Both the position numbers and the translations under genes were made by a program. Source: Candidatus Liptonbacteria bacterium (GTDB lineage: Bacteria > Patescibacteriota > Minisyncoccia > UBA6257 > 2-01-FULL-56-20). Taken from it: 64,000 nucleotides of DNA. The notes beneath the pieces are model-generated. The model was not told the origin of the DNA. It saw only the letters and a program-made list of their open reading frames with translations, and ran no database searches. The stretch covers positions 541 to 64,540 of the forward strand of contig JACQKU010000011.1 in assembly GCA_016204335.1 (NCBI GenBank), written 5' to 3'. Within the stretch, counting starts at the first letter, position 1. Every line of letters starts with the position of its first letter. Shown here one piece after another: positions 1 through 64,000 of this stretch.

Positions 1-775
1 ACGGATACGGACGGCGCTGGATATTTTGGTGAATCAGGGATGCAAACTGACTTGCACGTTCGTGGACGCTTACGGCGCGGTCGGACACAAAGCGATTGAC
101 GCCGCGAACAAAGTTAAAGAAGAATACAAAGATAAAATCAAAATCTTAACCATCAGCCAGCCGATTGGCGGCGTACTTAATAAAGCCGAGCGGGAAATCT
201 ACGAGAGCGTGACCGCGAAATGCGACATTGTCGGAGGGCTTCCCTCAAAAGACCGGCCGAACGACAAAGAAGCAATGGATGTGATTTTCGGAATTGCCAA
301 AAATTTAAATAAGCCGCTCCACGTTCACATCGACCAGGAAAATAATCCGAACGAACGCGACACCGAGAAACTTGTCGCGGCAATCGAGAAACACGGCTAC
401 CAGGGACGCGCGGTGGCGGTGCATGCCATTTCCGTTTCCGCGCAACCCAAAGAATACCGGAAAGAAATTTACAAAAAAATGGCGGATGTCGGAATGGCGG
501 TTGCCGTGTGCCCTTCCGCCGCGCTCTCTATGCGCCAGCTCGACCAATATCAGGCGCCCGCGCACAACAGCATCGCCAACATTCCGGAGATGCTCGATGC
601 CGGAGTGACGGTTGGAATGGGCGTGGACAACGTCTGCGATTTCTACCAGCCGTTTCTTGACGCCGACTTCTGGGTTGAAATGCGTATGCTTCAGGAGGCC
701 TGCCGGTTTTATGATTTCGATGCGCTAGTCAAAATCGCGACCGAGAACGGACAAAAATTGTTAGGGATTAGCTGA
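1..775 (+). CDS. Amidohydrolase-superfamily metal-dependent hydrolase (cytosine deaminase/chlorohydrolase-like); 5' end cut by window edge
   Basis: Reading frame open to position 1; PLHVHIDQ metal-ligand motif and overall amidohydrolase-like composition; stop TGA at 773-775. Confidence 0.6.
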   Translation, partial: RIRTALDILVNQGCKLTCTFVDAYGAVGHKAIDAANKVKEEYKDKIKILTISQPIGGVLNKAEREIYESVTAKCDIVGGLPSKDRPNDKEAMDVIFGIAKNLNKPLHVHIDQENNPNERDTEKLVAAIEKHGYQGRAVAVHAISVSAQPKEYRKEIYKKMADVGMAVAVCPSAALSMRQLDQYQAPAHNSIANIPEMLDAGVTVGMGVDNVCDFYQPFLDADFWVEMRMLQEACRFYDFDALVKIATENGQKLLGIS

Positions 776-809
776 TTAGGTTTTAGCTTATCAGCTTACT
801 GGGGAAAAT

Positions 810-1172
810 ATGACTATGCTACACAGCCACAAAGATTTAATCGTATGGCAAAAAGCCATGGAGTTAGTTGTTGAAGTTTACGATCTCGTTGCAAAATTTC
901 CAAGAGAAGAACTGTATGGATTGACCTCACAAATAAGACGCAGCGCAGTTTCGATGCCTTCAAACATTGCCGAAGGCAGAGGACGCGGCACGAGAAAAGA
1001 TTTCAAACAGTTCCTGAATATTGCTTACGCTTCCGGCGCGGAACTTGAGACGCAACTGGAAATTTCCAGACGTTTGAAATTTATGTCTTCTGAAGATTCT
1101 ACGCGCGCTGATGATTTATTGGAAGAAGTTATGAAAATGCTTAACAAAATGAGGTCGACACTAAACATCTAA
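810..1172 (+). CDS. Four-helix-bundle protein (23S rRNA intervening-sequence protein family, TIGR02436-like)
   Basis: 120 aa; characteristic WQKAMELVVEVY...SQIRRSAVSMPSNIAEG...YASGAELETQL signature of the four-helix bundle IVS protein family; flanked by 11-bp inverted repeats. Confidence 0.8.
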   Translation: MTMLHSHKDLIVWQKAMELVVEVYDLVAKFPREELYGLTSQIRRSAVSMPSNIAEGRGRGTRKDFKQFLNIAYASGAELETQLEISRRLKFMSSEDSTRADDLLEEVMKMLNKMRSTLNI

Positions 1173-1200
1173 AAGCTAATCAGCTAATAAGCTAATTCCT

Positions 1201-2487
1201 ATGGCTAAATTGTGGCAGACAAAATCAACGAAACTCCATCCTCTGGTGGAACGATATACCGTCGGCAACGACTATATTTTGGATACGCGTCTCCTGCCGT
1301 TCGACATTCAGGCATCCAAAGCGCACGCCGCCGCGCTCGTCAAAGCGAAAATTTTGACTCCGGCGGAACAGAAAAAATTGAATAAAGCGCTGAATGAAAT
1401 TCTCGCGCTTCATAACCAGGGGAAGTTCGTCATCAAACAATCCGACGAGGATTGCCACACGGCAATAGAAAATTATCTGGTGGCAAAACTCGGGGACTTG
1501 GGCAAAAAAATCCACACGTGCCGCAGCCGGAACGACCAGGTTTTGGTCGCCACGCGCCTCTACACGCGGAAAAAACTCAAACAGGTCAGTTTTGAGCTGA
1601 TTAAAATGCAAAACGTGTTTTTGAAAATGGCGAAAAAATACGAATTTTTGCCTTTGCCGGGATATACGCACACGCGCCGCGCAATGCCCTCTTCGATCGG
1701 ACACTGGGCCGCGTCGTATTTGGAAGAACTCATCAACGACCATATGCTTCTTGAAACCGCGTATCACCTGAACGACCAAAATCCAATGGGCGCCGCGGCG
1801 GGTTTCGGAGTCAATATCGATTTGGACAGAGATCTAACCACGAAACTTCTCGGCTTCGAGCGCGTTCAAGTCAATTCTTTGTACGCGGTGAACAGCCGAG
1901 GCACTACGGAAAGTTATATTTTGTCCGTGCTTACAAAAATTATGATGACGCTCGGGCGCCTCGCGAACGAAATGATATGGTTCACCACGCCGGAATATAA
2001 TTTTTTCTTTTTGCCGCCGGAATTTACCACCGGTTCTTCGATTATGCCGCAGAAACGAAATCCGGATATTTTTGAAATCGTGCGCGGCAACGTCAATGTA
2101 ATAGTCGCTCTGCAGACGCAAGTCAAAGACACTTCGAAAAATCTCATTTCCGGCTATAACCGCGACACCCAGCTCACCAAAGAGCCGCTTATCAAAGGAC
2201 TCGGCATCGCGAGAAGAAGTTTGGAGGTCTGCGCTTTGGTAATGTCGAGAATAAAGCCGAATCGGCAGACGCTTATGAAATCGCTGTCTCCGGAATTCTT
2301 TGCCGTGCACGAAGCGAACCGTCTCGTCAAGGAAGGTATGCCTTTTCGGGACGCCTACCAGCACGTGAAAGAAAACATCCACAAGCTGAAAGTCCAGAAT
2401 CCGGTCAAAGCAATCAAAGAAGTCCGTTCGCTCGGCGGCCCGGGGAATTTGCAGTTGAATAAGTACAGAATCAGCAAGCCGCTTTAA
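1201..2487 (+). CDS. argH: Argininosuccinate lyase
   Basis: 428 aa fumarate-lyase fold with ArgH signature GSSIMPQKRNPD and GYTHTRRAMP. Confidence 0.85.
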   Translation: MAKLWQTKSTKLHPLVERYTVGNDYILDTRLLPFDIQASKAHAAALVKAKILTPAEQKKLNKALNEILALHNQGKFVIKQSDEDCHTAIENYLVAKLGDLGKKIHTCRSRNDQVLVATRLYTRKKLKQVSFELIKMQNVFLKMAKKYEFLPLPGYTHTRRAMPSSIGHWAASYLEELINDHMLLETAYHLNDQNPMGAAAGFGVNIDLDRDLTTKLLGFERVQVNSLYAVNSRGTTESYILSVLTKIMMTLGRLANEMIWFTTPEYNFFFLPPEFTTGSSIMPQKRNPDIFEIVRGNVNVIVALQTQVKDTSKNLISGYNRDTQLTKEPLIKGLGIARRSLEVCALVMSRIKPNRQTLMKSLSPEFFAVHEANRLVKEGMPFRDAYQHVKENIHKLKVQNPVKAIKEVRSLGGPGNLQLNKYRISKPL

Positions 2488-2571
2488 GGTAAAAGCTCCG
2501 ACTACGGTACTTTAATTTTTGAAAATATCTTCTCTGTTGCATTCCCGCGCAATTTGTCTTATGATGCGAGC

Positions 2572-2859
2572 ATGACGATAGAAGAACTTAAGGAAAAAGC
2601 GACTCCGGTTTTGAAGCGGCATGGGGTAACGTACGCCGCTGTTTTTGGCAGCGCCGCGCGAGGCGAAGACCGCCCCCAAAGCGATGTAGACATCTTGGTT
2701 CGCCTCGGTCGGCCCACCGGCATGATTGACTATATGCGCCTTATCCAAAACCTTGAAACCTGTCTTGAAAAGAAAGTTGATCTGGTAACAGAACAAAGTC
2801 TCAATAAACACGTGCGGCCGTATGTGCTGCCTGACCTCAAAACCATTTATGAAAAGTGA
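2572..2859 (+). CDS. Nucleotidyltransferase-domain antitoxin (MNT of HepT/MNT TA module)
   Basis: GSAARGEDRPQSDVDILV minimal nucleotidyltransferase motif; ATG at 2572 (tracker start at 2554 is TTG); overlaps downstream HepT start by 11 nt. Confidence 0.8.
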   Translation: MTIEELKEKATPVLKRHGVTYAAVFGSAARGEDRPQSDVDILVRLGRPTGMIDYMRLIQNLETCLEKKVDLVTEQSLNKHVRPYVLPDLKTIYEK

Positions 2860-3184
2860 CCGTGTGTACCTTGAACAAATTCTCGAATCGATAGAAAAAA
2901 TCCGGCAGTTCGTGCGCGATATGGATAAGAACGCGTTCCTGAACGACCAGAAAACATAGAGCGCGGTAATCATGCAACTCGCGCTCATTGGCGAGCTTGC
3001 AAAGCGGGTCTCGGAACAAATCAAGCTGAATATTAAAATTCCGTGGAAAGAAATTACTGGCTTTCGAGACCGCGCGATTCACGATTACTATCAGATAGAC
3101 CTCGCGGTGGCATGGAATACTATTGCTCTCGACCTCGAACCTCTTGCAAAAGCGCTCCGAGAATATCTCGGTACTACGGCTTAA
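2849..3184 (+). pseudogene. HepT/DUF86 HEPN-domain toxin interrupted by in-frame TAG at 2957-2959
   Basis: ATG at 2849 gives MKSDRVYLEQILESIEKIRQFVRDMDKNAFLNDQKT-stop-SAVIMQLALIGELAKRV...FRDRAIHDY (R-x4-HxY HEPN motif); DUF86 consensus has Gln (CAG) where TAG occurs, consistent with C-to-T nonsense mutation. Confidence 0.6.
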
Positions 3185-3344
3185 AACTTGCAGTTAAATA
3201 AATATAAAGTTAGTAAGCCGCTTTGAGACGAAGATTTCGAACCTGAAGTCGCTACAGTATAACGAACTCGGGTTCGCGTCAGACAAATCACCTTGCGGGC
3301 GACTTGTCTGACGGCTTGACTTGGGGAGGAGCGGCGGCGGGGCT

Positions 3345-3569
3345 CTACTTCTTCTTGTCCCGCCAGGGACAATCCGAGGAGAACGCGCTGCCTGTGGTAC
3401 GGATCTGCCCGAAGTACTGATCTTTCTTCAGGCAAATCTCCGCGTGGCACCCCGGACTCGAACACCGAGCAAGATGAGCCCCATCGCCATCGACCTTCCA
3501 GGAGCGCTCGGTGAACCGATGCCGCTTCCGGGCGGCTTGCGCTTCTGCCTTCCTTCGCTCCTCCATCAT
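3345..3569 (-). CDS. Hypothetical small Cys-containing protein inside a GC-rich (about 60% GC) segment; coding status uncertain
   Basis: 74-aa ORF with 4 Cys (RCSSPGCHAEIC...DCPW); no convincing RBS; alternative overlapping 140-aa frame equally weak. Confidence 0.2.
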   Translation of the reverse strand: MMEERRKAEAQAARKRHRFTERSWKVDGDGAHLARCSSPGCHAEICLKKDQYFGQIRTTGSAFSSDCPWRDKKK

Positions 3570-3747
3570 CGGGTTTTCGGCCTGTGTGAGCGTAAATCAC
3601 CACCTCCCCTCTTGCATGATGTATGAGTCGCCACCACTTTTATATCCTGATTTGGTACAATTAGTCAACTATTTCTCATCTGCTATACTTCACAAAAGGG
3701 TCGAAATGGCTGGAACACTAATAACCTAAAACCTAACACCTGATTTT

Positions 3748-4170
3748 ATGGTTCCTATAAATTATTTAGCAGTGCTCGTTGCGGCAATCGCGAGCATGGT
3801 ATTGGGATTCTTGTGGTACGAACAGCTGTTCGGAAAATATTGGATGCAGCTTATGGGATTCACTTCGGAATCGATGGCGGAAGCGAAAAAGAAAGGAATG
3901 ACGATGCAATATTCCCTGATGACCGTCGGTTCGCTTGTGATGAGTTACGTGCTTGCCAACGCCGTCATCTTCGGGAGCGCCTACTTAGGGGCAACCGGAA
4001 TAACTGCCGGCATTATGGCCGGATTTTGGAACTGGCTCGGCTTCATCGCGCCGGTGACGCTCGGTTCGGTTATCTGGGAAGGAAATTCATGGAAGCTCTG
4101 GGTTCTCAACAACGGATACTATCTTGTTTCGCTCTCCGTAATGGGAACGATTCTTTCGGTCTGGAAATAA
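3748..4170 (+). CDS. DUF1761-like integral membrane protein
   Basis: 140 aa, 4 predicted TM segments, YEQLFGKYWMQLMGF motif typical of DUF1761. Confidence 0.55.
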   Translation: MVPINYLAVLVAAIASMVLGFLWYEQLFGKYWMQLMGFTSESMAEAKKKGMTMQYSLMTVGSLVMSYVLANAVIFGSAYLGATGITAGIMAGFWNWLGFIAPVTLGSVIWEGNSWKLWVLNNGYYLVSLSVMGTILSVWK

Positions 4171-4217
4171 GCGGCTCCGGTATTGCGTTCGGTCGCGTCT
4201 CGCGATAAAATAAAAAC

Positions 4218-4703
4218 GTGAAATATATCGCAACGGTTATTGTCGTCGTTTTCATCTTGGGAGGATTGACATTCACATTTTTGGGAAATGGACCTGTTCA
4301 ACGGGAACAGCCCGAACCGGAACAAACGAGTGCGCCCGCTTCACAACCGCAAGAAACGCAAACCGAAAAAACTATGGAAAATAAATTGGTCATTGAAGAC
4401 ATAAAAGTTGGCGCGGGAGCCGAAGCAAAAACAGGAACTGCCGTTTCAGTTAACTACGCGGGAACGCTTTTAAACGGAGCGAAGTTCGACAGCTCGTACG
4501 ACCGCGGACAGCCGTTCTCATTCGCTTTAGGCGCAGGCCAGGTAATCCGGGGCTGGGATGAGGGAGTAGTCGGAATGAAAGTGGGCGGAAAAAGAAAGCT
4601 CACGATTCCGCCGGACTTGGCATACGGCGCGCAGTCTCCAAGCCCTTTGATTCCGGCAAATTCCACGCTTGTATTTGAGATTGAATTGCTGGAGGTAAAG
4701 TAA
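4218..4703 (+). CDS. FKBP-type peptidyl-prolyl cis-trans isomerase with N-terminal TM/signal anchor
   Basis: C-terminal FKBP domain: VNYAGTLLNGAKFDSSYDRGQPFSFALGAGQVIRGWDEGVVGMKVGGKRKLTIPPDLAYG. Confidence 0.85.
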   Translation: MKYIATVIVVVFILGGLTFTFLGNGPVQREQPEPEQTSAPASQPQETQTEKTMENKLVIEDIKVGAGAEAKTGTAVSVNYAGTLLNGAKFDSSYDRGQPFSFALGAGQVIRGWDEGVVGMKVGGKRKLTIPPDLAYGAQSPSPLIPANSTLVFEIELLEVK

Positions 4704-4889
4704 AATTAAATCGCGCCCTTATTTGTCCGGAGGACATAGACAACATCAAGAGCAATCCTGATTTTGTCGGGAAAACCATTTCGCATACTTTCTTATTCGC
4801 GCGCCTGCCAGCCGTAGCGTTCGCGAAGGAGGGAATAAGAAAGTATGAAACTGATAGCGTGTTTCCCAAATAAAATCAGGATTGCCTTT

Positions 4890-6698
4890 CTACCGAATCG
4901 CGTTCCGCAGAATTTTCTTCCGGATGCGGACGCTTTTGGGCGTCACTTCAACGAGTTCGTCCTCGCCGATATATTCGAGCGCCTGCTCCAGAGAAAGCGC
5001 GCGCGGCGGAACAAGGTCGTTGGTCACCGCGTCGGTTTTCGCCCGGAAATTCGTAAGTTGCTTTTGTTTGCAGACATTCACGACAATGTCTTCCGTTTTT
5101 GCGTTTTGTCCCACCACCTGCCCCTCGTAGACTTTTTCCGCCGGACCGATGAACATTATTCCCCTCTCCTGTGTTTTCAAAAGAGCGTACGCGGTGCTGG
5201 CGCCGGCTTCATACGCTACGAGCGAACCGTGGACATTCGCGACCACGGAATCAAACTTCGGAAAATAGCCCGCGAAAAGCGAATTGATGATTCCGGTGCC
5301 ACGGGTTTCGATGATAAATTCCGTCCGGAAACCGATGAGGCCGCGAGTTGAAATGAAAAAGTGGAATGACGCGGCGCCGTTTCCCTGTCCCGAGCCAGTC
5401 GAGGGGTCGACGCTCATATTTTTCAATTCGCCTTTCCGCGCGTTCATTTTCTGGATTACCATTCCGGAATATTCCTCCGGCACTTCAATCCAAACGTCTT
5501 CCGCGGGCTCAAGCGTTTTGCCGTTCTCCTCATGGAAAATAACTTCCGGCCGCGAGACCTGAAGCTCGTATCCTTCGCGCCGCATTTTTTCAATCAAAAT
5601 CGCGAGATGCAATTCACCGCGTCCGCTCACCGTGAATTCATCAGTCGAAATACCTTCTTCCACGCGAAGCGCAACATCGTTGTCGAGCTCTTTAAACAGC
5701 CGCTCGCGGAGATTGCGCGAAGTGCAATATTCCCCTTCCTGTCCCGCGAAAGGAGAATCATTCACCGAAAAAATCATTTTAACGGTCGGTTTTTCTATGG
5801 CTATCGGAGGCAAGGGGTCCGGATGCCCGGCGTCCGCCAGCGTGTCGCCGATGTTCACGTCCGGGATTCCGGCGATTGCAACGATGTCGCCGGCCTGTCC
5901 CGAAGAAACCGCCGCGCGCCCGAGCCCCAAAAAAGTCGTGAGGCCGGTAATTTTATAGTTCTTTGCGGCTCCGCCGTTTGGAATGTGCGCGATTTGCATT
6001 CCGTTTTCCGCCGCGCCGCGCTCGATTCGTCCCACCGCGATTCTTCCCTGATAATTATCGTATTGAATCGAAACCACCATCATTTGAAACGGCGCGCCGC
6101 CCGCCGCTTTCGGGGCGGGAATATGCGCGAGAACCGCGTCAAAAACAGGCATAATATCTTTCATCGAAGCGAGTTCCGGCGAAGTCCCCGCGACTCCCAG
6201 CTTGCCTGATGTGTAAAGAATCGGAAAATTCAATTGTTCGTTTGTCGCGTGGAGCTCCATAAAAAGTTCGATGACTTTTTCGAGCGCGTGATTCACGCGC
6301 GCATTCGGTTTGTCGATTTTATTGATGACCACGACGATTTTGTGTCCGGCATCGAGCGCTTTTTTCAGCACGAAGCGCGTCTGCGGCATCGGCCCTTCTT
6401 GCGCGTCGATGAGGAGAAGCGAACCGTCCGCCATATTGAGAACGCGCTCCACTTCCCCTCCGAAATCCGCGTGTCCGGGCGTATCGATGATATTTATTTT
6501 CGTTTCTTTATAAATCACCGCGGCGTTTTTCGAAAAAATGGTGATTCCGCGCTCCCGTTCAAGTTCGTTCGAATCCATAATAAGCTCGTCGTTCACGAGT
6601 TTTCCGAGCTTGGTCTCGGACTGCTTCAAAAGCGCGTCAACCAGAGTGGATTTCCCATGGTCAACGTGGGCAATAATTGCTATATTTCGAATATTCAT
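4890..6698 (-). CDS. typA: Translational GTPase TypA/BipA
   Basis: 602 aa; [16 protein letters not shown]1 motif, [14 protein letters not shown]; full-length BipA architecture. Confidence 0.9.
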
Positions 6699-6740
6699 AA
6701 ATTTTTGCCATGCCTGCCCGCCGAAGCCTTGGCGTAGGCG

Positions 6741-6781
6741 GGGTCAACGTGGGCAATGATTGCTATATTTCTAATTTCCAT
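6741..6781 (-). repeat. Degenerate duplicate of typA 5' end (start codon plus first ~13 codons), copy 1
   Basis: GGGGTCAACGTGGGCAATGATTGCTATATTTCTAATTTCCAT versus authentic GTCAACGTGGGCAATAATTGCTATATTTCGAATATTCAT at 6659-6698. Confidence 0.7.
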
Positions 6782-6882
6782 GTTGGTATAAGCAAAGCGA
6801 GCGACCTGCCCCGCCGCCAAACAAACGCCCTTGCGTACCGCTCCGCGCGGAAGCGCGTAGAGCGCAGCGTTTGTTTTGGTGC

Positions 6883-6911
6883 GGGGTAATTGCTATATTC
6901 CCAATGTTCAT
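6883..6911 (-). repeat. Degenerate duplicate of typA 5' end, copy 2
   Basis: GGGGTAATTGCTATATTCCCAATGTTCAT resembles typA start region; preceded by GC-rich hairpin CCCCGCCGCCAAACAAACGC...GCGTTTGTTTTGGTGCGGGG (6808-6885). Confidence 0.6.
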
Positions 6912-6941
6912 ATTCTAATTGCGAGTGATGGTTTGTTGATG

Positions 6942-7096
6942 CTTATACTTCAAACCTTATATTTCAAACCTTATATCTTATACTTCAAACCTTATATCTT
7001 ATACTTCAAACCTTATACCTTATACTTCAAACATTATACTTCAAACCTTATATTTCAAACCTTATACTTCAAACCTTATACCTTATACTTCAAACA
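6942..7096. repeat. Tandem repeat array, unit ACTTCAAACCTTATA(T/C)CTTAT with variable 12-21 bp units, about 9 copies
   Basis: Direct reading: cttatacttcaaaccttatatttcaaaccttatatcttatacttcaaacc... contiguous, no spacers. Confidence 0.85.
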
Positions 7097-7111
7097 TTGA
7101 AAATCTTTCTA

Positions 7112-7148
7112 CGCTGTGACGCGTCACAGCGCTATGCCATGGCATAGC
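7112..7148. promoter_or_regulatory. Two abutting perfect palindromes CGCTGTGACGCGTCACAGCG and GCTATGCCATGGCATAGC upstream of typA
   Basis: Self-complementary on inspection; second belongs to the GCTATG...CATAGC motif family seen at 20334, 20526, 21112, 46193. Confidence 0.6.
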
Positions 7149-7610
7149 AGTCGAATTTTCTCGTAAGGGGCGAATCCACGCCTGCGTCCGACTTCGGACG
7201 GGCAGGTGCCTCAGGCACACTATTGCTAGCATATCGGTATTCACAAACAAATGCCGCACTGTTTGGGCGGCGCTTGAGGATAATAGAGGAAAGAGCGAAA
7301 AAAATCAACTTAATTGCGCTCTATCGAAGATGTATTTGCTTGAACTCCTTTCTCTCTGATATTCTCGTACTTCACGCCAAAATAAAACCCAATAAACGGA
7401 AGCGCGACAAAAAGAGCCAGTGCCAGCAATTTCGAATACCACGTCACTTTGTTCCATTCGATTGTCATGGAATTAGTATAACGGATTAAAATTATATTTG
7501 GCAGTGAGCCCTGTTCTCTGCATTTTTATTAAGTTCGACGATCGTCGGGTTTAATAAAATTAAGAGGTGGTGCGATAAGCATATACAATATAGCGCCATC
7601 CAGCGATTTT

Positions 7611-8954
7611 TCAGCGGCTCCGCCATTTGGAGCGGGCGAATCGCCGCCCGCCTGCGTCGTGCCCAAAGCCACTTCGGCCCGCTTCGCCGGAGCGAAAGCG
7701 AGGCGAGCGAGGCGAAGACGGACCGGAAAATCCTTGACGGCCGCCAAAGTGAGGTTGAAATGGACGAAACGGCGGCCGTTGCGGAAGCAAAGAAATCCGC
7801 GCCGGAGGAAGTTCCGGAAGTTTCGAAAGCGGCAATGTGGCCCGAATCAATCGTTCGATTCCGCGCACGTCGCCTCTTTGGTCGGGCGTGGCGAAAGAAA
7901 TCGCGTGACCCACGCCGCCCATTCTGCCAGTGCGGCCGATGCGGTGGACGTAGTCCTCGGCGGTTTGCGGAAGGTCGTAGTTCAACACAAGTTCGATTCC
8001 TCTCACGTCAATGCCGCGCGCGGCGATGTCAGTCGCGATAAGAATCCGGTATCTGCCGTTCCTGAATCCTTCAAGCGCGTCTTTTCGTTGGCCGAGCGAG
8101 CGGTTAGAATGAAGTTCTGCGACTGTGTAGCCGAGAGCGCGAACGCCTTGCGTGATTCTCCGCACCGTATGCTTCGTCCGCAAAAAAACAAGCACCGAAC
8201 CGCGATATTCCGTCAATATTTTTTCAAGAAGCCGCGGCTTGTCGTGTTTCTGAACGAAGAAAAGTTCGTGCGTCACTTTCTCCGCCATTGTGCCGGACGG
8301 CGCGATTTCGACGCGCATCGGAAGTTTCATGTGCGACTGCGCGATGGCAACAATGTCCTGCGGCATTGTCGCGGAAAAAAGCATGGTCTGCCTGTCGCGC
8401 GGAACGTTCTGCAATATACGCTTCAACTGCGGCGCGAACCCCATATCGAGCATCCTGTCCGCTTCGTCAAGAACAAGAACGCCGACTGACGCGAGCGAAA
8501 CGGTTCTCTGTTCGAGATGGTCGATAATTCTTCCCGGCGTGCCGATGATTATTTGCGGGTCCCGTTGGAGCGCGGAAAGCTGGCGGCGGATCGGTTCGCC
8601 GCCGATGAGAATCGCCGTCCGTAGCCGGAGCGGAGCGCCGACTTTCTGGAAAGTTTCATGTACCTGAAACGCCAGTTCGCGCGTCGGAAGAACAACCAGT
8701 CCGCGCCTGCCGGCAAGCGCCGCCTGTATCATCGGAATGCCGAACGCGAGCGTTTTTCCCGTTCCCGTCTGCGCGATGCCGATTAAATCTTTTCCTTCGA
8801 TTGCCGGCGGAATGGAACGCTCCTGAATGGGCGTGGGAACTTTGAAGTTGAGTTTATCGAGTATCCCTAATATGTTCGGCGCGATGCCGAGGTTGTAAAA
8901 TCCGGACGGTTGATTCATAATTGCGACGATAACACAAAAAAAGCGATTAAGCAA
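7611..8954 (-). CDS. DEAD-box ATP-dependent RNA helicase with C-terminal Arg/Gly-rich tail
   Basis: AQTGTGKTLAF (motif I), DEAD, SAT, HRIGRTGR motifs; RGG-rich C-terminus. Confidence 0.9.
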   Translation of the reverse strand: MLNRFFCVIVAIMNQPSGFYNLGIAPNILGILDKLNFKVPTPIQERSIPPAIEGKDLIGIAQTGTGKTLAFGIPMIQAALAGRRGLVVLPTRELAFQVHETFQKVGAPLRLRTAILIGGEPIRRQLSALQRDPQIIIGTPGRIIDHLEQRTVSLASVGVLVLDEADRMLDMGFAPQLKRILQNVPRDRQTMLFSATMPQDIVAIAQSHMKLPMRVEIAPSGTMAEKVTHELFFVQKHDKPRLLEKILTEYRGSVLVFLRTKHTVRRITQGVRALGYTVAELHSNRSLGQRKDALEGFRNGRYRILIATDIAARGIDVRGIELVLNYDLPQTAEDYVHRIGRTGRMGGVGHAISFATPDQRGDVRGIERLIRATLPLSKLPELPPARISLLPQRPPFRPFQPHFGGRQGFSGPSSPRSPRFRSGEAGRSGFGHDAGGRRFARSKWRSR

Positions 8955-8959
8955 TTAAT

Positions 8960-9514
8960 ATGAGCGAAACGCAAAAAACTTCCCGCCTCGGCGGTCTTTT
9001 AATAACTTCGACATCCGCCTGGGGTTTCGTGTGGTTTGTGAACGGCAATTTGGTCGGCTGGATGGAGAATTCTTTATGTTTTAAATATCTCGGCTGTAAT
9101 GTCGGCTTTTTCGGCTACGACGCCCTTGTTCATTTTCTTGCCGGAATAATGGAAGCAGTGTTTATTCTTTGGCTCGCGAAGAAATTTCCGAAGTTCGATT
9201 TTTTCTCCCAACCGAATACCGATTCTCCTCTTACGGAAAAAAACTTCCTGAAAAACGCTGTCACGCTCATAGCATTGGTCGCGTTGCTGAGCATCGGCTG
9301 GGAATTTTTGGAATTCGGTTATGACCAAGCAAGGATAAATGTATTCCATCACGACCTGCTATATCCGACCAACAGTTTGCGTCAAGCGGGCAACGCCGAC
9401 ACAATGGGCGATTTATTTTTCAGCCTGCTCGGCGCCGCGATTATGACAGTCGCGCCGAAATTTTTCGATAAAAAGCGCCTGACGGCAAACGCCGATAACT
9501 TAGAAAATATCTAA
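8960..9514 (+). CDS. Hypothetical integral membrane protein
   Basis: 184 aa, several hydrophobic segments; ATG start; no recognisable family. Confidence 0.5.
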   Translation: MSETQKTSRLGGLLITSTSAWGFVWFVNGNLVGWMENSLCFKYLGCNVGFFGYDALVHFLAGIMEAVFILWLAKKFPKFDFFSQPNTDSPLTEKNFLKNAVTLIALVALLSIGWEFLEFGYDQARINVFHHDLLYPTNSLRQAGNADTMGDLFFSLLGAAIMTVAPKFFDKKRLTANADNLENI

Positions 9515-10260
9515 TCTCTCTTTTTCTTCCCTTTCCGCCAAGAAACTCCCCGAAGCAAAGACGCGTATAAATCGTCTTTTGGATTGATGGATAACTCTTT
9601 CACTTCGCTGGAAGACGGATTGCGCGTTTGAAAATGAACGAATGGAACGTCTTCGATAAGCGCGAGGGGGGTTTGCTCGTTCCCTTCTCCAATTGCGAGA
9701 ACCGCCGCGGCGGCAAGCCCTTCGCTTACATTCGCTTTCGTCATTTTTAATTTTCTGCGGAATATGTCCGGCTTGCCGATATAATCGTTCAATGCCGAGA
9801 ATCCGCTATGGGCAAGTACGGTGCCGGTGGTACCCCACCGGAGCGGAGAAGTTCTGCTGTCGGTTATAATCACGCCGATATTTTTCTTCTTAAACCTCTT
9901 TGTCAGATAAACGCGGATTTCGTTCGCCGTTCGCCGTGAATCGCGCGGCCAGAGAATGTACGAGCCGTTGCCGTTCGATTCATCGACTCCAGCCGAAGGA
10001 ATCAGCATATTGTTCTTGATTGTCAGGATAACATTATATTTATTTTGCTTGAGCGGCAAAAAATAATCGGCCTCTTCCTCGATTAATTTCGTCTTATCAA
10101 CCGAATCAACCGGCGCTATCCTGCCCTCGCAGATAGAAACGATTTTTGAAGTCACTGCGAGAATTGACCGCTCAGGAATTTTTTTTACATAGCGGTCCAA
10201 AATATCGCACAGCTTCCGCCCTGGAACAATTTTATCGGTTTTGATTGGAGTTATTTTCAT
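9511..10260 (-). CDS. CofE-like gamma-glutamyl ligase (F420-0:gamma-glutamyl ligase family, PF01996)
   Basis: KIVSICEGRI, GVDESNGNGSYILWP, GVIITDSR...LAIGEG segments align with CofE family conserved blocks (from memory of A. fulgidus CofE). Confidence 0.7.
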   Translation of the reverse strand: MKITPIKTDKIVPGRKLCDILDRYVKKIPERSILAVTSKIVSICEGRIAPVDSVDKTKLIEEEADYFLPLKQNKYNVILTIKNNMLIPSAGVDESNGNGSYILWPRDSRRTANEIRVYLTKRFKKKNIGVIITDSRTSPLRWGTTGTVLAHSGFSALNDYIGKPDIFRRKLKMTKANVSEGLAAAAVLAIGEGNEQTPLALIEDVPFVHFQTRNPSSSEVKELSINPKDDLYASLLRGVSWRKGKKKRD

Positions 10261-10276
10261 AATTTTGCTTTACCAA

Positions 10277-10310
10277 AACATTCTAACATTCTGCAGAATG
10301 TTAGAATGTT
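10277..10310. repeat. 34-bp perfect palindrome AACATTCTAACATTCTG|CAGAATGTTAGAATGTT (intergenic copy of the HSNILQNVRM palindromic element)
   Basis: Self-complementary; same core as in-frame copies in purB (26790-26821) and purL (31818-31849); central CTGCAG. Confidence 0.9.
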
Positions 10311-10316
10311 ATATTT

Positions 10317-10847
10317 TCACTGAATTACATCGTAGCGCGACAAAAGTGTCCCCTGGCGATTGAGGCGGCGAACCGAAATAAGTTTTAAATTTTTAATCAT
10401 CTTGACGGGATGGACGATATTTTTTCCCGTACCGAAAATTTTCGGCTCCACTGTAAGACAGATATGTTGAATCAAGTTCGCTTTCAGAAATAAAGCGTTT
10501 ATTTCCCCTCCCCCCGCGACCAAAACTCTTTTATACTTTTGTCTTGAAAGGCGGCGGATAATCGCGCGTGGAGAATCGTTTGAAAATTCGAGCTGGCCGG
10601 GAATTTCGTATTTCCGATATTTTTGAGGATTGCGTGTCAAAATAATACGCAACCTTTCCGGAGAAAGCTTCATATACTTTTTCGCTGTCGCGTATGTTTG
10701 ACTGCCCATCACAATCGCGTCGCTTTCTTGAATAAGCCGCGCGAAATATTTTTTGTCGGCGACGGACGCCCATTCGGATGTACCCGACCGTGAACCGCGA
10801 GTAATCTTTCCGTCCACCGAAACGACTGCCGCGAGAATGGTCCTCAT
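10317..10847 (-). CDS. Dihydrofolate reductase-like / RibD C-terminal domain reductase
   Basis: 176 aa; ILAAVVSVDGKI...VMGSQTY...LVAGGGEINALFL pattern of RibD_C/DHFR family. Confidence 0.7.
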   Translation of the reverse strand: MRTILAAVVSVDGKITRGSRSGTSEWASVADKKYFARLIQESDAIVMGSQTYATAKKYMKLSPERLRIILTRNPQKYRKYEIPGQLEFSNDSPRAIIRRLSRQKYKRVLVAGGGEINALFLKANLIQHICLTVEPKIFGTGKNIVHPVKMIKNLKLISVRRLNRQGTLLSRYDVIQ

Positions 10848-11518
10848 ACCTCGGAGTTTTTAAGCCATTTGACTCCCCAGTAGACGAACGGCGTTTCTAT
10901 TACCGACATAAAGCACTTAAGAAACCAATAAGGCAAAATCAAACCGGCGAGAAATATGGCATTATCGGCGAGCGGCTTGTCCAAAATATAAAAAGCGAGA
11001 GTCATAAAAATAATCGTGTCGAAAAATTGCGCGACGAAGTTGGAAACGTTATTCCGGAACCAAAGCGCACGGCTTCCGAGCTTTTCCCGAATCCATGCAA
11101 AAACAAAAACATCCGTGAACTCGGCAATTGCGAACGCAACCAAACTGGAAAGAGCGATTCTCGCCGATTTGCCGAAGATAGTGTCATACGCTCCTTCCGC
11201 GCCCGCGAAACGTCCCGATGGCGGCAACGATATAAAAATAAGAGAAGCAAGAAACAACAGAAAGATGACGAAAAGCCCCGAACGGATTACGCTTCGGGCG
11301 CGTTCCTTGCCGTGCACCTCCACAATCACATCGTTAATGGTAAAAAGAATCGGAATGACGAAAATCGCCACGCTCGCGTTCAATGTAAAACCGCCGATGG
11401 TGAACAAGGGAAATGTTTTTGCTCCCATCAGTTCGGCTACGGAAATGCAAAAAATATAAACGGAGACCAACAGGTCAAAACGGTTTACTTTTAAAAAACT
11501 CTGGTTCATTGTTCGCAT
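10844..11518 (-). CDS. yhhQ: Queuosine precursor transporter (YhhQ/DUF165, VUT family)
   Basis: 6-TM protein with FPLFTIGGFTLNASVAIFVIPILFTINDVI and PYWFLK motifs; start chosen at MRTMNQ (ATG 11518) to avoid long overlap with purA. Confidence 0.65.
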   Translation of the reverse strand: MRTMNQSFLKVNRFDLLVSVYIFCISVAELMGAKTFPLFTIGGFTLNASVAIFVIPILFTINDVIVEVHGKERARSVIRSGLFVIFLLFLASLIFISLPPSGRFAGAEGAYDTIFGKSARIALSSLVAFAIAEFTDVFVFAWIREKLGSRALWFRNNVSNFVAQFFDTIIFMTLAFYILDKPLADNAIFLAGLILPYWFLKCFMSVIETPFVYWGVKWLKNSEV

Positions 11519-12816
11519 TCTATCAGGTCGCTCCGCTTTTCGCCGATTCCGAGAAAACGCATCTCCGCGCCGGTAAACGCTTTCATAATAGCATTGCAAT
11601 ATTGTCGCGCGCTTTCCGGCAAATCATCGAAATTTTTTGCGGAAGAAATGTTTTCATTCCAACCGTCAAATTCTCCGCCATACACGGGCTCGCACTGGAT
11701 TAAAAACTCGTCGTCTGTCTGAAAACGCTCGACAGCTTGGCCTTTGCATTTATATCCGGAACAAATTTTTATATTGCCGGCGCCGGATAACGTATCAAGT
11801 TTGGTTATGGCGATATCGGTGAAGCCGTTGATTTCGTGGGCGTATTGCGCGGCAACCGAGTCGAAAAATCCGACACGCCGGGGCCTGCCGGTGGTCGTGC
11901 CGTATTCGTGTCCGCGCTCGCGGATTAAATCGCCCTGCTCGTTTTTCAGTTCAGTCGGCATGCCTCCCTCTCCTACGCGGGTTTGGTACGCCTTGAACAC
12001 TCCGACGACGCGCGTCAGACGAAGCGGCGGCATTCCCGCGCCGACAAGCAATCCGCCGACAGTCGAATTGGAAGCCGTAACTTTCGGATATGTGCCGTGG
12101 TCAAGATCGAGAAGCGCGCCGTGCGCGCCTTCTATCACGAACTTTGCTCCTCGCCCCAGATGCTCGTGAACAATCGGTTCGGTATCAACAATTATTTTGC
12201 CAAATTTTTCCGCGGCTTCGCGGATAAGGCCTTCGTAATATTCCGCTTTGAATTCATCCGGAATCGCGCTTCCGGAAAAAATCTTTGCTTTTTTTGACAG
12301 CACCGAGCGGAGTTCCTGCAAACATTTGTCCGGATTCCGGAGCATCCGCGCCTGCAGTCCTATTCGCTCCGCTTTGTCCATATAGGTCGGGCCTATGCCG
12401 CGCTTCGTGGTCCCAATCTTTTTTTCGCCGCGTCCGTCTTCCTGCGCGCGGTCGAGAAATAAATGATAGTCGAACGCCAAATGCGCTTTCGGGCTAATGC
12501 GAAGATTTTGCGCGCTCACGCCGCGGGCTTCCAGTTCCGCGATTTCTTTCAAGAGCGTTTTCGGATTCAGCGCCACGCCGGCTCCGATTATATTTACGGT
12601 TTTCGGATTAAAAATTCCGGCGGGAACCAGATGCAAAGCGAATTTTCCGAGGTCATTCGAAACCGTATGGCCGGCGTTATCGCCGCCCTGCGAACGTATT
12701 ACGACGTCCGCGTCCGCGGACAAATAGTCAACGATTTTGCCTTTGCCCTCGTCGCCCCACTGGCCTCCAACGACCGCGATGACTTCTGATTCTTTTCGAG
12801 CACTTGTTCTAAACAT
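11506..12816 (-). CDS. purA: Adenylosuccinate synthetase
   Basis: GGQWGDEGKGKIVD P-loop, GIGPTYMDK, TTGRPRR motifs; 436 aa. Confidence 0.9.
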   Translation of the reverse strand: MFRTSARKESEVIAVVGGQWGDEGKGKIVDYLSADADVVIRSQGGDNAGHTVSNDLGKFALHLVPAGIFNPKTVNIIGAGVALNPKTLLKEIAELEARGVSAQNLRISPKAHLAFDYHLFLDRAQEDGRGEKKIGTTKRGIGPTYMDKAERIGLQARMLRNPDKCLQELRSVLSKKAKIFSGSAIPDEFKAEYYEGLIREAAEKFGKIIVDTEPIVHEHLGRGAKFVIEGAHGALLDLDHGTYPKVTASNSTVGGLLVGAGMPPLRLTRVVGVFKAYQTRVGEGGMPTELKNEQGDLIRERGHEYGTTTGRPRRVGFFDSVAAQYAHEINGFTDIAITKLDTLSGAGNIKICSGYKCKGQAVERFQTDDEFLIQCEPVYGGEFDGWNENISSAKNFDDLPESARQYCNAIMKAFTGAEMRFLGIGEKRSDLIECEQ

Positions 12817-12847
12817 GTCGCATTTGACGGAAAAACTTTGAACAAAA

Positions 12848-14311
12848 CTACCTCCAGTAATTCGGCGATTGCTCGGTTATGTCTATGTCGTGCGGATGGC
12901 TCTCCGCGATTCCGGCCTGCGTCACCTGCGTGAATTTTCCATTCGTCTGCAAATCCTTTATGGTCGGCGTTCCGCAATAGCCCATCGCCGCGCGAAGGCC
13001 TCCCGTTATCTGATAGACAATCTCGCGGACATATCCCCTGTACGGCACGCGGCCCTCGATGCCTTCCGGCACGAGCTTCGCCAGATTTTCTTCCGCGTCC
13101 TGAAAATACCTGTCGCGCGTGCCTTCGGCCATTGCGCCGAGCGAGCCCATGCCGCGGTATATTTTATATTTCCTGCCGTTGTAAATAATCGTTTTGCCCG
13201 GCGATTCTTCGAGTCCGGCGAGCATATTCCCGAGCATCACGGTTGACGCGCCGCCCGCAATCGCTTTCGCGACATCGCCCGTAAAACGAATTCCTCCGTC
13301 AGCGATAAGCGGAACGTCATATTTCATGCATATCTCGGCGCAATTCATTACGGCGGAAAGCTGGGGCACGCCGACGCCCGCGATAATGCGCGTCGTGCAA
13401 ATCGAGCCGGGACCCACGCCGACTTTCACCGCGTCAACGCCGGCTTTGATTGACGCTTCGGCGGCTTCCGGAGTCGCGACATTGCCGCTTATAATCTGCA
13501 GCTTCGGCCATGCCTGCCGGATTTCCCGAATTCGGTCCAGAACTTTTTTCGCGTGGCCGTGGGCGGTATCCACCGTTATCACATCAACGCCGGCTTTAAT
13601 AAGCTTTTCAACACGCTCAAGAGTATCGGTCGCCACGCCAACCGCCGCTCCAACGCGCAACCGGCCCTTCTCGTCTTTCGACGCCCCCGGAAAACTTTTT
13701 CTTTTTTCAATATCTTTGAACGTAATTAGTCCTTTCAGCATAAAATCGCCGTCCACTATCAAAAGCTTTTCGATTTTATGCGTATGCAGAATTTTTTGCG
13801 CTTCATCGAGGCCGATTCCAACCGGCGCCGTCACGAGTTTTTTTGTCATTATTTCTTCAAGACGCTTCGAGCCCTCGGTTTGGAACCGGAGGTCGCGATT
13901 CGTGACAATGCCGGCGAGCTTGCCGCTTCCATCCGTTATCGGAATACCGCTCACGCGGTATTTCCGCATCAGCGCTTGGGCGTCTTTCACTGTCTGCTCC
14001 GGACGAAGCGTGAAGGGCTCGGAAATTATTCCCGACTCGGAACGCTTGACCTGCTCCACCATTTCAACCTGCCGCTCGATTGAAAGATTTTTATGGAGAA
14101 TGCCAATGCCGCCCTCGCGCGCCAAAGCCATCGCCATTTCGGTTTCCGTGATGGTATCCATAGCCGCGCTGACGAGCGGAGTATTGAGTTCGACTTCGCG
14201 CGTCAGCCGCGTGCGAAGGTCAACCTCCCGCGGCAGTATTTCCGAATATCCCGGGATAAGGAGAACATCGTCGTACGCGAGCCCCTGCCCGGCTACTTTT
14301 TGGTTTGACAT
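12848..14311 (-). CDS. guaB: IMP dehydrogenase with CBS pair
   Basis: 487 aa; YDDVLLIPGYS, CBS domains, active-site GIGPGSICTTR loop, GGLRAAMGYCG. Confidence 0.9.
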   Translation of the reverse strand: MSNQKVAGQGLAYDDVLLIPGYSEILPREVDLRTRLTREVELNTPLVSAAMDTITETEMAMALAREGGIGILHKNLSIERQVEMVEQVKRSESGIISEPFTLRPEQTVKDAQALMRKYRVSGIPITDGSGKLAGIVTNRDLRFQTEGSKRLEEIMTKKLVTAPVGIGLDEAQKILHTHKIEKLLIVDGDFMLKGLITFKDIEKRKSFPGASKDEKGRLRVGAAVGVATDTLERVEKLIKAGVDVITVDTAHGHAKKVLDRIREIRQAWPKLQIISGNVATPEAAEASIKAGVDAVKVGVGPGSICTTRIIAGVGVPQLSAVMNCAEICMKYDVPLIADGGIRFTGDVAKAIAGGASTVMLGNMLAGLEESPGKTIIYNGRKYKIYRGMGSLGAMAEGTRDRYFQDAEENLAKLVPEGIEGRVPYRGYVREIVYQITGGLRAAMGYCGTPTIKDLQTNGKFTQVTQAGIAESHPHDIDITEQSPNYWR

Positions 14312-14379
14312 AAGATTACTTTAACATAAAGCTGTTCGGCGGCAAAATCAAATAAATAATTGTGTGGTAAAATTTCTGC

Positions 14380-16161
14380 ATGAAGCCGGAAATACGGAGT
14401 TGTGAAAACTGTGATAGCCAGTTCACTATTGAGTCCGACGATTTTGCTTTTTATGAAAAAATCGACGTGCCGCCGCCGACATGGTGTCCCGAGTGCCGCA
14501 ACATAAGGAGAATGGCGTGGCGGGAGGAACGTTCGCTGTACCGCGGCACGTGCAAGCTCTGCAAAAAATCAATCATCAGCATACATTCGCCGGACGGCCC
14601 ATTTACCGTTTACTGCCGCGAATGCTGGAAATCCGACAAATGGGACCCGATGGATTACGGCCGGGACTACGATTTCAATCAACCGTTTTTTTCTCAATAC
14701 CGAAAACTTATGGAAGCCGTCCCCCGTCCCGCGCTCACCGGCATTAATGTAATAAACAGCGATTTTTCGCACGGATGCGAAAGCTGTAAAAACTGTTACT
14801 TCACCTTCTACAGCTGGCATTCTCAAGATTCGCAGTACTGCTATGGCCTCCTTCTCTCGCGAGACACCTACGATTCTTACGCTGTCGACAATTCGGACCA
14901 TGCTTACGAGTCGCTCCATTCCAATCGTCTCTATAAGGTTCGCTTCGGATACTTCGCAGATGATTGTCTTGACTCTTCTTTTCTTTTTGACTGCGTCGGC
15001 TGTTCGGATTGTTTCGGATGCGTAAATCTCCGAAAACAGAAATACTGCATGTTCAACGAGAAACTTTCAAAAGACGAGTACAGAGAGCAGATGGCATACT
15101 GGGATTTGGGAAGCTACGCGCGCCTGCAGGAAGCGAAAGAAAAGTTCCGTTCTATCTATCTTTCGACTCCACGCCGATTTGCCCATATACGAAATAGCCA
15201 GAACGTAACCGGCGATATTATCAGAGACGCAAAAAACTGCCAAACGTGTTTTACGGCTCTTGACGGCGTTCAGAACTGCAAATATGTATACACCGGCGGC
15301 TTGAATCTCAAGGATAGCTATGACGTGAGTGCCGGCGGAGACATGTCTGAACTGCTCTATGAAATTTACGGAGTCACGCAGTCCCAGCGATGCCTTTTTT
15401 CAGTGGGGGGAACCAATTCAATAGATACGCTCTATTGCGACTGGGCATATAACTCATCGAATCTTTTCGGATGTACGTCGTTGAAACATAAACGGTACTG
15501 TATCCTCAATAAACAATATAGCCGAGATGAATACGAAAAGCTTGTCGCCAAAATAAGACGGCATATGAACGAAATGCCTTATGTTGACCAAAAAGGACGA
15601 GAATACAAATTCGGTGAATTCTTTCCCGTGGAACTTTCCGCGTATGCCTATAACGAGACATTTTCATTCATATGGTATCCGAAAACAAAAGAAGAAACGC
15701 TCAAAGAAGGATGGAAATGGCAAGACCCCCAAGAACGTTCGTATCAGGTCACGGCGCGACCCGAAGATTTGCCTGACCATATCCGCGATGTTGCCGATTC
15801 CATTTTGAAAGAAACGGTTGGGTGTATGCATTTTGGGAAATGCAATGAACAATGCGCGACGGCTTTTCGCTTGACGACGGAAGAACTCGCTTTTTATCGC
15901 AAAATGAATATCGCTTTGCCTCGCCTGTGTCCAAACTGCCGATACGCCGAACTAAGGCGGTGGCGAAACAGCTTTCATTTGTGGAAAAGAAAATGCATGT
16001 GCTTGTCCTCTGAAGCTTTGGCGAAGGAGGATGCATACAAAAACACAATCTCGCATTTTCACGCCACCGATCCCTGCCCAAATGAATTCGAAACCACTTA
16101 TTCGCACGATAAGCCGGAAATCGTATACTGCGACCAATGCTATAAAGCTGAATTCTTATGA
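14380..16161 (+). CDS. Multi-zinc-ribbon Cys-rich protein of unknown function (homologous N- and C-terminal ribbon modules)
   Basis: 593 aa with at least 6 CxxC...CxxC units; N-term DFAFYEKIDVPPPTWCPECR mirrors C-term ELAFYRKMNIALPRLCPNCR; internal C-x2-C-x2-C repeats. Confidence 0.6.
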   Translation: MKPEIRSCENCDSQFTIESDDFAFYEKIDVPPPTWCPECRNIRRMAWREERSLYRGTCKLCKKSIISIHSPDGPFTVYCRECWKSDKWDPMDYGRDYDFNQPFFSQYRKLMEAVPRPALTGINVINSDFSHGCESCKNCYFTFYSWHSQDSQYCYGLLLSRDTYDSYAVDNSDHAYESLHSNRLYKVRFGYFADDCLDSSFLFDCVGCSDCFGCVNLRKQKYCMFNEKLSKDEYREQMAYWDLGSYARLQEAKEKFRSIYLSTPRRFAHIRNSQNVTGDIIRDAKNCQTCFTALDGVQNCKYVYTGGLNLKDSYDVSAGGDMSELLYEIYGVTQSQRCLFSVGGTNSIDTLYCDWAYNSSNLFGCTSLKHKRYCILNKQYSRDEYEKLVAKIRRHMNEMPYVDQKGREYKFGEFFPVELSAYAYNETFSFIWYPKTKEETLKEGWKWQDPQERSYQVTARPEDLPDHIRDVADSILKETVGCMHFGKCNEQCATAFRLTTEELAFYRKMNIALPRLCPNCRYAELRRWRNSFHLWKRKCMCLSSEALAKEDAYKNTISHFHATDPCPNEFETTYSHDKPEIVYCDQCYKAEFL

Positions 16162-16407
16162 ATCCTCACACCTATCAAAGATCATATCTACGATTATTTA
16201 TGAATGAGCATTTACAGCACAATTGTAAAATGGTCGCTCAATATAACGCAGGATTCGTATCTCTTTAAGACGCAAATCTTTGATAGGTGTAAGGATGAAA
16301 TTTTTCTGGCGTTTGAAAAAATACCGGTATATCCTTCAACTGCTCTGGCAATCAGCGCGGTTTCGGGTCAGAATATTTATTCATAACGTAATAAATAAAA
16401 ACTGAAT

Positions 16408-16854
16408 ATGAGTAAGCCCAAAGTAAAAACCATAACGATTTGCAGCAGCGCTTCGTTTTTCAAGCAAGCCGTCGAAATGGAAGCGAAGCTGAAAAAATTG
16501 GGATTCAAAGTGGAATTGCCGCCTACCGCCTTGAAAATGAAACGGAGCAATGATTTTAATGTGCTACATTACAAAACATGGTTTAAAAATCCGGACGACT
16601 ATAAGAAAAAAGGTTTTCTGCTTAGAGAGCACTTCAATAAAGTCATACGAAGCGACGTAGTGCTAATTTTAAATTATGAAAAACATGGGATTAAAGGATA
16701 TATTGGCGGGAATACTCTTATTGAAATGGGATTTGCATTTCACTACAAAAAACCCATTTACATCTTGAATCGGATATCGGGATTGCCTTACAAAGAAGAA
16801 ATACTGGGTTTCCAGCCAATCTTCATCAATGGAGATATCAAGAAAATAGTTTAG
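16408..16854 (+). CDS. Nucleoside 2-deoxyribosyltransferase-like / DNPH1(Rcl)-like protein, low-GC gene
   Basis: 148 aa; ITICSSASFF N-terminal nucleotide-binding strand and GGNTLIEMGFAFHYKKPIY with conserved Glu typical of NDT/Rcl fold; gene about 38% GC versus about 50% surroundings. Confidence 0.45.
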   Translation: MSKPKVKTITICSSASFFKQAVEMEAKLKKLGFKVELPPTALKMKRSNDFNVLHYKTWFKNPDDYKKKGFLLREHFNKVIRSDVVLILNYEKHGIKGYIGGNTLIEMGFAFHYKKPIYILNRISGLPYKEEILGFQPIFINGDIKKIV

Positions 16855-16871
16855 GATTAAAATTTACTTGC

Positions 16872-18494
16872 ATGAAAAAAATGAAAACAGCGCTCATATC
16901 GGTTTACCATAAAGACGGCATCGCCGAGTTTGCGAAAGAACTTGTCGGGCTCGGGTTTACGATTTACGCGTCAGGCGGAACCGCTAAACATCTCGCGGCG
17001 GCCGGCGTTGAAGTTACTGACGTGGCAATGTTGGTCGGCGGCGGCGCGATTCTCGGCCATCGCGTAGTCACGCTTTCGCGCGAAATCCACGCGGGGCTTC
17101 TGTCGCGGAACGTTCAGGAAGACATCGACGAACTCGCGCGGCTCGGCATCCCCCGCTTTGACCTCGTCTGCGTTGACTTGTATCCGCTCGAAGAAGAAAT
17201 CGCGAAACCGGACGGCACAAGAGAATCGGTAATCGAAAAAACCGACATCGGCGGTCCGACCTTGATTCGTTCCGCGGTAAAAGGCGGACGGCTCGTGATT
17301 TGCGAACCGGATGACCGGCAAAAAGCAATCGACTGGCTCAAGGCCGGCGAACCGGAAATAGCGACAAGGGACATGCGACAAGGAATAAGCGAATCAAAAG
17401 GTTTTATGGAAAAGCAAGCCGCCAAGGGAGAATTTATTGTCGCGAAATATGTTTCTGCTTCTGCCGAATATTTAAGCAATGGAAAATATGCCGACATGTT
17501 AGGACAAGAAATCGCCGCGTGCAAATACGGCGAAAACGCGGCGCAGACACCAGCGGCTCTTTTTTCCTCCGGCGCAAACGACCCTCTCGCGCTCGACAAA
17601 TTCAAACTAATCGAAGGAATCGCGCCGAGCTACAACAACTGGTGCGACATTGACCGGATGCTTCAGACAATCACGCACATCGCCGCCGCGCATTCAAAAA
17701 ATCGAAACTCGATTCCGTTCATCGCAGTCGGCGTAAAACACGGCAACGCGTGCGGCGCCGCCGTCGGCGATTCAAAATCCGAAGCGCTCAAAAAAATGAT
17801 GGCCGGCGACCCGCTCGCCATATTCGGCGGACTGATTATGACGAATTTTCCCGTTAACGAAAGCGTGACGGAACATCTCGCCGGAAAACTGCTCGATGCC
17901 GTCATCGCTCCGGGTTTTTCCCCGGAAGCGATTGCCGCGTTAAAACGGAAAGGCGGCAAATGCCGGCTCATCGCGAATGAAGCTTTGCAATCGCTTGACG
18001 AAAAATGTTTGGATAACGCTGTCCGTTTCCGGTATGTCCGCGGCGGATTCCTGCGCCAGCCGAATTATACGTTCGTTCTTGATTTGAAAAGCGAGGAACT
18101 CAAAAAATATGGGGCAATCTCGCCGGAACTGGAAAATGATTTGCTTCTCGCGTGGGCAATCGGAGCCACGAGCAACAGCAACACCATTGCCATCGTGAAA
18201 AACGGCCAACTTCTCGGCAACGGCGTTGGCCAGCAGGACCGCGTCGGCGCTGCGAAACTAGCGATCGAGCGGGCGCGCCGTTCAGAACACGACATAAAGG
18301 GAGCGGTTGCGTACAGCGATTCGTTCTTTCCTTTTCCCGACGGCCCGAAAATTCTTATCGATGCCGGAGTAAAAGCGATTCTCGCGACAAGCGGCTCAAT
18401 CAGGGACAAAGAAATAATTTCTTTATGCCAAGAACTGAACGTAGCGCTCTATATGATACCTGACGCCGTCGGCCGCGGATTTTTCGGGCATTGA
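16872..18494 (+). CDS. purH: Bifunctional AICAR transformylase / IMP cyclohydrolase
   Basis: 540 aa; N-terminal MGS-like IMPCH domain (ALISVYHKDGI...YASGGTAKHL) and C-terminal AICARFT domain. Confidence 0.9.
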   Translation: MKKMKTALISVYHKDGIAEFAKELVGLGFTIYASGGTAKHLAAAGVEVTDVAMLVGGGAILGHRVVTLSREIHAGLLSRNVQEDIDELARLGIPRFDLVCVDLYPLEEEIAKPDGTRESVIEKTDIGGPTLIRSAVKGGRLVICEPDDRQKAIDWLKAGEPEIATRDMRQGISESKGFMEKQAAKGEFIVAKYVSASAEYLSNGKYADMLGQEIAACKYGENAAQTPAALFSSGANDPLALDKFKLIEGIAPSYNNWCDIDRMLQTITHIAAAHSKNRNSIPFIAVGVKHGNACGAAVGDSKSEALKKMMAGDPLAIFGGLIMTNFPVNESVTEHLAGKLLDAVIAPGFSPEAIAALKRKGGKCRLIANEALQSLDEKCLDNAVRFRYVRGGFLRQPNYTFVLDLKSEELKKYGAISPELENDLLLAWAIGATSNSNTIAIVKNGQLLGNGVGQQDRVGAAKLAIERARRSEHDIKGAVAYSDSFFPFPDGPKILIDAGVKAILATSGSIRDKEIISLCQELNVALYMIPDAVGRGFFGH

Positions 18495-18552
18495 AAATCT
18501 TAGCGAGCTTCGAGCTCTTGATTTTTCTGCAAAGAGTATTACAATATCCGAT

Positions 18553-18780
18553 ATGCCACCTGAAAACATTGAACCGCCTGCCGGATTAAGCGGCACGGAA
18601 ACTCCGAAAGGACGGAGAATTTGCGCATGGTGCAAAAAAGATTTAGGGCCCGCGGAAACGGAAGAAGATACGCACGGCATGTGCGACGAATGCAAAACAA
18701 AAGCTTTCGCGCAGTTGGCAGAACTTAAAGCAGAAAAGGAAGAAGCGCCGGCAAAAAATCCTCCTGCGGAAAAAGAATGA
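18553..18780 (+). CDS. Small zinc-ribbon protein, Lys/Glu-rich tail
   Basis: 75 aa; CAWC...CDEC four-Cys ribbon; ATG start. Confidence 0.45.
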   Translation: MPPENIEPPAGLSGTETPKGRRICAWCKKDLGPAETEEDTHGMCDECKTKAFAQLAELKAEKEEAPAKNPPAEKE

Positions 18781-18828
18781 GTGGTTTGAAAATTTTAACT
18801 GATTCCAACACAGAAACTTTTGGGTTTT

Positions 18829-18988
18829 GAGAAACCCAAACTAATCCTCCCAACGCGGAAACTTTCTATTTGAGAGGGGCTATCGGAGCCCCGACGGGCT
18901 TGGTGTCGCCTCAGACGACCCGTCGGGGCGAGATGCAGGCGCATTTTGCCGCTGGAGCAAAATGACGCCGACCCTCTCAAATAGAAAG
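18829..18988. other. Cluster of nested stem-loops between convergent genes (possible structured RNA or bidirectional terminator complex)
   Basis: Hairpin TTTGGGTTT-tgag-AAACCCAAA (18829-18850); 17-bp stem CTTTCTATTTGAGAGGG (18862-18878) pairing with CCCTCTCAAATAGAAAG (18972-18988) enclosing inner stems CCCCGACGGG/CCCGTCGGGG and CATTTTGC/GCAAAATG. Confidence 0.4.
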
Positions 18989-18997
18989 CTGAAGCCC

Positions 18998-20305
<1,308 letters not shown>

Positions 20306-20333
20306 TTAGTTAGTTGTGTAAGTTATACGCGCA

Positions 20334-20357
20334 GTGGTATGCTATAGCATACCACTC
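20334..20357. promoter_or_regulatory. 24-bp perfect palindrome AGTGGTATGCTATAGCATACCACT upstream of ahcY (putative operator)
   Basis: Self-complementary; shares GGTATGCTAT-GCATA core with the 41-bp repeats flanking the TrpR-like regulator. Confidence 0.5.
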
Positions 20358-20525
20358 ACAAACTCCCTTTCACCCTCACGCTCGGAGATTTCCCGTATTA
20401 TTAAACATAAAAAGCTACTTCATAAAATTCATATGTCCGGATGAACCTACCTCTGTATCTTGTTCACGTCCCGCGCTCCGAAAAACTTTAACACTATTGA
20501 CTATAAATTGACTATAATATGATGC

Positions 20526-20566
20526 CCGCTATGCCATAGCATAGCGGTATGCTATGGCATAGCGGG
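20526..20566. repeat. 41-bp palindromic repeat CCGCTATGCCATAGCATAGCGGTATGCTATGGCATAGCGGG, copy 1 (3' of regulator gene)
   Basis: Identical 41-mer also at 21112-21152; itself an imperfect palindrome built from GCTATG/CATAGC half-sites. Confidence 0.9.
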
Positions 20567-20574
20567 CGGAGAAA

Positions 20575-21093
20575 CTACTGTGGAATTGTAAACGTTCCGT
20601 ATTTTGTCCGCACCCTGCGTCCTGAAAAACCCCTCCCATTTCTCGACGACTGCGGGCCGGGCGAATATATTCTCTTCTTGCGTTCAGTTTTTCCCCGCTC
20701 ATAATAGCTCCTGTACTTTTTTTCGTTCAGCGCTTTTTTTATGCCGCTTATAGTCTGATGAGTAAGCCAAAGCTCTTCGCCGATTTTACGATAGCTCGTT
20801 CCTGCAAGAATGCGATCTATCGCGGCCGCCCGGCGCAGAAGAAGTGAACGCTCTTTGGCGGTAATAAGAAGTTCAAGTGCAGTCGAAAGTTTTTTCGGCT
20901 CTCGCAAAATTGTAAACTTTGCAATCAAAGTCCGCCAGACATTTTCTTCCCACGCTGAACGGGAAGAAAAACTTGCAAGGAGAGGTATACCACGAATCGC
21001 AGCCGCGGCCTCATTATTTCTCAGCTCTATTTTTTCTCCTGTTTTCTTCACGCGATTTTTTCTCCTGTTTTCTTCATCTCCTGTTTTCTTCAT
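20575..21093 (-). CDS. TrpR/YerC-family helix-turn-helix regulator with Lys/Arg-rich N- and C-terminal tails
   Basis: Central TAKERSLLLRRAAAIDRILAGTSYRKIGEELWLTHQTISGIKKAL resembles Trp-repressor/YerC HTH; 5' end contains three tandem copies of GAAAACAGGAG-ATG/GTG (RBS plus start); alternative in-frame GTG start at 21051. Confidence 0.6.
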   Translation of the reverse strand: MKKTGDEENRRKNRVKKTGEKIELRNNEAAAAIRGIPLLASFSSRSAWEENVWRTLIAKFTILREPKKLSTALELLITAKERSLLLRRAAAIDRILAGTSYRKIGEELWLTHQTISGIKKALNEKKYRSYYERGKTERKKRIYSPGPQSSRNGRGFSGRRVRTKYGTFTIPQ

Positions 21094-21111
21094 ATGATAG
21101 AGTATAGCATA

Positions 21112-21152
21112 CCGCTATGCCATAGCATAGCGGTATGCTATGGCATAGCGGG
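21112..21152. repeat. 41-bp palindromic repeat, copy 2 (immediately 5' of regulator gene start)
   Basis: Exact match to 20526-20566; ends 19 nt upstream of ATG 21093. Confidence 0.9.
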
Positions 21153-21201
21153 TAGCCCTGTATTCGGCAGTTCCGTGTTTGGTAGTTCCACGACTATAAT
21201 T

Positions 21202-21250
21202 CCATTGCTATAGTTCCATGGCTATAGTTTCCATTGCTATAGTTCCATGG
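21202..21250. repeat. Tandem 14-15 bp repeats CCAT(T/G)GCTATAGTT x4 at the 3' end of the PfkB kinase gene
   Basis: ccattgctatagttccatggctatagtttccattgctatagttccatgg; on minus strand each unit reads ATGGAACTATAGC (ATG...TAG mini-frame); overlaps stop codon of 21237..22226. Confidence 0.8.
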
Positions 21251-22226
21251 CTGACAGCTCCAAGGAAGGCAATTCCATCCCAAAACTCTCTTTGTAGCGA
21301 CTGCGCGCTTCGGAAAAAGAAATCCGGTATTCCTGCGTGCCGTATGCTTCGATGGCTCGCGCGGCGATGACGCCCGCGAACCGTCCCGCTGTTTCAAGCG
21401 GCCAGCCCGCAAGAAACCCTTTAATAAAGCCCGCGCGATACGCGTCGCCCGCGCCTGTCGGGTCAACGACATCCTTTGCCCGCGCCGGAGGCACCTTAAT
21501 TATTTTTTCTTTTGTCCGTACGCTGGAACCCTTTTCGCCGAGCGTGGTAATAAGAATTTCCGAACGCTCGAGCACATCTTCTTCCGTCCAGCCGGTTTTT
21601 TCCAAAACCAAAGCAAGCTCGTAATCGTTGGCGATAAAGACATTCGCGCCGGTTATTCCGTTCCGGATGTCATCCGGGGAAAGCGCGGGAATCTGCTGGC
21701 CCGGGTCGAAAATAAAAGGAATGTTCTTTTTCCGATACAGCGCGGGCAATCGGCGCATGTCGTCAATGTTTCCCGGAGCGATTACGGCAAACGAACCGGC
21801 CGGAATCTGCTCCTCTTTTATTCCACACGAGTGCGCCATCGCGCCGATGGAAAGCGCCGCAATCTGATTGTCGGCGCGGTCAGTCATAATATTCGAAAGA
21901 GTCGTGGGTTTGTCGGAAACTACATGGACAAAATCCAAACTTACTCCGCTCTTTTCCAGCCGCTCGCGATAATGCCCGAAATCCCTGCCGGCGCTCGCGA
22001 GTACCGCGGGTTTTTCTCCGAGAAGCGCGAGACCGTAAGCGATATTCCCCGCCGTGCCGCCGAAATGCTCGCGAAGATTTTCAGCGACAAAACTTAAATT
22101 CAAAGCATGAACTTTGCCGGGCATAATGTGGTCGCTGAAGCGGCCCGGGTATTCCATTATTTTGTCGTACGCGAGAGAACCGGAAACTAAGATGCGCATA
22201 CCGGATAGTATAACTCCAATAAACAA
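21237..22226 (-). CDS. PfkB-family carbohydrate/nucleoside kinase (ribokinase or adenosine kinase-like)
   Basis: GGTAGNIAYGLALLG and DPTGAGDAYRAGFIKG motifs of PfkB family; adjacency to ahcY suggests adenosine kinase role (inference). Confidence 0.8.
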   Translation of the reverse strand: MFIGVILSGMRILVSGSLAYDKIMEYPGRFSDHIMPGKVHALNLSFVAENLREHFGGTAGNIAYGLALLGEKPAVLASAGRDFGHYRERLEKSGVSLDFVHVVSDKPTTLSNIMTDRADNQIAALSIGAMAHSCGIKEEQIPAGSFAVIAPGNIDDMRRLPALYRKKNIPFIFDPGQQIPALSPDDIRNGITGANVFIANDYELALVLEKTGWTEEDVLERSEILITTLGEKGSSVRTKEKIIKVPPARAKDVVDPTGAGDAYRAGFIKGFLAGWPLETAGRFAGVIAARAIEAYGTQEYRISFSEARSRYKESFGMELPSLELSAMEL

Positions 22227-22392
22227 TTTTTGACAAAATATCTTCTTTGTTCTATTTTGTTTTCAGTTCTTTCAAATATCCTTGAGGCACAAGAGCCCGG
22301 AAAATTGCGCTTCCTGGTTGCTGTGTCTCAGGGACATATATGTATATGTATGTAGCGACTAGTACACTCTCCAACCGGAAAGGGGTGGTGTA

Positions 22393-22695
22393 ATGAGCAA
22401 TAAACACAAGAATCGCATTCCACTGATCGAAGCGATGGAAGCGGTAATGAGGGAAGAGGCGCGGAAAGACTACAGTATCGTCCGCAACTACTGCCCTGGG
22501 TGCGAGGTGAACGCCGACCCGTTCGCGGAACTTTTGCAGGAATCGTGGTGCAGTTCACACAAACCCTCGTTGGAGGGAGACAAGGACAAGAAAGTTCAAA
22601 GCTTGCTTGGAAAACAACTCTACAACTCCACCGAAGGCGACGGAGAAACCGGCAGAGCGTATGCCGAATCCCTTAACCGAAAAAAGGAGGCGTGA
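22393..22695 (+). CDS. Hypothetical protein, first gene of a GC-rich 5-gene cassette
   Basis: 100 aa; GGGGTGG RBS-like motif 8 nt upstream; elevated GC versus flanks. Confidence 0.4.
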   Translation: MSNKHKNRIPLIEAMEAVMREEARKDYSIVRNYCPGCEVNADPFAELLQESWCSSHKPSLEGDKDKKVQSLLGKQLYNSTEGDGETGRAYAESLNRKKEA

Positions 22696-22927
22696 GATGG
22701 CGAAGAGCGAAGCGGGGAAGAAATACGCGCAGAAGAACTACAGCTCCACCCACTCGAGCATCCGCGTGCAGGTAAACAGGCAGTCCGACCCCCCCATCAC
22801 GCTCGAGGAGAAGCTGGATGTTGTCAGGTTCTACTCCTACGTGGTGGACGGGGAGCCCGAACCAGTCTCGCAAGGCAAACCCGTCATCGAGGTCCCGGCG
22901 GAACTCGCTCGCTACTTCAACTACTAG
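22696..22927 (+). CDS. Hypothetical protein
   Basis: 77 aa; strong AGGAGG RBS 6 nt upstream of ATG 22696. Confidence 0.5.
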
Positions 22928-23090
22928 AGCGCGTCGTGAGAATCCTCCGGGGTTTTCGGGCGGGGTTCGTGGCTTTCCACGCCTCATACTTTCGGCTGCA
23001 AAGCAAGTGCTGTGGGGCAAAAATCGTCAAGCTCCGCGACCGCATCTGTTTTCATTGCGGCCGCAGGACAACCTGAAAGGAGACGACGAT

Positions 23091-23210
23091 ATGGATTTCT
23101 CGCCGAGGTGTACAACGTGCGGCTGCGACCAACGAATCCTCTGTCAGAAATGCAAGGAAGGGAGGTGTCCGAAATGCTCGCGCCGAGCGAACGGAAAAAA
23201 TTCGGAATAG
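23091..23210 (+). CDS. Small Cys-rich zinc-finger peptide (39 aa)
   Basis: MDFSPRCTTCGCDQRILCQKCKEGRCPKCSRRANGKNSE with 8 Cys; AGGAG RBS upstream. Confidence 0.4.
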   Translation: MDFSPRCTTCGCDQRILCQKCKEGRCPKCSRRANGKNSE

Positions 23211-23418
23211 TACGTGAGCATGTCTCTGACTTCCAAAGGAAGGAGGTGAAGCCCGGATTGGCTATTGTAACTGCAATAGCCATCATTCTGGGTTGTCTTG
23301 TTGTGTGGTTCTTCGGAACCGGGCGAGACGCCCGCGAGATTCCTGTCCAGACTCGCGGTTCAAACGGTTAAAACGATCCATCGGCCCAACAACCCCTAAC
23401 CCGCGAAGGAAAAACTCC

Positions 23419-23838
23419 ATGAGCTGGCTCACCGCGTGCTTTTTGGCAGGGCTGTCGTACGCGCTCTTCACGCAGTACGTTCTGTTCGTGTTCGTGGCCG
23501 GCGACTCCGAAACCAAGAAGGAGTGGAAAGCGGACCGGCTCCAGTTCCACTTCGAGGCGTTATTCTTCTGGCCCGGGGTATTGATGTTTTCATTGAACCC
23601 GAACTGGAGAGCACTGGGCGTAACGTGGGTCGTCTGGATCTGCGTTGTCGTGCCCTATCTTTCCTATGTGTTCGTGGAACACTGGATCATCTCCGCCCTG
23701 ACCTTCGTTGGCTTCACCATCGTCGTGCCGTTCGCAGTAGGAGTGGCGGCAGTAGTGAAGATGATGACGGAATTGGAAAAAGGAGAGGAAGAATACGACC
23801 AGCACCTCGCCGAGTACTACATAGTCGCTCACAAATAA
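23419..23838 (+). CDS. Hypothetical 4-TM membrane protein
   Basis: 139 aa from MSWLTACFLAG; GAAGGA RBS; followed by GC-rich terminator-like hairpins 23840-23900. Confidence 0.5.
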   Translation: MSWLTACFLAGLSYALFTQYVLFVFVAGDSETKKEWKADRLQFHFEALFFWPGVLMFSLNPNWRALGVTWVVWICVVVPYLSYVFVEHWIISALTFVGFTIVVPFAVGVAAVVKMMTELEKGEEEYDQHLAEYYIVAHK

Positions 23839-24096
23839 CCCTAGCCCTCCGCCTGTGAGGCAAAAACAGGCACGCGCCCCGGCATGAGAATCATCATGTC
23901 GGGGCGAGCAATTTAAATTGGTTGCCCTTATCGAATTTTCACCGTCTGGCATAAATTTATTTTATGTATGAAGTATCGGAAAAACAAATCTTTTGATATT
24001 TAAACGAACTACTCCCGCATGGACCAATGATAGCGTCCACGCGGGAGCAAATAACTCAAATCGGGAATGGCTCCTTCCGAGGCGATTTCGGCTATT

Positions 24097-24597
24097 CTAC
24101 TTCTTGCAGCCGTTGGGTTCCGGGAACCCGAAGAGGGTGCCGATCGGCCATGTCCGCTTCTTCCACCAGATGAGGTCCAGACGGCGACTACGCGCGTCGC
24201 TCTCGAGCGACATGACGACGCTGTCGCCGTTCGGATTGTCCTCCCAGGGCTGCATCAGGAGGACGATCCGCCCATGGTTGCCTCGCGGGCGCTGGAGCGC
24301 TCCGATCAAGCCATGCTCGTAGAGCGGCCGCGGCAGACGACGTCCGACGTCCCTGAGCACGTACTCCGAGCTCACCGGCATCTTGTAGCTAATGAGCAGG
24401 AGAAGAAGCGACCCGTCACACTTCCATTCTCGCATCGGGAAGTGTTCCTGGGTAATCCGGTGTTCCACCCAGGCATAGCCGCTCTGCTGGAGTTGAGCCA
24501 CGATCTGATCGGTCGTCACGTGGCCAGGGTTCGTGAGCCGGAGAACCCCTTCTGCTTGCCTGCTGCCAATTACCTTCCTAGCCGTCGCCACCGCCAT
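24097..24597 (-). CDS. Hypothetical protein (GC-rich, unknown family)
   Basis: 166 aa ORF, about 60% GC, convergent with cassette above. Confidence 0.45.
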   Translation of the reverse strand: MAVATARKVIGSRQAEGVLRLTNPGHVTTDQIVAQLQQSGYAWVEHRITQEHFPMREWKCDGSLLLLLISYKMPVSSEYVLRDVGRRLPRPLYEHGLIGALQRPRGNHGRIVLLMQPWEDNPNGDSVVMSLESDARSRRLDLIWWKKRTWPIGTLFGFPEPNGCKK

Positions 24598-24792
24598 AGT
24601 CCCCCTCCTCGTCTTGAGTGAGTATTTCGCCTTGAACGGTTAATCGCTTACAGCCCTCAATATCCAAAAAGGGTGCTGGAGGCTGCAAGCGACTCGCCTT
24701 AGCCAAGTATCATATGAATTTTTAAAGTTGCTATCTTACCAACAAACTTATAGTAAAAAATTTTTATAGTCAACTTGCCAAATAATCAACCT

Positions 24793-25986
24793 CTACTCCC
24801 CCGGCGGGAGAAGAACAATATTCTCGGGCCTGAAAATAACCTGCCGCTTTCCTTCTTCGACGACGCCGATATCAATAAGCTCATAACCGGCCTGTTTGCC
24901 GACTGAAAGCGTCCGCCCGACTTCTTCCGGCGGAACAAAAATATAATACCCGATACCCCAGTTAAACGTTTTGAGGCAATCTTGCAGGGAAACGCCGATT
25001 TCGCTCATAAACTGAAAAATCACGGGGACGTTTGTCCACGTATGAATGCGATATGTGAACTGCCGCTTGTCGAACGCCAGTTTGCCGACACCGTCTCCCG
25101 TTCCGGGCAAAAGCGCGCACATTTCAACATTTTCTTTTTGAAGCGCCTCGATTAACGCGACATACGACCGCGTGGGAATGAGCGCTTCTTCGCCGAGCGT
25201 TTTTCCGTTCGGAAGTTTTGTGAGAAATTTGTCAGGAAGTTCGAGCGCGCGTTTTATCAAAAGCGAAATGCCGTTCGCGTGGATGCCCGACGACGTAACG
25301 CCTATGATACGGCATCCCGGCTTCAATTTTTTTCCCGTGATAATTCTTTCTTTCGGCGCGATGATTCCCGTCACGCATCCTGAAAGCGAGGGCGCGCTTT
25401 TGACGGGCGGTTCCGGTTTGAGCAAATACCGGAGAGCAGGCGACTCGCCCGCAGGCAGAGCCATTCCGACTTCTTTGCATATTTTGAAATATCCTTCCGC
25501 GAGGTCGCTGGCCCGTTTTTCGTCCGCGAACCAGGCGCTGTCCCCGACCGCCACTTCGTCCGTGAACACAACCGGCATCGCCCCCTGCGCGATTACGTCG
25601 TTCGTCGCCATAAGCGCCGCGTCAATCGCGATGCCTTCGTAATATGTTCCATTTGCTCCGCGCGAAAATTCACTCTCAGCTCCCAACATACTTCCGCGTT
25701 GTTCCGCGTTCGGTCTGCGTTGTTCTGCGGCCGCGGTAGCGGCATTAGCGTACATCCACTCCGCGATCCAATTTTTGTTGCCAAGCCCTTCCTGCGTACT
25801 GCACCACAAATGAGGAAAATTCCCGCGGTATTCGAACACGCCGCCGTGCGCGTGCAATACTTCCCCGTTAATGTACACATCGCGCCGGTTCGGAAACAAG
25901 AGCGTCCGCTTGCCCATTGCAATCATCTTCTGCTTGAACGGCTCCATCACGCCGTAATCCACTCCCGATTTCGCGTACTCGCTCAT
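24793..25986 (-). CDS. purM: AIR synthase (PurM)-related protein, probable phosphoribosylformylglycinamidine cyclo-ligase, with short in-frame direct-repeat insertion
   Basis: 397 aa PurM-like N- and C-domains (SGVDYG..., GIAIDAALMATNDVIAQGAMPVVFTD); located in pur cluster; divergent from canonical PurM so assignment is moderate. Confidence 0.55.
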   Translation of the reverse strand: MSEYAKSGVDYGVMEPFKQKMIAMGKRTLLFPNRRDVYINGEVLHAHGGVFEYRGNFPHLWCSTQEGLGNKNWIAEWMYANAATAAAEQRRPNAEQRGSMLGAESEFSRGANGTYYEGIAIDAALMATNDVIAQGAMPVVFTDEVAVGDSAWFADEKRASDLAEGYFKICKEVGMALPAGESPALRYLLKPEPPVKSAPSLSGCVTGIIAPKERIITGKKLKPGCRIIGVTSSGIHANGISLLIKRALELPDKFLTKLPNGKTLGEEALIPTRSYVALIEALQKENVEMCALLPGTGDGVGKLAFDKRQFTYRIHTWTNVPVIFQFMSEIGVSLQDCLKTFNWGIGYYIFVPPEEVGRTLSVGKQAGYELIDIGVVEEGKRQVIFRPENIVLLPPGE

Positions 25987-26085
25987 GTTTAGCTTATTAG
26001 GTTATTAGCTTACTAGATTTAGGCAATAAAAATTGTGATGTTCCAAAATCTTATTCTCTTATTCGCGCGAATAGGAAAATAAGAC

Positions 26086-27576
26086 CTATAACTCTCCACT
26101 CGCAAGTTTCTCGGCCAATCCGACATAGCTCTCCGGCGTGATTTTAAGGAGTTCTTCTTTTACTTGCGCCGACACATCGAGCCCGTTTATAAACGCCCGC
26201 ATGTCTTCAATCGTTACTGTTTTGCCGCGCGTGAGTACTTTCAGTTTTTCATACGGCATCGCAACGCCCTCGCGCCTTAAAACTGTTTGAATCGCCTCGG
26301 CGATGACTTCCGGATGAAGGTTCAAATCTTCGAGAACTTTTTCTTTGTTCGCTTGGATTCGCCCGAGTCCGTTCAAAAGATTTGCGTAAGCGACAACGGA
26401 ATGCGCGAGCGCAACGCCGAAATTCCGCTCCACCGTCGAATCGGAAAGGTCGCGCTGGAGGCGCGATATAGGCAGTTTCGACGAAAAATAACTAAATAAC
26501 GAATTCGCAATACCTAAATTTCCTTCACTATTTTCGAATTTTATCGGATTTATTTTGTGCGGCATCGTGGATGAGCCGATTTCCCCTTCGTTCGCTTTCT
26601 GCGCAATCCAGCCGTCGCTGATGTAGCGCCAGATATCCTGATTGAAATCAATGAGAATCGTATTTATGCGGCGGAGTAAATCGAAAAGTTCGACGTATGT
26701 GTCGTGCGGTTCGATTTGCGTCGTGAAAAGATTCGGTTCGAGCGTTATGGTTTTTTTTTGATTTTGCGCGGCTCCGCCCGCACCGGACGACATTCTCACA
26801 TTCTGCAGAATGTGAGAATGTTCCCGCAAGCGTGTGACGAAATTTTTCGTGAAATCAAGCCAATCAACTTCAGGATACGCAACAACATTCGCGCTGTAAT
26901 TGCCGGTTGCTCCGTTCAATTTGACGAGAATGCGGAATGAACGCAGTTGCCCGATTTGCCGTTCCAACCGCGCGGCAAAAACCTTGAATTCTTTCCCGAA
27001 TGTCGTAGGAGTCGCCGGCTGGCCGTGCGTCCGCGCGAGCATCGTCAAATTTTTATATTCTTTCGCGAATTCCTCCAATTTCGCGGTTATTTTTTCGAGA
27101 AGCGGCAGAATCACTTTTTCGATTCCGTCGCTCAACATAAGCCCGTAGGCAAGATTATCAATGTCTTCCGAAGTAAGCGCGAAATGAATCCATTCAAGGC
27201 AGTCCTTGAGAGAAGTATTCTCCAACTGGTCGCGCATAAAATATTCTATCGCTTTCACATCGTGGTCCGTGGCTTTGATATTTTTATATCCCGCTCGCTC
27301 GATGTCTTTTATGATTTTTGCATTCTCGAGCGTAAGTTCGGAAAGATTTCGAATCAATGATTTTTCCTCTTCGGAAAAATCGCGGAGGCCTGCCCGCTCA
27401 CCAAAATTTTTGGTGTGAGGGCCGATGTCGGGATGCTCGGACAGCGCGATAAGATATTCCGCTTCGACAAAAAGCCGATAGCGCATCATTCCCGCCTCGC
27501 TGAAAATCTTCGCGAGCGGTTCCGTATATTCCCTATATCGCCCGTCAATCGGGCTTATTGATTCGAGAAAATTCAT
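26086..27576 (-). CDS. purB: Adenylosuccinate lyase carrying an in-frame palindromic-element insertion
   Basis: 496 aa; fumarate-lyase signature GSSTMPHKINPIKFEN; about 24 extra residues (REHSHILQNVRMSSGAGGAAQNQKK) between conserved FVTRL and TTQIEPHD blocks relative to E. coli PurB (from memory). Confidence 0.9.
   Translation of the reverse strand: MNFLESISPIDGRYREYTEPLAKIFSEAGMMRYRLFVEAEYLIALSEHPDIGPHTKNFGERAGLRDFSEEEKSLIRNLSELTLENAKIIKDIERAGYKNIKATDHDVKAIEYFMRDQLENTSLKDCLEWIHFALTSEDIDNLAYGLMLSDGIEKVILPLLEKITAKLEEFAKEYKNLTMLARTHGQPATPTTFGKEFKVFAARLERQIGQLRSFRILVKLNGATGNYSANVVAYPEVDWLDFTKNFVTRLREHSHILQNVRMSSGAGGAAQNQKKTITLEPNLFTTQIEPHDTYVELFDLLRRINTILIDFNQDIWRYISDGWIAQKANEGEIGSSTMPHKINPIKFENSEGNLGIANSLFSYFSSKLPISRLQRDLSDSTVERNFGVALAHSVVAYANLLNGLGRIQANKEKVLEDLNLHPEVIAEAIQTVLRREGVAMPYEKLKVLTRGKTVTIEDMRAFINGLDVSAQVKEELLKITPESYVGLAEKLASGEL
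26790..26821. repeat. 32-bp perfect palindrome ACATTCTCACATTCTG|CAGAATGTGAGAATGT inside purB, in frame (encodes HSHILQNVRM)
   Basis: Self-complementary; differs from copy at 10277 by a compensatory pair (A>C with T>G) that preserves the palindrome. Confidence 0.9.
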
Positions 27577-27587
27577 AATAAAAGATA

Positions 27588-28556
27588 TTAAGTTATTGCG
27601 TACGCCGCGAGATTTTTCCGTATTCTTTCTAAAACCGGTATCGAAAAATCCGCCCCGAACTCGTTGCCGGTCAGTTGCTCGAAAATCCGGATATAACGGC
27701 TAGATAATTCTACCACCATTTCGCGCGGGGCTTCAGGCAATACTCCGTCTTTATACGGGTCGCAGTGTTCTTTAAACCAAATGCGGAGAAATTCTTTATC
27801 AAAATTTTCCGGCTCCTGTCCCTGCGCGATGCGGGACTCATAACTTTCCGCCTGCCAATAACGGGAAGAATCGGGCGTATGTATTTCGTCAATCAGCATA
27901 AGCTTGCCTTCAGAGTCGGTTCCAAATTCATATTTCGTGTCCACAAGAATCAATCCTCGCTGGAGCGCGATTTCCTGGCCACGTGTGAAAAGTTTTATCG
28001 CGACTTCCTCAATTTCTTTCCACAATAATTCATTTACCATTCCGCTATTCACAATTTCCTCTTTCGTTAGCGGCCGGTCGTGCGCCTCGAATTTCGTCGT
28101 CGGCGTGATGATAGGATGGGCAAATTTCTGATTTTTTTTCATCCCTTCGGGCAACGTCACGCCTCCAAATTTTCTCTCTCCTTTTTGATAAAGCGTCCAA
28201 GTAGATGTCGCGGTCACACCGGAGATGTATCCCCGCACGATTACCTCAACCGGAACCACATCGCATTTTTTAACCACCATCGCATTCGGGTCCGGAAAAT
28301 CCAAAATATGATTCCGGATTATATTTTCGGTTTTCTCGAACCAAAATTTGCTTATTTCGGTAAGCACTTGTCCCTTAAACGGAATGAGCGCCAGATTTCT
28401 GTCGAACGCGGAATAACGGTCGGTCGCGACGAGAATCAACTTGTCGTCTTGGACGTACACGTCGCGAACTTTGCCCTGCTTCCGCTCGCCGAGTTCCGAG
28501 AAGTCGGTTTTCTCCAAAACGTCGTTTATGTGATTTTCGATTGTTGATTTATCCAT
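27588..28556 (-). CDS. purC: SAICAR synthetase (long form)
   Basis: 322 aa; DVYVQDDKLILVATDRYSAFD and LILVDTKYEFG motifs. Confidence 0.9.
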   Translation of the reverse strand: MDKSTIENHINDVLEKTDFSELGERKQGKVRDVYVQDDKLILVATDRYSAFDRNLALIPFKGQVLTEISKFWFEKTENIIRNHILDFPDPNAMVVKKCDVVPVEVIVRGYISGVTATSTWTLYQKGERKFGGVTLPEGMKKNQKFAHPIITPTTKFEAHDRPLTKEEIVNSGMVNELLWKEIEEVAIKLFTRGQEIALQRGLILVDTKYEFGTDSEGKLMLIDEIHTPDSSRYWQAESYESRIAQGQEPENFDKEFLRIWFKEHCDPYKDGVLPEAPREMVVELSSRYIRIFEQLTGNEFGADFSIPVLERIRKNLAAYAIT

Positions 28557-29209
28557 TAGATTTTAAGCCACTTTCCTTCGCTGATTACTTCAATCTTTCC
28601 GTTTTGAATTTTGAGCGCGGACTGGTCGTCAAGCGCATAAATCGGGTCTTTCAATTTTTTCGCCGTTTCCTCAAGGAATTTGCGGTTTATTTTAGGAAAG
28701 TAGGATGAATTAAGATGGGGACGCAGATAAAAACTGAAAAAGCCGAGTCCTTTTTCGTCTTGAATCCCTTTTATATCTTCATAATAAAGTTTCTTTGACT
28801 CGCTGAGTTCGAGATTTTTTGTCGTCACAACGCTGCCCGCGCTGATGCCGGCATACACTCTCGTTTTAAGCAGGTCGGGCAAAAGCTTTGCGAGGCCGGA
28901 TTTTTTGAGCCAATACATCAAGTGAAATGTATTTCCTCCGGAAAATAAAAGGATGTCCGCGGCGCGCAATCGCGGTTCCCATAATTTCCGGGGCAACGCC
29001 GAAATATCCACGATATCGATGGATTTAAAATTTTGCTTTTTAAGATTGATGAGGTCGTCAATCACCCAACCCTTATCGCCTTTTTCAACATTCGCCGCGG
29101 TTGGAATAAAAACGAGAGTTGTGTTCCTGGGCTTCTTGCCGACCAATTGAAAAAGAGCTTTGGCAATCGACTTATTCGTAATGCCTCCTGACGTAAGCAG
29201 AAATTTCAT
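28556..29209 (-). CDS. Peptidase S51 family protein (dipeptidase E / cyanophycinase-like)
   Basis: 217 aa; FSGGNTFHL and AGISAGSVV Ser-nucleophile elbow typical of S51. Confidence 0.75.
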
Positions 29210-29712
29210 ATTTGCCCACCTTCCATTTTCTTCGCTTTCTCGAGCACCTTGTCGTTCAAATCCTTTTTATACTGGACGAGTTTCTGCTTTAAGCTTTCAT
29301 CCGCAATCGCAAGAATCTGTACCGCGAGAATCGCCGCGTTTTTCGCGCCGTTGATGGCGACGGTCGCGACCGGAACTCCGGGCGGCATTTGGACAGTTGA
29401 ATAAAGCGAATCCATGCCATTTAAAGTTTCTGTTTTTATAGGCACACCTATTACTGGAAGCGTCGTCATCGCCGCCGTCACTCCCGCCAAATGAGCCGCG
29501 CCACCGGCGGCGGCAATAATGACTTTCAAACCACGTTCTATCGCGGTTTTCGCGTATTCCGCGGCGCGGTCCGGCGTCCTGTGCGCGGACACCACGGTAA
29601 TTTCGTACGGCACGCCGAACGCTTCAAGCTGTTTTACGGCGTCCTGCATTACCGGCAAATCCGAATCCGAACCCATAATAATTCCGACCTGGGGCTTTTC
29701 CGAAGTTTCCAT
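29206..29712 (-). CDS. purE: N5-carboxyaminoimidazole ribonucleotide mutase
   Basis: 168 aa; [14 protein letters not shown] and [13 protein letters not shown] motifs. Confidence 0.9.
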
Positions 29713-29722
29713 GGTGGTTATT

Positions 29723-30586
29723 TTAATACTTGCTCTTTAAATAGTCTATTCCGACCGCTTCGAAAACGTTATTGAAATTGGCAAGTATTATTTTATGGTC
29801 TTCTCTAAACATAACAATGTAATGAAAAAACACGTTGGGCAAATGGAGATTCTCCGAATCTTCGAGGCGAGCCTCGAACGTAAACGCGATTGTCTCCGAA
29901 ATAATGAAAGTTTCCTGTCGGTTCACATTGATGCGCTTGTGGCTGATGGTATTTTTCAGCGCGTCAAAATCATTTCCCCATATTATATTCAATTCATCAT
30001 TCGTTGGATCTTCGTAAGTCCATGGAATCGTATGTCCGAGATTTGTTCCGGTTCGGTCGGTAAGTGTGAGTGTTCGGGCATTTGTTAAATGACGCTTCTT
30101 GAAAATTGTTTGGGCAGTATCGTGAATCTCACGGAATTGCATTCTTGGCTTGATATGCTCAAGCCCTTCTTCCATCGCTTCAAGACAATTTCTGAAATGC
30201 GCGCACACCGCTGGATCGTCACCCAAATAGATCGTCATACCCCAATCGCCGATAATGCCTGATACACGATCAACCGGAGATGCATATAACATACCGGCGC
30301 TTCCCTTTTGCAATACCTTGCCTGATGCTGGCCAAAATTCTTCTTTGCGCAGCGTATCGTATTGCAATCTTCTATAATCGCCAGGCGCGCTGAAAAGCGA
30401 AGAGATTCCTCTTGGGGGCGGATCGTACCAGCCGGCAGGCCAGAGCGAAGTGTCCGCTGCAAGCTTTTTCCCTAACGCATCGCGAAAATCCGTTTCTGAC
30501 CATTCTCTTTGCTGTTTCAAAAGTTCCGCGACAAAATCGGATACTTTCTCTCTTATCGCGGCGCAAATATCAATTCTCTTTTCCAT
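29723..30586 (-). CDS. Hypothetical protein embedded in pur operon (possible M24/creatinase-like fold, weak)
   Basis: 287 aa, no confident family match; co-directional and tightly packed between purE and purQ. Confidence 0.5.
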
Positions 30587-31357
30587 TTATTTAAAATATC
30601 TTACGCCGTTTTTGAAAATCTCCAAGCCGGTAGCATATTGAGGCAATTTCACGCCTTCTCGCCCCATTTTTTCTTTAAAATATTGCCAATGCGGCAGTTG
30701 CGTGAAAAACATCGCGCGCTCCGGATGCGGCATCATGCCGAGAATCCTGCCTTCTTTCGCGGTTATCGCGGCGATATTTTTTAAGGCGCCGTTCGGATTC
30801 GGCGGCAAATCCTGATATTCGCACATTTCGCCTTTTACATATGTAGCCGCGACCGAGTTGTTCTTCTTGAGCGACGCGAGGATTTTTTCGTCCGCGAAGT
30901 ATCTGCCCTCACCGTGGGCAATTGGAGCGGAAAGCGTCCTGATGCCTTGCGTCCACGGACTTTCGCCAGCCATTTTCAAATCAACCCATCTGTTTGTGTA
31001 GCGCGCGGATGTATTCGGCAGAAGCGCACCCGGCAAAAATCCGAGATTGGTTAAAATCTGGAATCCGTTGCATATTCCGACTACGAGCCGGTCCTGATTT
31101 ATAAACTCATCGAGTTCTGCTTTGAGATGATTTTTCAGTTTATTGGCATACGCTTTTCCCGAGCCCGTATCGTCTCCATACGAAAATCCTCCGGGAATCG
31201 AGAGAATCTGGTATTTTTTCAATCTGCTTTTTTCCGCCGCAAGGTCGTTTATGTGAACGATGTCCGCTTTCGCGCCCGCCAGTTCAAACGCGAACTTCGT
31301 TTCTTCTTCGCAGTTGAGGCCGTAGCCGGATAGAACGATTACGCGAGGAATAAGCAT
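30587..31357 (-). CDS. purQ: FGAM synthase glutamine amidotransferase subunit
   Basis: 256 aa; class I GATase with GICNGFQIL Cys nucleophile and HPERA. Confidence 0.9.
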   Translation of the reverse strand: MLIPRVIVLSGYGLNCEEETKFAFELAGAKADIVHINDLAAEKSRLKKYQILSIPGGFSYGDDTGSGKAYANKLKNHLKAELDEFINQDRLVVGICNGFQILTNLGFLPGALLPNTSARYTNRWVDLKMAGESPWTQGIRTLSAPIAHGEGRYFADEKILASLKKNNSVAATYVKGEMCEYQDLPPNPNGALKNIAAITAKEGRILGMMPHPERAMFFTQLPHWQYFKEKMGREGVKLPQYATGLEIFKNGVRYFK

Positions 31358-31386
31358 GGTATTAAATAATTGAGTTATTAAGTAAT

Positions 31387-34300
31387 TTAGTAATTCGCAA
31401 ATGTTGATTTGTATGCGGCAAGAATTTCGGGAAGCGGCAGTTTCATATTTTTCTTTTTCCTTCGTATCACGATTTTTTCCTGTTTCACGACCGAGCCGAT
31501 TTTCGCAAAGCTCGTTCCGGTCATTAATTTCTCGAATTTCCGCATATTTTCCGGCGCGACTGTCGCGATAATTCTCCCCTGGCTCTCGGAAAAAAGAGCC
31601 GTAGTGTCATTCGAAAATTTTCCGGGCAGTTTTTTGAGCGATACATCAAACCCGAGTTTTCCTCCCATCGCGGTCTTGCACAACGCGACCGCCAACCCTC
31701 CTTTCGAAACACTGATTGCGGAAGCGACAATCCCTTCGCGGACGCATTTCGAAAACGCCCGATAGAGTTTTCTGTTTTTCGCCGCATCCACGCACGGCAC
31801 CAAACTGTCGCAAAACGACATTCTAACATTCTGCAGAATATTAGAATGTTTTTTGTCGTCTATAAGTGATGCATATTCACTTCCTGCCATCTCGTCGTAC
31901 GTATTACCGAGCGCGTACACCAAATCGCCCGGGCATTTTGCGTCGAGCGATACCGTTTTTTCGGCGTCAGGCACCACGCCGATAGCGGAAATAAGGAGCG
32001 TCGGCGGCACTGAAATTTTTACCGGCTTGCCATCTTCGTCATATCCTTTGAAATCGTTGAACATCGAATCCTTGCCGGAAATGAACGGCGTTTCATAAGC
32101 GACCGCATAGTCGTAACATGCCTGCGCGGCGCGCTTGAGCTGATATAGCCGCTCCGGCTCGTTCGAACTGCACCAGCAAAAATTGTCGAGAAGCGCGATA
32201 TAATCCGGGTCGGCGCCCGCCGCGACAGCGCTCCGAATCGCCGTATCAATCGCGCATGCCGCCATTTTGTACGAATCGATTTCAGAATATGAAGGAGCGG
32301 CGCCGGAAGAAAGAACAATCGCTTTTTTTGAATCCAAAAGCGGCCGCACGGCCGACGCGTCCCCGTTCACTCTGCCTTTGCCCTGGAGCGGCTTCAAAAC
32401 GGAACCTGCCTGCACTTCATGGTCGTATTGCATCGATAAAAATTCGTAACTCGCGATATTCGGGCGCGCAAGCATATTTTTGATTGCGAGCGAAAGGTCG
32501 CGCGATTCTGTTTCAGCCGCTGACATACCAACAAACTCCAGTTTATAAGGATGTGTTTCTTTGGTGGCGAGGTGGCGGCGGGGCCAGCCGTCGTGCAAAA
32601 ACCCCAAATCCAAGTCCATTATTTTCTTTCCGCGATAGTTCACCGCGCACTTTCCCGATGAAGTAAATCTGCCGATAACAGTCGCTTCCACTCCCCGCTT
32701 TTCCAATAGCGAATGAAGCGCCGCCCATTTATTTTTCGGCACGGCGAGCGTCATCCGCTCCTGCGATTCGGAAATCCATATTTGCCACGGCGCGAGTCCC
32801 GGATACTTCAACGGGACTTTATCGAGAGCGACTTCGCATCCGTTCGATTCGCGCGCCATCTCCGCCACCGAACACGAAAGGCCGCCGGCGCCGTTATCCG
32901 TGATGCTGTTATACAATTTTTTATCCCGCGCTTCTTTCACAATCGCGTCGCTCAATTTTTTCTGCGTGATTGGGTCGCCGATTTGCACCGCGGTCGCCGG
33001 GCTTCCCGAATCAATCGCCTCGGAAGAAAATGTCGCTCCGTGAATGCCGTCTTGGCCGACACGGCCTCCGACCATCACGATATAGTCGCCGGGCTTGGCT
33101 TGTTTTTTATGCGACGGTTTTCCGGCCACGGTCCGCGGAATCAAACCGACGGTTCCCGCGAACACGAGCGGTTTTCCGCGATACCTTTTGTCGAACAGCA
33201 TAAATCCCTGCGGCGTCGGAATGCCCGAGCAATTGCCGCCGACATTCACTCCTTGAATTACGCCTTCCATAATGCGCCGCGCCGAGAGAATTTTTTCCTT
33301 CCGTTCCGCGTCGCGGTAAAAAACGCTTTTGTCGCCCGTTCGACCGGGCTCAGGGCGACCCTGAGTGGAATCGAATGGGTCGCGCGGGTCGGCCCCTCGA
33401 CGCGGCTCGGGGCAAGCGAAGCAAAATCCGTAGACATTCGCCACCGGCTTCGCGCCCAAGCCAAACCCGACTGTATCGCGATTCACGCCGAGAATTCCAG
33501 TGATGGCGCCGCCGAACGGGTCAAGCATCGAAGGAGCGTTGTGCGTTTCCACTTTGTGCGTGACGAGATGCTTATCGTCGAACGCAATCGCTCCGGAGTT
33601 GTCGGTGAACACCGAAACGCAGAAATCGCGCCTGCCTTTCTTTTTGCGGATTACATTCGTCGCCGCTTTGATGTAAGAGCGGTAAATTCCGTCTTTTATT
33701 TCATCGATGGGATTCGCGAAAATCGTATGCTTGCAGTGTTCCGACCACGTCTGCGCGAGCGATTCCAGTTCTATGTCGGTCGGCTTCCGCTTTTGACCAC
33801 GGAAATATTCCCTGATTGTTTTCATACTGTCGAGGTCGAGCGCCAACGGGCCGCGGCGGCTTCCGTCCGGATTCGCTATTCCCTCTTTCCCGATGCATGT
33901 TAACTCGCTGTCGTCAACATCAAGGTTTACAGTACCGACCGACACCGACGAAACGAGCGCAACTTTCGGCGCGCTGATTCCCATGCCGCCGTCTTTTTTG
34001 AATTGTTTGAAACTTTTTATCTCCGCGCGCTGAATCAGCGGATTATACAGAGTGTCTGCGACGCGACGCGCGTCCTCTTCCGACAATTTTCCGGAAAGGA
34101 AAAAAACCTGCGAAGAATATGTTCCTTGCCCGCTTTTGAATTTTTTTCCTAAAAAATCCTCGATTGTTTCTTTCGCGGTCGAGCCGATATTGTCGGTGAC
34201 GCCCGGCAAATATCCGACTTCTATCGCCCAGTCGAATTTCGCCGGCGCCTGATTTTGATTTACGGTTGCGCGTTCCACAAGCGGATTCTCCAGAAGCCGC

Positions 34301-34467
34301 GCGACCGCCTGCAACTGCGAACTGGTAAGATTCGCGTCAATGATATACGAATCAACCAAATCCACGGATTTCACATTTCCATTGAAACCGATGCTTTCGA
34401 GATGCCGGAGTTTTACCGCGGCTCGAGTATCGGGAACTTTGTATTTTATATCGATACGGGCGGGCAT
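31387..34467 (-). CDS. purL: PurS-PurS-PurL fusion: FGAM synthase II with tandem N-terminal PurS-like domains and two in-frame repeat-element insertions
   Basis: 1026 aa; two ~85-aa PurS-like repeats then PurL core (ETHNAPSMLDPFGGAITGILGVNRD...); insertions at 31818-31849 and ~33335-33425. Confidence 0.85.
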   Translation of the reverse strand: MPARIDIKYKVPDTRAAVKLRHLESIGFNGNVKSVDLVDSYIIDANLTSSQLQAVARLLENPLVERATVNQNQAPAKFDWAIEVGYLPGVTDNIGSTAKETIEDFLGKKFKSGQGTYSSQVFFLSGKLSEEDARRVADTLYNPLIQRAEIKSFKQFKKDGGMGISAPKVALVSSVSVGTVNLDVDDSELTCIGKEGIANPDGSRRGPLALDLDSMKTIREYFRGQKRKPTDIELESLAQTWSEHCKHTIFANPIDEIKDGIYRSYIKAATNVIRKKKGRRDFCVSVFTDNSGAIAFDDKHLVTHKVETHNAPSMLDPFGGAITGILGVNRDTVGFGLGAKPVANVYGFCFACPEPRRGADPRDPFDSTQGRPEPGRTGDKSVFYRDAERKEKILSARRIMEGVIQGVNVGGNCSGIPTPQGFMLFDKRYRGKPLVFAGTVGLIPRTVAGKPSHKKQAKPGDYIVMVGGRVGQDGIHGATFSSEAIDSGSPATAVQIGDPITQKKLSDAIVKEARDKKLYNSITDNGAGGLSCSVAEMARESNGCEVALDKVPLKYPGLAPWQIWISESQERMTLAVPKNKWAALHSLLEKRGVEATVIGRFTSSGKCAVNYRGKKIMDLDLGFLHDGWPRRHLATKETHPYKLEFVGMSAAETESRDLSLAIKNMLARPNIASYEFLSMQYDHEVQAGSVLKPLQGKGRVNGDASAVRPLLDSKKAIVLSSGAAPSYSEIDSYKMAACAIDTAIRSAVAAGADPDYIALLDNFCWCSSNEPERLYQLKRAAQACYDYAVAYETPFISGKDSMFNDFKGYDEDGKPVKISVPPTLLISAIGVVPDAEKTVSLDAKCPGDLVYALGNTYDEMAGSEYASLIDDKKHSNILQNVRMSFCDSLVPCVDAAKNRKLYRAFSKCVREGIVASAISVSKGGLAVALCKTAMGGKLGFDVSLKKLPGKFSNDTTALFSESQGRIIATVAPENMRKFEKLMTGTSFAKIGSVVKQEKIVIRRKKKNMKLPLPEILAAYKSTFANY
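31818..31849. repeat. 32-bp palindrome ACATTCTAACATTCTG|CAGAATATTAGAATGT inside purL, in frame (encodes HSNILQNVRM), one mismatch
   Basis: Core 31819-31848 identical to intergenic copy except G>A at 31840. Confidence 0.9.
33335..33425. repeat. GC-rich palindromic element inserted in frame in purL (encodes CPEPRRGADPRDPFDSTQGRPEPGRTGDK)
   Basis: About 75% GC stretch with stems GTCGCCC...GGGCGAC and CTCAGGG-cga-CCCTGAG in a gene otherwise about 50% GC; region between PurL conserved MGAKP and GGNC blocks is about 35 aa longer than in B. subtilis/T. maritima PurL (from memory). Confidence 0.6.
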
Positions 34468-35260
34468 TTATCACAATAATACCTCAACAAAAACTTTTCT
34501 GAAAATCTATGAGTATTCGCGAATAACGCGAATGCGGGCGAAATAACGCGAATTTGCGATTACTACTTAAAAACGAAGAACCACCGCCTGGCAGTCAGTG
34601 ATTCTCGCTGATACCTGACGGTGGTTGATACTTACCTTCTTGTGATACGGTACTTCTGCCTCAACACGATTATACCCCACGCCAAGCCCATAATCGCGAA
34701 AGGTAAAAAGGGTCCCAACGATACTTGAACAGGAAGCACGAACGAGCCACAAGCGACCGGGATAGCAACTGCCCACACTCGCTCGCGAAAGTTGAGACGT
34801 CGCCACGTGTCCCCAACGAACTGACAGCACGACCTGAAACCGTGGATAATGGGAATACTCAACAGGAGCAGAAAGAGCCCTGTTCCGAGCGCACTCTTGG
34901 CGATCTTCAGCCATTAGGAGAACTCGACCTCGCGCCGCGGATAGAAAACACCGTTTAAGATGTGTGCATCAAGGACAACAAGAATATACAAGAATGCACA
35001 CACTCCGACCGCCGTGAAACTGAATCCCAGGAAGAGAACTATGTTTCCGATGAGGTATCGCAGGCATCGTCCCAGTGTCATCTCGTTCTCCTTGCGATGA
35101 GAGTGAAGTGCGCTTCAATCCTATGCCACGCCTTGAGACGCAATAACCAAGAAAAATTCCGGGCTATCGCGTATCAAGGTGTTTCTTTGTTAAAATTCTG
35201 CCCTTATTGTATTCATTTCACTTCGGCAAGTCAAAAACGCGCGACTCTCTTTTTAACCGC

Positions 35261-36589
35261 TTACTTAAAAAGCGTAATACAGTACGCCAACAGCAAAATA
35301 AGCGAAACGGCGAATGTTATCCATCCGATGATATTCGAGGTTTTTGAATTGACGCTGTTTTTCATAATCGCGCGGTTGTTCGCGATTTTCAAAATGATGT
35401 AGATAATCGGCGGCGTAATGAAAGTGTAAAAAACAGCGGTGTAGATAAGTAATGTCACCGGGTCAATTCGGAAAAAATTGATGAGCATTCCAAACGCCAC
35501 TGCGGAGATGATTGCGGCATAAAATCCTTTGGCTTCGTGGAATTTTTTATTCATTCCTTCGGGCAGGTTGAAAATTTCCGCGAACATATAGCCGATATTG
35601 CCGGCGAGCACCGGTATCGCAAGAAGGCCGGTTCCTATAATTCCCGCGCTGAACGCTAGATACGCGAATCCTCCGAGCAACGGCTTCAAAACTGATGATG
35701 CCTCCACGAAGGTCACGAATCCCTGAACCCCGTGTGCTTTCGCGAGCTCCGCCGAGCCGGCAATAATGAACCACATAACCGCATTCGAAAGAAACATCCC
35801 CGTGAAGGTGTCTTCTTTCAAATTTTTGAGCTCGTTCTTGGTAACAATAATTTTGCCGCGCGGCTGAACTTTTCCGCCGTTGGCGGAGATTTTTTCCATT
35901 TTTTCTTCCACCTCCTGGTTTGCCTGCCAGAAAAAAAGATACGGCGAGATGGTGGTGCCGAAAATCGCCGCTAGAATGAGAATGGAATTTTTCGACAGAA
36001 CCATATTGGGAATAAGCGTCGATTCGAGCGCGGCAAACCAGTCAATGTTGATATACAAAACCGCCAGCACATAAAAGAAAAGCGCGAGTGTCAGCCATAT
36101 AAGAACGCGCGCGAATTTCCGATAAGAAAAAAATAAGACGCCGAGAATAATAACCGCCGCAATGAGCGGCACCAAAAGAAACATGCTTACCGATATCAAC
36201 CCTTGAACGGCGACTCCGACAGCAAGAAGGTCGGCGCCGATATTTATGGTAATGACAACCGTCGAAATGAACGCAATAATAAAAAGAACGTATTTCGGAT
36301 ATCGTTCTTTGATAATTCGTATAAGCCCCTTCTCCGTCACCAAGCCGATTCTGCCGGACATTTCCTGGATTCCATACATCATCGGCAGTGTCGCGAGGGC
36401 GGTCCAAAGCGCGCCGAAACCGAGCATCGCGCCCCCTTGGAGATACGTTAAAATTCCCGATGGGTCGTCGTCGGACGCGCCGGTGGTAAATCCTGGCCCG
36501 AGCCGTTTCAAAAATTTTTTAATCACTCTTTTTTCTCTTGACTCTCGGCTTCGGAAAAATGTTTTATGATACTCGCCGATAAACCGCAT
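35261..36589 (-). CDS. mntH: NRAMP-family divalent metal (Mn2+/Fe2+) transporter
   Basis: GPGFTTGASDDDPSG and MPH-like motifs, 11-12 TM; start placed at internal Met (MRFIGEYHK) 33 aa before GPGF as in E. coli MntH. Confidence 0.8.
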   Translation of the reverse strand: MRFIGEYHKTFFRSRESREKRVIKKFLKRLGPGFTTGASDDDPSGILTYLQGGAMLGFGALWTALATLPMMYGIQEMSGRIGLVTEKGLIRIIKERYPKYVLFIIAFISTVVITINIGADLLAVGVAVQGLISVSMFLLVPLIAAVIILGVLFFSYRKFARVLIWLTLALFFYVLAVLYINIDWFAALESTLIPNMVLSKNSILILAAIFGTTISPYLFFWQANQEVEEKMEKISANGGKVQPRGKIIVTKNELKNLKEDTFTGMFLSNAVMWFIIAGSAELAKAHGVQGFVTFVEASSVLKPLLGGFAYLAFSAGIIGTGLLAIPVLAGNIGYMFAEIFNLPEGMNKKFHEAKGFYAAIISAVAFGMLINFFRIDPVTLLIYTAVFYTFITPPIIYIILKIANNRAIMKNSVNSKTSNIIGWITFAVSLILLLAYCITLFK

Positions 36590-36774
36590 TCGTAATGGAT
36601 TCGATTGATATTCGGCAGTTTTTCTTCGTAGAAATAAATATCGCAACTTTTGCAGTAGTAATGGGTCTTCATAATTGTTTGGTCTCGGATTCTGGAACGC
36701 GGGACTAAAATTGTTGCTTCAATATTAGCAAATGGGGCGATTAATAGAAATAGATTTATCAACAGGAAGAATTG

Positions 36775-36853
36775 ACCCCCGCACCTAATGAGGATAATAA
36801 TTTGAAAACGACGCGAAGCTTATTAACTCACAATCCTCATTAGGTGCGGGGGT
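36775..36853. promoter_or_regulatory. 20-bp perfect inverted repeat ACCCCCGCACCTAATGAGGA ... TCCTCATTAGGTGCGGGGGT with 39-nt spacer in divergent promoter region of mntH and 36914 gene
   Basis: Arms 36775-36794 and 36834-36853 are exact reverse complements. Confidence 0.6.
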
Positions 36854-36913
36854 TGAACTATCGCCTGAAGCGAGTACAATGCATCAAAAGGCCGAATAAA
36901 TATAAAAAATAAA

Positions 36914-37462
36914 ATGACAGCACGTATAAAATTTTTCATCGTAATTGCAGTACTCGGAGCCGCCGCAATCGGTTATTTCCTGCTTCAAACTCCTTCTCAA
37001 CCACAGCCGCAATCACCAGAAGAAGGAATCGGGGTCCAAACCCCATCATCTTCATATGATGACAGCCAAACAAACCCGCAAACCGCATCTTCATCGGTAA
37101 GCGCGCCTCAACAGCCAACCCCAACCGAGAACACGTCCGTCAAGCCAAATATCGTAACAGTCGCCTACACCGACCTGGGATTTTCGCCTGCCTCCGTTTC
37201 CATCCGGAAAGGAGAAACGGTCAAATTCGTCAATCAGTCCCCGGAGCCGATGTGGGTCGCTTCCGGAGTACATCCGACGCACGAAGTGTATGGCGGAACG
37301 ACACTGGCACAACACTGTCCGGATGCCGAGAATCTGACATTCGATGAATGTAATGGCGCGCCTTCGGGCCAAAGCTGGATATTCACCTTTACAAAGAGCG
37401 GCAGTTGGGGATACCACAATCACCTCCGCGCCCGAGACAAAGGAACTGTAACAGTAGAGTAG
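36914..37462 (+). CDS. Secreted cupredoxin-like domain protein with low-complexity Pro/Gln/Ser linker
   Basis: N-terminal TM/signal, then SIRKGETVKFVNQS beta-sandwich start and His/Cys cluster HPTHEVY...HCPD...C; assignment weak. Confidence 0.4.
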   Translation: MTARIKFFIVIAVLGAAAIGYFLLQTPSQPQPQSPEEGIGVQTPSSSYDDSQTNPQTASSSVSAPQQPTPTENTSVKPNIVTVAYTDLGFSPASVSIRKGETVKFVNQSPEPMWVASGVHPTHEVYGGTTLAQHCPDAENLTFDECNGAPSGQSWIFTFTKSGSWGYHNHLRARDKGTVTVE

Positions 37463-37468
37463 AAAAAT

Positions 37469-38515
37469 ATGTCCCAAAATATTTTTCTCGCGGCAATCTT
37501 TATAGCGGTACTCGCCGGTTTTTATGTTCTATGGTCGGCTTTGCGCCGCCGCGACGAAGAAAAAAAACCGGACCAGTCCTCGCTTCTTATTCAAAATCAG
37601 CTGAACGAGCTGACGCGGACGCTTGACTTAAAACTCGGCGACGTGGGACGCGCCACGGAACATCAGTTCAGCCAGAGCGTGAAAATAGTCGGCGAAGTTA
37701 TGGAGCGGCTGACAAAACTCGACGAAACTAACAAGCAGGTCGTCAACTTCGCCGACCAGCTGAAAAATCTGCAGGATATTTTGAAAAATCCGAAACAGCG
37801 CGGCGTACTCGGCGAATATTATCTCGAAACAATCCTACGGAATATTTTCCCGCCGTCGAATTATCAGATGCAGTATCCGTTCAAAGACGGCACGATTGTA
37901 GACGCGGTCATTTTCATCGGCAACCAGGTCGTGCCGGTTGATTCAAAATTCAGTTTGGAAAATTACAACCGTTTGATAAACGAATCGGACGCTCTGGCGC
38001 GCGAACGACTCGAAAAACAATTCGTTGCTGATTTGAAAGCGCGGATTGACGAAACCGCGAAATACATCAAACCCGGAGAAGGAACCGTGAATCTCGCGTT
38101 TATGTTTATTCCGTCAGAAGCGATTTATTACGACCTTCTCATAAACCAGGTCGGAGCGACAAAATCAAACACGCGCGACTTGATTGACTACGCCTACAAC
38201 GAAAAGCACGTGATTATCGTATCTCCGACAACGTTCTCCGCGTATCTTCAGGTATTGTTCCAGGCGCTCCGCGCGTTCAAAATTCAGGAATCAACCGAGG
38301 AGATAAAAAAGGAAATCGAAAAACTGACCGGCCATCTTTCGAAATACGACGACTTTATGCTGAAAGTCGGAAAAAATCTCAGCCAGACGGTTTCAAGCTA
38401 CAACACCGCTTACAAAGAATTCTCGAAAATCGACAAAGATATTTTGAAAATCACAGGCGAATCAATCGATGTTGAGCCGCTCGTTTTGGAACGACCGCAG
38501 GAAGTTGAGAAATAA
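37469..38515 (+). CDS. rmuC: DNA recombination protein RmuC
   Basis: 348 aa; N-terminal TM, coiled-coil, C-terminal RmuC nuclease-like domain (NLAFMFIPSEAIYYDL). Confidence 0.8.
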   Translation: MSQNIFLAAIFIAVLAGFYVLWSALRRRDEEKKPDQSSLLIQNQLNELTRTLDLKLGDVGRATEHQFSQSVKIVGEVMERLTKLDETNKQVVNFADQLKNLQDILKNPKQRGVLGEYYLETILRNIFPPSNYQMQYPFKDGTIVDAVIFIGNQVVPVDSKFSLENYNRLINESDALARERLEKQFVADLKARIDETAKYIKPGEGTVNLAFMFIPSEAIYYDLLINQVGATKSNTRDLIDYAYNEKHVIIVSPTTFSAYLQVLFQALRAFKIQESTEEIKKEIEKLTGHLSKYDDFMLKVGKNLSQTVSSYNTAYKEFSKIDKDILKITGESIDVEPLVLERPQEVEK

Positions 38516-38517
38516 AC

Positions 38518-39765
38518 TTATTTCTTCTTCCTCCTTAAAAACGTCGGGATGTCCCAGATGTCGCTTTCCTTGTCTGGTTTCAAAGGCGGTTTCTTTTTTG
38601 GTTCGATGTGTTCCGGTTTGTCGCTCGCCAAGGGAGAATTTTTTTCTTTCGCGTTCGGCGAGGCGGCCGGCAAATCATCGAACTTTCCACCGCTTCCCCC
38701 GTTTCTTTCTTCAATCAGAAAACTTTCCCGCTTGGTCTGATATGTTCCGAACAGGGAATTTGCCGGAAGCATTCCGTTGATGCCCGTAGCGATGAGCGTT
38801 ATTTTAATCTGATTCGGCTTGAGGTTACGGTCGCGGTACGCGCCGAAAATTATTCTTGCTCCCGGGTCGGCCGCCTGCGCCACCAATCGCGCCGCTTCGC
38901 TGACTTCGTTCATCCCGAGGTCGCGGCCGCCCGAAATGCCGAGAAGAATGGCTTTGGCGCCTTCCGCGTTCACTTCAATAAGCGGAGAGTTGATGGACTG
39001 TTTTACCGCTTCGGTTGCCCGCTCCGGACCGCTCGCGATGCCGAGTCCGACAATCGCAGTGCCCGCGTTTTCCATAATGGACCGCACATCGGCGAAATCC
39101 AGATTGATTATCCCCGGAGCGACAATCAGTTCCACAATGCCCTGGAGCGCGCTCCGCAAAACGTCATCGATGGCTTCGAACGCTTTTAAAAGCGGGGTGT
39201 CTTTTGAAATAACGCTGAAAATCCGGTCGTTTGGAACGACAATCAGCGCATCCACTCTGTCCCGCAGCTTCGCAAGGCCTTCCTGAGAAATGCGGTCCCT
39301 TTGGCTGCCTTCGAAGCCGAACGGTCTCGTCACAAACGCAAGCGTCAACGCGCCTGCCTGCTTCGCGATTTCCGCCACGACCGGCGTGGCGCCCGTGCCG
39401 GTTCCTCCTCCGAATCCGGCGGCCAAAAAAACCAAGTCCGCTCCTTTGAGCGCCTCGGCAATTTCCGAGCGATTTTCTTCTGCCGCCTGCCGGCCGATAT
39501 CGGGGTTCATTCCGGTCCCGAGACCGCGGGTCAAATTGCGGCCGATATAGATTTTTCTGCGGACTCCGCAACGGTCCAAATCCTGATGGTCGGTGTTGAT
39601 GGCGATAAATTCCACTCCGCGGATGAAATTGCGGCTCATCCGCGATATCGCGTTGCCGCCGCCGCCGCCGATGCCGACAACTTTGATGACTATCGGCGAA
39701 TTGTCCAATTTTTCTTTCTTAATCTTAATTTTCGGATGGGACTTTTTTTTCATGGTAGTAATCAC
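38518..39765 (-). CDS. ftsZ: Cell division GTPase FtsZ
   Basis: VVGIGGGGGNAISRM, GGGTGTG tubulin signature. Confidence 0.95.
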   Translation of the reverse strand: MITTMKKKSHPKIKIKKEKLDNSPIVIKVVGIGGGGGNAISRMSRNFIRGVEFIAINTDHQDLDRCGVRRKIYIGRNLTRGLGTGMNPDIGRQAAEENRSEIAEALKGADLVFLAAGFGGGTGTGATPVVAEIAKQAGALTLAFVTRPFGFEGSQRDRISQEGLAKLRDRVDALIVVPNDRIFSVISKDTPLLKAFEAIDDVLRSALQGIVELIVAPGIINLDFADVRSIMENAGTAIVGLGIASGPERATEAVKQSINSPLIEVNAEGAKAILLGISGGRDLGMNEVSEAARLVAQAADPGARIIFGAYRDRNLKPNQIKITLIATGINGMLPANSLFGTYQTKRESFLIEERNGGSGGKFDDLPAASPNAKEKNSPLASDKPEHIEPKKKPPLKPDKESDIWDIPTFLRRKKK

Positions 39766-39857
39766 GAATATACGAATTAACGCAAATATACGAATCGGTA
39801 TATTATCGCTACTTGTATATTATTTTTCATTTGTATATTTGCGATTACTCCATCAAC

Positions 39858-41078
39858 TTACGGAAGGAAATGGCGCAACAATTCTGTAAATTTGGAGAGT
39901 GACGCGGCTACGGGCTGTTGGCGGCGCTGGTGGTCGTATGCCCAGAGAACCAAACCGAGCGCGTTCACGAATTCCGGGTCTTCGAACACGTCTCCGAAAT
40001 CATTGCCCTCGTTCCCCCATTCCTCGCGTAGCGTCAAACCGATTTGGCTCGCGAGCTTCAACTCCTGTTTTACAAGCTCGGTCATTCCTGGCATTTTGGC
40101 GCCGCCGCCGACAAGAACCGCTCCGCCGGCGAGTTTGCCGGATTTGCCGTATGCCCGCAGTTCATTATTCACGAATTCAAAGATTTCGGCAAGTCGGGAC
40201 TCGATTATCTCGGCTACGAACCGCCGCGATACCGCGCCATGCTCCGCCGGCGAGAATTTTTCGAGGCCGACGGTTTCCCGCGAACTCACCTCTTTGGCGA
40301 GGGCATATCCGTAATGAAGTTTCAAATTCTCGGCGGCGGCAACCGGAATCTTGAGCCCGACAGCCAAATCATTCGTGATATTGCCTGCGCCGAAAGGAAT
40401 AATGCCCGTGCCGACAAGTTTATTTTCCTCGAAAACGGAAAAGCCGGTGGTGCCCGCTCCGATATCGATTAACACGACACCCAATTCTTTTTGCGTCTTA
40501 CTCAATGCCGCGCGGCCCGCTATCAAAGGATTCAGCACCAAACCGCCGATTCTGCCGCCGGCGACTTCAACGGCTTTCATAACGCTTTTCACGTGCGGAG
40601 CAAACGCGTCAATAACGAGGCAATTCACTTCAAGACGATTTCCGCTCAATCCGAGCGGGTCGTTGATGTCACTGACCCCGTCAACAATATATTCCCGGGT
40701 GACATTGTGGATAATCATTCGGTTCGGAGCAAGATTGACGGCCTGGCTCGCCCTGATGACTTTTTCGATATCATCGCGGTAAATTTCGCTGTCGGCTCTC
40801 GAGACGGCGACTATGCCCCGCGAATTTTGCGCTTTGACTTGCGGGCTTCCGATATTGACGTAAATCGTCTTAATGGCCGATTTGTGGTTCTTTTTCACCT
40901 CGCCAAGAAGCCTCCCTATTGCAGGTGAAACCTCTCCTATTTCAATGACCGCGCCTCTTCTCAATCCCACCGAGGGCTCTTTAAACACCGCGCGGAGAAC
41001 AGGCCGGTTGTTCCGAACCTCTGCAACCGCGGCTTTTATCATCGAAGTTCCGATGTCGAGGCCGACGATGTAGTTCAT
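39858..41078 (-). CDS. ftsA: Cell division protein FtsA
   Basis: 406 aa actin-like ATPase, IVGLDIGTSMIKAAV, DIGAGTTG. Confidence 0.9.
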   Translation of the reverse strand: MNYIVGLDIGTSMIKAAVAEVRNNRPVLRAVFKEPSVGLRRGAVIEIGEVSPAIGRLLGEVKKNHKSAIKTIYVNIGSPQVKAQNSRGIVAVSRADSEIYRDDIEKVIRASQAVNLAPNRMIIHNVTREYIVDGVSDINDPLGLSGNRLEVNCLVIDAFAPHVKSVMKAVEVAGGRIGGLVLNPLIAGRAALSKTQKELGVVLIDIGAGTTGFSVFEENKLVGTGIIPFGAGNITNDLAVGLKIPVAAAENLKLHYGYALAKEVSSRETVGLEKFSPAEHGAVSRRFVAEIIESRLAEIFEFVNNELRAYGKSGKLAGGAVLVGGGAKMPGMTELVKQELKLASQIGLTLREEWGNEGNDFGDVFEDPEFVNALGLVLWAYDHQRRQQPVAASLSKFTELLRHFLP

Positions 41079-41148
41079 AATAATAGTTAGAAATTTAGTT
41101 ATTAAGTTATTGGGTTATTATTGATGATCCGGAAAATCCCACAATAAC

Positions 41149-41553
41149 TCAATAACCTAATTTCCTAATTACATTCTTTTCCAATTTTTCCATTTTCATT
41201 CTATCACTTTTTTTCTTGTGGTGATAGCCCAAAAGGTGCAAAACGCCGTGTATGAGAAGGCGAGACAGCTCTCGGATATCGCCCTTCGCAAGGTCCAAAT
41301 TGAGATAGATTTCGCCCAGTTTTATCCCTCTTTTTTCGGGTTGAGGCCAGTGTTTCGGCTCCGGAAACGCGAGAACATTCGGAGGTCCTTTTTCACTGGG
41401 CAGGAATTTTTTCTTCAACCGCAGCATTTCTTTATGGGGCAATAAAAAAATGTCCGCTTTCTTACGGACTGTTTTGCGGAGGTCAACGGTTTTTAGGATA
41501 TTTTCGGAAACTTTCCGAAGTTTTTTTTCCAGTTGAAAGTTCTTTCGCCTCAT
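41149..41553 (-). CDS. ybeY: rRNA maturation endoribonuclease YbeY
   Basis: HGVLHLLGYHH zinc-binding motif. Confidence 0.85.
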   Translation of the reverse strand: MRRKNFQLEKKLRKVSENILKTVDLRKTVRKKADIFLLPHKEMLRLKKKFLPSEKGPPNVLAFPEPKHWPQPEKRGIKLGEIYLNLDLAKGDIRELSRLLIHGVLHLLGYHHKKKSDRMKMEKLEKNVIRKLGY

Positions 41554-41557
41554 ATTG

Positions 41558-41977
41558 TTAAAATGGTTTGTACCCGGCTTTGAAAAGATTTGCGAGTGGA
41601 ATGAATCTCGGCTCGGGTATGCTTTCCCATTCTGACCATTGAAATTCCGCGATTTTGTCCGGCTCGTTCACGCTGACTTCGCCGCCGGCATATTCTCCTT
41701 TCATAAAAATGGTGATGTAATGCGTATTGTTGTACTCCGGTGTAATGTCGTTAGTGACATAAGCGAAAGAAAGATTTTCAACTTCTAATCCGGTCTCTTC
41801 TTTAAGTTCTCTTCTGGCGCATTCTTCCCAAGATTCGCCGAATTCCAGTTTTCCGCCGGGCAAACACCAAGTTCCATTTCCGGTGCCGCTCATTCGTTTG
41901 CCAACGAGAACTTTTCCTTCTTTGAGAACAATAACGGCGACACCGACTCCTGGATAGCGCTTACCCTCTATGTTCAT
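41558..41977 (-). CDS. NUDIX hydrolase
   Basis: Nudix box GGKLEFGESWEECARRELKEETGL. Confidence 0.85.
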   Translation of the reverse strand: MNIEGKRYPGVGVAVIVLKEGKVLVGKRMSGTGNGTWCLPGGKLEFGESWEECARRELKEETGLEVENLSFAYVTNDITPEYNNTHYITIFMKGEYAGGEVSVNEPDKIAEFQWSEWESIPEPRFIPLANLFKAGYKPF

Positions 41978-42420
41978 AATTTTTCTTTCACGATTTCGCT
42001 CACGAGTTTGCCGTCTGCTTTTCCTTTTACTTTTTTCATCGCTTCTTTCATCAGCGAATTGAAATCGTTAAAACCCTGATTTTTCAAGTCGCCGATGATT
42101 TTCTCCAGTTCTTCGCGGCTCATTTCCGGCGGCAGATATCCTGTTATAAGCGCGAGTTCCAGCTCTTCTTTCTGAACCAACTCGGGACGCCCGCCTTTTT
42201 TGAAAAGCTCGATTGCTTCTCTCCTTTTTTTAACTTCTTTCTGAAGCGTTTCGACCACTTCTTCGCCGGTAAGCGTCGGCGCCTGGCCGGTGCTTCTTTT
42301 TTCGATTTCGCGATTTTGAATCTGGGCGAGTAAAAACCGCACTACGTCGGTTTTTTCTTTCATGCCGGCTTTCATTGCCTCTTTCAAATCCTGCGTCAGT
42401 TTTTCTTTAAGTCCTTCCAT
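41974..42420 (-). CDS. yqeY: GatB/YqeY domain protein
   Basis: 148 aa; LTQDLKEAMKAG...RFLLAQIQN pattern of YqeY. Confidence 0.8.
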   Translation of the reverse strand: MEGLKEKLTQDLKEAMKAGMKEKTDVVRFLLAQIQNREIEKRSTGQAPTLTGEEVVETLQKEVKKRREAIELFKKGGRPELVQKEELELALITGYLPPEMSREELEKIIGDLKNQGFNDFNSLMKEAMKKVKGKADGKLVSEIVKEKL

Positions 42421-42520
42421 AGTATAGACCGATCCGAAAAATCCGAATTAACCCGAATGCCCCGAATTCTTAATTTTTTATTCGTATCATTCGGATGCAT
42501 TAGTAGCTTCGGATCGCGTT

Positions 42521-42739
42521 TTACAACAGCCCCAACTTCCTGAGCCGTTCCCGCTCCGCTTTCTTCTTCGTGCGGTGAAGGGCTGAGACCCGCATCCTCC
42601 GTTTGCTGGTTGGTCGGGTGCGGAACCTTCTTTTTCTGAATTCTTTCACGACGCCGCTCTGTTTCACCCGTTTTGAAAACCGGTACAGAAGAGTGCTCCC
42701 TGATTCACCTTCTCGTTTTCTTGATTGTATGGCTGCCAT
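42521..42739 (-). CDS. rpsU: 30S ribosomal protein S21
   Basis: RFSKRVKQSGVVKEFRKRRFRTRPTSKRR...KKKAERERLRK matches S21; ATG at 42739 (tracker start 42751 is TTG). Confidence 0.75.
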   Translation of the reverse strand: MAAIQSRKREGESGSTLLYRFSKRVKQSGVVKEFRKRRFRTRPTSKRRMRVSALHRTKKKAERERLRKLGLL

Positions 42740-42744
42740 GTTAA

Positions 42745-42830
42745 AATGCAAATATCAAAATGGAAAATGACAGATAAAAATGTAAAAATTTTGAATTTTA
42801 CATTGTCATTTTGAACTTTGATTTTTAATT
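42745..42830. repeat. AT-rich inverted-repeat intergenic element, family 2 (copy 1 of 3)
   Basis: caaatatcaaaatggaaaatgacagataaaaatgtaaaaa...tttacattgtcattttgaactttgatttttaatttttga; related copies at 56149-56262 and 62685-62798. Confidence 0.7.
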
Positions 42831-43238
42831 TTTGATTTTCTTTATACGTTCTGCAATTTCACGGATTGTTTCTTTCGGCTGATTATCGACCACTGAATGG
42901 ATTGAACCGCCGCCGTCATTTTGAAATCGCGGAATGATATGAATATGAAAATGCTCAATGGTCTGGCCGCTCGCTTTGCCCTGATTGATGCCGATTGTAA
43001 ATCCATCCGGCGCAAGAACCTTCTGCAATAATTTCGTCACATTCCTGACTGCGGAAAAGAGCGGCGCAAGTTCGCCTTCTCCCAAATCAAGAATGGTTTC
43101 GGCGTGTTTCTTCGGCATTACCATGCTGTGCCCAAGGGCAATCGGATGAATATCAAGTATCGCGAACGCGCCGTCATCCTCATAAATGATTTCTGACGGA
43201 ATCTCCTTATTGCCGATTTTGCAAAAGAGGCAGTCCAT
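42825..43238 (-). CDS. HIT-family nucleotide hydrolase
   Basis: Histidine triad HFHIHIIPR. Confidence 0.85.
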   Translation of the reverse strand: MDCLFCKIGNKEIPSEIIYEDDGAFAILDIHPIALGHSMVMPKKHAETILDLGEGELAPLFSAVRNVTKLLQKVLAPDGFTIGINQGKASGQTIEHFHIHIIPRFQNDGGGSIHSVVDNQPKETIREIAERIKKIKN

Positions 43239-43243
43239 AATTT

Positions 43244-43355
43244 TAGAAATTGGTTGTTAGAAAATAGATATTGGTAATGTAAAATGGAAATTAGAAATTA
43301 ATTGATTTTCTATTTTCCAGTTTCTAATTTCTATTACTATTTTCCAATTTCCAAA
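43244..43355. repeat. AT-rich inverted-repeat intergenic element, family 1 (copy 1 of 2)
   Basis: gaaattggttgttagaaaatagatattgg...attttctattactattttccaatttccaa; second copy 54843-54929 with same termini. Confidence 0.7.
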
Positions 43356-43376
43356 AGCAATTTTCAAGGCGCGCTT

Positions 43377-44693
43377 TTAATGACTCTTTAGTCGCTTCCT
43401 GACTTCATCGACGATTGTATCTATGCGGACGCTTTCCTGCAAGTGGGTCTCCAAATCGCGTATGATGATGCTCTGTTCGAAAATTTCTTTTTGGCCGAAA
43501 ATCAACGCAAGCCGCGCGCCTTCGCGGTCAGCGAGACGCAATTGAGTTTTCAGCGAATCGCGTCCAAGCGCTTCAGTCGCGGAAATCCCCGCCGAGCGCA
43601 ATGATTCGAGAAGATTCAAAGATTTTTTCTTGGCGAGTTCGCCGACATGAATAAGAAACACTTTTTTATGGACTCTCGGCGGCGCCTCAAGCCCCTGCGC
43701 TTTCATTACGGAAATCAGCCGCTCGATGCCCACTGCGGCGCCGATTGCGGGAGTCATCCTGCCCCCGAGCATCTCGATGAGATAATCGTATCTTCCTCCG
43801 GCAGGAAGCGCGCCGAACTCCGAGCCGGGCCCCTCCACGAAAAATTCAAACACCGTGCGATTATAGTAATCGAGGCCGCGCACCAGCGCGCTGTCTATCG
43901 AATACGGCATCTTCAGTTCCTCGAGATATTCGAGAACGCTTTTGAAATGGGAACTGCAGCCGTTGCAAAGCTTGTCGAGAAAATTCGGCGCATCCGCTTT
44001 GAATTGCTGGCAGTTATCGTGTTTGCAATCGAGCAATCGAAGCGGGTTTGTCTTCAGACGGCGCTGGCAGTCCGTGCAAAGTTTTTTCTCCTTGTTTTTG
44101 TAATAACTTTGAAGATGCCGCTTATAATTCGGACGGCAGATTCGGCATCCGATAGAATTGATTTTTAAAACGATATTCTTGATTTTGAGATTTTTCAGAA
44201 GCCGGTCGCACAGCAAAATTATCTCGGCATCGTAAATCGGGTCATTCGAGCCGCCCATTACCTCGAATCCGATTTGCGTGAATTGCCGAAACCTGCCGGC
44301 CTGGGGACGTTCGTGCCTGAACATCGGTCCCCGATAAAAAAATTTTTGCAGCGAAGCGGTTCTGCCGAGATGGTGTTCGAGATACGCTCTTGCAATGGGA
44401 GACGTGCCTTCCGGCCGAAGCACCAGACGGTCTTCGCCCTTGCTTTTCACAAAATACATTTCTTTTCCAACCATATCGGTCTCTTCCCCAACGCCGCGTT
44501 CAAAAACCGACGCGTATTCCAAAATAGGCGTCTCGATGCGGTTGAAATTGTAAAATCCGGCGAGCTCGTTCACTTCTTTCGAAATTTTGTCCCACCAAAT
44601 TTGCTCGGAAGGCAGTATGTCCCGCATTCCCCTCGGCGCGCGAAGCTCTTCTTTGGAAATTTTCTTGTTTTTACTTTTAATTTTTTTTCTCAT
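43377..44693 (-). CDS. hisS: Histidyl-tRNA synthetase with Cys-rich insertion
   Basis: Class II aaRS motifs, RGMRDILP, C-terminal anticodon-binding domain; ATG at 44693. Confidence 0.9.
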   Translation of the reverse strand: MRKKIKSKNKKISKEELRAPRGMRDILPSEQIWWDKISKEVNELAGFYNFNRIETPILEYASVFERGVGEETDMVGKEMYFVKSKGEDRLVLRPEGTSPIARAYLEHHLGRTASLQKFFYRGPMFRHERPQAGRFRQFTQIGFEVMGGSNDPIYDAEIILLCDRLLKNLKIKNIVLKINSIGCRICRPNYKRHLQSYYKNKEKKLCTDCQRRLKTNPLRLLDCKHDNCQQFKADAPNFLDKLCNGCSSHFKSVLEYLEELKMPYSIDSALVRGLDYYNRTVFEFFVEGPGSEFGALPAGGRYDYLIEMLGGRMTPAIGAAVGIERLISVMKAQGLEAPPRVHKKVFLIHVGELAKKKSLNLLESLRSAGISATEALGRDSLKTQLRLADREGARLALIFGQKEIFEQSIIIRDLETHLQESVRIDTIVDEVRKRLKSH

Positions 44694-44805
44694 TTGTAAT
44701 TGTAAGATGATACTAATATACAAATTTTACTAATGATACAAATAGATACGAATTCGCATTATTCGTATCATTCGCATGCATTTGTATATTGGCATCTATA
44801 TTTTT

Positions 44806-45372
44806 CTAATACGACGGCGCGGCGAACACTTGAAGCGAACTCGGCGGCCAAAGCCGGAATTGAACCAACCCCACAATTTCTCCGGCTTTCAGCACTCCCC
44901 AATTTCTCGAATCAAAACTGTAAGCGCGGTTATCTCCCAAAACAAAATAGCTGCCGTCCGGTATTTGAAACTCTCCTTCTCCCGCGGTATTCGTTCCTCC
45001 GGGGAGATACTTCTCGTCGAGCGCAAGGCCATCGGGATGTTCTTTATTGAAAACCGTCACGCGGCCCCCTTTTAGTTTAATCCGCTCTCCCGACAATCCG
45101 ACAATTCTTTTTATAAAATATTGCGGAGCTGATTCGTATTTTGGATAACGGAATACGATGACTTCTCCTCTTTCCGGTTGCCGGAAACGATACGTCACTT
45201 CATCGACCAAAAGATAGTCGCCGTCAGAGAAATTCGGAATCATGCTCGACCCGCTCACCAAAAACGGCTGTACAAGAAAACTTCGGATAAGAAACACCGC
45301 TCCGAACGCGACCACAACCACTTCGATTACTTCAAGAAACGACGCGAGAAATTGTCTCATAATGGGCTTCAT
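44806..45372 (-). CDS. lepB: Signal peptidase I
   Basis: SGSSMIPNF Ser box, GDNRAYSFDSR box. Confidence 0.85.
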   Translation of the reverse strand: MKPIMRQFLASFLEVIEVVVVAFGAVFLIRSFLVQPFLVSGSSMIPNFSDGDYLLVDEVTYRFRQPERGEVIVFRYPKYESAPQYFIKRIVGLSGERIKLKGGRVTVFNKEHPDGLALDEKYLPGGTNTAGEGEFQIPDGSYFVLGDNRAYSFDSRNWGVLKAGEIVGLVQFRLWPPSSLQVFAAPSY

Positions 45373-45529
45373 TGTATACTAGTAAAATAAGGAATTCAAG
45401 TAGGAGCTTCGAAATTACGAAATTTTGCGAATATGCGAATGATATCCGTAAGCGAAACCGCACAAAAAATTCGCGAACCGGTTTTTGGAAAATTCGTATT
45501 TTCGCGTTGATTCCTGATTTCGCATCCCA

Positions 45530-46138
45530 ATGACCAAAGAACTTTCGGACATCAAGCTTCTTATCGGATTGGGCAATCCGGAAAAAGCATACGAAAATAC
45601 CTACCATAATGCGGGAAGGTTGTTCGCCGACTGGCTTTTAAAAACATTGTTTCTGTTGCCGGACGCCAAATTTCGGAAGCCAACCGCGCCGAAAAATTTC
45701 GAGTATCTGAAAACGGAATATGCCGTTTTCGCGAGACCGCTTCTTTTTATGAACGAAAGCGGCGCGGCGGTTCAGGCGGCGTTAAAATTTTTTAACGCCG
45801 GGCCGGAAGAACTCCTCGTCATCCACGATGACAGCGATATCGAACTGGGCAGTTACAAAATTTCTTTCGGCCGCGGAGCCGGAGGGCATCGCGGAGCAGA
45901 GTCAATCATCCGGAAGTTGAAAACAAAAAAATTCTGGAGAATTCGAATCGGCATCCGCCCTCCGGCCGCTGATAAACGCAGATTAAAAAACGATATCAGC
46001 GAGAATCTGCGTAGTAATCTGCGAGAATCCGCGACGCGAGCGAAAGCGAGCGAGATTGTGCTCAAAAAAATAAGCCGTGCGGACGAAAAAATACTTGATT
46101 CGACGTTTCGGGATATTCAAAAGAAATTTTTCGAATAA
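45530..46138 (+). CDS. pth: Peptidyl-tRNA hydrolase with C-terminal extension
   Basis: IGLGNPEKAYENTYHNAGRLF and GHRG motifs. Confidence 0.85.
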   Translation: MTKELSDIKLLIGLGNPEKAYENTYHNAGRLFADWLLKTLFLLPDAKFRKPTAPKNFEYLKTEYAVFARPLLFMNESGAAVQAALKFFNAGPEELLVIHDDSDIELGSYKISFGRGAGGHRGAESIIRKLKTKKFWRIRIGIRPPAADKRRLKNDISENLRSNLRESATRAKASEIVLKKISRADEKILDSTFRDIQKKFFE

Positions 46139-46192
46139 TGATAACGCGATGCGCCTTCAATAATAAAGCAATGGTCGGCGGTAATCGCCCAG

Positions 46193-46222
46193 CGAGCCGC
46201 TATGACGCGTCATAGCGGCTCG
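46193..46222. promoter_or_regulatory. 30-bp perfect palindrome CGAGCCGCTATGACGCGTCATAGCGGCTCG downstream of pth
   Basis: Self-complementary; CCGCTATG...CATAGCGG half-sites identical to those of the 41-bp regulator-flanking repeat. Confidence 0.6.
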
Positions 46223-46247
46223 GCTCAAGCGCAACGAGAATTAGGAT

Positions 46248-47798
46248 TTACTTCTTTAACGCAAAGTTTACGATGAAAGATAACCCTTCGTTTTTCGGCT
46301 GGATATCCGAAAGCGGAAGATTGACCGAATCGAACGCAGGGTCCGCCGCCAAGGCGTTTTTAAAATTCAACAATATATCCCGCGATTTTACCCCGCCGCT
46401 CAATACCGCCGGCAGGCCGCCCGCCTGGAGATGCAACCTGTCGAGTGTCAGCCCGCCGGAGTTCATCAATGAACCGATTTTATCGGCAAGAAGCGTCTTA
46501 GGCTTCAACGAACCCTGAGTGGAAGAAACGAACGAAACCAAACGATTGAATTCGTCTATTTGGCTTTTGAGAGAACCTATCTCCTCCGTCCGTTTTTCGT
46601 TCATGGAAAAAGACGATTGCGACTCCAAGGAATTACGCAGGTTAACCAAAGACAAATACGATATGACAAGCGCAGCAAGAAGAATACCCAGCAAAGAGGG
46701 CGCCAATAGTTCCCAGAATTTCAAAAAATCCATTATCTGCAGCCGGCGGAATTCCTCCTGAACCGTGATGCCGAGAAGATTGATGTCGCGGTCTTTGGAA
46801 CGGGGTATATCGGCCCGGAGCGCGCCCCCGACGACCTCAAACAATTCCCTTCCGACCGGCTGGTCGAGTTTTAATTTCAGTTCTCTTACGGCCAAGGAAA
46901 AATTTTCCTTTATAATTTTGGAAATCTCTTCTGCAAAGCTGTTTGTCAAAAGAAACGCTCCCGTAAGCGGTTCGGGCCACTGGCTACCGTAAAAATTAAG
47001 AACTTGATGAAGATTCCGCTTGACAGCCGCTTCGAAATCCTGCCAAGAAATCTGCTTAGTGTCTCCCTGAATATCTTTCCATGAATTAAAATACTCGAAA
47101 TGAAGCTGTCCCCGCCGGATAATTAAAAACTGGAGTCCGCGATTATCAATGCTAGCCAGGAGATAAAACTTGTCTGGTTCGAATCCAGCCCCCTGTTCGC
47201 GCAACAAACGGACGAGAGACAATGCTCCCGTTTCCATTGCAATCGGAAAGAATCCGGCCTCTTTCAATAAACCGCTTGTCCGGTCAACGAACGTTTTATT
47301 CGCAAACGCGGTTAAAATCTCAAGCTTCGACTCGCTTTGATTCCTGTCGACGGGCTGCCAGCCGGAATACGCCTGCGAGAGTTCAATGGGGGAAATCATC
47401 TTGATATTCAGCCGAACCGCCTCTTCAAGGTTCTCTCCCTCAATCAGCGGCAGGGTGAACGCCTGGATATAAATACGCGTAGAACTCAACGTCGCGACCA
47501 CATTGATAAGTTTTCCTTGATGAAAATCGGCGGAAATTTGTTCGCGTAAACTTCTTAATGCTTCAACCAGCTGTTCCCGGTTTTTCACTTCTCCGCTCTC
47601 AATAATTCCGGGCGGCAGACGAATACCCGCCACATGGAGCGCTTTGTCTTTGAAATAGGCGAAGCGAAGCGCCGTGTCGGAAATCTCAAGGCCTCCGATT
47701 TTCGTTCTCGCTTGCAGGAACGATAATATTTTCTCCGATATATTTTTTACCTGTATCGGAATTTTTATATCTATCTTGTTAGAGATGCGATAAAGCAT
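46248..47798 (-). CDS. pilM: Type IV pilus assembly protein PilM fused to PilN-like TM/periplasmic region
   Basis: 516 aa; actin-like ATPase fold N-terminal region, internal TM (LGILLAALVISYLSLV) and coiled-coil C-terminal part. Confidence 0.65.
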   Translation of the reverse strand: MLYRISNKIDIKIPIQVKNISEKILSFLQARTKIGGLEISDTALRFAYFKDKALHVAGIRLPPGIIESGEVKNREQLVEALRSLREQISADFHQGKLINVVATLSSTRIYIQAFTLPLIEGENLEEAVRLNIKMISPIELSQAYSGWQPVDRNQSESKLEILTAFANKTFVDRTSGLLKEAGFFPIAMETGALSLVRLLREQGAGFEPDKFYLLASIDNRGLQFLIIRRGQLHFEYFNSWKDIQGDTKQISWQDFEAAVKRNLHQVLNFYGSQWPEPLTGAFLLTNSFAEEISKIIKENFSLAVRELKLKLDQPVGRELFEVVGGALRADIPRSKDRDINLLGITVQEEFRRLQIMDFLKFWELLAPSLLGILLAALVISYLSLVNLRNSLESQSSFSMNEKRTEEIGSLKSQIDEFNRLVSFVSSTQGSLKPKTLLADKIGSLMNSGGLTLDRLHLQAGGLPAVLSGGVKSRDILLNFKNALAADPAFDSVNLPLSDIQPKNEGLSFIVNFALKK

Positions 47799-47905
47799 AT
47801 TTTTATAAATTATATAATGTCTGCTTGCGCATAACGGGATTCATCCCCTTAGAGAACGTTCGCTCAAAGCGACCGCAACTAATCTGTTTAAACAGAACTT
47901 GACGT

Positions 47906-48424
47906 TTAAAGAACCAGTAATCGCCACGACATAACATCGACCTTGCTCGTAGCGCCGTTTATTGAAACAATAACCTGAATTTTCCTTTGCCGAAAGAATA
48001 CTGTGGCGCTCGACACAATGGTTGCCTGGCCCGATACCGGAGCGTTCTGATTTACGGTAACGCTTGCCGAATCGCTGCCAACCGGAACCGAGTATGGCGT
48101 CGCGGCGAAGAAATCTTTGTTCCGCGCCAACTGCATCAATCCGTCTTCGGCGCCCGCCGAAGCGAGCGCCAGCGCCCGGTTTGCCGCCTGAAACCCGTAG
48201 CCGGAATTCAAAAAACTCGCCGCAAGAAACGCAAGTGTGGCTCCTATCGAAACAATAATCACGCCAATCAAAAATACAAAAGAGAGGACGGCCTGCCCCC
48301 TTCGGGGATATAGAAGCGAAAGGGTGCGAATATTTCTGCGAAATTTTGCGAATTTCTTTTTACTGGTTGAAACAAATTTTGACATTTGCTCTGCTTTATT
48401 TGAAATAATACCATACCAGTTCAT
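47906..48424 (-). CDS. Pseudopilin-like / pilus-associated membrane protein
   Basis: N-terminal hydrophobic helix then beta-rich domain; no canonical prepilin cleavage site. Confidence 0.4.
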   Translation of the reverse strand: MNWYGIISNKAEQMSKFVSTSKKKFAKFRRNIRTLSLLYPRRGQAVLSFVFLIGVIIVSIGATLAFLAASFLNSGYGFQAANRALALASAGAEDGLMQLARNKDFFAATPYSVPVGSDSASVTVNQNAPVSGQATIVSSATVFFRQRKIQVIVSINGATSKVDVMSWRLLVL

Positions 48425-48469
48425 TTTCGCATATATTCGCGCTTAGTTTCGCGCCATTTCGCTTCTACA

Positions 48470-49354
48470 TTAGGGGCTCCAATTGACGATGACATCGTCA
48501 ACGCGCGGGGTCAGTTGTTGCGCGTAATCGGAAACGAGCGTCACCCGATACCGGAAATAGCGGCGGTTATTATGGAGAGTATAATCGAGCCGCAAAGAAA
48601 GGTCCGGGCCGGTATTGTAATATGTGCCGCTGGTTCCGTCCGCGCCCACAAACGTCCACGGACCGCTTGAAGCATTGCTTGTCGCGAACTGGAAACGAAC
48701 CGCGGTGCCGGACGGCAAATTGCCGCGCCACAATACGGAATTAAGCTGGGCGCCGTTCGTCGCGCCTGTGTCGTATGTGCTCGAATCAAGATAGCCGGTT
48801 GTCGTGGTAGCCGTCCAACTGGAAAGCACTCTGAAATTGGATGCGGCGCAACCCCCGACATTATCGCAGTTGAAACTGAGCCAACCCATCGCGTCATTCC
48901 AAGCGTAATTCTGAAAATTGCCGCCTCCGTCAATATACGCCCGATAGTTCGACTGGCCGCAACCGCTATTGTTGTTGCAGTCGAAACTTATCCAGCCGTA
49001 CTGGTCATTCCAGCCCCAACCCGAAAGATTCCCAATAAAATCATTCGTCACCTGATAATTGCCGTTGCCCTGGGAACAAATGTCTCCGTTTCTCGTAGTA
49101 TGGCAGTCAAGAGAAATATCGCCCACCGAAGAACTCGCATAGCCGGTTAAATTTTGCGGACCGACTGTTATCGACTGGGTGTTGTAAAAATCCATCCAGC
49201 CGACAAGGTCGTTCCAAGCCCAGTGGGCGGTTGTCGTGGCGCTTATGTTGGTCGCGGACTCGGCAACATTCGCAAGAATAAAAATATTCAGCGTAGCGAC
49301 AACGAGCAAGAACGCGATGCCGAAAGAATTTTTGAAAAAAGATTTTTTGCGCAT
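48470..49354 (-). CDS. Secreted repeat protein with four W-x-W-N-D-x2-G-W-x-x-F-(N/D)-C repeats
   Basis: Signal peptide; repeats WAWNDLVGWMDFY, WGWNDQYGWISFDC, YAWNDAMGWLSFNC. Confidence 0.55.
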   Translation of the reverse strand: MRKKSFFKNSFGIAFLLVVATLNIFILANVAESATNISATTTAHWAWNDLVGWMDFYNTQSITVGPQNLTGYASSSVGDISLDCHTTRNGDICSQGNGNYQVTNDFIGNLSGWGWNDQYGWISFDCNNNSGCGQSNYRAYIDGGGNFQNYAWNDAMGWLSFNCDNVGGCAASNFRVLSSWTATTTTGYLDSSTYDTGATNGAQLNSVLWRGNLPSGTAVRFQFATSNASSGPWTFVGADGTSGTYYNTGPDLSLRLDYTLHNNRRYFRYRVTLVSDYAQQLTPRVDDVIVNWSP

Positions 49355-49386
49355 ACTGCTTACTGCCTGCTACTTACTGCCAATAA

Positions 49387-50007
49387 CTAGAACTGTATTA
49401 CAATCGAGCCGGTAGTCGTTGAGTAATTAATCTGAGAAGACGTTGAGAATTGATTATTAACGGTGCTTGCCGGCCCGTCCTGCCCGGGGCCGCCCGACCA
49501 GTCGGTTTGGCTGAACGCATTATTCATAAAACGAGTCAGATACGTCTGAATGCTGCTTGTCGTTCCATTCTGCCAACCGTAAACTACCGTAATTTTTTGA
49601 GTCGAAGGGTCGTCGACGCCTCCGGTTGAGATAATATTGCCGCTTGCGTCGCGGCCGACGTTGTTTATGTAAAAATAGCGCGTGTAGGTCGTGGTTGAAA
49701 CAGCTATTGTCTCTTCGCCTGCCACGGCGGCAAACGGCGATGTGCTGGTGGTAAGATGATAGCGATTGGACTGCCCTTTGTTCAAATCATAAATAATGCG
49801 CCAATCGGCCTCGCTCGAAACACGGACGTTTTCCAGAAGTTCCTTTCCGATTGCGGCGCCGACCTGAATTCTATTTGCCTGTGCATTTGAACGCAGTGAG
49901 GGAATAATGATGCTTGTCGCGCCGATTATAAAAATCGAACCGACCGCCAAGGCAATAAGAATCTCGACAAGGGACTGGCCTTTTTCAGAACACGGAAATT
50001 TTCTCAT
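49387..50007 (-). CDS. Type IV pilin-like protein (prepilin signal KGQSLVEILIALAVG)
   Basis: Class III leader with Gly-1/Glu+5 and hydrophobic alpha1-N helix. Confidence 0.7.
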   Translation of the reverse strand: MRKFPCSEKGQSLVEILIALAVGSIFIIGATSIIIPSLRSNAQANRIQVGAAIGKELLENVRVSSEADWRIIYDLNKGQSNRYHLTTSTSPFAAVAGEETIAVSTTTYTRYFYINNVGRDASGNIISTGGVDDPSTQKITVVYGWQNGTTSSIQTYLTRFMNNAFSQTDWSGGPGQDGPASTVNNQFSTSSQINYSTTTGSIVIQF

Positions 50008-50048
50008 TGCTTTGATAATTATATTGCTGTTATTCCGCCCGTTATTCC

Positions 50049-53000
50049 CTACTGTACCAATCCCACGGCATTAATCGTGATTGTGGAAGTGGCCACGACC
50101 GTCCCGTTGTTGCTCGCCAAAGGATTGTAGGAATAAACATCGCCGCCGAATATGTCCGCCGCCAAGTTGCTTGAAGGATATGTCGCAGTCGGCGTTCCGG
50201 CGCAGGTTGAGTTCCCTGCCCATACTGCAACGCTCCCGCCGCCGGAATCGTAATCGACCGGCACTTGCCCCGAATAAGCGGAGATGTCCAACGTTGAAAG
50301 GGTTCCGCAAGAGATGACCGTGCCGGCGCTGTTCCGAACCGCCCACGAACCGCCTGCCGGCAAGCCGTTCAACGTAATAATCGGCGAGCTGTAAAACGCG
50401 AAATTGTCGTATGTCATAGTGACGCCGCCGGCGGCGGACGATGCCGCAAGCCCCAAAAATCCCGCTTCGGAAAGCGAGAAATCCGCGGTGGAAAGCGCCG
50501 CGCCGCCGTTGACCCACGACTGGAGCGATGTGCCGGAAATATAGCCGCGGAACTGGTAAAAAGTGTCCGCGGCAAATGTAAACGCCGAAGAGATAATCGT
50601 TCCGTATGAAGAGGAAATTGTCTTGCCGATTAATTCCGCGCCGTTTTGGAAATCGCCGCCCGCAATATGATATTTGTTCGCGCCGCTATCCGCGCGCAAA
50701 ACACCGCCGTTTTTTCCCGCGCTTGCTCCAACCGCGCTCGCTTTCATTTTAAACTCAATTACCCCGTTCGTCCGGTTCTGGCCTGCAACGTGAATCTGCG
50801 CCGAAGAACCGGAAGCGGGCGTCACCGCAAGCCGGCTCGCGGAAACGCTCCAGCTTCCCGAATCCGTCGTAAAGGCGCCGGAGGTTGTCGTGAAACCGTT
50901 GCACGTTCCGGAATCCGTGAAAGTATTGAACCCTGCGGGGTCCTTTGCCGAGGCCTTCCAGTAATACGTCGTGTTCTGGCTCAAGGCGTTTTGCGCCGTG
51001 TAAGTCCCCTGCGCGCCAGAAGCGTAGCAGTCGTTCGCGCTCACGCATGTCGCGTTCTGCCCCGACCAGCCGGTTTGCGATACGCTTTGGTCGTTTGTTT
51101 GAAAAACGGCGGTACACGCGGAATTCGAATAAATCGTCACTTTATATTGCAGATTATCCGAATTAATGTCTGTAGCCGTCATTTTAAAAACCGGCAAGAC
51201 GCTTAAGTTTTGCGAGTCGTTTGCTGGAGAGTCCTGTGAAGGCGGGTTCGGCGGGCTGCTTGCCGCGCTGGTCGTCACGCTGGAACTCGCGCTATACGGC
51301 CCGTCGCCGGAAGCGTTCGTGGCGCGTATGCGGTAGTAGTATGTCGTTCCGGGCGCAAGCCCGCTGTCGTTCGTGGAGGTGTTCGTTATGCCGGAGGCGA
51401 TCTGCGCGAAAACCTGGCTCGAAGTGGCTCTTTCGACTTTATACGAAGTTGCGCCTCCGGCAGGCGCGGCCCAGTTTACGGTAAGTGATACCGCGGAAAC
51501 ATTCTCATAGGCGGGAGTTCCCGGAGTTCCAGGCACGGTCATCCCGCTTCCCGCCGCGTTCAATGCCGTCTCAATCAAATCCTGGTTTCTCGATTTAACT
51601 TTGAACGCGTAGGTGGCGTTTGATTGAAGATTTTTTATTTGCAGAGTATCGAGCGTGGCATCCGACATCCAAACGGCCGCCGTGCTCGTAGCTCCGACAG
51701 ATGTCACCCAAAAACCCTGCCAGTTGGGGTCGCTCGGACTCGTCGATGAAGTGAAGACGGCGAACTGGGTTGTGGGAGAAGATGCCGGGTTGCCGTTCTC
51801 GGCGTTTGTGAAATTGAGAGTGGAAGTTGTTGTTAATGAAAAGGTTGCTGTTCCGGGAGTATTGGCAAGCGTGTAGATAGAACTCGAAGCGGAAGCGGTG
51901 CCGGTGTTTGGAGTTGGAGAGACGGAATCCCTCGCCTGAACTTGATAGGCGTAGCACTTGTTGGCTTGTAGATTGGAGTTTGTGTATGAGGTTGAAGTTT
52001 GCCAGTTTGATGACGCTCCTCCTGTGCCGCCGTTCGATGAACAAGTATTAAAAGTGAAAAGATAGTTTACGGGCGTAGTAGAATCGGAGCCGGTTGTGGC
52101 AGTCATGGAAATTGATGATGTGGATGCCGCGGCTGGAGCGGACGAAAAAGTCATCGGGTTCGGAGTTGGAGGAGATGCGTCTAGTGTCGTGAACGAAACC
52201 TCGCCGCCGTATGAATACCCCGCGCTGTTATGCGCGTATGCGCGGGTGTAGTAGGTGGTACTGCCGGTGAGTCCAGTCAGCCCTTTGGTGTATGCCCCTG
52301 CGCCGAAAGCTCCCGCGTCGCTCGCTGAACTCGCGTAGCCAGAGGAACCCGGCGCGACGTTGCCGGGCAAAGCACGCGAGGCGGTATCATAAACAAAACC
52401 TCTTGTATCAGCATTAGCCCCGCCTGTAGCCGTGATGTTGCCGTTGCCAGTCGCGGTTGTTGCGGTGATAGATGAAACGGCTTGGGTCGTGACGGTGGGA
52501 AGATTCGCCAACGTCGTGAACGAAACCTCGCCGCCGTATGAATACCCCGCGCTGTTATGCGCGTATGCGCGGGTGTAGTAGGTGGTTGCGGCATTCATGC
52601 TATTGAGTGTCGCCGTGAAGGCACCTGTCCCAAAATCACCGGCGGTGATAACAACGGACTCATATCCAGAGGAATACGTGGGGACGTTGCCAGGCAAAGC
52701 ATGCGATGTGGTGCTGTAGACAAAGCCGCGCGAATCCGCATTCGCTCCTCCTGTAGCCGTAATGTTACCGTTGCCGGTCGCGGTTGTTGCGGCGATGGAT
52801 GAGGCGGCTTGGGTGGTGACGGTCGGGACGGTGACGGAGACCGTGTAAGTGAGGACGACGCGCCCGGCGGCGCCGGCGCCACCATTAACAGCGAGAGCCG
52901 CGCCCCCGCCACCCCCACCGGGCGCATTTCCTGGCCCGGCGGCACCACCACCGCCAGTCCCACCGCCACCCCCGCCATTTCCTTCTCCTATGCCACCAGT

Positions 53001-53609
53001 ACCCGCCACGAAACTTGCTCCATTGCCACCATTACCTCCGTTTGCAGAACCAGTAGCAGACCCACCACCGCCACCGCCACGAGTACCAGAACCAGTGAAC
53101 CCCGCGCCACCATTACCACCGCTGAATTTTGTCGCTCCAATACCACTTGCAGCCGCACCACCCGTTCCGGGCTCTGCTACCCCACCGCCCTTCGCCAACA
53201 CTGTCGCCTCTCCTACAGCGCCTGGGCTAAACCAACTATCTCCACTTGGGGTACCAAGGACTACTCCACCCGCTCCCACGGTAAGACTATAATTCTGTCC
53301 TGGCGTCACGGTTACTGTTGCCTTAGAATATGCGCCACCGCCAGCCCCGGTACCACCGGCGCCCGACACGCCACCCGCGCCGCCGCCGCCCCATGCCTCA
53401 ACCGTTACACTCGTAACGCCCGCCGGGGCCGTCCAGGTGACAGAGGAATTGAAAGTTTCAACGATTGCATGGGCGTCAGGCACTCCGTAAAAAATGCCTC
53501 CGTATACAAAAAAGAGTAAGACAAGAGCGCGGAAAAGATTAAATTTACAACGGCGAAATTTTTTCAAGATAAATTGACTTAATAATTTTTTTAAAAAATC
53601 ACTGGGCAT
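50049..53609 (-). CDS. Giant secreted Gly-rich / FN3 / LamG-like domain protein, probable pilus-associated adhesin
   Basis: 1186 aa; signal anchor, GGxGG-rich N-terminal region, two near-identical about 105-aa tandem domains, FN3 domain (TSYKVERATSS...YYYRIRATNASG), C-terminal concanavalin-like domain. Confidence 0.7.
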   Translation of the reverse strand: MPSDFLKKLLSQFILKKFRRCKFNLFRALVLLFFVYGGIFYGVPDAHAIVETFNSSVTWTAPAGVTSVTVEAWGGGGAGGVSGAGGTGAGGGAYSKATVTVTPGQNYSLTVGAGGVVLGTPSGDSWFSPGAVGEATVLAKGGGVAEPGTGGAAASGIGATKFSGGNGGAGFTGSGTRGGGGGGSATGSANGGNGGNGASFVAGTGGIGEGNGGGGGGTGGGGAAGPGNAPGGGGGGAALAVNGGAGAAGRVVLTYTVSVTVPTVTTQAASSIAATTATGNGNITATGGANADSRGFVYSTTSHALPGNVPTYSSGYESVVITAGDFGTGAFTATLNSMNAATTYYTRAYAHNSAGYSYGGEVSFTTLANLPTVTTQAVSSITATTATGNGNITATGGANADTRGFVYDTASRALPGNVAPGSSGYASSASDAGAFGAGAYTKGLTGLTGSTTYYTRAYAHNSAGYSYGGEVSFTTLDASPPTPNPMTFSSAPAAASTSSISMTATTGSDSTTPVNYLFTFNTCSSNGGTGGASSNWQTSTSYTNSNLQANKCYAYQVQARDSVSPTPNTGTASASSSIYTLANTPGTATFSLTTTSTLNFTNAENGNPASSPTTQFAVFTSSTSPSDPNWQGFWVTSVGATSTAAVWMSDATLDTLQIKNLQSNATYAFKVKSRNQDLIETALNAAGSGMTVPGTPGTPAYENVSAVSLTVNWAAPAGGATSYKVERATSSQVFAQIASGITNTSTNDSGLAPGTTYYYRIRATNASGDGPYSASSSVTTSAASSPPNPPSQDSPANDSQNLSVLPVFKMTATDINSDNLQYKVTIYSNSACTAVFQTNDQSVSQTGWSGQNATCVSANDCYASGAQGTYTAQNALSQNTTYYWKASAKDPAGFNTFTDSGTCNGFTTTSGAFTTDSGSWSVSASRLAVTPASGSSAQIHVAGQNRTNGVIEFKMKASAVGASAGKNGGVLRADSGANKYHIAGGDFQNGAELIGKTISSSYGTIISSAFTFAADTFYQFRGYISGTSLQSWVNGGAALSTADFSLSEAGFLGLAASSAAGGVTMTYDNFAFYSSPIITLNGLPAGGSWAVRNSAGTVISCGTLSTLDISAYSGQVPVDYDSGGGSVAVWAGNSTCAGTPTATYPSSNLAADIFGGDVYSYNPLASNNGTVVATSTITINAVGLVQ

Positions 53610-53644
53610 AATTTATTGTCTGAACACCGAAAAGGAAAAAGAAA

Positions 53645-54097
53645 CTATTTTCCGACCTGGAAGTTTAATTCAAGGGTTTCGTTGGGGCCCACGTAAACGC
53701 GCTGGGGCAGATTTTTGCTTGACCCGTAACCCTTCGCCAAATCAAGAACGTATTCGCCGGCAGTCACCGCGAATTTATACGAACCGTCGGCGTCCAAAAA
53801 TACGCTTTTCAGCTCTTTATTGTTATTGGGGTCGTAGATAGCCGCTTTAACGAGCTTGAAATCGATTGTTGAACCGGGCGCAATTCTTGCTCTTCCGCCT
53901 ATAAAACCGGGGGAAGCCGAAACTTTGCCCGCGGTAGTGCTCACCGGCGGAAGAACAGTCGTTACGCCGGGATTATTTATGCCCGGACTCTCCACGACGC
54001 TTGTCGGCTGAATGCCCGCGGAAGAACGGAAGAATAAATACCAAACGGCGCCTGCCGCGACAATAACCGGAATAAAAATCAACAGAAATTTCTTCAT
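53645..54097 (-). CDS. Secreted protein with Ig-like/carboxypeptidase-regulatory-like beta domain
   Basis: Signal anchor; IDFKLVKAAIYDPNNN...YKFAVTAGEYVL pattern. Confidence 0.45.
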   Translation of the reverse strand: MKKFLLIFIPVIVAAGAVWYLFFRSSAGIQPTSVVESPGINNPGVTTVLPPVSTTAGKVSASPGFIGGRARIAPGSTIDFKLVKAAIYDPNNNKELKSVFLDADGSYKFAVTAGEYVLDLAKGYGSSKNLPQRVYVGPNETLELNFQVGK

Positions 54098-54346
54098 CCC
54101 GTTAGAAGCCCGCCTAAATGAAAGAATTCATTCTTTCGGGCAGGCAAATCGCAATTGGCGCGGGTCTGCGGGTTTATTTTATGATAGGAATTATACATTG
54201 ATAAAAATTATTATTTAACTAACAAGGCGAACGCGCCTGCCTGTCGGCAGACAGGGCTTCCAACGGGGCCGGAAAATGAACCTGTTTTGCTTAAATTAAT
54301 AATAACGGAATAAATAAAGTAAACAAAGTTAATTATCCGCGCCTTT

Positions 54347-54838
54347 CTATAGGGACTGGCGATTGAAATCATCAAAGAAAATTTTGCCGCTTGAGGCGCG
54401 GCTGACATTCGCCTCCAATGCAGGACCAACGGTGCTGAAAAGCTGCAATGTCACCGATGTTGATGCTGAAGGAATTCCCGAGATTTGAGCGAATGTGACA
54501 TCGAGCGTGCCGCTTGCGGAGAAATTCGCGGTCGCGTAGCGAACGTTAACGGGCAAGGAGTAATATCCCACGGTGTTTGAAGAATTGTAAGCGGTCTTAA
54601 ACAAGGCGTAGAAAGCGGGAATTGCGACGTTGTCAAAATGAACGCCCCAGACGGTCCCGCTGTCCTGCGCAACCGAGCGGCTTCTTGCTTCGCGAAGCAA
54701 TGCAACTATGTTTTGAGTGGCGCCGTTCAAATCATTCTGCCTTCTTGCGCCGAACAGACTCAGAAAAGTGACGGACGCCAAAATTGCGGTTATGCCGACA
54801 ACAACGAGAAGTTCCATCAATGTCGTTCCTTTTTTCAT
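54347..54838 (-). CDS. Minor type IV pilin (FimT/GspH-like)
   Basis: Prepilin leader KKGTTLMELLVVVGI (G-1, E+5) and GspH-like RQNDLNGATQNIVALLREARSRSV. Confidence 0.7.
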   Translation of the reverse strand: MKKGTTLMELLVVVGITAILASVTFLSLFGARRQNDLNGATQNIVALLREARSRSVAQDSGTVWGVHFDNVAIPAFYALFKTAYNSSNTVGYYSLPVNVRYATANFSASGTLDVTFAQISGIPSASTSVTLQLFSTVGPALEANVSRASSGKIFFDDFNRQSL

Positions 54839-54842
54839 TTTT

Positions 54843-54929
54843 GAAATTGGTTGTTAGAAAATAGAAATTGGAAATTTGAATTTGGTCAACTATTTTCTAT
54901 TACTATTTTCCAATTTCCAATAACTACTT
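54843..54929. repeat. AT-rich inverted-repeat intergenic element, family 1 (copy 2)
   Basis: Shares 5' GAAATTGGTTGTTAGAAAATAGAAATTGG and 3' TATTTTCTATTACTATTTTCCAATTTCCAA termini with 43244-43355. Confidence 0.7.
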
Positions 54930-54935
54930 TCCACT

Positions 54936-56147
54936 TTAGAATTGACCGGTCAGCTGATAAATCGGCACGATGATGGCAAGCGCGATTACCGCGACCAATA
55001 TACCCATAATGAGAAGGAGGACCGGTTCGAGAAACGAAAGCAAGGAATGTATGCTGGATTCCACGCTTGACTGGTAAAAATCAGCGAGCGTGGAAAGAAC
55101 CTCCTCAAGATGTCCCGCTTTTTCGGAAATGGCGACTAAATTCGTGACGACTTTCGGAAATGCCTCTTCGCGGCGAAACGCCTCTCCGATTGTAAGGCCT
55201 TTTGCCAGGCCTTCGTTCGCGACCCTCATCAAGCTCGTCCGGAATTTTTCCGAACCGACGACTTCCGCGGTAATGGTTGCCACATGAATAATCGGCAGGC
55301 CGGCCGCCATCAGCGCGCTGAATGTGGAAGCAAATCGTTGAATCGCTATGTCCCGGTAAATTTTTCTGACGAGAGGCAAACGGGAAAGCATCTGGCTCAT
55401 AACCCGCCGCCCCGTGGCATTTTTCCAAAAAAAGTAAGTCGCAAACCCGACAACTGAAATCAGAATGGAGGCCAGAACGACAATATTGTCTCCTATAAAA
55501 AGACCGGCGGTGAACACGACTCTTGAAAAAAGCGGCGGCTTTATGTCGGTTTGCAGAAAAGCGGTGGCGATTTTCGGCAGCGCGAACGTAACCAGAAAAC
55601 CGATGATGACAACCGACATCGCCGAAAGAATAATCGGATAGACCAGCGCCGAGCGAATCTTACCTTTTAACTCGGCTTCCCGCTGGAGCGAAACGCTTAA
55701 GTCCTCGAATGTTTGCTGGAGATTGCCGGACGTCTCGGACGCCTTCACCAGATTGATAAACACGACTGAAAATACTTTGGGATGCTCCGCAAAGGTCTGA
55801 TAAAACGGCCTGCCTCTTGTAAGATTTTCCCGTATCTCGAGAAGAAAGGTCTTCATTGCCGGCTTGTCGAAATCGGCTATCAGGATATTGACGGCGGACA
55901 AAAGGTCGGTCCCCACCTTAAGCATCAGAGACAAATACTTGGTCAGGAAAATTTTATCGGTTGTGTTGATGTCTTTGGAGAACCTGCTGCGGGACGTACG
56001 CAGGGGTTTTACCGAAAGCGGACGCATCCCTTTTGCCACGAGGTACTGAAGCGCCTGATTCAGATTGTCAGCCTCCAGCTGGTCTTCCGTGATTTTTCCG
56101 TTTTTGTCGGACGCGGAGTAGTGGTACAACATAAATTTAAAAATCAA
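54936..56147 (-). CDS. pilC: Type IV pilus / T2SS platform protein (PilC/GspF family)
   Basis: 403 aa, two T2SSF domains, 3 TM. Confidence 0.85.
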   Translation of the reverse strand: MIFKFMLYHYSASDKNGKITEDQLEADNLNQALQYLVAKGMRPLSVKPLRTSRSRFSKDINTTDKIFLTKYLSLMLKVGTDLLSAVNILIADFDKPAMKTFLLEIRENLTRGRPFYQTFAEHPKVFSVVFINLVKASETSGNLQQTFEDLSVSLQREAELKGKIRSALVYPIILSAMSVVIIGFLVTFALPKIATAFLQTDIKPPLFSRVVFTAGLFIGDNIVVLASILISVVGFATYFFWKNATGRRVMSQMLSRLPLVRKIYRDIAIQRFASTFSALMAAGLPIIHVATITAEVVGSEKFRTSLMRVANEGLAKGLTIGEAFRREEAFPKVVTNLVAISEKAGHLEEVLSTLADFYQSSVESSIHSLLSFLEPVLLLIMGILVAVIALAIIVPIYQLTGQF

Positions 56148-56148
56148 A

Positions 56149-56262
56149 TATCAAAAATAAAAATGACAAATCAAAATGTAAAGAATTAATTTTACCGTTT
56201 AAGCTTTTTGCATTCCGCTCTTTCATTTTGCATTTTGATTTTTACAGTTTGAATTATTCACG
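56149..56262. repeat. AT-rich inverted-repeat intergenic element, family 2 (copy 2)
   Basis: aaatcaaatatcaaaaataaaaatgacaaatcaaaatgtaaa...cattttgcattttgatttttacagtttga. Confidence 0.7.
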
Positions 56263-57966
56263 TATCACCCTCAACACTTCTTCGATTGTAGTTTGACCGA
56301 GCTGAATCTTATCAAGCCCGTCTTCAAACATTGTCTTAAATCCGTCGGCTCTTGCTTCCCGGCGAACGGTTTCCGGACTGAATCGGGGCTCGATGATGGT
56401 CTTTTTAATATTATCGGTTATTTCCAATGCCTCAAAAATTCCCAGCCGGCCCCGATAACCCGTTTCATTGCATACGCCGCACCCCTTTCCCTTAAATAAA
56501 ACCTTGGGAATTTCCGCCTCGGTTTTCACTCCTATTTCTTGAAGCTGTTTGGCGATGAGTTCTTTTATGGCCGGGGTTATATCATACGAATATACGCAAC
56601 TCTCGCAGATTCTTCTCACCAAACGCTGAGCCAGAATAAGATTCAAAGTGGCTGCGGCCAGGAATGGTGGAATTCCCAGGTCGAAAAGCCGGGGAATCGC
56701 CGTAGGCGCGTCGTTCGTATGCAGAGAAGAAAGAATCAGGTGTCCGGTGAGCGCCGCCTCAACCGCTATGCCGGCCGTTTCGCTGTCTCTTATTTCGCCG
56801 ACCATGATGATATTCGGGTCCTGTCGAAGCAGAGACCGAAGTCCGGCCGCAAACGTGATGCCTGCCTCCGAATTAATCTGGGTCTGATTCACATAGCGGA
56901 TATTATATTCAATGGGGTCTTCAACGGTCACCACATTCACGGTCGGTTTATTCAGCATATTCATCATCGTATAAAGCGTAGTCGTTTTGCCGGAACCTGT
57001 CGGACCGCACGACAAAATCATCCCGTACGCCTTTTTCAGATTCTCGGAAACAATCTTTGCGTTCGTTCCGGATATGCCCAATTCCTCGAATGACAGCGGT
57101 CTCTCGGCTGACGCAAGAAGCCTCATTTCCATTTTCTCTCCGTAGAAAGTCGGAATGGACGATACCCTGATATCGACAAGCTGACTCGCAATCTGGTGGC
57201 GAAATCTTCCGTCTTGCGGTTTGCGATGTTCATCGAGCTTAAGGCCGGCAAGAATTTTTATTCTCGCCACCAGTATCGGATGAACCTCTTTGGGAATTTT
57301 TAAAATTTCGGAGAGTATGCCGTCGATTCGATATCGGACAAGCATATTTTCCTGTAAAATTTCGAAATGAATATCGGAAGCGCGGAGAGAAAGCGCGTAC
57401 GACAAAATATTATCCACAATCGCCGCAATCGGCAGCTGGGTTGCCGCTTCTTCAATAGTTTTCGTCCGGCTTCGCAGCGATTCCTGAATGTTTTCTTCGA
57501 TGACTTTTTTAAAATTCTGGGTGAACTCGAGTCCGTACAGGGAAAAAACGCGGTTTAAGTCCTCGGGTTTCGCGAGATACGGCTTGATTTTTTTCTTCAA
57601 ACGTTCCGTTAAAAACTCTATGGTTTCAAGGTCGCTGGGATTTGCCATCGCCACGTCAAGCGCGCCGTCTGGTTCCTGCCCGAATACGACGGCGAGACGC
57701 TGGCGCGCGATATCTTCCGGAAGCATCCTGACTGCCGTTTCGTCGATTTTTTGGGACGACAGGTCGGCGAGTCCAACGCCAAGAGAGGAAGCAAAAAAGT
57801 CATTGAGGTAGTCCTCCGCGACGATTCTTTCGGAAATCAAAACGTCAAGTATATTCCCATCCCTTCGCTCGGCTTCGGCGACCAGCGCGTCGAACCGCTC
57901 GGACGAAATAAGATTCTCTTGAATCAATTTATTTTTTAGGAGAGGGAGCGGTATGGGAAGATGCAT
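56254..57966 (-). CDS. pilB: Type IV pilus assembly ATPase (PilB/GspE family)
   Basis: 570 aa; Walker A GPTGSGKTTTLY, Asp box, His box, tetracysteine motif. Confidence 0.9.
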   Translation of the reverse strand: MHLPIPLPLLKNKLIQENLISSERFDALVAEAERRDGNILDVLISERIVAEDYLNDFFASSLGVGLADLSSQKIDETAVRMLPEDIARQRLAVVFGQEPDGALDVAMANPSDLETIEFLTERLKKKIKPYLAKPEDLNRVFSLYGLEFTQNFKKVIEENIQESLRSRTKTIEEAATQLPIAAIVDNILSYALSLRASDIHFEILQENMLVRYRIDGILSEILKIPKEVHPILVARIKILAGLKLDEHRKPQDGRFRHQIASQLVDIRVSSIPTFYGEKMEMRLLASAERPLSFEELGISGTNAKIVSENLKKAYGMILSCGPTGSGKTTTLYTMMNMLNKPTVNVVTVEDPIEYNIRYVNQTQINSEAGITFAAGLRSLLRQDPNIIMVGEIRDSETAGIAVEAALTGHLILSSLHTNDAPTAIPRLFDLGIPPFLAAATLNLILAQRLVRRICESCVYSYDITPAIKELIAKQLQEIGVKTEAEIPKVLFKGKGCGVCNETGYRGRLGIFEALEITDNIKKTIIEPRFSPETVRREARADGFKTMFEDGLDKIQLGQTTIEEVLRVIRE

Positions 57967-58272
57967 ATCTTTATGAATCTCTAAACTCTAATCTCTAAAT
58001 CTTAAACAATATCTCCGCCAGAGGCGGATCAGCCTCGGGCTGAAAAACCCAAATCTCAAAAATGTTTTTTAACTTTGAGATTGTTTAGAGATTGGGGTTT
58101 CGAGATTGGAGATTGGCGCTAAGTTAGGGATTAGAGATTTCAAAGCAAGTATAGCAAAAATAGCCGCGCATAACCATATACGAAACGAATGAAAAGAAAG
58201 AAGGAGCGCTACACATGCGCTCCTTCATTCAAAACAGGATAATTAAAATCAGGTCTGTTTTTTCAACCGCAT

Positions 58273-58869
58273 TTACAAGTCGAGTTTCGTCCCAGTCTCG
58301 TAGATGGTGGCGTTGTTGCCGCCGTCAGTTGATTCAATGTCGGAAGAGCCACTTGTATACTTGGTGCTTTCCATATTGGCGTTAATCTCAAACTGGTAGT
58401 TCGGCGCCGCGTTTGTGGCATAGCTGTAGAAGTAAGTGGCGTTATTCGAAGGGTCTACGGGCTCGGCGCCAATCGGGGAGCCTGCGCTGATACTGCCAAA
58501 GTTAATCGGCATCCAGCCACCGCCGGCGATTCCGGTTGCAAGGGCGGCCGTGGTCGTCACAGTACCCAATGTCGCCGTCATCCTGCCGCCACAGCCCGCG
58601 CCACCCGGCGTTAGGACCGCTGAACCGTAGCAAGTGCTCGAAGCCCCGATAGCATTGCCGGCCGGAGCGGCGGCATCCGCCAATAAAAGCGATATCGCGC
58701 TTTTGATAGTCGCCATATCGGATATTCTGCTTGAATCGCGCGCCTGGGCAAGAAGCTGAGCGGGGTTAAGGGTTAAAATGACGACAACCGCCAAAACCGC
58801 GATAATCGCAATCACCACCAAAAGCTCTATCAGTGTAAATCCTTTTTGTTCTATGTTGTTTTTACTCAT
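58273..58869 (-). CDS. pilA: Type IV major pilin
   Basis: Canonical prepilin leader KGFTLIELLVVIAIIAVLA. Confidence 0.85.
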   Translation of the reverse strand: MSKNNIEQKGFTLIELLVVIAIIAVLAVVVILTLNPAQLLAQARDSSRISDMATIKSAISLLLADAAAPAGNAIGASSTCYGSAVLTPGGAGCGGRMTATLGTVTTTAALATGIAGGGWMPINFGSISAGSPIGAEPVDPSNNATYFYSYATNAAPNYQFEINANMESTKYTSGSSDIESTDGGNNATIYETGTKLDL

Positions 58870-58870
58870 T

Positions 58871-58936
58871 TTTTTATGGTTTATGACCTTTTATTTATGG
58901 TTTAGGACCTTTATTTTTTATGGTTTATGACCTTTA
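58871..58936. promoter_or_regulatory. Three tandem 21-22 bp direct repeats (TTTATGGTTTATGACCTTTTA) immediately upstream of pilA
   Basis: tttttatggtttatgacctttta / tttatggtttaggaccttta / ttttttatggtttatgaccttta; about 2 helical-turn spacing. Confidence 0.6.
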
Positions 58937-59234
58937 TTCGCGTTCGTAAATTTCTCACAGATTCAATTGAGAAGATTATATCATATTAAAAAAGAGGTTG
59001 GTTGTGGATAACTCCGCTTCGGTTTTCGTTTTGCCAGGCGCGGCCTCTGCCTCCCTGCAGGCAGGCAGAGCTCCGGCGGCGAGGCGGCCTGTATCCCTGC
59101 CTGCCGGCAGGCAGGTCGGCGAGCAAATCGCCTGCGGCGATATCAAGCTTGCTCCCCTCCGATAACGCCCGGCAAAACGAAAACCTGCGCTATTGGCGGA
59201 CAAACTTCTGAGCTTACAAGATAATTATATATTG

Positions 59235-60002
59235 TTACACAAAATCGTCAGGCGGTTCAACTTCGAGCTTAAAGCGCCGGCCTTCTTCGGTGGAAAACTC
59301 CAAAGAACCGGCATGGAGCATCAGGCGTTTGGCAAAGGCAGGCCTGCCCGCCGAAGCATTTGTGAAGGCGGGCTGGTTTTTGGAACCATAGAGCATGTCT
59401 CCGACAACAGGATGTCCGATGGACGCGAGATGCACCCTGATTTGATGTGTTCGTCCGGTTTCAGGAAAAACTTCGAGAAGAGAAAAAATTTCTCCGTCCG
59501 TGTCTTTCAAGGTTTTTTTCACGGCATACCGCGTAATCGCCTGTTTTGCCGTTTTCCCTGAAAACGTGGTTCTTTTCACGGAATTTTTCTTCCTTCTGAT
59601 TTCCTTGTCAATCACGCCGGTTTTTTCTTTAAATTCTCCGTGAACGAGTGCGATGTAGGTTTTTTTAATCTGCCGCTTTTTAAAAAGCGACTTCAGATAT
59701 TCGAAGGAATTCTGGTTTTTTGCGGCAAGCAGAATTCCGGAGGTTTCTCTGTCCAGCCGATGGACAATGCCGGGTCGAATTTCCGGTTCATCGCCGACGT
59801 TCTTCATCTCCGGATATTTTTTCAAAAGCCAGTCGGTCAAAATCGCGGACTCACGCGGACTAGGCGCGGAACTGCGCTGAAAATTGTCTGCGTCTGTCTG
59901 CGTTCTGTCTGCGTTTGTCCGCGCCGGATGCGTCAGCATTCCCGCTGGCTTATAAACCGCAGCGAAGTTTTCATCCTCATAAATAATCTTCGGTTCTTCC
60001 AT
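59235..60002 (-). CDS. RluA-family 23S rRNA/tRNA pseudouridine synthase
   Basis: HRLDRETSGILLAAKN catalytic-Asp motif; start placed at MEEPKIIYEDENF to match family N-terminus and avoid overlap with rseP; upstream in-frame extension contains 10-11 bp tandem repeats. Confidence 0.8.
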   Translation of the reverse strand: MEEPKIIYEDENFAAVYKPAGMLTHPARTNADRTQTDADNFQRSSAPSPRESAILTDWLLKKYPEMKNVGDEPEIRPGIVHRLDRETSGILLAAKNQNSFEYLKSLFKKRQIKKTYIALVHGEFKEKTGVIDKEIRRKKNSVKRTTFSGKTAKQAITRYAVKKTLKDTDGEIFSLLEVFPETGRTHQIRVHLASIGHPVVGDMLYGSKNQPAFTNASAGRPAFAKRLMLHAGSLEFSTEEGRRFKLEVEPPDDFV

Positions 60003-60058
60003 AATAACTGCTTTATCGGCGCGTATCCGCGTTTCATCAGCGTTAATCCGCGTATTGT

Positions 60059-61108
60059 TCAGAACCATTGAGCGATGTCGCGGATGGTGACAAATGCCAT
60101 CAAAACGAGAAGAAGAACGAAGCCGAAGCGATTGGCCCACGCCTGAAACTTGAACGGAATCGGCGAACCCTTGATTTTCTCCGCCAAAATCAGAAATAAT
60201 CTTCCACCGTCAAGCGCCGGAAACGGAATTAAATTAATAACCGCCAGATTAATAGAGATGAGCCCGATGAGCTGTACGAGATACACCATTCCGATTTTTC
60301 CGGTTTCTTGGGCAACGGAAAAAATGCCGATTGGCCCGACCACGCCGGTCAAAAGCGAACCGTGGAGTAAAAGATTTTTCATAAGCGCGTAAAATGTGAA
60401 AAAGATTGCGCCGGAAGCATATACTGCCTGCTTGAATCCTTCCGCGAAAGATTTTAGAACGCCAAGACGCTCAACTCCGGATTCTGAAAGAAGAACGCCG
60501 AGAGCGCCTTCGTTCGGAGCAATATCGGTTCTGGGAACTACGTTAAAATTTAAATTTTCCGAACCGCGCCTGATTTCAATAATTATGGGCTGGCCGCGGC
60601 GCTGATTCACAAAGTCAATAAACCCTTTTGCCGCGGTATAATTCTTGATTATATCCCCAGCCATAATGCCGGCTTTTTCCGCCGGAGAATTATTCTGAAT
60701 TCCGCCTACGACAAGAAGCGGCGCGCTGCCCGCCATAAACACGAACGATATCAGCAACCAGCCGATTAAAAAATTGACCGCTACGCCGGCGGCGATTACC
60801 AAAAACCGTTTCCAGGCCGGCTGAAAAAAGAAATAGCGATTCTTCTCGCTTGACGGGAGCGATTCCAGCTTGACGAACTCTCCGCTGGCGGAATCTTCTT
60901 CTCCGGCGATTTTCACGAATCCACCGAATGGTAGCCAGTTGAAACTGTATTCGACTTCGCCTTTTTTGCGCGCGAAGAGCCGCGGAGGAAACCCGAAACC
61001 GAACTCGTCAATCTTCAAACCGAATGCTTTCGCAACCCAAAAATGCCCCGCTTCGTGTCCGAGAATGAGAACCGCAAGACCTATGATGACGAAAATGAAT
61101 ATCAGCAT
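60059..61108 (-). CDS. rseP: Site-2 protease RseP (zinc metalloprotease with PDZ domain)
   Basis: HEAGHFWVA HExxH, PDZ region, LDGG motif. Confidence 0.85.
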   Translation of the reverse strand: MLIFIFVIIGLAVLILGHEAGHFWVAKAFGLKIDEFGFGFPPRLFARKKGEVEYSFNWLPFGGFVKIAGEEDSASGEFVKLESLPSSEKNRYFFFQPAWKRFLVIAAGVAVNFLIGWLLISFVFMAGSAPLLVVGGIQNNSPAEKAGIMAGDIIKNYTAAKGFIDFVNQRRGQPIIIEIRRGSENLNFNVVPRTDIAPNEGALGVLLSESGVERLGVLKSFAEGFKQAVYASGAIFFTFYALMKNLLLHGSLLTGVVGPIGIFSVAQETGKIGMVYLVQLIGLISINLAVINLIPFPALDGGRLFLILAEKIKGSPIPFKFQAWANRFGFVLLLVLMAFVTIRDIAQWF

Positions 61109-61261
61109 GCACGGTTGATTTTACATCAACGAATAACGAATCGCAAACGAATGAACGAATTCGTAAATTCTCCGCCAGAGGCGCCTGCCCGTCCGAAGTC
61201 GGACGCGGGCGGGGGTCCGCCTTCGGAGAAGAAATAAATTCACTATTCGCCGATTAATCGC

Positions 61262-61852
61262 TTACTGCTCAACTTCTTTTATTTTATCTTCGAGTATTGC
61301 TTCAATCTTCCGATTTGTTTCGTCAACCGTTTTCTGAATCTCCTCTTTAGCGTTGAAAAAACCGTCTTCGTTGATTTCTTTTTTTCCTTCGGCCGTTTTA
61401 AGCTCTTTGATTGCTTCGTCGCGCAAACTCCGTATTTGAATTTTCGCCGCTTCGGCTATTTTCCCCGCAAGTTTAATCAATTCCCGGCGCCGCTCATCGG
61501 TCAGCATCGGCAGAGAAACACGAATCAGATTGCCGTCGTTCGTAACGCTAAAACCGATTTTGGCGTCTTCAATAGCCTTCATAGCCGGATGAACCGCCTC
61601 CTTGTCCCAAACATGAATTTCAATCTCGCGCGGCGGTTTCACGCTCAGCGACCCCACTTGCCTGATTGCAAGCGTCTGACCATAGCAGTTAACTTTTATA
61701 TTTTCAAGTAGTTCAACCGACGGACGGTTTCCCCTGATTCCCCCGAATTCTTCTTTGAGCCGCTCGAGCCCCGTCTTCAGCGAGACATCAAATTCTTTTA
61801 TATTTTTTTCAATATTTTCCGGCATAGTAACAATAAACGGGTTAAACCTCAT
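61262..61852 (-). CDS. frr: Ribosome recycling factor
   Basis: 196 aa; VRVSLPMLTDERRRELIK pattern. Confidence 0.85.
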   Translation of the reverse strand: MRFNPFIVTMPENIEKNIKEFDVSLKTGLERLKEEFGGIRGNRPSVELLENIKVNCYGQTLAIRQVGSLSVKPPREIEIHVWDKEAVHPAMKAIEDAKIGFSVTNDGNLIRVSLPMLTDERRRELIKLAGKIAEAAKIQIRSLRDEAIKELKTAEGKKEINEDGFFNAKEEIQKTVDETNRKIEAILEDKIKEVEQ

Positions 61853-62693
61853 TTAACAAATTTTCAAGCTGAAGCCGGGGATTAAGATTCAAGTGGTCGG
61901 TATTCCGCCGTAAGTCAAGAATCTTGTGCCACAATTTGAGATTGATTTTTGCGGGAATTTCTTTATTTGAAAGAATCATCAAAAGGATTTCCAGAAATTC
62001 GCTAAGATTGAAATCATCCGGCTCTATAAGAGTTTTTATCATCTCGCGGCGCGCCCAAAACCCGGATTTGAGAAACGCTTCGCCGGATTTTCGCATCTCG
62101 CGAAACCGTCCGTCAAAAAGCATTTTCCAGGCAAGCCCCGGCTGGCCCGACGACAATTTTGCGATTGCTCCGGCTTCTTGCCCCTTGCCGAATTTTTCTT
62201 TGAGCCAATTCTCGATAAGCGCGGAATGAACCGGTGAAAAATAGATTTTCTGGAGCCGCGATTGAAGCGTCGGTAAAAGTTTTTCGGGGTCGCGGGCAAC
62301 GAGAATCAGAAGCGAGGATTCCGGCGGTTCTTCGGCGACTTTCAAAAGCGCGTTTTGCGCTTCCACGGTCATTGCTTCGACATCGTTGATAACGACCGTT
62401 CTTTTTTTGCTTACAACCGGCTTTTGCCACAAAAAATTCCTGATTCGGCGGATTTCGTCGATTCCGACGGTTCCTTCCTCATTCGGTTCGAGCAATAGCG
62501 AGTCACGGAGCATATTCGATTCTTCAAAATCTCCGGTTTCAAGAAAATTCGCGAAAGAAAGAGCGAAAAGCTTCTTGCCTGCGCGGGCGGGTCCGCAGAA
62601 AAGATACCCGTGCGAAAGTTCGTTTCTTTCGGCAAGACCTTTGAAATCTTCAACCAGTTGTTCGTGGCCGATTAACATAAATTCAAAAATCAA
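61842..62693 (-). CDS. holB: DNA polymerase III delta-prime subunit-like AAA+ protein
   Basis: LFCGPARAGKKLFALSFANFL P-loop-like, clamp-loader box, 283 aa. Confidence 0.7.
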   Translation of the reverse strand: MIFEFMLIGHEQLVEDFKGLAERNELSHGYLFCGPARAGKKLFALSFANFLETGDFEESNMLRDSLLLEPNEEGTVGIDEIRRIRNFLWQKPVVSKKRTVVINDVEAMTVEAQNALLKVAEEPPESSLLILVARDPEKLLPTLQSRLQKIYFSPVHSALIENWLKEKFGKGQEAGAIAKLSSGQPGLAWKMLFDGRFREMRKSGEAFLKSGFWARREMIKTLIEPDDFNLSEFLEILLMILSNKEIPAKINLKLWHKILDLRRNTDHLNLNPRLQLENLLNEV

Positions 62694-62798
62694 ATATCAA
62701 AAATAAAAATGACAAATCAAAATGTAAAAATGAATTTTATCGTTTGGGCTTTTTGCATTTTACATTTTCATTTTGCACTTTGATTTTTACAGTTTGAT
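62685..62798. repeat. AT-rich inverted-repeat intergenic element, family 2 (copy 3)
   Basis: aaaatcaaatatcaaaaataaaaatgacaaatcaaaatgtaaaaatg...cattttgcactttgatttttacagtttga; near-identical 5' arm to copy at 56149. Confidence 0.7.
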
Positions 62799-63806
62799 TT
62801 ATCTTTTGTTCAGTAATGTCTGCTTATATTTATCCAAATGCTCGAGAATCAGTCCGGTTCCTTTGGCGACGCAAAAAAGCGGATTTTCCGCGACATAGGT
62901 GGAAACGCCCAAAAACCTTTCGAAAAACTCCGGCAAGTAGTGAAGCTGGGCGCTGCCTCCCGAAAGAATGATTCCTTTTTCCATTATGTCGGCGACGAGT
63001 TCCGGCGGCGTGACATTGAACACGTTCTGCACCGAGCCGGCGATTTCTATCAGAAACGGATTGAGCGCTTCCGCTATTTCATTGCTGTTGATAACAAGGT
63101 CTTTCGGCAATCCGGTAATAAGATTCCGGCCGCGGAACTGGTATTCCATTTTTTCTTTAGAGGGCAGGGCGGCGCCGATTTCGATTTTTATGTGCTCGGC
63201 GGTTTGTTCTCCTATCGCAATCGAATATTTTTTCTTAACGTAATCGGCAATTGCCTGGTCGAATTTATTGCCGGCAACCCGCAAGCTCGTCCACGAAACA
63301 ATGTTGCCGAGCGCGATGACCGCCACTTCGGATGTGCCGCCGCCGATATTGATGACCATATGGCCGGAACGCGCGTTGATGGGAATGCCTGCGCCGAGCG
63401 CGGCTAGAACCGGTTCGCGGACAATGAACGCGTTCCGCGCGCCTCCTTCAAGGGTCGCGTTGACGACAGCGCGGCGCTCTGTCTGGGTAATGCCCGCAGG
63501 AACCGAAACAATCACATCCGGTTTGAAAATATTTAGGCGGCCGACCGCCTTTGCGATAAAATAAGTGAGAAGCGCTTTGGTGATATAGTAGTCCGCGATG
63601 ACGCCGTCTTTAAGCGGCCGGTACGCCATGATTTCTTCCGGCGTTCTGCCGATCATTTCCTTTGCTTCCACGCCGACCGCAAGCACCGAATTATGCGGTT
63701 TTCTAAGAGCCACAATGGTCGGCTCGTTGATGATAAACCCTTTGCCAGGCACGAACACCACTGTATTCGCCGTCCCCAAATCAATGCCGATTTTACGAGT
63801 GAGCAT
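62799..63806 (-). CDS. mreB: Rod shape-determining protein MreB
   Basis: IGIDLGTANTVVF, actin-fold phosphate loops. Confidence 0.9.
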   Translation of the reverse strand: MLTRKIGIDLGTANTVVFVPGKGFIINEPTIVALRKPHNSVLAVGVEAKEMIGRTPEEIMAYRPLKDGVIADYYITKALLTYFIAKAVGRLNIFKPDVIVSVPAGITQTERRAVVNATLEGGARNAFIVREPVLAALGAGIPINARSGHMVINIGGGTSEVAVIALGNIVSWTSLRVAGNKFDQAIADYVKKKYSIAIGEQTAEHIKIEIGAALPSKEKMEYQFRGRNLITGLPKDLVINSNEIAEALNPFLIEIAGSVQNVFNVTPPELVADIMEKGIILSGGSAQLHYLPEFFERFLGVSTYVAENPLFCVAKGTGLILEHLDKYKQTLLNKR

Positions 63807-64000
63807 TATGGGCAGTATAACTTAAAAACAGACTGTCTTGCAATCTCTTTTTGCGGCTCTTTGCGGTTTGAAAAAACTAAAGGAGCCGCGCATGACGACT
63901 CCCCGTTTGCTGTCGACTAAATTTTTCCTTTCCTTATTTCGGTGTTGTAAGAATATCCACCGACTCCTTTTTCTTGCAACAACTCGTAAACGCGTAGCGC

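Follow-up and report, generated by a model that had tools for sequence, protein, structure and literature searches.

A typA leader probably built from stem-loop insertions and displaced gene starts in Candidatus Liptonbacteria

Introduction

Yeast mitochondria harbour mobile GC clusters, and Magnusiomyces has its 'byp' elements; both are GC-rich hairpins of 30–50 nt in an AT-richer organellar genome, found in coding regions as well and sometimes nested or in tandem. The byps of Magnusiomyces are skipped by the ribosome. At prophage attachment sites, such as those of e14 or phage 21 in icd and of Rac at the 5' end of E. coli ttcA, the insert brings a substitute gene end, the native end is left as a pseudo-copy and the protein is slightly altered (PMC6379469). 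Rickettsia palindromic elements and other MITEs are small palindromic repeats located in coding genes, often in frame (PMC10969869). REP sequences and REPINs are imperfect palindromes of 20–40 nt with a short conserved tag, and are mobilised by RAYT transposases, which are IS200/IS605-like (PMC3733652).

Here we describe the region upstream of typA in a 64,000-nt stretch of DNA from Candidatus Liptonbacteria (the window). By our analysis, this locus appears to combine two of these known kinds of event, namely the presence of palindromic mini-elements within genes and the replacement of gene ends where an element has inserted. We consider it probable that the 610 nt between an ancestral promoter and leader (7253–7308) and the working start (6698) consist of relics accreted from stem-loop hits and replacement starts, rather than forming a designed leader, and that the unit most likely recombined between lineages.

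Organization of the typA leader

The product of typA matches, at 100%, a protein named TypA in a metagenome-assembled genome labelled as Liptonbacteria, while exact-sequence look-ups of the window's TypA retrieved no protein record. Codon comparison identifies the first ∼19 codons of the working gene as an AT-rich 'replacement' version of the gene start. Among all window ORFs of at least 100 residues, typA alone has relic copies of its own start upstream; a 28-nt gene-start probe matched the start copies only and gave no match in 100 shuffled sequences. The gene and the features up to the outermost clear relic are as follows.

4890–6698, minus strand: working typA gene from the ORF listing, encoding the 602-residue translational GTPase TypA/BipA; the working start copy is 6659–6698
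6699–6711, minus strand: junction 2, AT GGC AAA AAT TT
6712–6741, minus strand: stem-loop H2, CCGCCTACGCCAAGGCTTCGGCGGGCAGGC, 30 nt
6742–6781, minus strand: relic copy 2 of the typA start, ATG GAA ATT AGA ... GTT GAC C, translating as a 13-residue peptide
6782–6804, minus strand: junction 1, TC GCT CGC, then TTTGCTTATACCAAC before the ATG of copy 2
6805–6886, minus strand: stem-loop H1, outer stem CCCCGCACC...GGCGGCGGGG followed by CAGG, with further hairpins nested in the loop
6887–6911, minus strand: relic copy 3 of the typA start, ATG AAC ATT GGG AAT ATA GCA ATT A, translating as MNIGNIAI

Relic copy 2 is 90% identical to the working start over 40 nt. Relic copy 3, which is truncated and carries an R to G change, is about 84% identical over 25 nt. 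All three start copies in the window are of the AT-rich replacement type and are 84–94% alike; therefore, some local duplication or gene conversion must also be part of the history. The copies are spaced by 43 nt (H2) and 105 nt (H1), with no ORF in between. Copy 2 and H2 together form a 28-codon upstream ORF (6695–6781), the TGA of which overlaps the working ATG (ATGA), and a side-effect on translation through this stop/start overlap is possible. Copy 3 opens a 46-codon ORF (6771–6911) that terminates 8 nt inside copy 2. A protein search with a 41-residue relic ORF returned the relic ORF of one relative (L203) as its sole match, and gene callers therefore seldom report such ORFs.

H1 and H2 belong to one family, defined by a CCCGCC...GGCGGG stem and then CAGG. 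H2 is located in frame between the AHVD and HGK codons (P-loop) of relic copy 2, without target duplication. This stem-loop, lying between copy 2 and the gene, was missed in the first-pass annotation. H1, with outer arms at 6809–6828 and 6867–6886 and a folding energy of −44 kcal/mol (z = −2.0), is inserted after codon 8 of relic copy 3 (ATT A^TC GCC). Gene-derived codons resume past each hairpin (GAC C-H2-AT GGC AAA and ATT A-H1-TC GCT CGC), which places each hairpin within the old copy rather than at the junction. In junction 2, relic copy 2 continues past H2 (H G K codons) and is followed by a new A/U-rich start context, while TC GCT CGC in junction 1 represents the continuing (I)AH codons of copy 3. 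The old frame resumes for 8–10 nt after each stem-loop, and a new ATG and fresh first codons follow. Each insertion is paired with a replacement gene start. In both units the hairpin is only 8–13 nt away from the duplication junction, and this closeness may point to a coupled mechanism. We reject the idea that the repeated starts stem from a long target-site duplication, since the gene-derived codons continue after each hairpin.

Further upstream, the region contains repeats, palindromes and a promoter.

6912–6941, minus strand: spacer with a promoter-like match, TCAACA-16-TAGAAT (a consensus match only), abutting the ATG of copy 3
6942–7096, minus strand: tandem array of nine 14-nt units, GTTTGAAGTATAAG, and four 7-nt half-units, RTATAAG
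7113–7148, no strand assigned: two abutting perfect 18-nt palindromes, GCTGTGACGCGTCACAGC (7113–7130) and GCTATGCCATGGCATAGC (7131–7148), of the family GCTATG-N6-CATAGC
7180–7218, no strand assigned: third GC stem-loop, CCTGCCCGTCCGAAGTCGGACGCAGGC (7180–7206), and a small palindrome, GTGCCTCAGGCAC (7206–7218)
7214–7244, minus strand: possible oldest, decayed relic of the typA start, GTGAATACCGATATGCTAGCAATAGTGTGCC (tentative)
7253–7308, minus strand: ancestral-type typA promoter and 5' leader, from a promoter scan and alignment with L207, L210, L204, L004, L209 and L081

The ancestral-type block comprises a predicted promoter at 7280–7308 (TTGATT-17-TATTAT) and a leader stem-loop, GCGCCGC...GCGGC, at 7253–7273, followed by a T-rich run. 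It was absent from the earlier feature list. In alignments with insertion-free relatives, the same block directly abuts the typA ATG. With the ancestral promoter and leader placed here, all the DNA from this block down to 6699 can therefore be regarded as accreted leader. The candidate relic at 7214–7244 directly follows the ancestral leader; when its alignment with a typical native start is read by eye, some 23 of 33 positions agree and one 4-nt gap is needed.

The tandem array has a period of 14 (10.5 copies), as well as periods of 7 and 21, and holds 13 −10-like hexamers. Its counterpart in L081 is a single unit, GTTTGGCATATAAT, with flank homology of 23/30 as read by eye. The array thus appears to have arisen by amplification of a −10-like promoter box, of which the nearest relative has a single copy; the copy number of this 155-nt array is specific to the window and rests on one assembly. 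The two palindromes fold at −20.6 kcal/mol (z = −3.1), and L081 has two palindromes in the equivalent place with symmetric base changes. The third stem-loop belongs to the H1/H2 family, in the opposite orientation, and recurs inverted at 61184–61210 (26 of 27 bases identical, 0 expected by chance). L081 carries a different GC hairpin, GATCCGCCTCTGGCGGA, at this position.

The first-pass annotation had reported degenerate duplicates of the typA start, a long GC-rich hairpin between them, a tandem array, two abutting perfect palindromes and a GC-rich hairpin recurring in inverted form. All of these are present, with the boundaries of the duplicates, the long hairpin, the palindromes and the recurring hairpin corrected to those given above. 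What it had called a palindrome cluster is likewise real, and further members of the palindrome family are found in the window at 20528, 20546, 21114, 21132 and 46199. The window also encodes a Trp-repressor-like protein at 20575–21093. Its description of the region as scars of repeated recombination or insertion was essentially right, except that these were placed next to typA, and the insertions lie inside the old frame (at codon 8/9, and between AHVD and HGK).

No Rfam match was found, either across the whole window at gathering thresholds or in 6600–7350 at E≤1, and the ORF listing contains no long ORF between 6699 and 7310. A tRNA/tmRNA scan found none, and thus the site is not a tRNA-linked integration site. 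A search of a plasmid collection matched the conserved typA start only. Two other explanations were rejected on the sequence itself: a diversity-generating retroelement, given that the copy differences are not adenine-specific and that no long ORF is present at 6699–7310, and a −1 frameshift that would join the relic ORF to typA.

Comparison with related genomes

Both insertion sites recur in seven independent assemblies of related Patescibacteria. The H2 site (GAC C^AY GGN) is occupied in L081/L082 (TypA 90% identical), L001 and L203 (82%), by an identical element at an identical site, and junction 2 is also found in L081, L001 and L203. Around H2, the window and L081 agree at all of 64 nt, though the genes are 84% identical. 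L203 also carries a nested 33-nt insert, in frame. The H1 site (ATY A^TC GCC) is occupied in L206 (73%), L208 (80%) and L209; these share the outer stem, while the loop content differs in each. Homologues of junction 1 are present in L206 (TCGCCCAC TTTACTTATACCGAT) and L209. A distant relative, L015, has a weak, hairpin-less partial duplicate of the start, which we judged to be borderline chance.

Two pairs of close relatives, with typA nucleotide identities of 90–92%, differ solely by the presence or absence of the unit. The typA genes of L001 (with H2) and L207 (without) are 90.8% identical, and synteny extends to the genes downstream. The empty site of L207 reads GAC CAC GGC AAA; set against it, L001 has 30 nt cleanly inserted between two C bases. 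At 31 of 33 bases (94%), the L001 relic agrees with the working start of L207, whereas the working start of L001 is about 72% identical to it over codons 2–19, with 13 synonymous differences, and resembles that of L203; from codon 20 on, the two genes are nearly identical. In the second pair, L209 (with H1) and L210 (without) have typA genes that are 92% identical and the same upstream genes. The L209 relic equals the L210 start except for 3 bases, while the new start of L209 has Gln in place of Asp-Ser at codons 2–3 and ∼8 synonymous changes in the next ten codons, after which the sequences are identical.

Relic and working copies within L081, L001, L203 and L206 differ by 7–11 nt with 0–1 amino-acid changes, a pattern that random substitutions equalled in at most 1 of 5000 trials per case. 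Since these differences are almost all synonymous, both copies must have diverged as working genes. This pattern, like the anatomy of the leader, the shared sites and the filled and empty pairs, is read directly from the sequences. The pairs, together with new starts that differ almost entirely at synonymous sites, therefore indicate that the unit was gained, or less likely lost, by recombination. Gain is preferred to loss on grounds of parsimony, from just these two pairs; in principle, an 'empty' allele could also be restored if the element were excised precisely and the tandem copies recombined.

The H2-type element outside typA

In metagenomes, an exact 29-mer of the element has sharp ends and occurs in no fewer than 111 distinct, unrelated contexts. 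Of these 111 copies, 110 have C as the flanking base on one side and 87 have it on the other; beyond ±1 the flanks are otherwise random, with a GC content ranging from 33 to 69%. The 30-nt length is common to every copy of the element and is not specific to typA. Among copies with enough flank, 38 of 93 lie in long open frames. The 64-kb window contains one exact copy and one variant. The element is absent from 2.9 million viral contigs, and our literature search on the motif string, or on such repeats in the Candidate Phyla Radiation, returned nothing relevant. Related mini-insertions occur in frame in typA of the window and of its relatives, and are read through; in-frame inserts are also present in an RluA-like gene of the window genome and relatives. 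A sharply bounded 30-nt element thus occurs in many unrelated environmental genomes, and we found no description of it. In practical terms, it inflates gene predictions with peptides such as PAYAKASAGR and RLRQGFGGQ.

Proposed history of the leader and alternative explanations

In the history that we consider probable, GC-rich stem-loops would have inserted at least twice in the first 40 nt of the typA frame, without target duplication. At the H2 site in the P-loop codons, between AHVD and HGK, the ten extra residues are expected to disable the GTPase. Each element would have been followed by a junction, a new ATG and a fresh set of first codons (10–19), synonymously recoded; TypA would stay intact through translation from the most downstream ATG, and the displaced starts would persist as short upstream ORFs. 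The unit of stem-loop, junction and replacement start most likely moved from one diverged lineage to another through homologous recombination within the conserved P-loop DNA, with the native start of the recipient turning into a relic. The first ∼55 nt of typA show an 85–90% match to typA of Listeria, Bacillus and Staphylococcus, and this strong conservation makes the flanks unusually good recombination substrates. Further upstream, the −10-like promoter box would have been amplified in tandem, and the dispersed-family palindromes and another stem-loop of the same family occupy positions that have equivalents in the nearest relative. We infer the order of these events, recombination as the means of spreading and any effect on expression from the arrangement of the sequences.

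The first-pass annotation had also suggested a decoy-start leader. As a selected function, this would mean that the relic starts serve as upstream ORFs or decoys tuning typA translation, for example by re-initiation at ATGA, and that the stem-loops replace the ancestral 5' hairpin, which normally lies ∼12 nt before the start. The ATGA overlap in the window and L081 would fit such a role, as would the in-frame lengths of H2 (30 nt) and the nested L203 insert (33 nt), and the relic peptides that are unchanged despite many nucleotide differences. All seven relic copies with a 5' end in the sequence keep the ATG and a frame open through the hairpin, and a GC hairpin and 13–23 A/U-rich nt stand ahead of every new start, mimicking the layout of hairpin, U-rich run and ATG in insertion-free relatives. 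However, many relatives lack relics, including the close relatives L207, L210, L204 and L205, and the ends of the relic ORFs vary by lineage: in the H1 type, the stop falls 8 nt into the next start (window, L206) or about 25–40 nt short of it (L208, L209). In all four H2 carriers, which share one origin, the relic ORF ends at or just inside the typA start. The lengths of H1 are not multiples of three, the 30-nt length of H2 is a property of the element itself, and recent acquisition, as seen in the filled and empty pairs, accounts for the intact relic codons. We therefore regard a selected regulatory leader as unlikely. Intact codons could also reflect old duplications inherited vertically, with the relic peptide under purifying selection and L207 and L210 empty by secondary loss. 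The grouping of the units (the window with L081, L001 with L203) agrees with the gene tree, the junction is identical in all H2 carriers, which implies a single origin of the unit, and orthologous relics differ synonymously only (L081u versus L203u: 9 nt, no amino-acid differences). Yet the near-identity of the L001 relic to the L207 working start, compared with ∼72% for L001's own working start, is that expected of recent descent from a working sequence; loss would require a precise excision of the hairpin and a second deletion; copy 3 of the window is truncated and altered; and we know of no plausible role for a 13-residue β-strand peptide. Vertical inheritance is thus very unlikely.

Faster than neutral spread would be expected if the unit were selfish. 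A nuclease encoded elsewhere could cut the conserved, uninterrupted typA start, with repair from a filled allele copying in the stem-loop, by which the target in the relic would be destroyed, together with a synonymously recoded and hence immune start. In the gene tree, two sites in a highly conserved coding stretch were hit in several clades with empty nearest relatives, short donor-derived tracts flank the element (about 36–57 nt downstream), as in co-conversion, and the replacement start differs from the native one at almost every synonymous P-loop site. Gene tables, on the other hand, list no nuclease gene beside typA in the window or its relatives, the viral contigs did not contain the element, and plain transformation with recombination in conserved DNA can yield an identical pattern; such homing is, in our estimate, decidedly unlikely. 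A broader proposal, that C-CCGCCTACGCC-RRG-GCTTCGGCGGGCAGG-C (30–31 nt) is an undescribed ultra-small mobile element which at typA forms part of a self-rescuing selfish unit with a recoded spare start, breaking the best conserved coding DNA of this translational GTPase and invading naive alleles in a homing-like manner and possibly nuclease-assisted, is speculative and quite unlikely. If true, it would represent homing without an intron or intein. Finally, the ribosome might start at the relic ATG and hop over the hairpin to a matching GAC, as in bypassing of phage T4 gene 60: by eye, a GAC precedes H2, the working copy supplies the GAC/GAT that comes next in the window and L081, and the hairpin begins immediately past the potential take-off codon. 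But this codon is followed by CCC and not by a stop codon, a GAT that is out of frame comes earlier in the gap of L001 and L203, and a downstream copy with its own ATG and conserved codons would be needless for a coding gap. An assembly artefact, such as a collapse of the duplicates and hairpins, conflicts with the recurrence of the same architecture in independent ENA, JGI and NCBI assemblies from different projects. Bypassing and artefact are both extremely improbable.

Accretion of relics by insertion and restart, the reading that we favour, would mean that a conserved gene can survive hits by mini-elements where extra residues are not tolerated, the damaged start being abandoned and a spare used, with the insert left in place. 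Two or more cycles of hit and restart, perhaps three or four, would then be stacked in a single leader as a record that can be measured. The filled and empty pairs suggest transfer of the unit between lineages that differ by 17–25% in DNA, with homology provided by conserved coding stretches, which bears on the extent to which recombination links populations of Patescibacteria. For annotation, the first ATG that matches a conserved N-terminus is not always the true start.

Comparison with known systems

One close parallel is e14 in icd. In both cases a substitute gene end comes with the insert and leaves the gene intact, and the displaced native end differs mainly synonymously. Unlike at e14, the start copies at typA are only 43–105 nt apart, with no integrase and no kilobases of element DNA; the units lack an att core at both ends, the hairpin is located within the relic and not at the junction, and their spread appears to have occurred via ordinary homology. 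As with the Rickettsia palindromic elements, the window genome and its relatives have in-frame inserts in typA and the RluA-like gene. However, the element at typA is about 30 nt long, compared to about 150 bp, and has neither terminal inverted repeats nor a target duplication; moreover, H2 is not read through in the working protein and is found in the discarded 28-codon relic ORF.

REP/REPIN sequences resemble H2 in several respects, as this is a 30-nt imperfect palindrome with a CAGG tag at the 3' side of the stem and no target duplication, and new copies of the element insert into the loops of hairpins already present, as would suit a single-stranded target. Unlike REP/REPIN sequences, it has no GTAG/CGTC tag in the canonical place, although GTAG is present on the complementary strand at the loop/stem border (GCGTAGGCGGG), and it occurs at 1–2 copies per 64 kb, often within genes, in flanks of widely varying GC content and not in one species. 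No RAYT gene was noticed, the Pfam scan having covered four ORFs of the window. Whereas the byps are skipped by the ribosome, the interrupted copy of typA is abandoned and a new start is used. The typA units share with homing introns, inteins and endonuclease genes a fixed site in conserved coding DNA, presence or absence among close relatives and short flanking donor tracts. They differ from these homing elements in lacking a nuclease ORF, both within the unit and next to it (in the window and in the relatives' gene tables), and in involving no splicing; here, it is the duplicated start that preserves function.

Organization of the typA upstream region

The typA gene is a 602-codon ORF at 4890–6698 on the minus strand. 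Its product matches at 100% identity a protein called translational GTPase TypA in a Liptonbacteria-labelled metagenome-assembled genome, and its nearest relatives come without exception from Patescibacteria. The degenerate duplicates of the gene start reported in the first-pass annotation were recovered: the 40 nt at 6659–6698 recur at 6742–6781 (90% identity) and, over 25 nt, at 6887–6911. A 28-nt gene-start probe found no further sites in the window and no matches in 100 shuffles. The long hairpin (6805–6886), the tandem array (6942–7096, period 14/7/21), the two abutting perfect palindromes of 18 nt (7113–7130 and 7131–7148) and the inverted recurrence of a GC hairpin (7180–7206, again at 61184–61210) are likewise present. 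A 30-nt stem-loop at 6712–6741 had been overlooked, as had the further features of the locus as far upstream as 7308.

Features upstream of typA, listed in gene direction
7308–7280, minus: promoter-like TTGATT-17-TATTAT (promoter scan)
7273–7253, minus: GC stem-loop, then T-rich run
7244–7214, minus: possible decayed typA start (tentative)
7218–7180: GC hairpins
7113–7148: palindrome pair, downstream of the GC hairpins
6942–7096, minus: tandem array, nine GTTTGAAGTATAAG units and four RTATAAG half-units
6887–6911, minus: relic copy 3, ATG AAC ATT GGG AAT ATA GCA ATT A
6805–6886, minus: stem-loop H1, CCCCGCACC...GGCGGCGGGG, then CAGG
between H1 and relic copy 2, minus: junction TC GCT CGC TTTGCTTATACCAAC
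6742–6781, minus: relic copy 2, ATG GAA ATT AGA AAT ATA GCA ATC ATT GCC CAC GTT GAC C
6712–6741, minus: stem-loop H2, CCGCCTACGCCAAGGCTTCGGCGGGCAGGC
between H2 and the working ATG, minus: junction AT GGC AAA AAT TT
from 6698, minus: working typA start, ATG AAT ATT CGA...

The interrupted frame continues past each stem-loop, with TC GCT CGC reading (I)AH after H1 and AT GGC AAA reading HGK after H2. Thus, each stem-loop interrupts an old copy of the gene start rather than separating two repeats. H2 (30 nt) is in frame within the P-loop codons (AHVD/HGKS). The relic ORFs comprise 46 and 28 codons, and the stop of the 28-codon ORF overlaps the working start as ATGA.

The stem-loop as a dispersed family

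At least 120 metagenome contigs contain the exact H2 29-mer when any three loop bases are allowed. It is preceded by C in 110 of 111 distinct contexts and followed by C in 87, and the remaining flank positions are random, marking the element as a discrete unit with sharp ends. The flanks vary in GC content from 33 to 69%, and about one-third of the copies lie in long open frames. The element was not found in 2.9 million viral contigs, it has no match in Rfam, and a literature search returned no paper with the motif or a description of the unit. As a 30–31-nt unit, C-CCGCCTACGCC-RRG-GCTTCGGCGGGCAGG-C, it is seen sharp-ended in at least 111 unrelated metagenome contexts (loci L083–L202; window 6712–6741), frequently between tandem heptamer arrays or beside similar 30-nt units.

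Comparison of empty with filled typA starts places the element between two C bases, without duplication. Newer hairpins are nested in the loops of older ones (L203, H1 of the window, L206, L208 and L209), and these sequences hint at a single-stranded target for insertion.

Shared insertion sites in related typA loci

The typA loci (L-numbers) came from two sources, a species-representative genome collection and assemblies with close TypA homologues; nine relatives were informative, and their relationships were read from a quick neighbour-joining tree computed from TypA itself. H2 is found with an identical junction at the identical site in L081/L082 (TypA 90% identical; two independent assemblies), L001 and L203 (82%), the last with an additional 33-nt hairpin nested in the H2 loop. 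H1 follows the corresponding codon in L206 (73%), L208 (80%) and L209, which have the outer stem and CAGG tail in common and a different loop content in each. Neither element is present in L204, L205, L207, L210 and L002–L004.

In these insertion-free loci, a sigma-70-like promoter is followed by a GC stem-loop and then by a U-rich run of ∼12 nt that abuts the ATG. Block 7253–7308 of the window aligns with their promoter and leader, so the ∼550 nt between this block and the working ATG are accreted. The corresponding block of L081 lies ∼210 nt upstream of its start. The same compact order, with the GC stem-loop at the likely mRNA 5′ end, is common to insertion-free Patescibacteria (L004, L006–L009, L204, L207 and L210; compare window 7253–7308), and no Shine-Dalgarno sequence is present in these leaders; the compact leader looks like a 5′ stabiliser or attenuator. 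A weak partial start duplicate lacking a hairpin was observed in L015, a distant relative (3960–4010; TypA 56% identical), reading ATACGCAAAGTGGCGATT, then TAAGGAACTAT, then ATG, and is borderline chance considering the number of loci scanned.

Probable acquisition of the unit by recombination

The relic and working copies of L081, L001, L203 and L206 differ by 7–11 nucleotides and 0–1 amino acids, a synonymous bias that random substitutions reproduce in at most 1/5000 trials per pair; both copies must therefore have diverged as working genes. Two pairs of filled and empty loci account for this. L001 (H2) and L207 (empty) have 90.8% identical typA genes and downstream synteny. The start of L207 is uninterrupted, and the L001 relic matches it at 31/33 positions, whereas working codons 2–19 of L001 carry 13 synonymous differences from L207 and are L203-like; beyond codon 19 the two genes are nearly identical. 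L209 (H1) and L210 (empty) share 92% identity as well as their upstream genes. The L209 relic equals the L210 start except for 3 bases, and its new start has Gln in place of Asp-Ser and ∼8 synonymous differences over the following ten codons, with identity thereafter. The simplest reading of these alignments is that a unit consisting of stem-loop, junction and replacement start enters a naive typA allele by homologous recombination, which would leave the recipient's own start behind as the relic. It is possible that the empty alleles arose by loss of the unit instead; however, loss requires two events, precise excision and then recombination between tandem copies.

Gain by recombination agrees with three other observations. 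All replacement starts share AT-rich codons (ATT CGA AAT ATA GCR ATT ATT GCT CAT GTN GAC CAT GGG), from which native starts and relics differ in codon choice. A 64-nt block around H2 is identical in the window and L081, whose typA genes are 84% identical. The typA start matches Firmicutes typA DNA at 85–90%, a conservation through which homology for recombination persists across diverged lineages. In the window, all three start copies are of the replacement type, and the history behind this can be reconstructed only tentatively.

Present-day expression and alternative explanations

TypA is probably translated from ATG 6698. Transcription from the old promoter may give a leader of ∼580 nt with three short ORFs or, alternatively, may begin at promoter-like sites closer to the gene; ribosomes terminating at the ATGA overlap could be handed on to the typA start. 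A GC hairpin and 13–23 A/U-rich nt come before every new start, similar to the layout of the native leader.

An arrangement of this kind might itself have been selected as a decoy or upstream-ORF leader, which we consider rather unlikely. A duplication that is old and vertically inherited, its relic peptide being kept by selection, is in our estimation improbable, and a nuclease-driven homing process only slightly less so. Readings rejected on the evidence are assembly error, duplication of a long target, translational bypass and a diversity-generating retroelement.

Tandem array, palindromes and other repeats

The array's left flank, together with its first unit, corresponds to one L081 segment (GGATTTCCATTGTTTGGCATATAATCATCA versus AGATTTTCAATGTTTGAAGTATAAGCATCA, 23/30 by eye), indicating a lineage-specific amplification of a −10-like box; in L081, the TATAAT of this segment precedes the relic ATG by 6 nt. 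Spacings of 14 and 21 nt within the array give no canonical −35/−10 pairs. Arrays built on heptamers are common in this genome, as they are beside the stem-loop in other contigs.

The upstream palindrome pair belongs to a family GCTATG-N6-CATAGC. Identical double 18-nt copies (20526–20566 and 21112–21152) bracket a Trp-repressor-like gene (20575–21093, minus strand; Pfam E = 2e-5, just under the curated cut-off), whose start ATGAAGAAAACAGGAG is present three times in frame (21013–21092). At the same position upstream of typA, L081 carries a pair of palindromes with symmetric base changes, which favors selection for, or generation of, palindromy itself. One guess is that these palindromes serve as operators.

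Several further repeats were observed in the window. Three tandem 22–23-nt units (TAAAGGTCATAAACCATAAAAAA, gene direction) at 58870–58935 lie directly upstream of a minus-strand start codon (58869) and form another duplicated start region. Long AT-rich inverted repeats of heptamer-like units occupy intergenic positions 56139–56252, 62679–62800, 42743–42833, 43237–43351, 54844–54937 and 57976–58116; two are near-identical, and the last has GC hairpins (CCGCCAGAGGCGGATC...) in its centre. One perfect palindrome, AACATTCTAACATTCTG/CAGAATGTTAGAATGTT, is found at three positions (10277–10310, 26790–26821 and 31813–31854), with slight variations. At 52186–52828, a 327-nt unit is present twice in tandem (77% identity overall, first 74 nt identical; local GC 55–56%).

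Inserts within and near coding regions

The window TypA contains a private in-frame 24-nt insert, CCCCTCGACTGGCTCGGGACAGGG (PSTGSGQG; 5383–5406, minus strand), which is found in 0/10 aligned relatives and ends in an ...ACAGG tail, as in the stem-loop family. At EVIF^KEE, further in-frame inserts are found in relatives: a 153-nt MITE-like insert (MVRQGRSAEPFGGELRAEPLSRSPHHPG...) at codons ∼388–440 of L209, lacking in L210 (genes 92% identical), and different inserts in the relatives P0028, P0036 and P0039. A stem-loop variant, GCCCGCCTTCACAAATGCTTCGGCGGGCAGG (59343–59375, minus strand), lies in frame within ORF 59235–60140 (minus strand), which we take from recognised motifs to be an RluA-type pseudouridine synthase look-alike, and is translated as ...NQPAFTNASAGRPAFAKR...; this ORF has further odd low-complexity stretches, RINADETRIRADK and RTNADRTQTDADN. 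The gap between convergent genes on the downstream side of typA holds AT-rich inverted arms (CATACTTTCTTATTC and GAATAAGAAAGTATG; 4783–4847) that enclose a GC-rich core with CCTGCC, an arrangement resembling a bidirectional terminator in which a further GC element forms the centre.

Comparison with known systems

The typA stem-loops resemble the GC clusters of yeast mitochondria. The closest system is that of prophage attachment sites with gene-end replacement, exemplified by e14 (in icd) and Rac (in ttcA) (PMC6379469). The gene-inserted palindromic mini-elements known as RPEs come next (PMC10969869), and end-tagged REP elements are another near match (PMC3733652). However, prophage gene-end replacement is defined by an integrase and homing systems by a nuclease ORF, neither of which accompanies the typA unit; the stem-loops have neither the TIR nor the TSD of mini-elements and lack the GTAG tag that defines REP. 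Because it fails a defining feature of each, the typA case is best regarded as a new variation that joins known types and is a member of none.

Follow-up and report, generated by a model that had tools for sequence, protein, structure and literature searches.

What is a perfect 34-bp palindrome doing in the short gap between two genes of a Candidatus Liptonbacteria bacterium? Positions 10277-10310 of the 64,000-nucleotide stretch of DNA analysed here (hereafter, the window) read AACATTCTAACATTCTGCAGAATGTTAGAATGTT, in which 17 of 17 pairs are complementary. Such a sequence may be a terminator, an operator or a copy of a dispersed repeat, and the initial annotation had favoured the last of these readings, naming this place the master copy of the element. 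The question goes beyond a single spacer since, to our knowledge, gene regulation and mobile DNA are almost uncharted in the Candidate Phyla Radiation (CPR, or Patescibacteria), which holds a large share of bacterial diversity.

Results

A palindromic hairpin in a 56-nt spacer

Each arm of the palindrome, the type sequence of what we call family A, is made of two tandem 8-mers, arranged as (AACATTCT)x2, a central GC and (AGAATGTT)x2. As a single strand, it forms a hairpin with a stem of 15 bp and a loop of 4 nt, whose folding energy reaches -19.6 kcal/mol as RNA (z -4.5) and -13.3 kcal/mol as DNA (z -7.6), with G-C pairs accounting for 4 of the 15 pairs of the stem. The initial picture of a perfect palindrome of this length in a 56-nt spacer, between co-directional CofE-like and DHFR-like neighbours, was confirmed in every detail, both genes being encoded on the minus strand (Table 1). 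The suggestion that it works here as a terminator appears weak, since the hairpin of the sense (minus) strand is followed by UUGGUAAAGC, which provides no U-tract, and since other copies lie within essential ORFs. A terminator-like score was obtained for the antisense (plus-strand) orientation only.

Table 1. Palindromes, neighbouring or host genes and additional segments located in the 64-kb window.
Feature	Positions	Strand	Details
Palindrome, family A	10277..10310	.	Takes up the larger part of spacer 10261-10316 (56 nt)
CofE-like gene (F420-0:gamma-glutamyl ligase family)	9511..10260	-	Pfam F420_ligase 1e-34; on the sense strand, the palindrome precedes its ATG by 16 nt
RibD_C/DHFR-like gene	10317..10847	-	Pfam RibD_C 2e-19, DHFR_1 3e-8; on the sense strand, the palindrome follows its stop by 6 nt
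Additional 60-nt segment (10 + 34 + 16 nt)	10261..10320	-	Alignment with L120/L121, where it is absent
purB gene	26086-27576	-	Host of the copy 26789-26822
63-nt (21-codon) insertion in purB, REHSHILQNVRMSSGAGGAAQ	26764..26826	-	Absent from PurB of relatives
Family-A copy in purB	26789..26822	.	Read EHSHILQNVRMS; compensated C/G variant at positions 9/26
purL gene	31387-34467	-	Host of the copy 31817-31850
36-nt (12-codon) insertion in purL	31816..31851	-	Compared with L120 purL, 77% identical
Family-A copy in purL	31817..31850	.	Read KHSNILQNVRMS
Decayed family-B palindrome in purL	32522..32555	.	Read THPYKLEFVGMS; family-B consensus AACATCCTTACAAACTCCAGTTTGTAAGGATGTT

Three copies in the window and empty sites in relatives

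With up to three mismatches allowed, the 34-mer is found exactly three times in the window, for an expectation of 0.00 based on 100 dinucleotide shuffles. The spacer copy has no mismatch, the purL copy has two and the purB copy has three, two of which constitute a compensated pair (A9C/T26G). No half-decayed family-A copy was detected in the window, where the next-best match already displays 11 mismatches. The copies in purB and purL share one reading frame, HS[HN]ILQNVRMS. As to density, the three copies per 64 kb of the window stand beside approximately one extra copy per 40 kb in loci from other genomes, that is, about one per 20-40 kb overall.

The purine/folate gene order (purL...purB...Vut_1, DHFR-like, F420_ligase) is kept in four relatives (L120-L123) with a PurB 77-78% identical to that of the window, the latter being 100% identical to MBI4085969.1. 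Neither family-A nor family-B palindromes were found in the 14-21 kb of sequence of these relatives, and the three window copies are all missing at the orthologous positions. In L120 and L121, the counterpart of the spacer is an overlap between the DHFR-like stop and the CofE-like start, ATGA (…GTAATGAAATGAGAATT…). Similarly, the 21-aa insert of PurB is missing in five PurB proteins (81-83% identical in the multiple alignment, 76-80% in pairwise BLASTP) as well as in more distant ones, and in P0128, another PurB, a different loop has independently received an insert (…KEHSHILENVRM). As judged from these alignments, the three window copies were inserted recently (+60, +63 and +36 nt), and their absence from the orthologous sites of relatives indicates that the element has reached new positions within a short span of evolution. 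It is on such presence/absence comparisons that the proposed mobility of family A rests. In this context, the label of master copy could not be retained, as positions 10277-10310 bear no mark of a source and simply carry fewer mutations than the two other recent insertions; a fixed genomic home is seen only for the copies that bracket the small wHTH gene described below.

At the spacer copy, TGAAAATA is present on both sides and may represent an 8-bp duplication, which is not general among copies; the same holds for ATTTTGC, which two of the window inserts have in common at their edge. A search for direct repeats of 2-8 nt at offsets of 0-2 around 186 copies revealed no target-site duplication above the shuffled expectation.

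A constant 34-mer across the Candidate Phyla Radiation

Scanning one genome per prokaryotic species with the exact pattern ATTCTNACATTCTGCAGAATNTNAGAAT, in which 25 bases are specified, returned at least 119 loci. Nearly all of them belong to CPR/Patescibacteria MAGs from many classes and many unrelated studies, with a few bins labelled as non-CPR. The lineages concerned include Saccharibacteria, Lipton-, Giovannoni-, Sungi-, Taylor-, Nomura-, Jorgensen-, Harrison-, Brenner-, Moran- and Doudnabacteria, Parcubacteria lineages being among them, and the 34-mer is constant nearly to the letter across the radiation among the matches listed. Neither 2.9 M viral contigs nor 72,556 plasmids (PLSDB) yielded a family-A match. 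With a relaxed pattern, the centre of the palindrome proved to vary (TGCA, TCAA/TTGA, TTAA, TATA), as would a loop or a spacer. The relaxed search also uncovered a CC/GG variant (ATTCC...GGAAT) and a second family, B (AACATCCTTACAAACTCCAGTTTGTAAGGATGTT), which departs from family A at three compensated pairs.

This distribution makes it exceedingly improbable that the palindrome is an adapter, a linker or an inverted duplication generated during assembly. Library artefacts can indeed take the form of perfect palindromes centred on a restriction site (CTGCAG). However, the sequence comes from MAGs of many unrelated projects and assemblers and almost exclusively from CPR bins, it is located in the middle of contigs, it keeps long ORFs in frame, and it exists as natural variants and decayed relics.

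The genes beside the copies in other genomes are unrelated, and the alternative outcome considered at the outset, with only three copies genome-wide and all of them near purine or folate genes, is contradicted by the presence of the 34-mer in at least 119 loci. In the same vein, no conserved regulon emerged from the 71 genes located directly downstream of copies, which fall into 92 Pfam families with none represented in more than two genes. An all-against-all clustering of 961 ORFs from the 119 loci listed gave no recurrent transposase, no autonomous IS with matching terminal inverted repeats was seen in 825 kb of loci, and literature searches for the exact sequence or for CPR palindromes and MITEs returned nothing relevant.

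One reading frame and covarying arms

The anatomy of the element was established from 141 strict copies. Sixteen of them lie well inside ORFs of at least 190 aa, all encoding housekeeping proteins (PurB, PurL, TPI, PGK, Tgt, TruB, MnmA, TsaC, HemK three times, YchF twice and a FAD-oxidase-like protein among the hosts), and they are read in a single frame, [KQE]HS[NHD]ILQNVRM, in 16/16 cases. A second frame is open (NILTFCRMLEC) and used only in short, doubtful ORFs, while the third contains stops. With two open frames, the chance probability of a 16:0 split is ~1.5e-5, which indicates that selection on the encoded peptide filters the insertions. Between genes, 85 copies are found in co-directional, 17 in convergent and 7 in divergent arrangements.

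The bases at positions 9 and 26 change freely, yet in concert. Their pair is of the Watson-Crick type in 127 of the 141 copies versus 58.7 expected (A/T 76, C/G 32, G/C 14, T/A 5), with variants that differ within single genomes, including the window. The covariation score of 0.164 exceeds that of shuffles (0.102 +/- 0.006) and was reached by 0 of 500. In coding copies, position 26 is the synonymous third position of a valine codon, yet it still matches position 9, so that the constraint is on the nucleic acid and not on the protein. Recognition by a symmetric dimer would not by itself be a sufficient reason for complementarity at an unread position; such complementarity between the arms points to a step of copying or repair at which the element takes the form of a hairpin or cruciform. 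Outside of the 34-mer, only an A at -2 and a T at +2 are conserved (69% each). Some copies are extended by private complementary bases, and pairing beyond positions 0/35 is at expectation overall.

Could the hairpin act in the transcript, as an intrinsic terminator, a site for RNase III or other processing, or a 3' stabiliser? Its folding energy and z-score as RNA, the 9/26 covariation, the terminator-like character of the plus-strand orientation at 10277-10310, the shorter distance of copies to the upstream stop (median 19 nt) than to the downstream start (54 nt) and their 2.4x higher frequency between convergent than between divergent genes would all agree with such a role. Nevertheless, we regard it as improbable. 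The U-tract is absent on the sense strand of the spacer copy, at least 16 copies are located in essential ORFs, where termination or cleavage would be harmful, and the proximity to stop codons is largely due to the 3' copies of the wHTH gene. Moreover, mismatches in the stem of the sense RNA are more often A.C (40) than G.U (24), the reverse of what RNA pairing predicts, and a match to Rfam is absent, both for the whole window at gathering thresholds and for the local region at E<=10, where meaningless miRNA-hairpin matches were the only ones returned.

The lengths of the inserts complicate the picture of how copies arrive. In HemK, the palindrome peptide HSDILQNVRMSFD sits exactly where the native CPR motif HSDLFKNIxGKFD would be, with a length change of 0. 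Among 120 HemK homologues, 13 have a near-perfect motif and ~10 an intermediate one, so that perfect, intermediate and native versions at this one position of CPR HemK compose a series of gain and decay. YchF and TPI show a net gain of +1 to +8 residues only, the palindrome peptide replacing native residues. Together with the variable inserts of the window (36, 60 and 63 nt), these net changes of 0 to +8 residues render a simple cut-and-paste mechanism inadequate. For HemK, YchF and TPI, either later deletions restored the length of the loop or patches were installed by conversion, simple insertion being an incomplete account.

A small wHTH protein bracketed by the palindrome

Many copies are flanked by sequence encoding the C-terminus …SPYGKxFLKFMKTF-stop, of which the TAA stop (K-T-F-stop) lies inside the palindrome. 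The corresponding gene codes for a wHTH protein of ~88 aa (~90-aa class; MKTxKQLERYFKGAANHRRI.IL…NFKTISQHTRSLVQAGLLNKKYRGRQV.HSLSPYG…); no other gene family recurs in the palindrome loci, and this one is present in 36 of the 119 listed. It is assigned to the Pfam family HTH_5 (ArsR; E 3.6e-6). Its AlphaFold model (pLDDT 86.5) has an a1-a2-a3-aR-b1-b2-a5 topology, for which Foldseek searches against the PDB placed MarR-family regulators at ranks 1-3, followed by the ArsR/SmtB proteins CzrA, SmtB, CadC, HlyU and ArsR (probability 1.00); MarR-family proteins hence match the model as well as ArsR/SmtB members, some of them ranking higher. PADLOC and PHROGs, which were consulted for a link with phages or plasmids, gave generic wHTH matches only.

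The layout of this gene is peculiar, with a CC/GG variant (AACATTCCAACATTCTGCAGAATGTTGGAATGTT) overlapping the predicted promoter at the 5' end and a standard variant over the stop codon, and this arrangement with palindromes at both ends is present in about a quarter of the listed loci. The 5' variant ends at a median of 26 nt before the wHTH ATG, and its TTGGAA is positioned at -35 distance from a -10-like hexamer (spacing of 15-19 nt) in 15 of 23 cases, for example with TATAAT at a spacing of 17 nt in L070 and L086. Beside dispersed copies, -10 boxes at promoter spacing are not enriched; they accompany only the TTGGAA (wHTH-promoter) variant. Paralogues of the protein come with other palindromes: one at 5185-5490 of L009 (…NEKTIGEHTRRLYQAGLLDKKYKGKFVEHKLSPYG…) has family-B palindromes at both ends, and those in L090, L076 and L062 are each bracketed by yet others. 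This co-variation of protein and site, combined with the autoregulatory layout of the gene, leads us to infer that the wHTH binds the palindrome.

The wHTH family comprises at least 1,211 clusters at 90% identity, whose names do not go beyond 'HTH/MarR/ArsR transcriptional regulator' or 'hypothetical', and 156 clusters at 50% identity (E<=1e-10). In the same loci, its median pairwise identity is 65% versus 60% for YchF, and such conservation of the protein would explain the constancy of the 34-bp site across the radiation. A conservation similar to that of YchF is equally compatible with a core regulator of ancient origin and with a selfish element. The 64-kb window contains no wHTH gene (tblastn), and no gene was found to accompany the wHTH consistently, as a neighbour or in an operon, in the listed loci.

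A PIF1-like helicase is encoded within ~1.5 kb of the wHTH gene in 9 loci, which is only a lead towards the mobilising enzyme; TspO is found near the wHTH in 4-6 loci, which is suggestive only; and in the window, a TrpR-like gene at 20.3-21.2 kb is again an HTH gene bracketed by its own palindrome.

The association with a putative repressor raises the possibility that the copies are immobile operators of a CPR global regulon, arisen or maintained since repression of the adjacent genes (here, of purine/folate metabolism) is useful. All three window copies indeed belong to a purine/folate cluster, the wHTH is of the ArsR/SmtB repressor type with a predicted autoregulatory site, and in several lineages HemK bears the site at identical codons, its length unchanged. 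Yet we attribute a low probability to this scenario. Orthologous positions are empty in relatives that own the same gene cluster, and it is implausible that point mutations produced an identical 34-bp sequence at many sites. It is equally at odds with downstream genes that lack a common function (92 families for 71 genes), with dispersed copies devoid of a -10 box at promoter spacing, and with the location of copies between convergent as well as divergent genes.

Discussion

Taken together, the comparisons favour the view that positions 10277-10310 are probably one copy of a non-autonomous mobile palindromic element of 34-36 bp, which would at the same time be the operator of a conserved CPR wHTH. 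The initial annotation had opposed a dispersed repeat to a regulatory site. The first term of this opposition is supported by the empty sites in relatives and by the at least 119 loci elsewhere; the opposition itself does not stand, the element being most likely both mobile and a wHTH operator.

The main competitor of this dual reading is a purely selfish palindrome of the REP/MITE type, moved by a transposase or by template switching during replication, in which case the wHTH would be an ordinary autoregulated regulator whose flanks are favoured for insertion and the palindrome would have no protein partner. Many of the present data are shared by both readings, namely the empty sites, the unrelated contexts of the copies, the decay series of HemK with the decayed family-B relic in purL, and the arm-to-arm covariation, as in elements recognised through their hairpin. 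What makes the selfish version unlikely in our opinion is the order seen around the wHTH gene. A hot spot for insertion does not predict that the 5' copy is systematically of the CC/GG type with its TTGGAA placed as a -35 box, nor that paralogous wHTHs have different palindromes at both ends. It is also difficult to reconcile with a 34-mer that is identical across classes in which YchF is only ~60% identical, and no transposase family recurs in the 119 loci listed.

Family A entered the Liptonbacteria lineage recently, where one copy split the overlapping DHFR-like/CofE-like pair and sister copies reached loops of PurB and PurL. If the element is indeed both mobile and an operator, recognition by the wHTH of its predicted operator would hold the sequence of the palindrome constant, while new copies may arise from old ones via a hairpin or cruciform intermediate, one arm templating or correcting the other, without target-site duplication. 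In the spacer, the loss of the ATGA overlap would uncouple the DHFR-like and CofE-like genes, probably removing a translational coupling. Besides, the hairpin and probably a roadblock of bound wHTH, placed 16 nt ahead of the CofE-like start, could damp the expression of this gene or make it regulatable. A selected function at this place is nevertheless less likely than near-neutral persistence, and selection most likely acts on little of what the copy does.

A wider picture, which we put forward tentatively and with noticeably less confidence, is that of an ancient, superphylum-wide system of mobile operators in CPR bacteria. The 34-bp site of an ArsR-type wHTH would copy itself, even into loops of essential enzymes provided that one frame is respected, and targets would be rewired by insertion and not by point mutation. 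Paralogous pairs of protein and palindrome (A, B and others) could then constitute parallel, insulated networks, and an HTH gene bracketed by its own palindrome might be a general CPR design. No description of the combination of a 34-mer constant across the superphylum, a wHTH partner with paralogue-specific palindromes and coding insertions in a single frame was found in the searchable literature.

These results could have several practical consequences. Family A and the wHTH would offer a regulator/operator pair that is directly testable, with a protein of 88 aa such as MBI2639976.1 and the sequence of the site in hand, and that might serve as a genetic handle, in the form of a portable operator/repressor for the few cultivable Saccharibacteria. 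As a natural marker, the element would also reveal recent changes in the genomes of organisms regarded as static and streamlined, and it would explain some of the short unexplained insertions in CPR proteins. Finally, the mobilising activity, if found, may turn out to transport very short DNA in a new manner, with no duplication of the target.

How does family A compare with known systems? In the REP/RAYT REPtrons of proteobacteria, a Y1/HUH transposase gene is flanked by cognate REPs, which are extragenic and defined by a GT[AG]G head motif. Family A resembles them by its short dispersed stem-loop palindromes (at least 141 copies), its covarying stem and its lack of target-site duplication, and by a dedicated small gene that is bracketed by cognate palindromes and has paralogues with different palindrome families. 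Unlike RAYT, however, the bracketed gene encodes a ~90-aa wHTH of ArsR fold without a HUH/Y1 catalytic domain; family A is also intragenic, with 16 copies translated in frame, and its sequence is conserved across a superphylum, whereas that of REPs is conserved across a species group. ArsR/SmtB repressors, for their part, bind 12-2-12 inverted-repeat operators, which are not mobile. The wHTH shares their fold and size (~90-120 aa), and its palindrome overlaps the predicted promoter of the regulator itself, with two half-sites around a 2-bp centre. Family A differs from these operators by its 16-2-16 organisation with two tandem 8-mers per arm, by a second copy over the stop codon and by extra copies scattered by insertion, including into ORFs.

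The DUS/USS of Neisseriaceae and Pasteurellaceae are motifs of 10-12 bp (~29 bp when extended) that occur about once per kb, are recognised by a surface receptor and are found in naturally competent hosts. Like them, family A is a constant motif, and DUS/USS often form inverted pairs after genes and also enter ORFs with a frame bias. Family A is, in contrast, present about once per 20-40 kb and is associated with a wHTH of cytoplasmic type. As regards intrinsic terminators, family A does not offer their G+C-rich stem followed by a U-tract on the transcribed strand at 10277-10310. The Correia elements of Neisseria that carry IHF sites are non-autonomous repeats that spread the binding site of a host protein and can alter the expression of neighbours (PMC10969869). 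Family A would likewise be non-autonomous and spread a putative binding site of a host DNA-binding protein. The terminal inverted repeats around an internal segment, the target-site duplications and the parent IS that characterise Correia elements and MITEs were not found for family A in the loci listed. Rickettsia palindromic elements, of ~100-150 bp and distributed in ten families, are restricted to Rickettsia and are inserted in frame into housekeeping genes, where they add an extra surface peptide (PMC10969869). Family A parallels them by its in-frame insertion into housekeeping genes with a constant frame (16/16 HSxILQNVRM), but stands apart from their described size and host, since it measures 34-36 bp, extends CPR-wide and is tied to the gene of a DNA-binding protein.

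The palindrome peptide in HemK/PrmC and further inserts in host proteins

The peptide read in frame from the 34-mer (family A), HSDILQNVRMSFD, resembles a native motif of CPR HemK/PrmC proteins, HSDLFKNIxGKFD, which lies just before NLPY. Among 120 homologues (P0241-P0360), a near-perfect palindrome peptide occurs in 13 and intermediate forms in about 10 more, all at the same position and without any change in length. The conserved Asp of the motif comes from the G/C variant at the covarying palindrome positions 9/26. Host proteins of the palindrome at two loci (L044 and L056) also contain other inserted peptides of repeat-like character, such as …LPRSDAFARNDI…, …IPRLASLARNDGG… and …IPRLRSDHGRSSARNDW…; these have the look of additional dispersed repeats that are translated.

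Additional palindromes and neighboring genes

In three of the at least 119 loci matching the 34-mer pattern, a second small palindrome, GAATACGCCA-N6-TGGCGTATT, directly adjoins the 34-mer, which suggests that several palindromic families cluster or insert side by side in CPR genomes. Besides its family-A copy, purL holds a decayed palindrome of the related family B, and there are therefore two palindromic elements in one gene; the linker that holds this relic also differs in length from that of L120, a relative with the same purine gene cluster. The near-palindrome beyond purB is terminator-like. It is made up of tandem 8-mers, as in family A, and has a counterpart of similar sequence at L048.

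Features in the window and in other palindrome-bearing loci
Feature	Location	Strand	Remarks
TrpR-like HTH gene	20575-21093	minus	172 aa; Pfam PF01371, E 2e-5, under gathering score
Its palindrome, 3'-side copy	20524-20567
Its palindrome, 5'-side copy	21104-21151
Its palindrome, partial third copy	20333-20356
Perfect 30-bp palindrome	46193-46222		CGAGCCGCTATGACGCGTCATAGCGGCTCG
purB	26086-27576
36-bp near-palindrome	26049-26084		TCTTATTCTCTTATTCGCGAATAGGAAAATAAGA; immediately past purB stop; TTTT next on sense strand
Counterpart of near-palindrome	L048 4094
Decayed family-B palindrome in purL	32522-32555		read as THPYKLEFVGMS
Second small palindrome	L028 ~950-965; L055 ~850-875; L112 ~2250-2275		next to 34-mer
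HemK/PrmC homologues	L044 5999; L110 1176; L111 4989

Among the matches listed, PIF1-like helicases are the only other family enriched near the gene of the palindrome-bracketed winged-helix protein (wHTH). They are encoded ~0.1-1.5 kb away from it (L002, L004, L019, L048, L050, L052, L062, L070 and L094), and some end in a C-terminal WYL domain. A TraG/VirD4-like coupling-protein homologue (DUF87/T4SS-DNA_transf) is found in six palindrome-bearing loci (L029, L053, L060, L076, L100 and L101), where it lies beside a ~590-aa Cys-rich protein that is present in multiple copies and matches no Pfam family.

Close CPR relatives lead the PurB matches, and among the best that follow are DPANN archaea (Nanoarchaeota, Pacearchaeota and Woesearchaeota) at about 60-62% identity. 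A contig labelled Pacearchaeota (L042) bears both wHTH and palindrome. These observations reflect either cross-domain exchange or mis-binning.

A TrpR-like gene bracketed by its own palindrome

An Rfam search of the whole window (1-64000) returned no family at gathering score, and hence no tRNA or rRNA reaching that score. The window encodes a Trp-repressor-like protein, whose gene is bracketed on both sides by a long palindrome, CCGCTATGCCATAGCATA-NNNN-TATGCTATGGCATAGCGG. A perfect palindrome elsewhere in the window shares CCGCTATG with it. The layout is the same as that of the wHTH/34-mer system: in both, the HTH gene stands between copies of its cognate palindrome.

Follow-up and report, generated by a model that had tools for sequence, protein, structure and literature searches.

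A TrpR-fold HTH protein and its predicted palindromic sites in Candidatus Liptonbacteria and CPR relatives

The window analyzed here (the whole 64,000-nt stretch of DNA from a Candidatus Liptonbacteria bacterium) contains a gene for a 172-aa TrpR-fold protein that is enclosed by two identical palindromic repeats. In the explanation that best fits the data as a whole, and which we consider fairly probable, this regulator belongs to a subfamily of TrpR-fold helix-turn-helix (HTH) proteins that is specific to the CPR (Paceibacteria-type); its predicted cognate site is a 20-24 bp palindrome of the form YRC-TATG-N6-CATA-GYR, which it would bind both for autoregulation and at tens of boundary-type sites.

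The Regulator and Its Flanking Repeats

In the regulator, a TrpR-like core with the HTH at approximately residues 101-124 is preceded by an N-terminal helix and followed by a basic linker and then a conserved C-terminal beta-hairpin. A reading made from the sequence alone (hereafter the sequence-only reading) had described it as TrpR/YerC-like, and the fold bears this out: the AF2 model (pLDDT 85.8) displays an all-helical fold of the TrpR type in which helices D-E form a helix-turn-helix, and the top 30 Foldseek matches in the PDB comprise nothing but E. coli TrpR and TrpR-like proteins (3frw, 3g1c, 3kor), with probabilities of 0.9-1.0 and TM scores of 0.62-0.72 normalized to the target, and E-values of only 0.09-1. 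At the sequence level, the match to Pfam Trp_repressor (PF01371) is weak (25.0 bits, E = 2e-5) and falls below the gathering cut-off of 27, and NCBIfam TrpR (TIGR01321) reaches 15.4 bits against a cut-off of 67.25. A precomputed PF01371 match, marked as weak, is carried by many homologues, and the best sequence match in the PDB is 3kor, a putative YerC-like TrpR, at E = 2e-4 only. Neither Pfam nor the structure revealed a transposase or Y1 domain in the protein besides the TrpR-fold HTH, and no catalytic domain was found in the family, whose members have ~130-170 aa. A phage or defence origin is unsupported, as viral contigs contained no relatives and PADLOC and PHROGs gave no matches. A literature search of limited scope returned no published description of this CPR protein family or its palindromes.

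The repeat is a 41-mer, CCGCTATGCCATAGCATAGCGGTATGCTATGGCATAGCGGG, present in exactly two copies in the window, both on the + strand (20526-20566 and 21112-21152), where 100 shuffles gave an expectation of 0; the two are identical, direct, and 586 bp apart, one on either side of the gene, as had been noticed from the sequence. Each comprises two 20-bp palindromes of the above core, 18 bp apart, and is resolved by TRF into ~2 copies of an 18-nt unit. The upstream copy forms a hairpin-type palindrome with 18-nt arms. Its promoter-proximal 20-bp palindrome (21113-21132) reads CGCTATGCTATGGCATAGCG on the gene strand, and its second (21131-21150), centered 18 bp further, is imperfect; compared with the syntenic orthologue L007, the whole upstream 41-mer is kept base for base, the central hexamers excepted. 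This copy adjoins the start codon as stated previously, although the true gap to the ATG is 18 nt and not 19 nt. The downstream copy, 8 nt from the stop codon, is enclosed in a longer hairpin-type palindrome that starts 7-8 nt past the stop, with 20-nt arms (20524-20543 and 20548-20567) around a 4-nt nonpalindromic center. If transcribed, this palindrome is predicted to fold with -41 kcal/mol (z = -9), and neither the sequence nor a terminator scan shows a T-run after it. The exact 32-nt core of the 41-mer has 0 matches in the metagenome collection; the 41-mer itself is thus not a dispersed repeat in that collection.

Table 1. Coordinates of the genes, putative operators, and repeats discussed in the text
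Feature	Position in window	Strand	Evidence or context
Regulator gene, 172 aa (NCBI MBI4085962.1, "hypothetical protein")	20575..21093	-	ORF, Pfam, AF2, Foldseek, family alignments
ahcY, S-adenosylhomocysteine hydrolase (downstream neighbor, candidate target)	18998..20266	-	Pfam AdoHcyase, 1e-57
PfkB-family kinase gene (upstream neighbor)	21237..22226	-	Pfam PfkB, 1e-42
Upstream 41-mer, putative double operator	21112..21152	.	Repeat and palindrome analysis
Putative downstream double operator, 44-nt hairpin-type palindrome enclosing 41-mer 20526-20566	20524..20567	.	
Extended -10, TGCTATACT (TGnTAnnnT)	21101..21109	-	Read from sequence; offset shared across loci
Tandem duplication of CDS 5' end: U16 (ATGAAGAAAACAGGAG), U16, 10-nt spacer, U16 from GTG	21036..21093	-	Repeat finding
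Mini-ORF MKKTGEKIA*, 9 codons, out of frame, from second ATG	21048..21077	-	
11-nt tandem repeat, TTATAGTCAAT x2 (gene strand)	20496..20517	-	Directly after downstream operator pair
Single perfect 24-bp palindrome, AGTGGTATGCTATAGCATACCACT	20333..20356	.	67 nt upstream of ahcY ATG
Remote site, two abutting 20-bp variants, CGCTGTGACGCGTCACAGCG and GCTATGCCATGGCATAGC, 18 bp apart	7112..7148	.	
Remote site, perfect 30-bp palindrome	46193..46222	.	Between convergent pth (+) and 516-aa ORF (-)

Own-Promoter Geometry and Covariation of Protein and Site

The enclosure of the gene by palindromes is a recurrent arrangement. We sampled 35 loci with a homologous gene from different CPR genomes, defining a palindrome as 20 bp with at most one mismatched pair; 31 loci have one less than 200 nt away on the upstream side, 28 have one less than 120 nt away on the downstream side, and 25 have both (background 0.36 per kb; p ~ 1e-32). 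The same bracket is seen in the loci L087, L098, L141, L122, and L149, which were found independently through the motif. Many genomes carry two paralogs, and gene neighborhoods vary between loci.

The sequence-only reading had called the upstream 41-mer operator-like and suggestive of autoregulation, a proposal that gains strong support from the comparison of loci, both through a shared -10 geometry and through the covariation of protein and site. In the window, 16 bp separate the center of the proximal operator from the start of the -10 hexamer, and 7 nt separate the end of the hexamer from the ATG at 21093; the latter gap is also present in L001, L004, and L007. A TAnnnT lies 16-17 bp from the center of the proximal upstream site in 21 loci (16 bp in 19, 17 bp in two) and is preceded by TG in 19 of these 21. 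The background frequency of TAnnnT is 2.6%, and the enrichment at this offset has p ~ 1e-26 (binomial test, entered as 22/35). The upstream spacer is divergent in at least 6 of the 21 loci with fixed geometry. In seven loci, including that of the window, the palindrome is centered at -28/-29 from the ATG, so that the -10 follows, then 6-7 nt, then the ATG. The downstream and the other sites, with this -10 offset in 5 of 36 and 2 of 18 cases, respectively, do not share the geometry. Generic scanning for sigma-70 promoters and terminators across 19900-21700 gave no enrichment; the predicted promoter lacks a -35 element because the operator occupies its position.

As the first ATG follows the -10 by 7 nt, the regulator mRNA is probably leaderless, starting at ATG 21093, and the regulator probably represses its own gene, repression being what we infer from the observed geometry. 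The upstream copy would fill the -35 and spacer region of the gene's own extended -10 promoter, and bound protein would occlude RNA polymerase, resulting in negative autoregulation of the leaderless mRNA.

Palindrome variants differ between genomes and between paralogs, and the upstream and downstream copies of any one locus agree. The highest mutual information with the central hexamer was obtained for residue 131 (z = 10.5), located just past the recognition helix, and the second highest for the column of residue 117, inside it. An arginine at position 131 is paired with TATGA in 13/13 cases, asparagine with TATGCC(GCGG), and leucine or an aromatic residue with TATGCT. The window and L007 orthologues are 77% identical and have Y and N, respectively, at residue 131; their operators differ in the central hexamers only. 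The paralogue MBI4085684.1 has N131 as well. The covariation of the palindrome variant with residue 131 supports direct binding. The C-terminal beta-hairpin, considered as reader of the central hexamer, showed no clear covariation with hexamer class, unlike residue 131. It should be noted that the covariation is partly confounded by phylogeny, with roughly 5-6 independent changes.

As the downstream copy covaries with its upstream counterpart in all lineages, it would have the same protein as its ligand, and it would represent the commonest use in the family, the marking of spacers and of the 3' ends of genes. In the lineage of the window, this copy also stands before -10-like hexamers facing ahcY and may gate that gene. 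These hexamers, TATTAT and TATAGT, are supplied by the 11-nt repeat, with TATTAT at offset 17 from the operator center; L007 has a comparable duplicated TATGAT, likewise at offset 17. The repeat may thus serve ahcY as a promoter that is controlled from this operator. The 24-bp palindrome upstream of ahcY is absent from the orthologous L007 spacer. An ahcY/pfkB methyl-cycle regulon as a general property was rejected, as the pfkB-HTH-ahcY synteny is shared with L007 only; the ahcY link itself comes from these two genomes. Scans of the whole window with Rfam (gathering threshold) and for tRNAs returned nothing, hence no known RNA gene or riboswitch is present, the region upstream of ahcY included. 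Among the genes close to the sites, in the window as in L007, no his gene was recognized.

Remote Sites and Alternative Explanations

Related palindromes had been pointed out near ahcY, typA, and pth. All are real and belong to the same family, the one near ahcY at 20333-20356, and the 64-kb window has three family-site locations. The site near typA is located in the 900 bp that separate typA from a DEAD-box helicase gene, and the one beside pth is not a promoter position. Elsewhere, away from the anchor sites, the density of the motif is ~1 per 40 kb, which corresponds to tens of copies per Mb-sized genome, not hundreds. In a motif-centered sample, the regulator gene is found in only 13 of 120 loci. 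The sites lie in 25 convergent versus 4 divergent spacers, where the background ratio is 94:87: copies of the motif favor convergent spacers and gene 3' ends, and avoid the promoter-rich divergent spacers. The -10 geometry is seen at 14 of 110 remote sites only, and on this ground and that of the context statistics a promoter regulon at these sites was rejected. Between the "small regulon or REP-like family" of the sequence-only reading, the evidence favors the latter; that reading would have given up operators for hundreds of sites irrespective of promoters, and the sites number tens per genome and avoid promoters. Outside the regulator's own promoter, the palindrome, judged by its genomic context, behaves like a low-copy REP-like or gene-boundary element.

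As the preferred, if tentative, mechanism for these tens of promoter-avoiding sites, we propose that the protein-bound palindrome, itself a strong hairpin once transcribed, may act as a boundary of the transcription unit, a roadblock or insulator, and that the promoter copy adjusts the amount of protein to how many sites there are. In its most developed form, which we put forward tentatively and consider unlikely, this would be a dedicated TrpR-fold/palindrome system of the ultra-small CPR genomes, marking transcription-unit boundaries at tens of gene 3' ends, convergent junctions above all, as a bidirectional, hairpin-aided roadblock or insulator, with the own-promoter site letting the protein level follow site number and with several orthogonal pairs of paralog and palindrome in each genome, whose specificity lies largely in residue 131, outside the classical recognition helix. 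Against a boundary role stands that the palindromes are not followed by a U-tract, and the 3' bias might have no other cause than selection that removes strong binding sites from promoters and coding sequence.

Sites occur 0-26 nt past the stop codons of HTH genes and of genes of a Cys-rich family. The latter, a neighbor family of 593 aa, was considered as a mobilizing enzyme and gave no match in Pfam, in PDB sequences, or by fold. Perfect palindromy reaches at least 30 bp in 22 of 67 sites (0.1 expected), with a conserved center and variable arms; the center is always itself symmetric. A plain operator model leaves the long perfect arms of nonconserved sequence unaccounted for, nor does it explain the arrays of 3-8 sites in AT-rich noncoding DNA beside some family genes. 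Palindromic DNA is further found inside ORFs, in the N-terminus of the L007 orthologue and, as a different palindrome, within purB in the window.

The palindromes might instead be selfish or neutral REP-like repeats that spread by themselves and that a TrpR-like gene attracts or tolerates, its product being either a nonbinder or a guardian in the manner of a RAYT. The rarity of the regulator gene among motif-centered loci, the excess of convergent spacers (a classic REP distribution), the many perfect copies with arms extending in nonconserved sequence, the palindromic DNA within ORFs, and arrays that grow by local duplication would all fit such repeats. We nevertheless regard this as unlikely, as it is opposed by the 16-bp geometry fixed in 21 loci, at least six of them with a divergent upstream spacer, by the covariation of the hexamer variant with residues 131 and 117, and by a density that amounts to tens of copies per genome. 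The would-be hairpin loop is always symmetric, as for a duplex site bound by a dimer, and a conserved center with variable arms is the reverse of MITEs. No transposase or Y1 protein was noted near the sites in a partial look (Pfam marks for L001-L007, ORF lists at extra sites), and the palindromes conform neither to MITEs nor to IS elements, the center being conserved, the arms varying, and no transposase being noted in the neighbors looked at.

Less probable still is that the palindromes function mainly as nucleic-acid hairpins, be it as bidirectional factor-independent terminators or as stabilizers of mRNA 3' ends, with the link to the protein secondary. Folding predictions give the hairpins a very high stability (-41 and -38.6 kcal/mol; z = -9 and -6), and the positions shortly after the stops of HTH and Cys-rich family genes, the enrichment between convergent genes, and extended arms that vary yet stay perfectly paired are as hairpins would have them. 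Among 320 palindrome flanks, however, at least 5 T in 8 are found in 10.6% versus a background of 8.4%, which is no enrichment of U-tracts, and the terminator scan does not call the palindromes; canonical intrinsic terminators were rejected for these sites, the hairpin being present and the T-run missing. Neither a self-complementary loop nor conservation of a 20-bp core is needed by an RNA hairpin, the predicted transcription start comes only after the promoter-proximal copy, and the covariation with the protein would be left unexplained.

The 5' end of the regulator gene is triplicated. RTGAAGAAAACAGGAG occurs three times (21093-21078, 21077-21062, and 21051-21036), the second ATG opens nine codons in another frame, and the TGA of this mini-ORF overlaps an alternative in-frame start, GTG 21051 (GTGA), all as described by the sequence-only reading. 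TRF gives the repeat a period of 16 with 100% matches, and a protein begun at the GTG would have 158 aa. The duplicated element is not a Shine-Dalgarno (SD) sequence plus start, as that reading had it, but the start codon plus first codons: GAAAACAGGAG, which comes after each start codon, equals codons 2-6. The duplication adds 26 + 16 = 42 nt (14 codons), a length that leaves the frame of the first ATG the same as that of the remaining gene. The position of this ATG is the single start position of the orthologues, homologue N-termini align with the third repeat copy, and L007 starts with MKKIGEKI at the promoter-proximal position. The triple start most likely arose when slippage duplicated 42 nt of the first codons in frame, which lengthens a variable N-terminus. 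A translational coupling or attenuation device, in which the nine-codon ORF controls initiation at the GTG, had been proposed for it; the GTGA overlap and a GGAG located 10 nt before the GTG are in its favor, but we find it very improbable. Among the homologues compared, the triple arrangement is unique to the window genome, the orthologues having a single, promoter-proximal start; the first ATG, 7 nt from the -10, points to a leaderless mRNA; and the second ATG, directly abutted by a GGAG at zero spacing, has no usable SD spacing, the out-of-frame mini-ORF being probably untranslated. The region is moreover A-rich and slippage-prone, and the corresponding part of L007 has other repeats and an insertion.

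The least probable alternative, that of an excisable or mobile gene cassette whose direct 41-mers serve recombination or mobility, draws on the exact identity of the two repeats 586 bp apart, on neighborhoods that differ between loci, on the two paralogs of many genomes, and on an arm/6-bp center/arm symmetry resembling recombinase core sites, but the small protein has no catalytic domain and no recombinase is encoded, relatives are absent from viral contigs, PHROGs, and PADLOC, the flanking pairs of L007 are not identical, and the majority of palindromes are solitary copies found where other genes end.

Relationship to Known Systems and Meaning

The regulator resembles E. coli TrpR (PF01371) with its autoregulated promoter: the fold is shared, as are a small, presumed dimer and a ~20-bp palindromic operator over its own promoter, with self-repression that is predicted for the regulator, and the TrpR-family trait of a palindromic operator of ~18-20 bp in the own promoter is displayed by 21 loci in our comparison. 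The regulator differs in a sequence match below the family cut-off, in its additional N-terminal helix, basic linker, and conserved C-terminal beta-hairpin, and in the half-site, which is TATG here and GNACT in TrpR. A second copy lies past the stop codon, promoters contain only a minority of the sites, and Trp genes have no part in the system.

The known operators of TrpR/HisR, 20 bp long and palindromic, have the same 4 + N6 + 4 layout with cac...gtg flanks, and approximately half of the hisR genes are autoregulated (PMC9413887). HisR (B. subtilis YerC) resembles the regulator in this 20-bp layout (cac-TTTA-N6-TAAA-gtg versus (c/t)(a/g)c-TATG-N6-CATA-g(t/c)(g/a) here), in having lineage-specific consensus sequences, and in frequent autoregulation (PMC9413887). 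The relationship is distant, though; the half-site is TATG and not TTTA, the sites have a REP-like distribution, and each paralog has a conserved central hexamer of its own. With no his genes recognized near the sites in the window or L007 and a differing half-site, the regulator was not assigned to the HisR/YerC orthologous group.

REP elements and their RAYT genes, reportedly the subject of work by Nunvar in 2010 and by Bertels and Rainey in 2011, are likewise extragenic palindromes at 3' ends and convergent junctions with an associated gene flanked by copies. The associated protein here is an HTH binder versus a Y1 (IS200/IS605-like) transposase, copies number tens versus hundreds, the palindrome center is conserved, and one copy is located in the promoter of the gene. 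Tus/TerB of E. coli and RTP/IRI of B. subtilis are site-specific binders with ~10 main, nonpromoter sites per genome and an own gene autoregulated by an adjoining site. The CPR system would parallel them in both respects, but Ter sites are asymmetric and polar whereas the palindromes here are perfect, and the fold differs. Finally, mTERF and Reb1/TTF-I are roadblock terminators, sequence-specific binders of duplex DNA at the 3' ends of transcription units; the likeness lies in a duplex-DNA binder at such positions, but they are eukaryotic or organellar with an unrelated fold, and termination by the regulator is a hypothesis.

The CPR/Patescibacteria have tiny genomes with few regulators and are mostly uncultured, and to our knowledge almost nothing has been established experimentally about their control of transcription. 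The regulator and its palindrome provide a concrete, widely conserved candidate pair of protein and site in this group, testable in vitro or in E. coli, together with a predicted promoter architecture (extended -10, operator replacing the -35, leaderless start), a candidate specificity residue, and natural orthogonal variants, which could serve as parts in synthetic biology. They also suggest that the predicted sites of a TrpR-fold protein can lie for the most part at gene ends and not at promoters. This would be either a new use of the TrpR fold, in transcription boundaries, roadblocks, or chromosome organization, or a REP-like family in which an HTH partner replaces the transposase; if the former boundary system is true, it would be a bacterial counterpart of terminators of the mTERF or Reb1/TTF-I type.

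A TrpR-like protein family and its flanking palindromes

The gene assigned to a TrpR/YerC-like regulator by the sequence-only reading encodes a 172-aa protein (MBI4085962.1, annotated as "hypothetical protein" in a Candidatus Liptonbacteria MAG) whose match to the Pfam Trp_repressor family is below cut-off (25 bits vs. 27); a search of NCBIfam gave nothing useful. In a Foldseek comparison of the AlphaFold model (53 sequences, pLDDT 85.8) with the PDB, the best 30 matches were all E. coli TrpR or crystallized TrpR-like proteins (target-normalized TM 0.62–0.72), and the top PDB match by sequence profile was 3kor, a YerC-like putative Trp repressor (E = 2e-4); because of these two results the assignment of the predicted structure to the TrpR fold holds. 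The family is small and well separated, with only 325 clusters at 50% identity in an exhaustive profile search of 1.84 billion representatives. Named homologues are nearly all from CPR/Patescibacteria (Paceibacterota, Jorgensen-, Lipton-, Colwell-, Wolfe-, and Brennerbacteria); some of their MAGs are labeled Saccharibacteria, and two stray labels (Spirochaetia and Deltaproteobacteria) both belong to short MAG contigs. Members are usually 130–157 aa long with a variable N-terminus, and share the motif P..YSSRxAWE..W, the HTH ...SYRxIGEELWLSPQTISxIKKAL, and a strongly conserved tail, YRSYxERGKTERKK...RxVRTKYGTxxxP. A paralogue with 72% identity (MBI4085684.1) is encoded on a different contig of the same MAG.

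The window contains exactly two copies of the 41-mer CCGCTATGCCATAGCATAGCGGTATGCTATGGCATAGCGGG, with none expected by chance, and they bracket the gene as had been proposed, 8 nt past the stop codon and 18 nt before the ATG. It can be read as a hairpin-type palindrome with arms of 18–20 nt around a 4-nt center (RNA folding of the two copies, if transcribed, gives −41 and −38.6 kcal/mol), or as two head-to-tail 18-nt units that form overlapping 20-bp palindromes with centers 18 bp apart; the promoter-proximal 20-bp palindrome of the upstream copy is CGCTATGCTATGGCATAGCG on the gene strand. All three related palindromes claimed near ahcY, typA, and pth were located and have the core TATG-N6-CATA in common (see table). 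The pair near typA consists of abutting ACGCGT-type and CCATGG-type variants with the 18-bp spacing of the 41-mer; the window operators are hybrids of one TATGCC half and one TATGCT half, and paralogues with N and with Y at residue 131 are both present in the MAG. Together these hint at possible cross-regulation or heterodimers. The gene lies between a PfkB-family kinase gene upstream and that of S-adenosylhomocysteine hydrolase (ahcY) downstream, all on the minus strand, and purine-metabolism genes are abundant in the rest of the region.

Coordinates of the features in the window (positions in L007, the syntenic orthologous locus, where indicated)
Feature	Position	Strand	Remarks
TrpR-like gene	20575–21093	−	172 aa
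41-mer, downstream copy	20526–20566
41-mer, upstream copy	21112–21152
Perfect 24-mer palindrome	20333–20356		67 nt upstream of ahcY; core TATG-N6-CATA
Pair of two differing palindrome variants, 18 bp apart	7112–7148		core TATG-N6-CATA
Perfect 30-mer palindrome	46193–46222		between convergent pth and 516-aa ORF; core TATG-N6-CATA
Extended −10 element TGCTATACT	21109–21101	−	ATG (21093) 7 nt further on
11-nt tandem repeat	20496–20517
29-nt stretch ATCTGGATTTTTCGTTAAAAAACCGTTAGAGT	20267–20310		L007, 4855–4900; just before the ahcY ATG
Tandem repeats, period 14/29 nt	21183–21262		about 5 units; straddling the pfkB stop, directly upstream of the 41-mer
Gene of Cys-rich protein	14380–16161	+	593 aa; N-terminal zinc ribbon
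32-bp perfect palindrome ACATTCTnACATTCTGCAGAATGTnAGAATGT, first copy	10278–10309		intergenic
32-bp perfect palindrome ACATTCTnACATTCTGCAGAATGTnAGAATGT, second copy	26790–26821		inside purB ORF (26086–27576)
Palindrome CCTGCCTGCCGGCAGGCAGG	59096–59115
Long 7-nt (also 14/21-nt) tandem arrays	6942–7095, 42738–42839, 43257–43354, 56139–56252, 62679–62800		intergenic
327-bp tandem repeat	52186–52828		2 copies, 77% matches; within 1186-aa ORF (50049–53609)

To define the bracket across the family, we sampled 37 loci from GTDB species genomes and 4 distinct ones through exact protein look-ups, 35 of which were usable, and counted 20-bp palindromes, allowing a single mismatched pair, in the 200 nt upstream of the gene and the 120 nt past its stop. 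A palindrome was found upstream in 31 of the 35 loci, downstream in 28, and on both sides in 25 (p about 1e-32, against a background of 0.36 palindromes per kb in which the family sites themselves are counted). The sequence flanking the bracketed genes is not conserved and the neighboring genes vary, pfkB and ahcY being common to L007 only; as the downstream neighbor is convergent in at least eight loci, the 3′ copy there cannot be that neighbor's operator. The palindromes differ between genomes (CTATGCTATAGCATAG, CTATGACGCGTCATAG, CTATGACATGTCATAG, CTATGATATATCATAG, GGTATGCCGCGGCATACC, GATATGACGCGTCATATC, CTTTGCTACAGCAAAG, and others), the upstream and downstream variants match each other within a locus, and many genomes encode two paralogues, mostly with differing variants.

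We sorted 34 loci into groups according to bases 1 and 2 of the central hexamer and calculated the mutual information for each alignment column; residue 131 of the window protein ranked first (z = 10.5). This is the x of YRSY-x-ERGK, just past the recognition helix; the second column is residue 117, within that helix (S vs. G/A). Arginine at 131 accompanies TATGA... in 13/13 loci, asparagine accompanies TATGCCGCGG in four loci, and leucine or an aromatic residue accompanies TATGCT...; the pairings R/AC and aromatic/CTATGG occur in each of the two subfamilies, one having a 10-residue insertion and the other lacking it. Between the window (Y131, hexamers CTATGG/CCATAG) and its 77%-identical syntenic orthologue L007 (N131, CCGCGG/CCGTAG), the operators are identical except for the central hexamers. 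It should be noted that this test is confounded by phylogeny and that we count roughly five or six independent changes; the covariation is nevertheless the best available argument that the protein would read these palindromes.

Promoter geometry and the gene start

On the gene strand, a TAnnnT hexamer lies 16 or 17 bp from the center of the promoter-proximal palindrome in 21 loci (16 bp in 19 of them), and in 19 of the 21 it is preceded by TG, forming an extended −10 element; the background at these offsets is 2.6% (p about 1e-26, the binomial test having been entered as 22 of 35). This geometry is absent as a pattern elsewhere (downstream copies 5/36, remote copies 2/18). Because it is fixed relative to the proximal palindrome, the putative operator covers roughly −38 to −19, the place of a −35 element. 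The 7-nt spacing from −10 to ATG recurs in three homologous loci (L001, L004, and L007), and the palindrome center lies at −28/−29 relative to the ATG in seven; this fixed arrangement points to an mRNA with little or no leader and to autorepression by steric hindrance, where the geometry is observed and the transcription start and the repression are inferred from it. The suggestion that the upstream 41-mer is operator-like and autoregulatory is thus strengthened: a protein dimer likely binds the palindromes, repressing the leaderless promoter of its own gene from the proximal site in the upstream 41-mer, and the downstream 41-mer, since it covaries with the upstream copy, is likely bound as well. 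Past the downstream 41-mer, −10-like hexamers follow within 7–10 nt, inside the 11-nt tandem repeat (in L007 their counterpart is a duplicated TATGAT); on these grounds the downstream copy may also control ahcY, which has an extra single site in the window.

The operators of TrpR and HisR (YerC) are palindromes of 20 bp, with cacTTTA-N6-TAAAgtg as the HisR consensus, and about half of hisR genes have an upstream site (PMC9413887). Many of the sites described here share the 4 + N6 + 4 layout and the cac/gtg flanks of HisR (CACTATG-N6-CATAGTG). As a presumed autoregulated repressor at its own promoter the window protein resembles both, and it agrees with them in fold and operator architecture, but it stays below their curated sequence thresholds. 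Our literature search found no description of this CPR family or its palindromes within the searchable literature.

The triplicated ribosome-binding site and start had been taken as a possible coupling or attenuation device, for which we found no evidence: the repeat is the coding 5′ end itself, reading ATGAAGAAAACAGGAG ATGAAGAAAACAGGAG AAAAAATCGC GTGAAGAAAACAGGAG AAAAAATAGAG... on the gene strand, with a unit of start codon plus codons 2–6. Homologue N-termini (MKKxGxKI...) line up with the third copy. In L007 the start, MKKIGEKI, is at the promoter-proximal position, 7 nt past the −10, where the window has its first ATG. The added 16 + 26 = 42 nt keep the frame from that ATG, and the former start is now a GTG coding for an internal valine, which together fit translation from the first ATG. 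As GGAG lies 10 nt upstream of the GTG, a minor 158-aa form could arise; the GGAG of the out-of-frame ATG lies immediately before it. Across the family the N-terminal region is hypervariable and slippage-prone, and L007 carries a 57-residue N-terminal insertion (4056–4260) containing palindromic DNA, cgccatagcggctatggcg.

Other repeats occur around the gene. Each unit of the tandem repeats at the pfkB stop contains CTATAG, the center of the commonest operator variant; the homologous stretch of L007 still codes for the pfkB 3′ end, and its pfkB stop lies inside the operator. L007 also has a 33-nt tandem duplication across the stop codon of the TrpR-like orthologue (4680–4760). The 29-nt stretch before ahcY is identical in the window and L007, its final T being the first mismatch, and the rest of the spacer is unalignable; it has no match in Rfam and may be a conserved leader or translation signal.

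Other repeats and a Cys-rich family in the region

The Cys-rich protein has no match in Pfam, nor in the PDB by sequence or fold. It has more than 6000 homologues (52–85% identity) in Paceibacteria-type CPR, often as tandem paralogue arrays. The family palindrome lies 17–26 nt past the stop of this gene in about nine loci, and the gene adjoins the TrpR-like gene in at least eight; the window copy is without an adjacent family palindrome. The ACATTCTnACATTCTGCAGAATGTnAGAATGT palindrome represents a second conserved family and also occurs in three other loci (L041, 14503; L025, 7693; L038, 11689). Its second window copy lies in purB, which has a Lyase_1 match in two parts, and may represent a palindrome inserted in frame, in the manner of the Rickettsia palindromic elements. 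The CCTGCCTGCCGGCAGGCAGG palindrome and close variants, a third recurrent type, are common to distant CPR genomes (L025, 13227 and 20244; L031, 598; L040, 15386). The last two spacers with 7-nt arrays each combine an AAAAATC-type array with a different T-rich one (TTTTGCA/TTTTCA type).

Distribution and possible roles of the sites

As gene-centered loci are a biased sample, we searched a metagenome collection with the commonest palindrome variant, YGCTATGCTATAGCATAGCR, which returned at least 120 loci (727 kb). Only 13 of the 120 listed loci contain the family gene, and in 10 of these 13 a site lies within about 110 nt of it, so the bracket is reproduced independently; in the other three the gene has an 8-site array extending away from it (L054) or a single site at 1.3 kb (L157) or 2.1 kb (L080). 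Of the 110 other sites no closer than 250 nt to a contig end, 53 lie in co-directional spacers (background in the same loci, 329 spacers), 29 in convergent spacers (25 distinct; background 94), and 4 in divergent spacers (background 87), with 11 called inside ORFs and 13 at contig edges. This departs from background (chi-square p = 8e-5; convergent vs. divergent, p = 1e-4). Sites in co-directional spacers have a median distance of 85 nt from the upstream stop (often 5–10 nt) and 139 nt from the next start, and a −10-like hexamer is present at the characteristic offset in only 14 of the 110.

At distances above 1.5 kb from the anchor sites there is one site about every 40 kb, and sites are found at three places in the 64-kb window, which implies tens of sites per genome. 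A REP-like family, with hundreds of sites irrespective of promoters, had been the proposed alternative to a small regulon; the number falls short of hundreds, and the independence from promoters is borne out by the 4 divergent sites and the 14 of 110 with a −10. Away from the regulator's own promoter, which is the exception, the positions are REP-like or boundary-like. In four homologous loci (L001–L003 and L005, independent assemblies) the contig stops exactly within the palindrome 3′ of the TrpR-like gene. De Bruijn assemblies appear to break at perfect palindromes, and for this reason MAG-based counts of the element are probably too low.

Several features go beyond a plain operator. Perfect symmetry extends far past the conserved core into nonconserved sequence: 35 of 67 perfect 20-bp sites have at least three extra pairs (expected 1.2) and 22 at least five (expected 0.1), some reaching 34–42 bp. 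This points to selection for stable hairpins or cruciforms, or else to a palindrome-generating process; we conjecture that the template was switched at hairpins or that the core was inserted into older ones. The center of every site, the would-be hairpin loop, is itself symmetric, a property required by a dimer on duplex DNA but not by a hairpin. Classical terminators were rejected, no U-tract being found after the family palindromes. Arrays of 3–8 sites precede some family genes in AT-rich noncoding DNA (L026, L054, L012, and L037), made partly by duplication of a 128-bp unit. The arrays of L026 (800–1673) and L054 (288–1832), in T-rich noncoding DNA, have 7–8 palindromes about 110–230 bp apart, and one L026 member carries a variant of that genome's other paralogue.

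With tens of palindromic sites per genome, a chromosome-organization protein is one alternative for the genome-wide role; a Tus- or RTP-like protein, its gene adjoining one of its own sites, is another, and selfish REP-like repeats with an HTH partner are a third. The system described here resembles REP/RAYT in palindrome locations and in the flanked gene; it has neither the defining Y1 transposase nor the high copy number. For an autoregulated TrpR-like repressor we would speculate that at many 3′-end sites the bound protein and the RNA hairpin delimit transcription units, and that autoregulation keeps the protein level in step with the number of sites. The family thus provides a conserved protein/site pair in CPR bacteria that can be tested directly; it also poses the question of the role of a TrpR-fold protein at gene ends.
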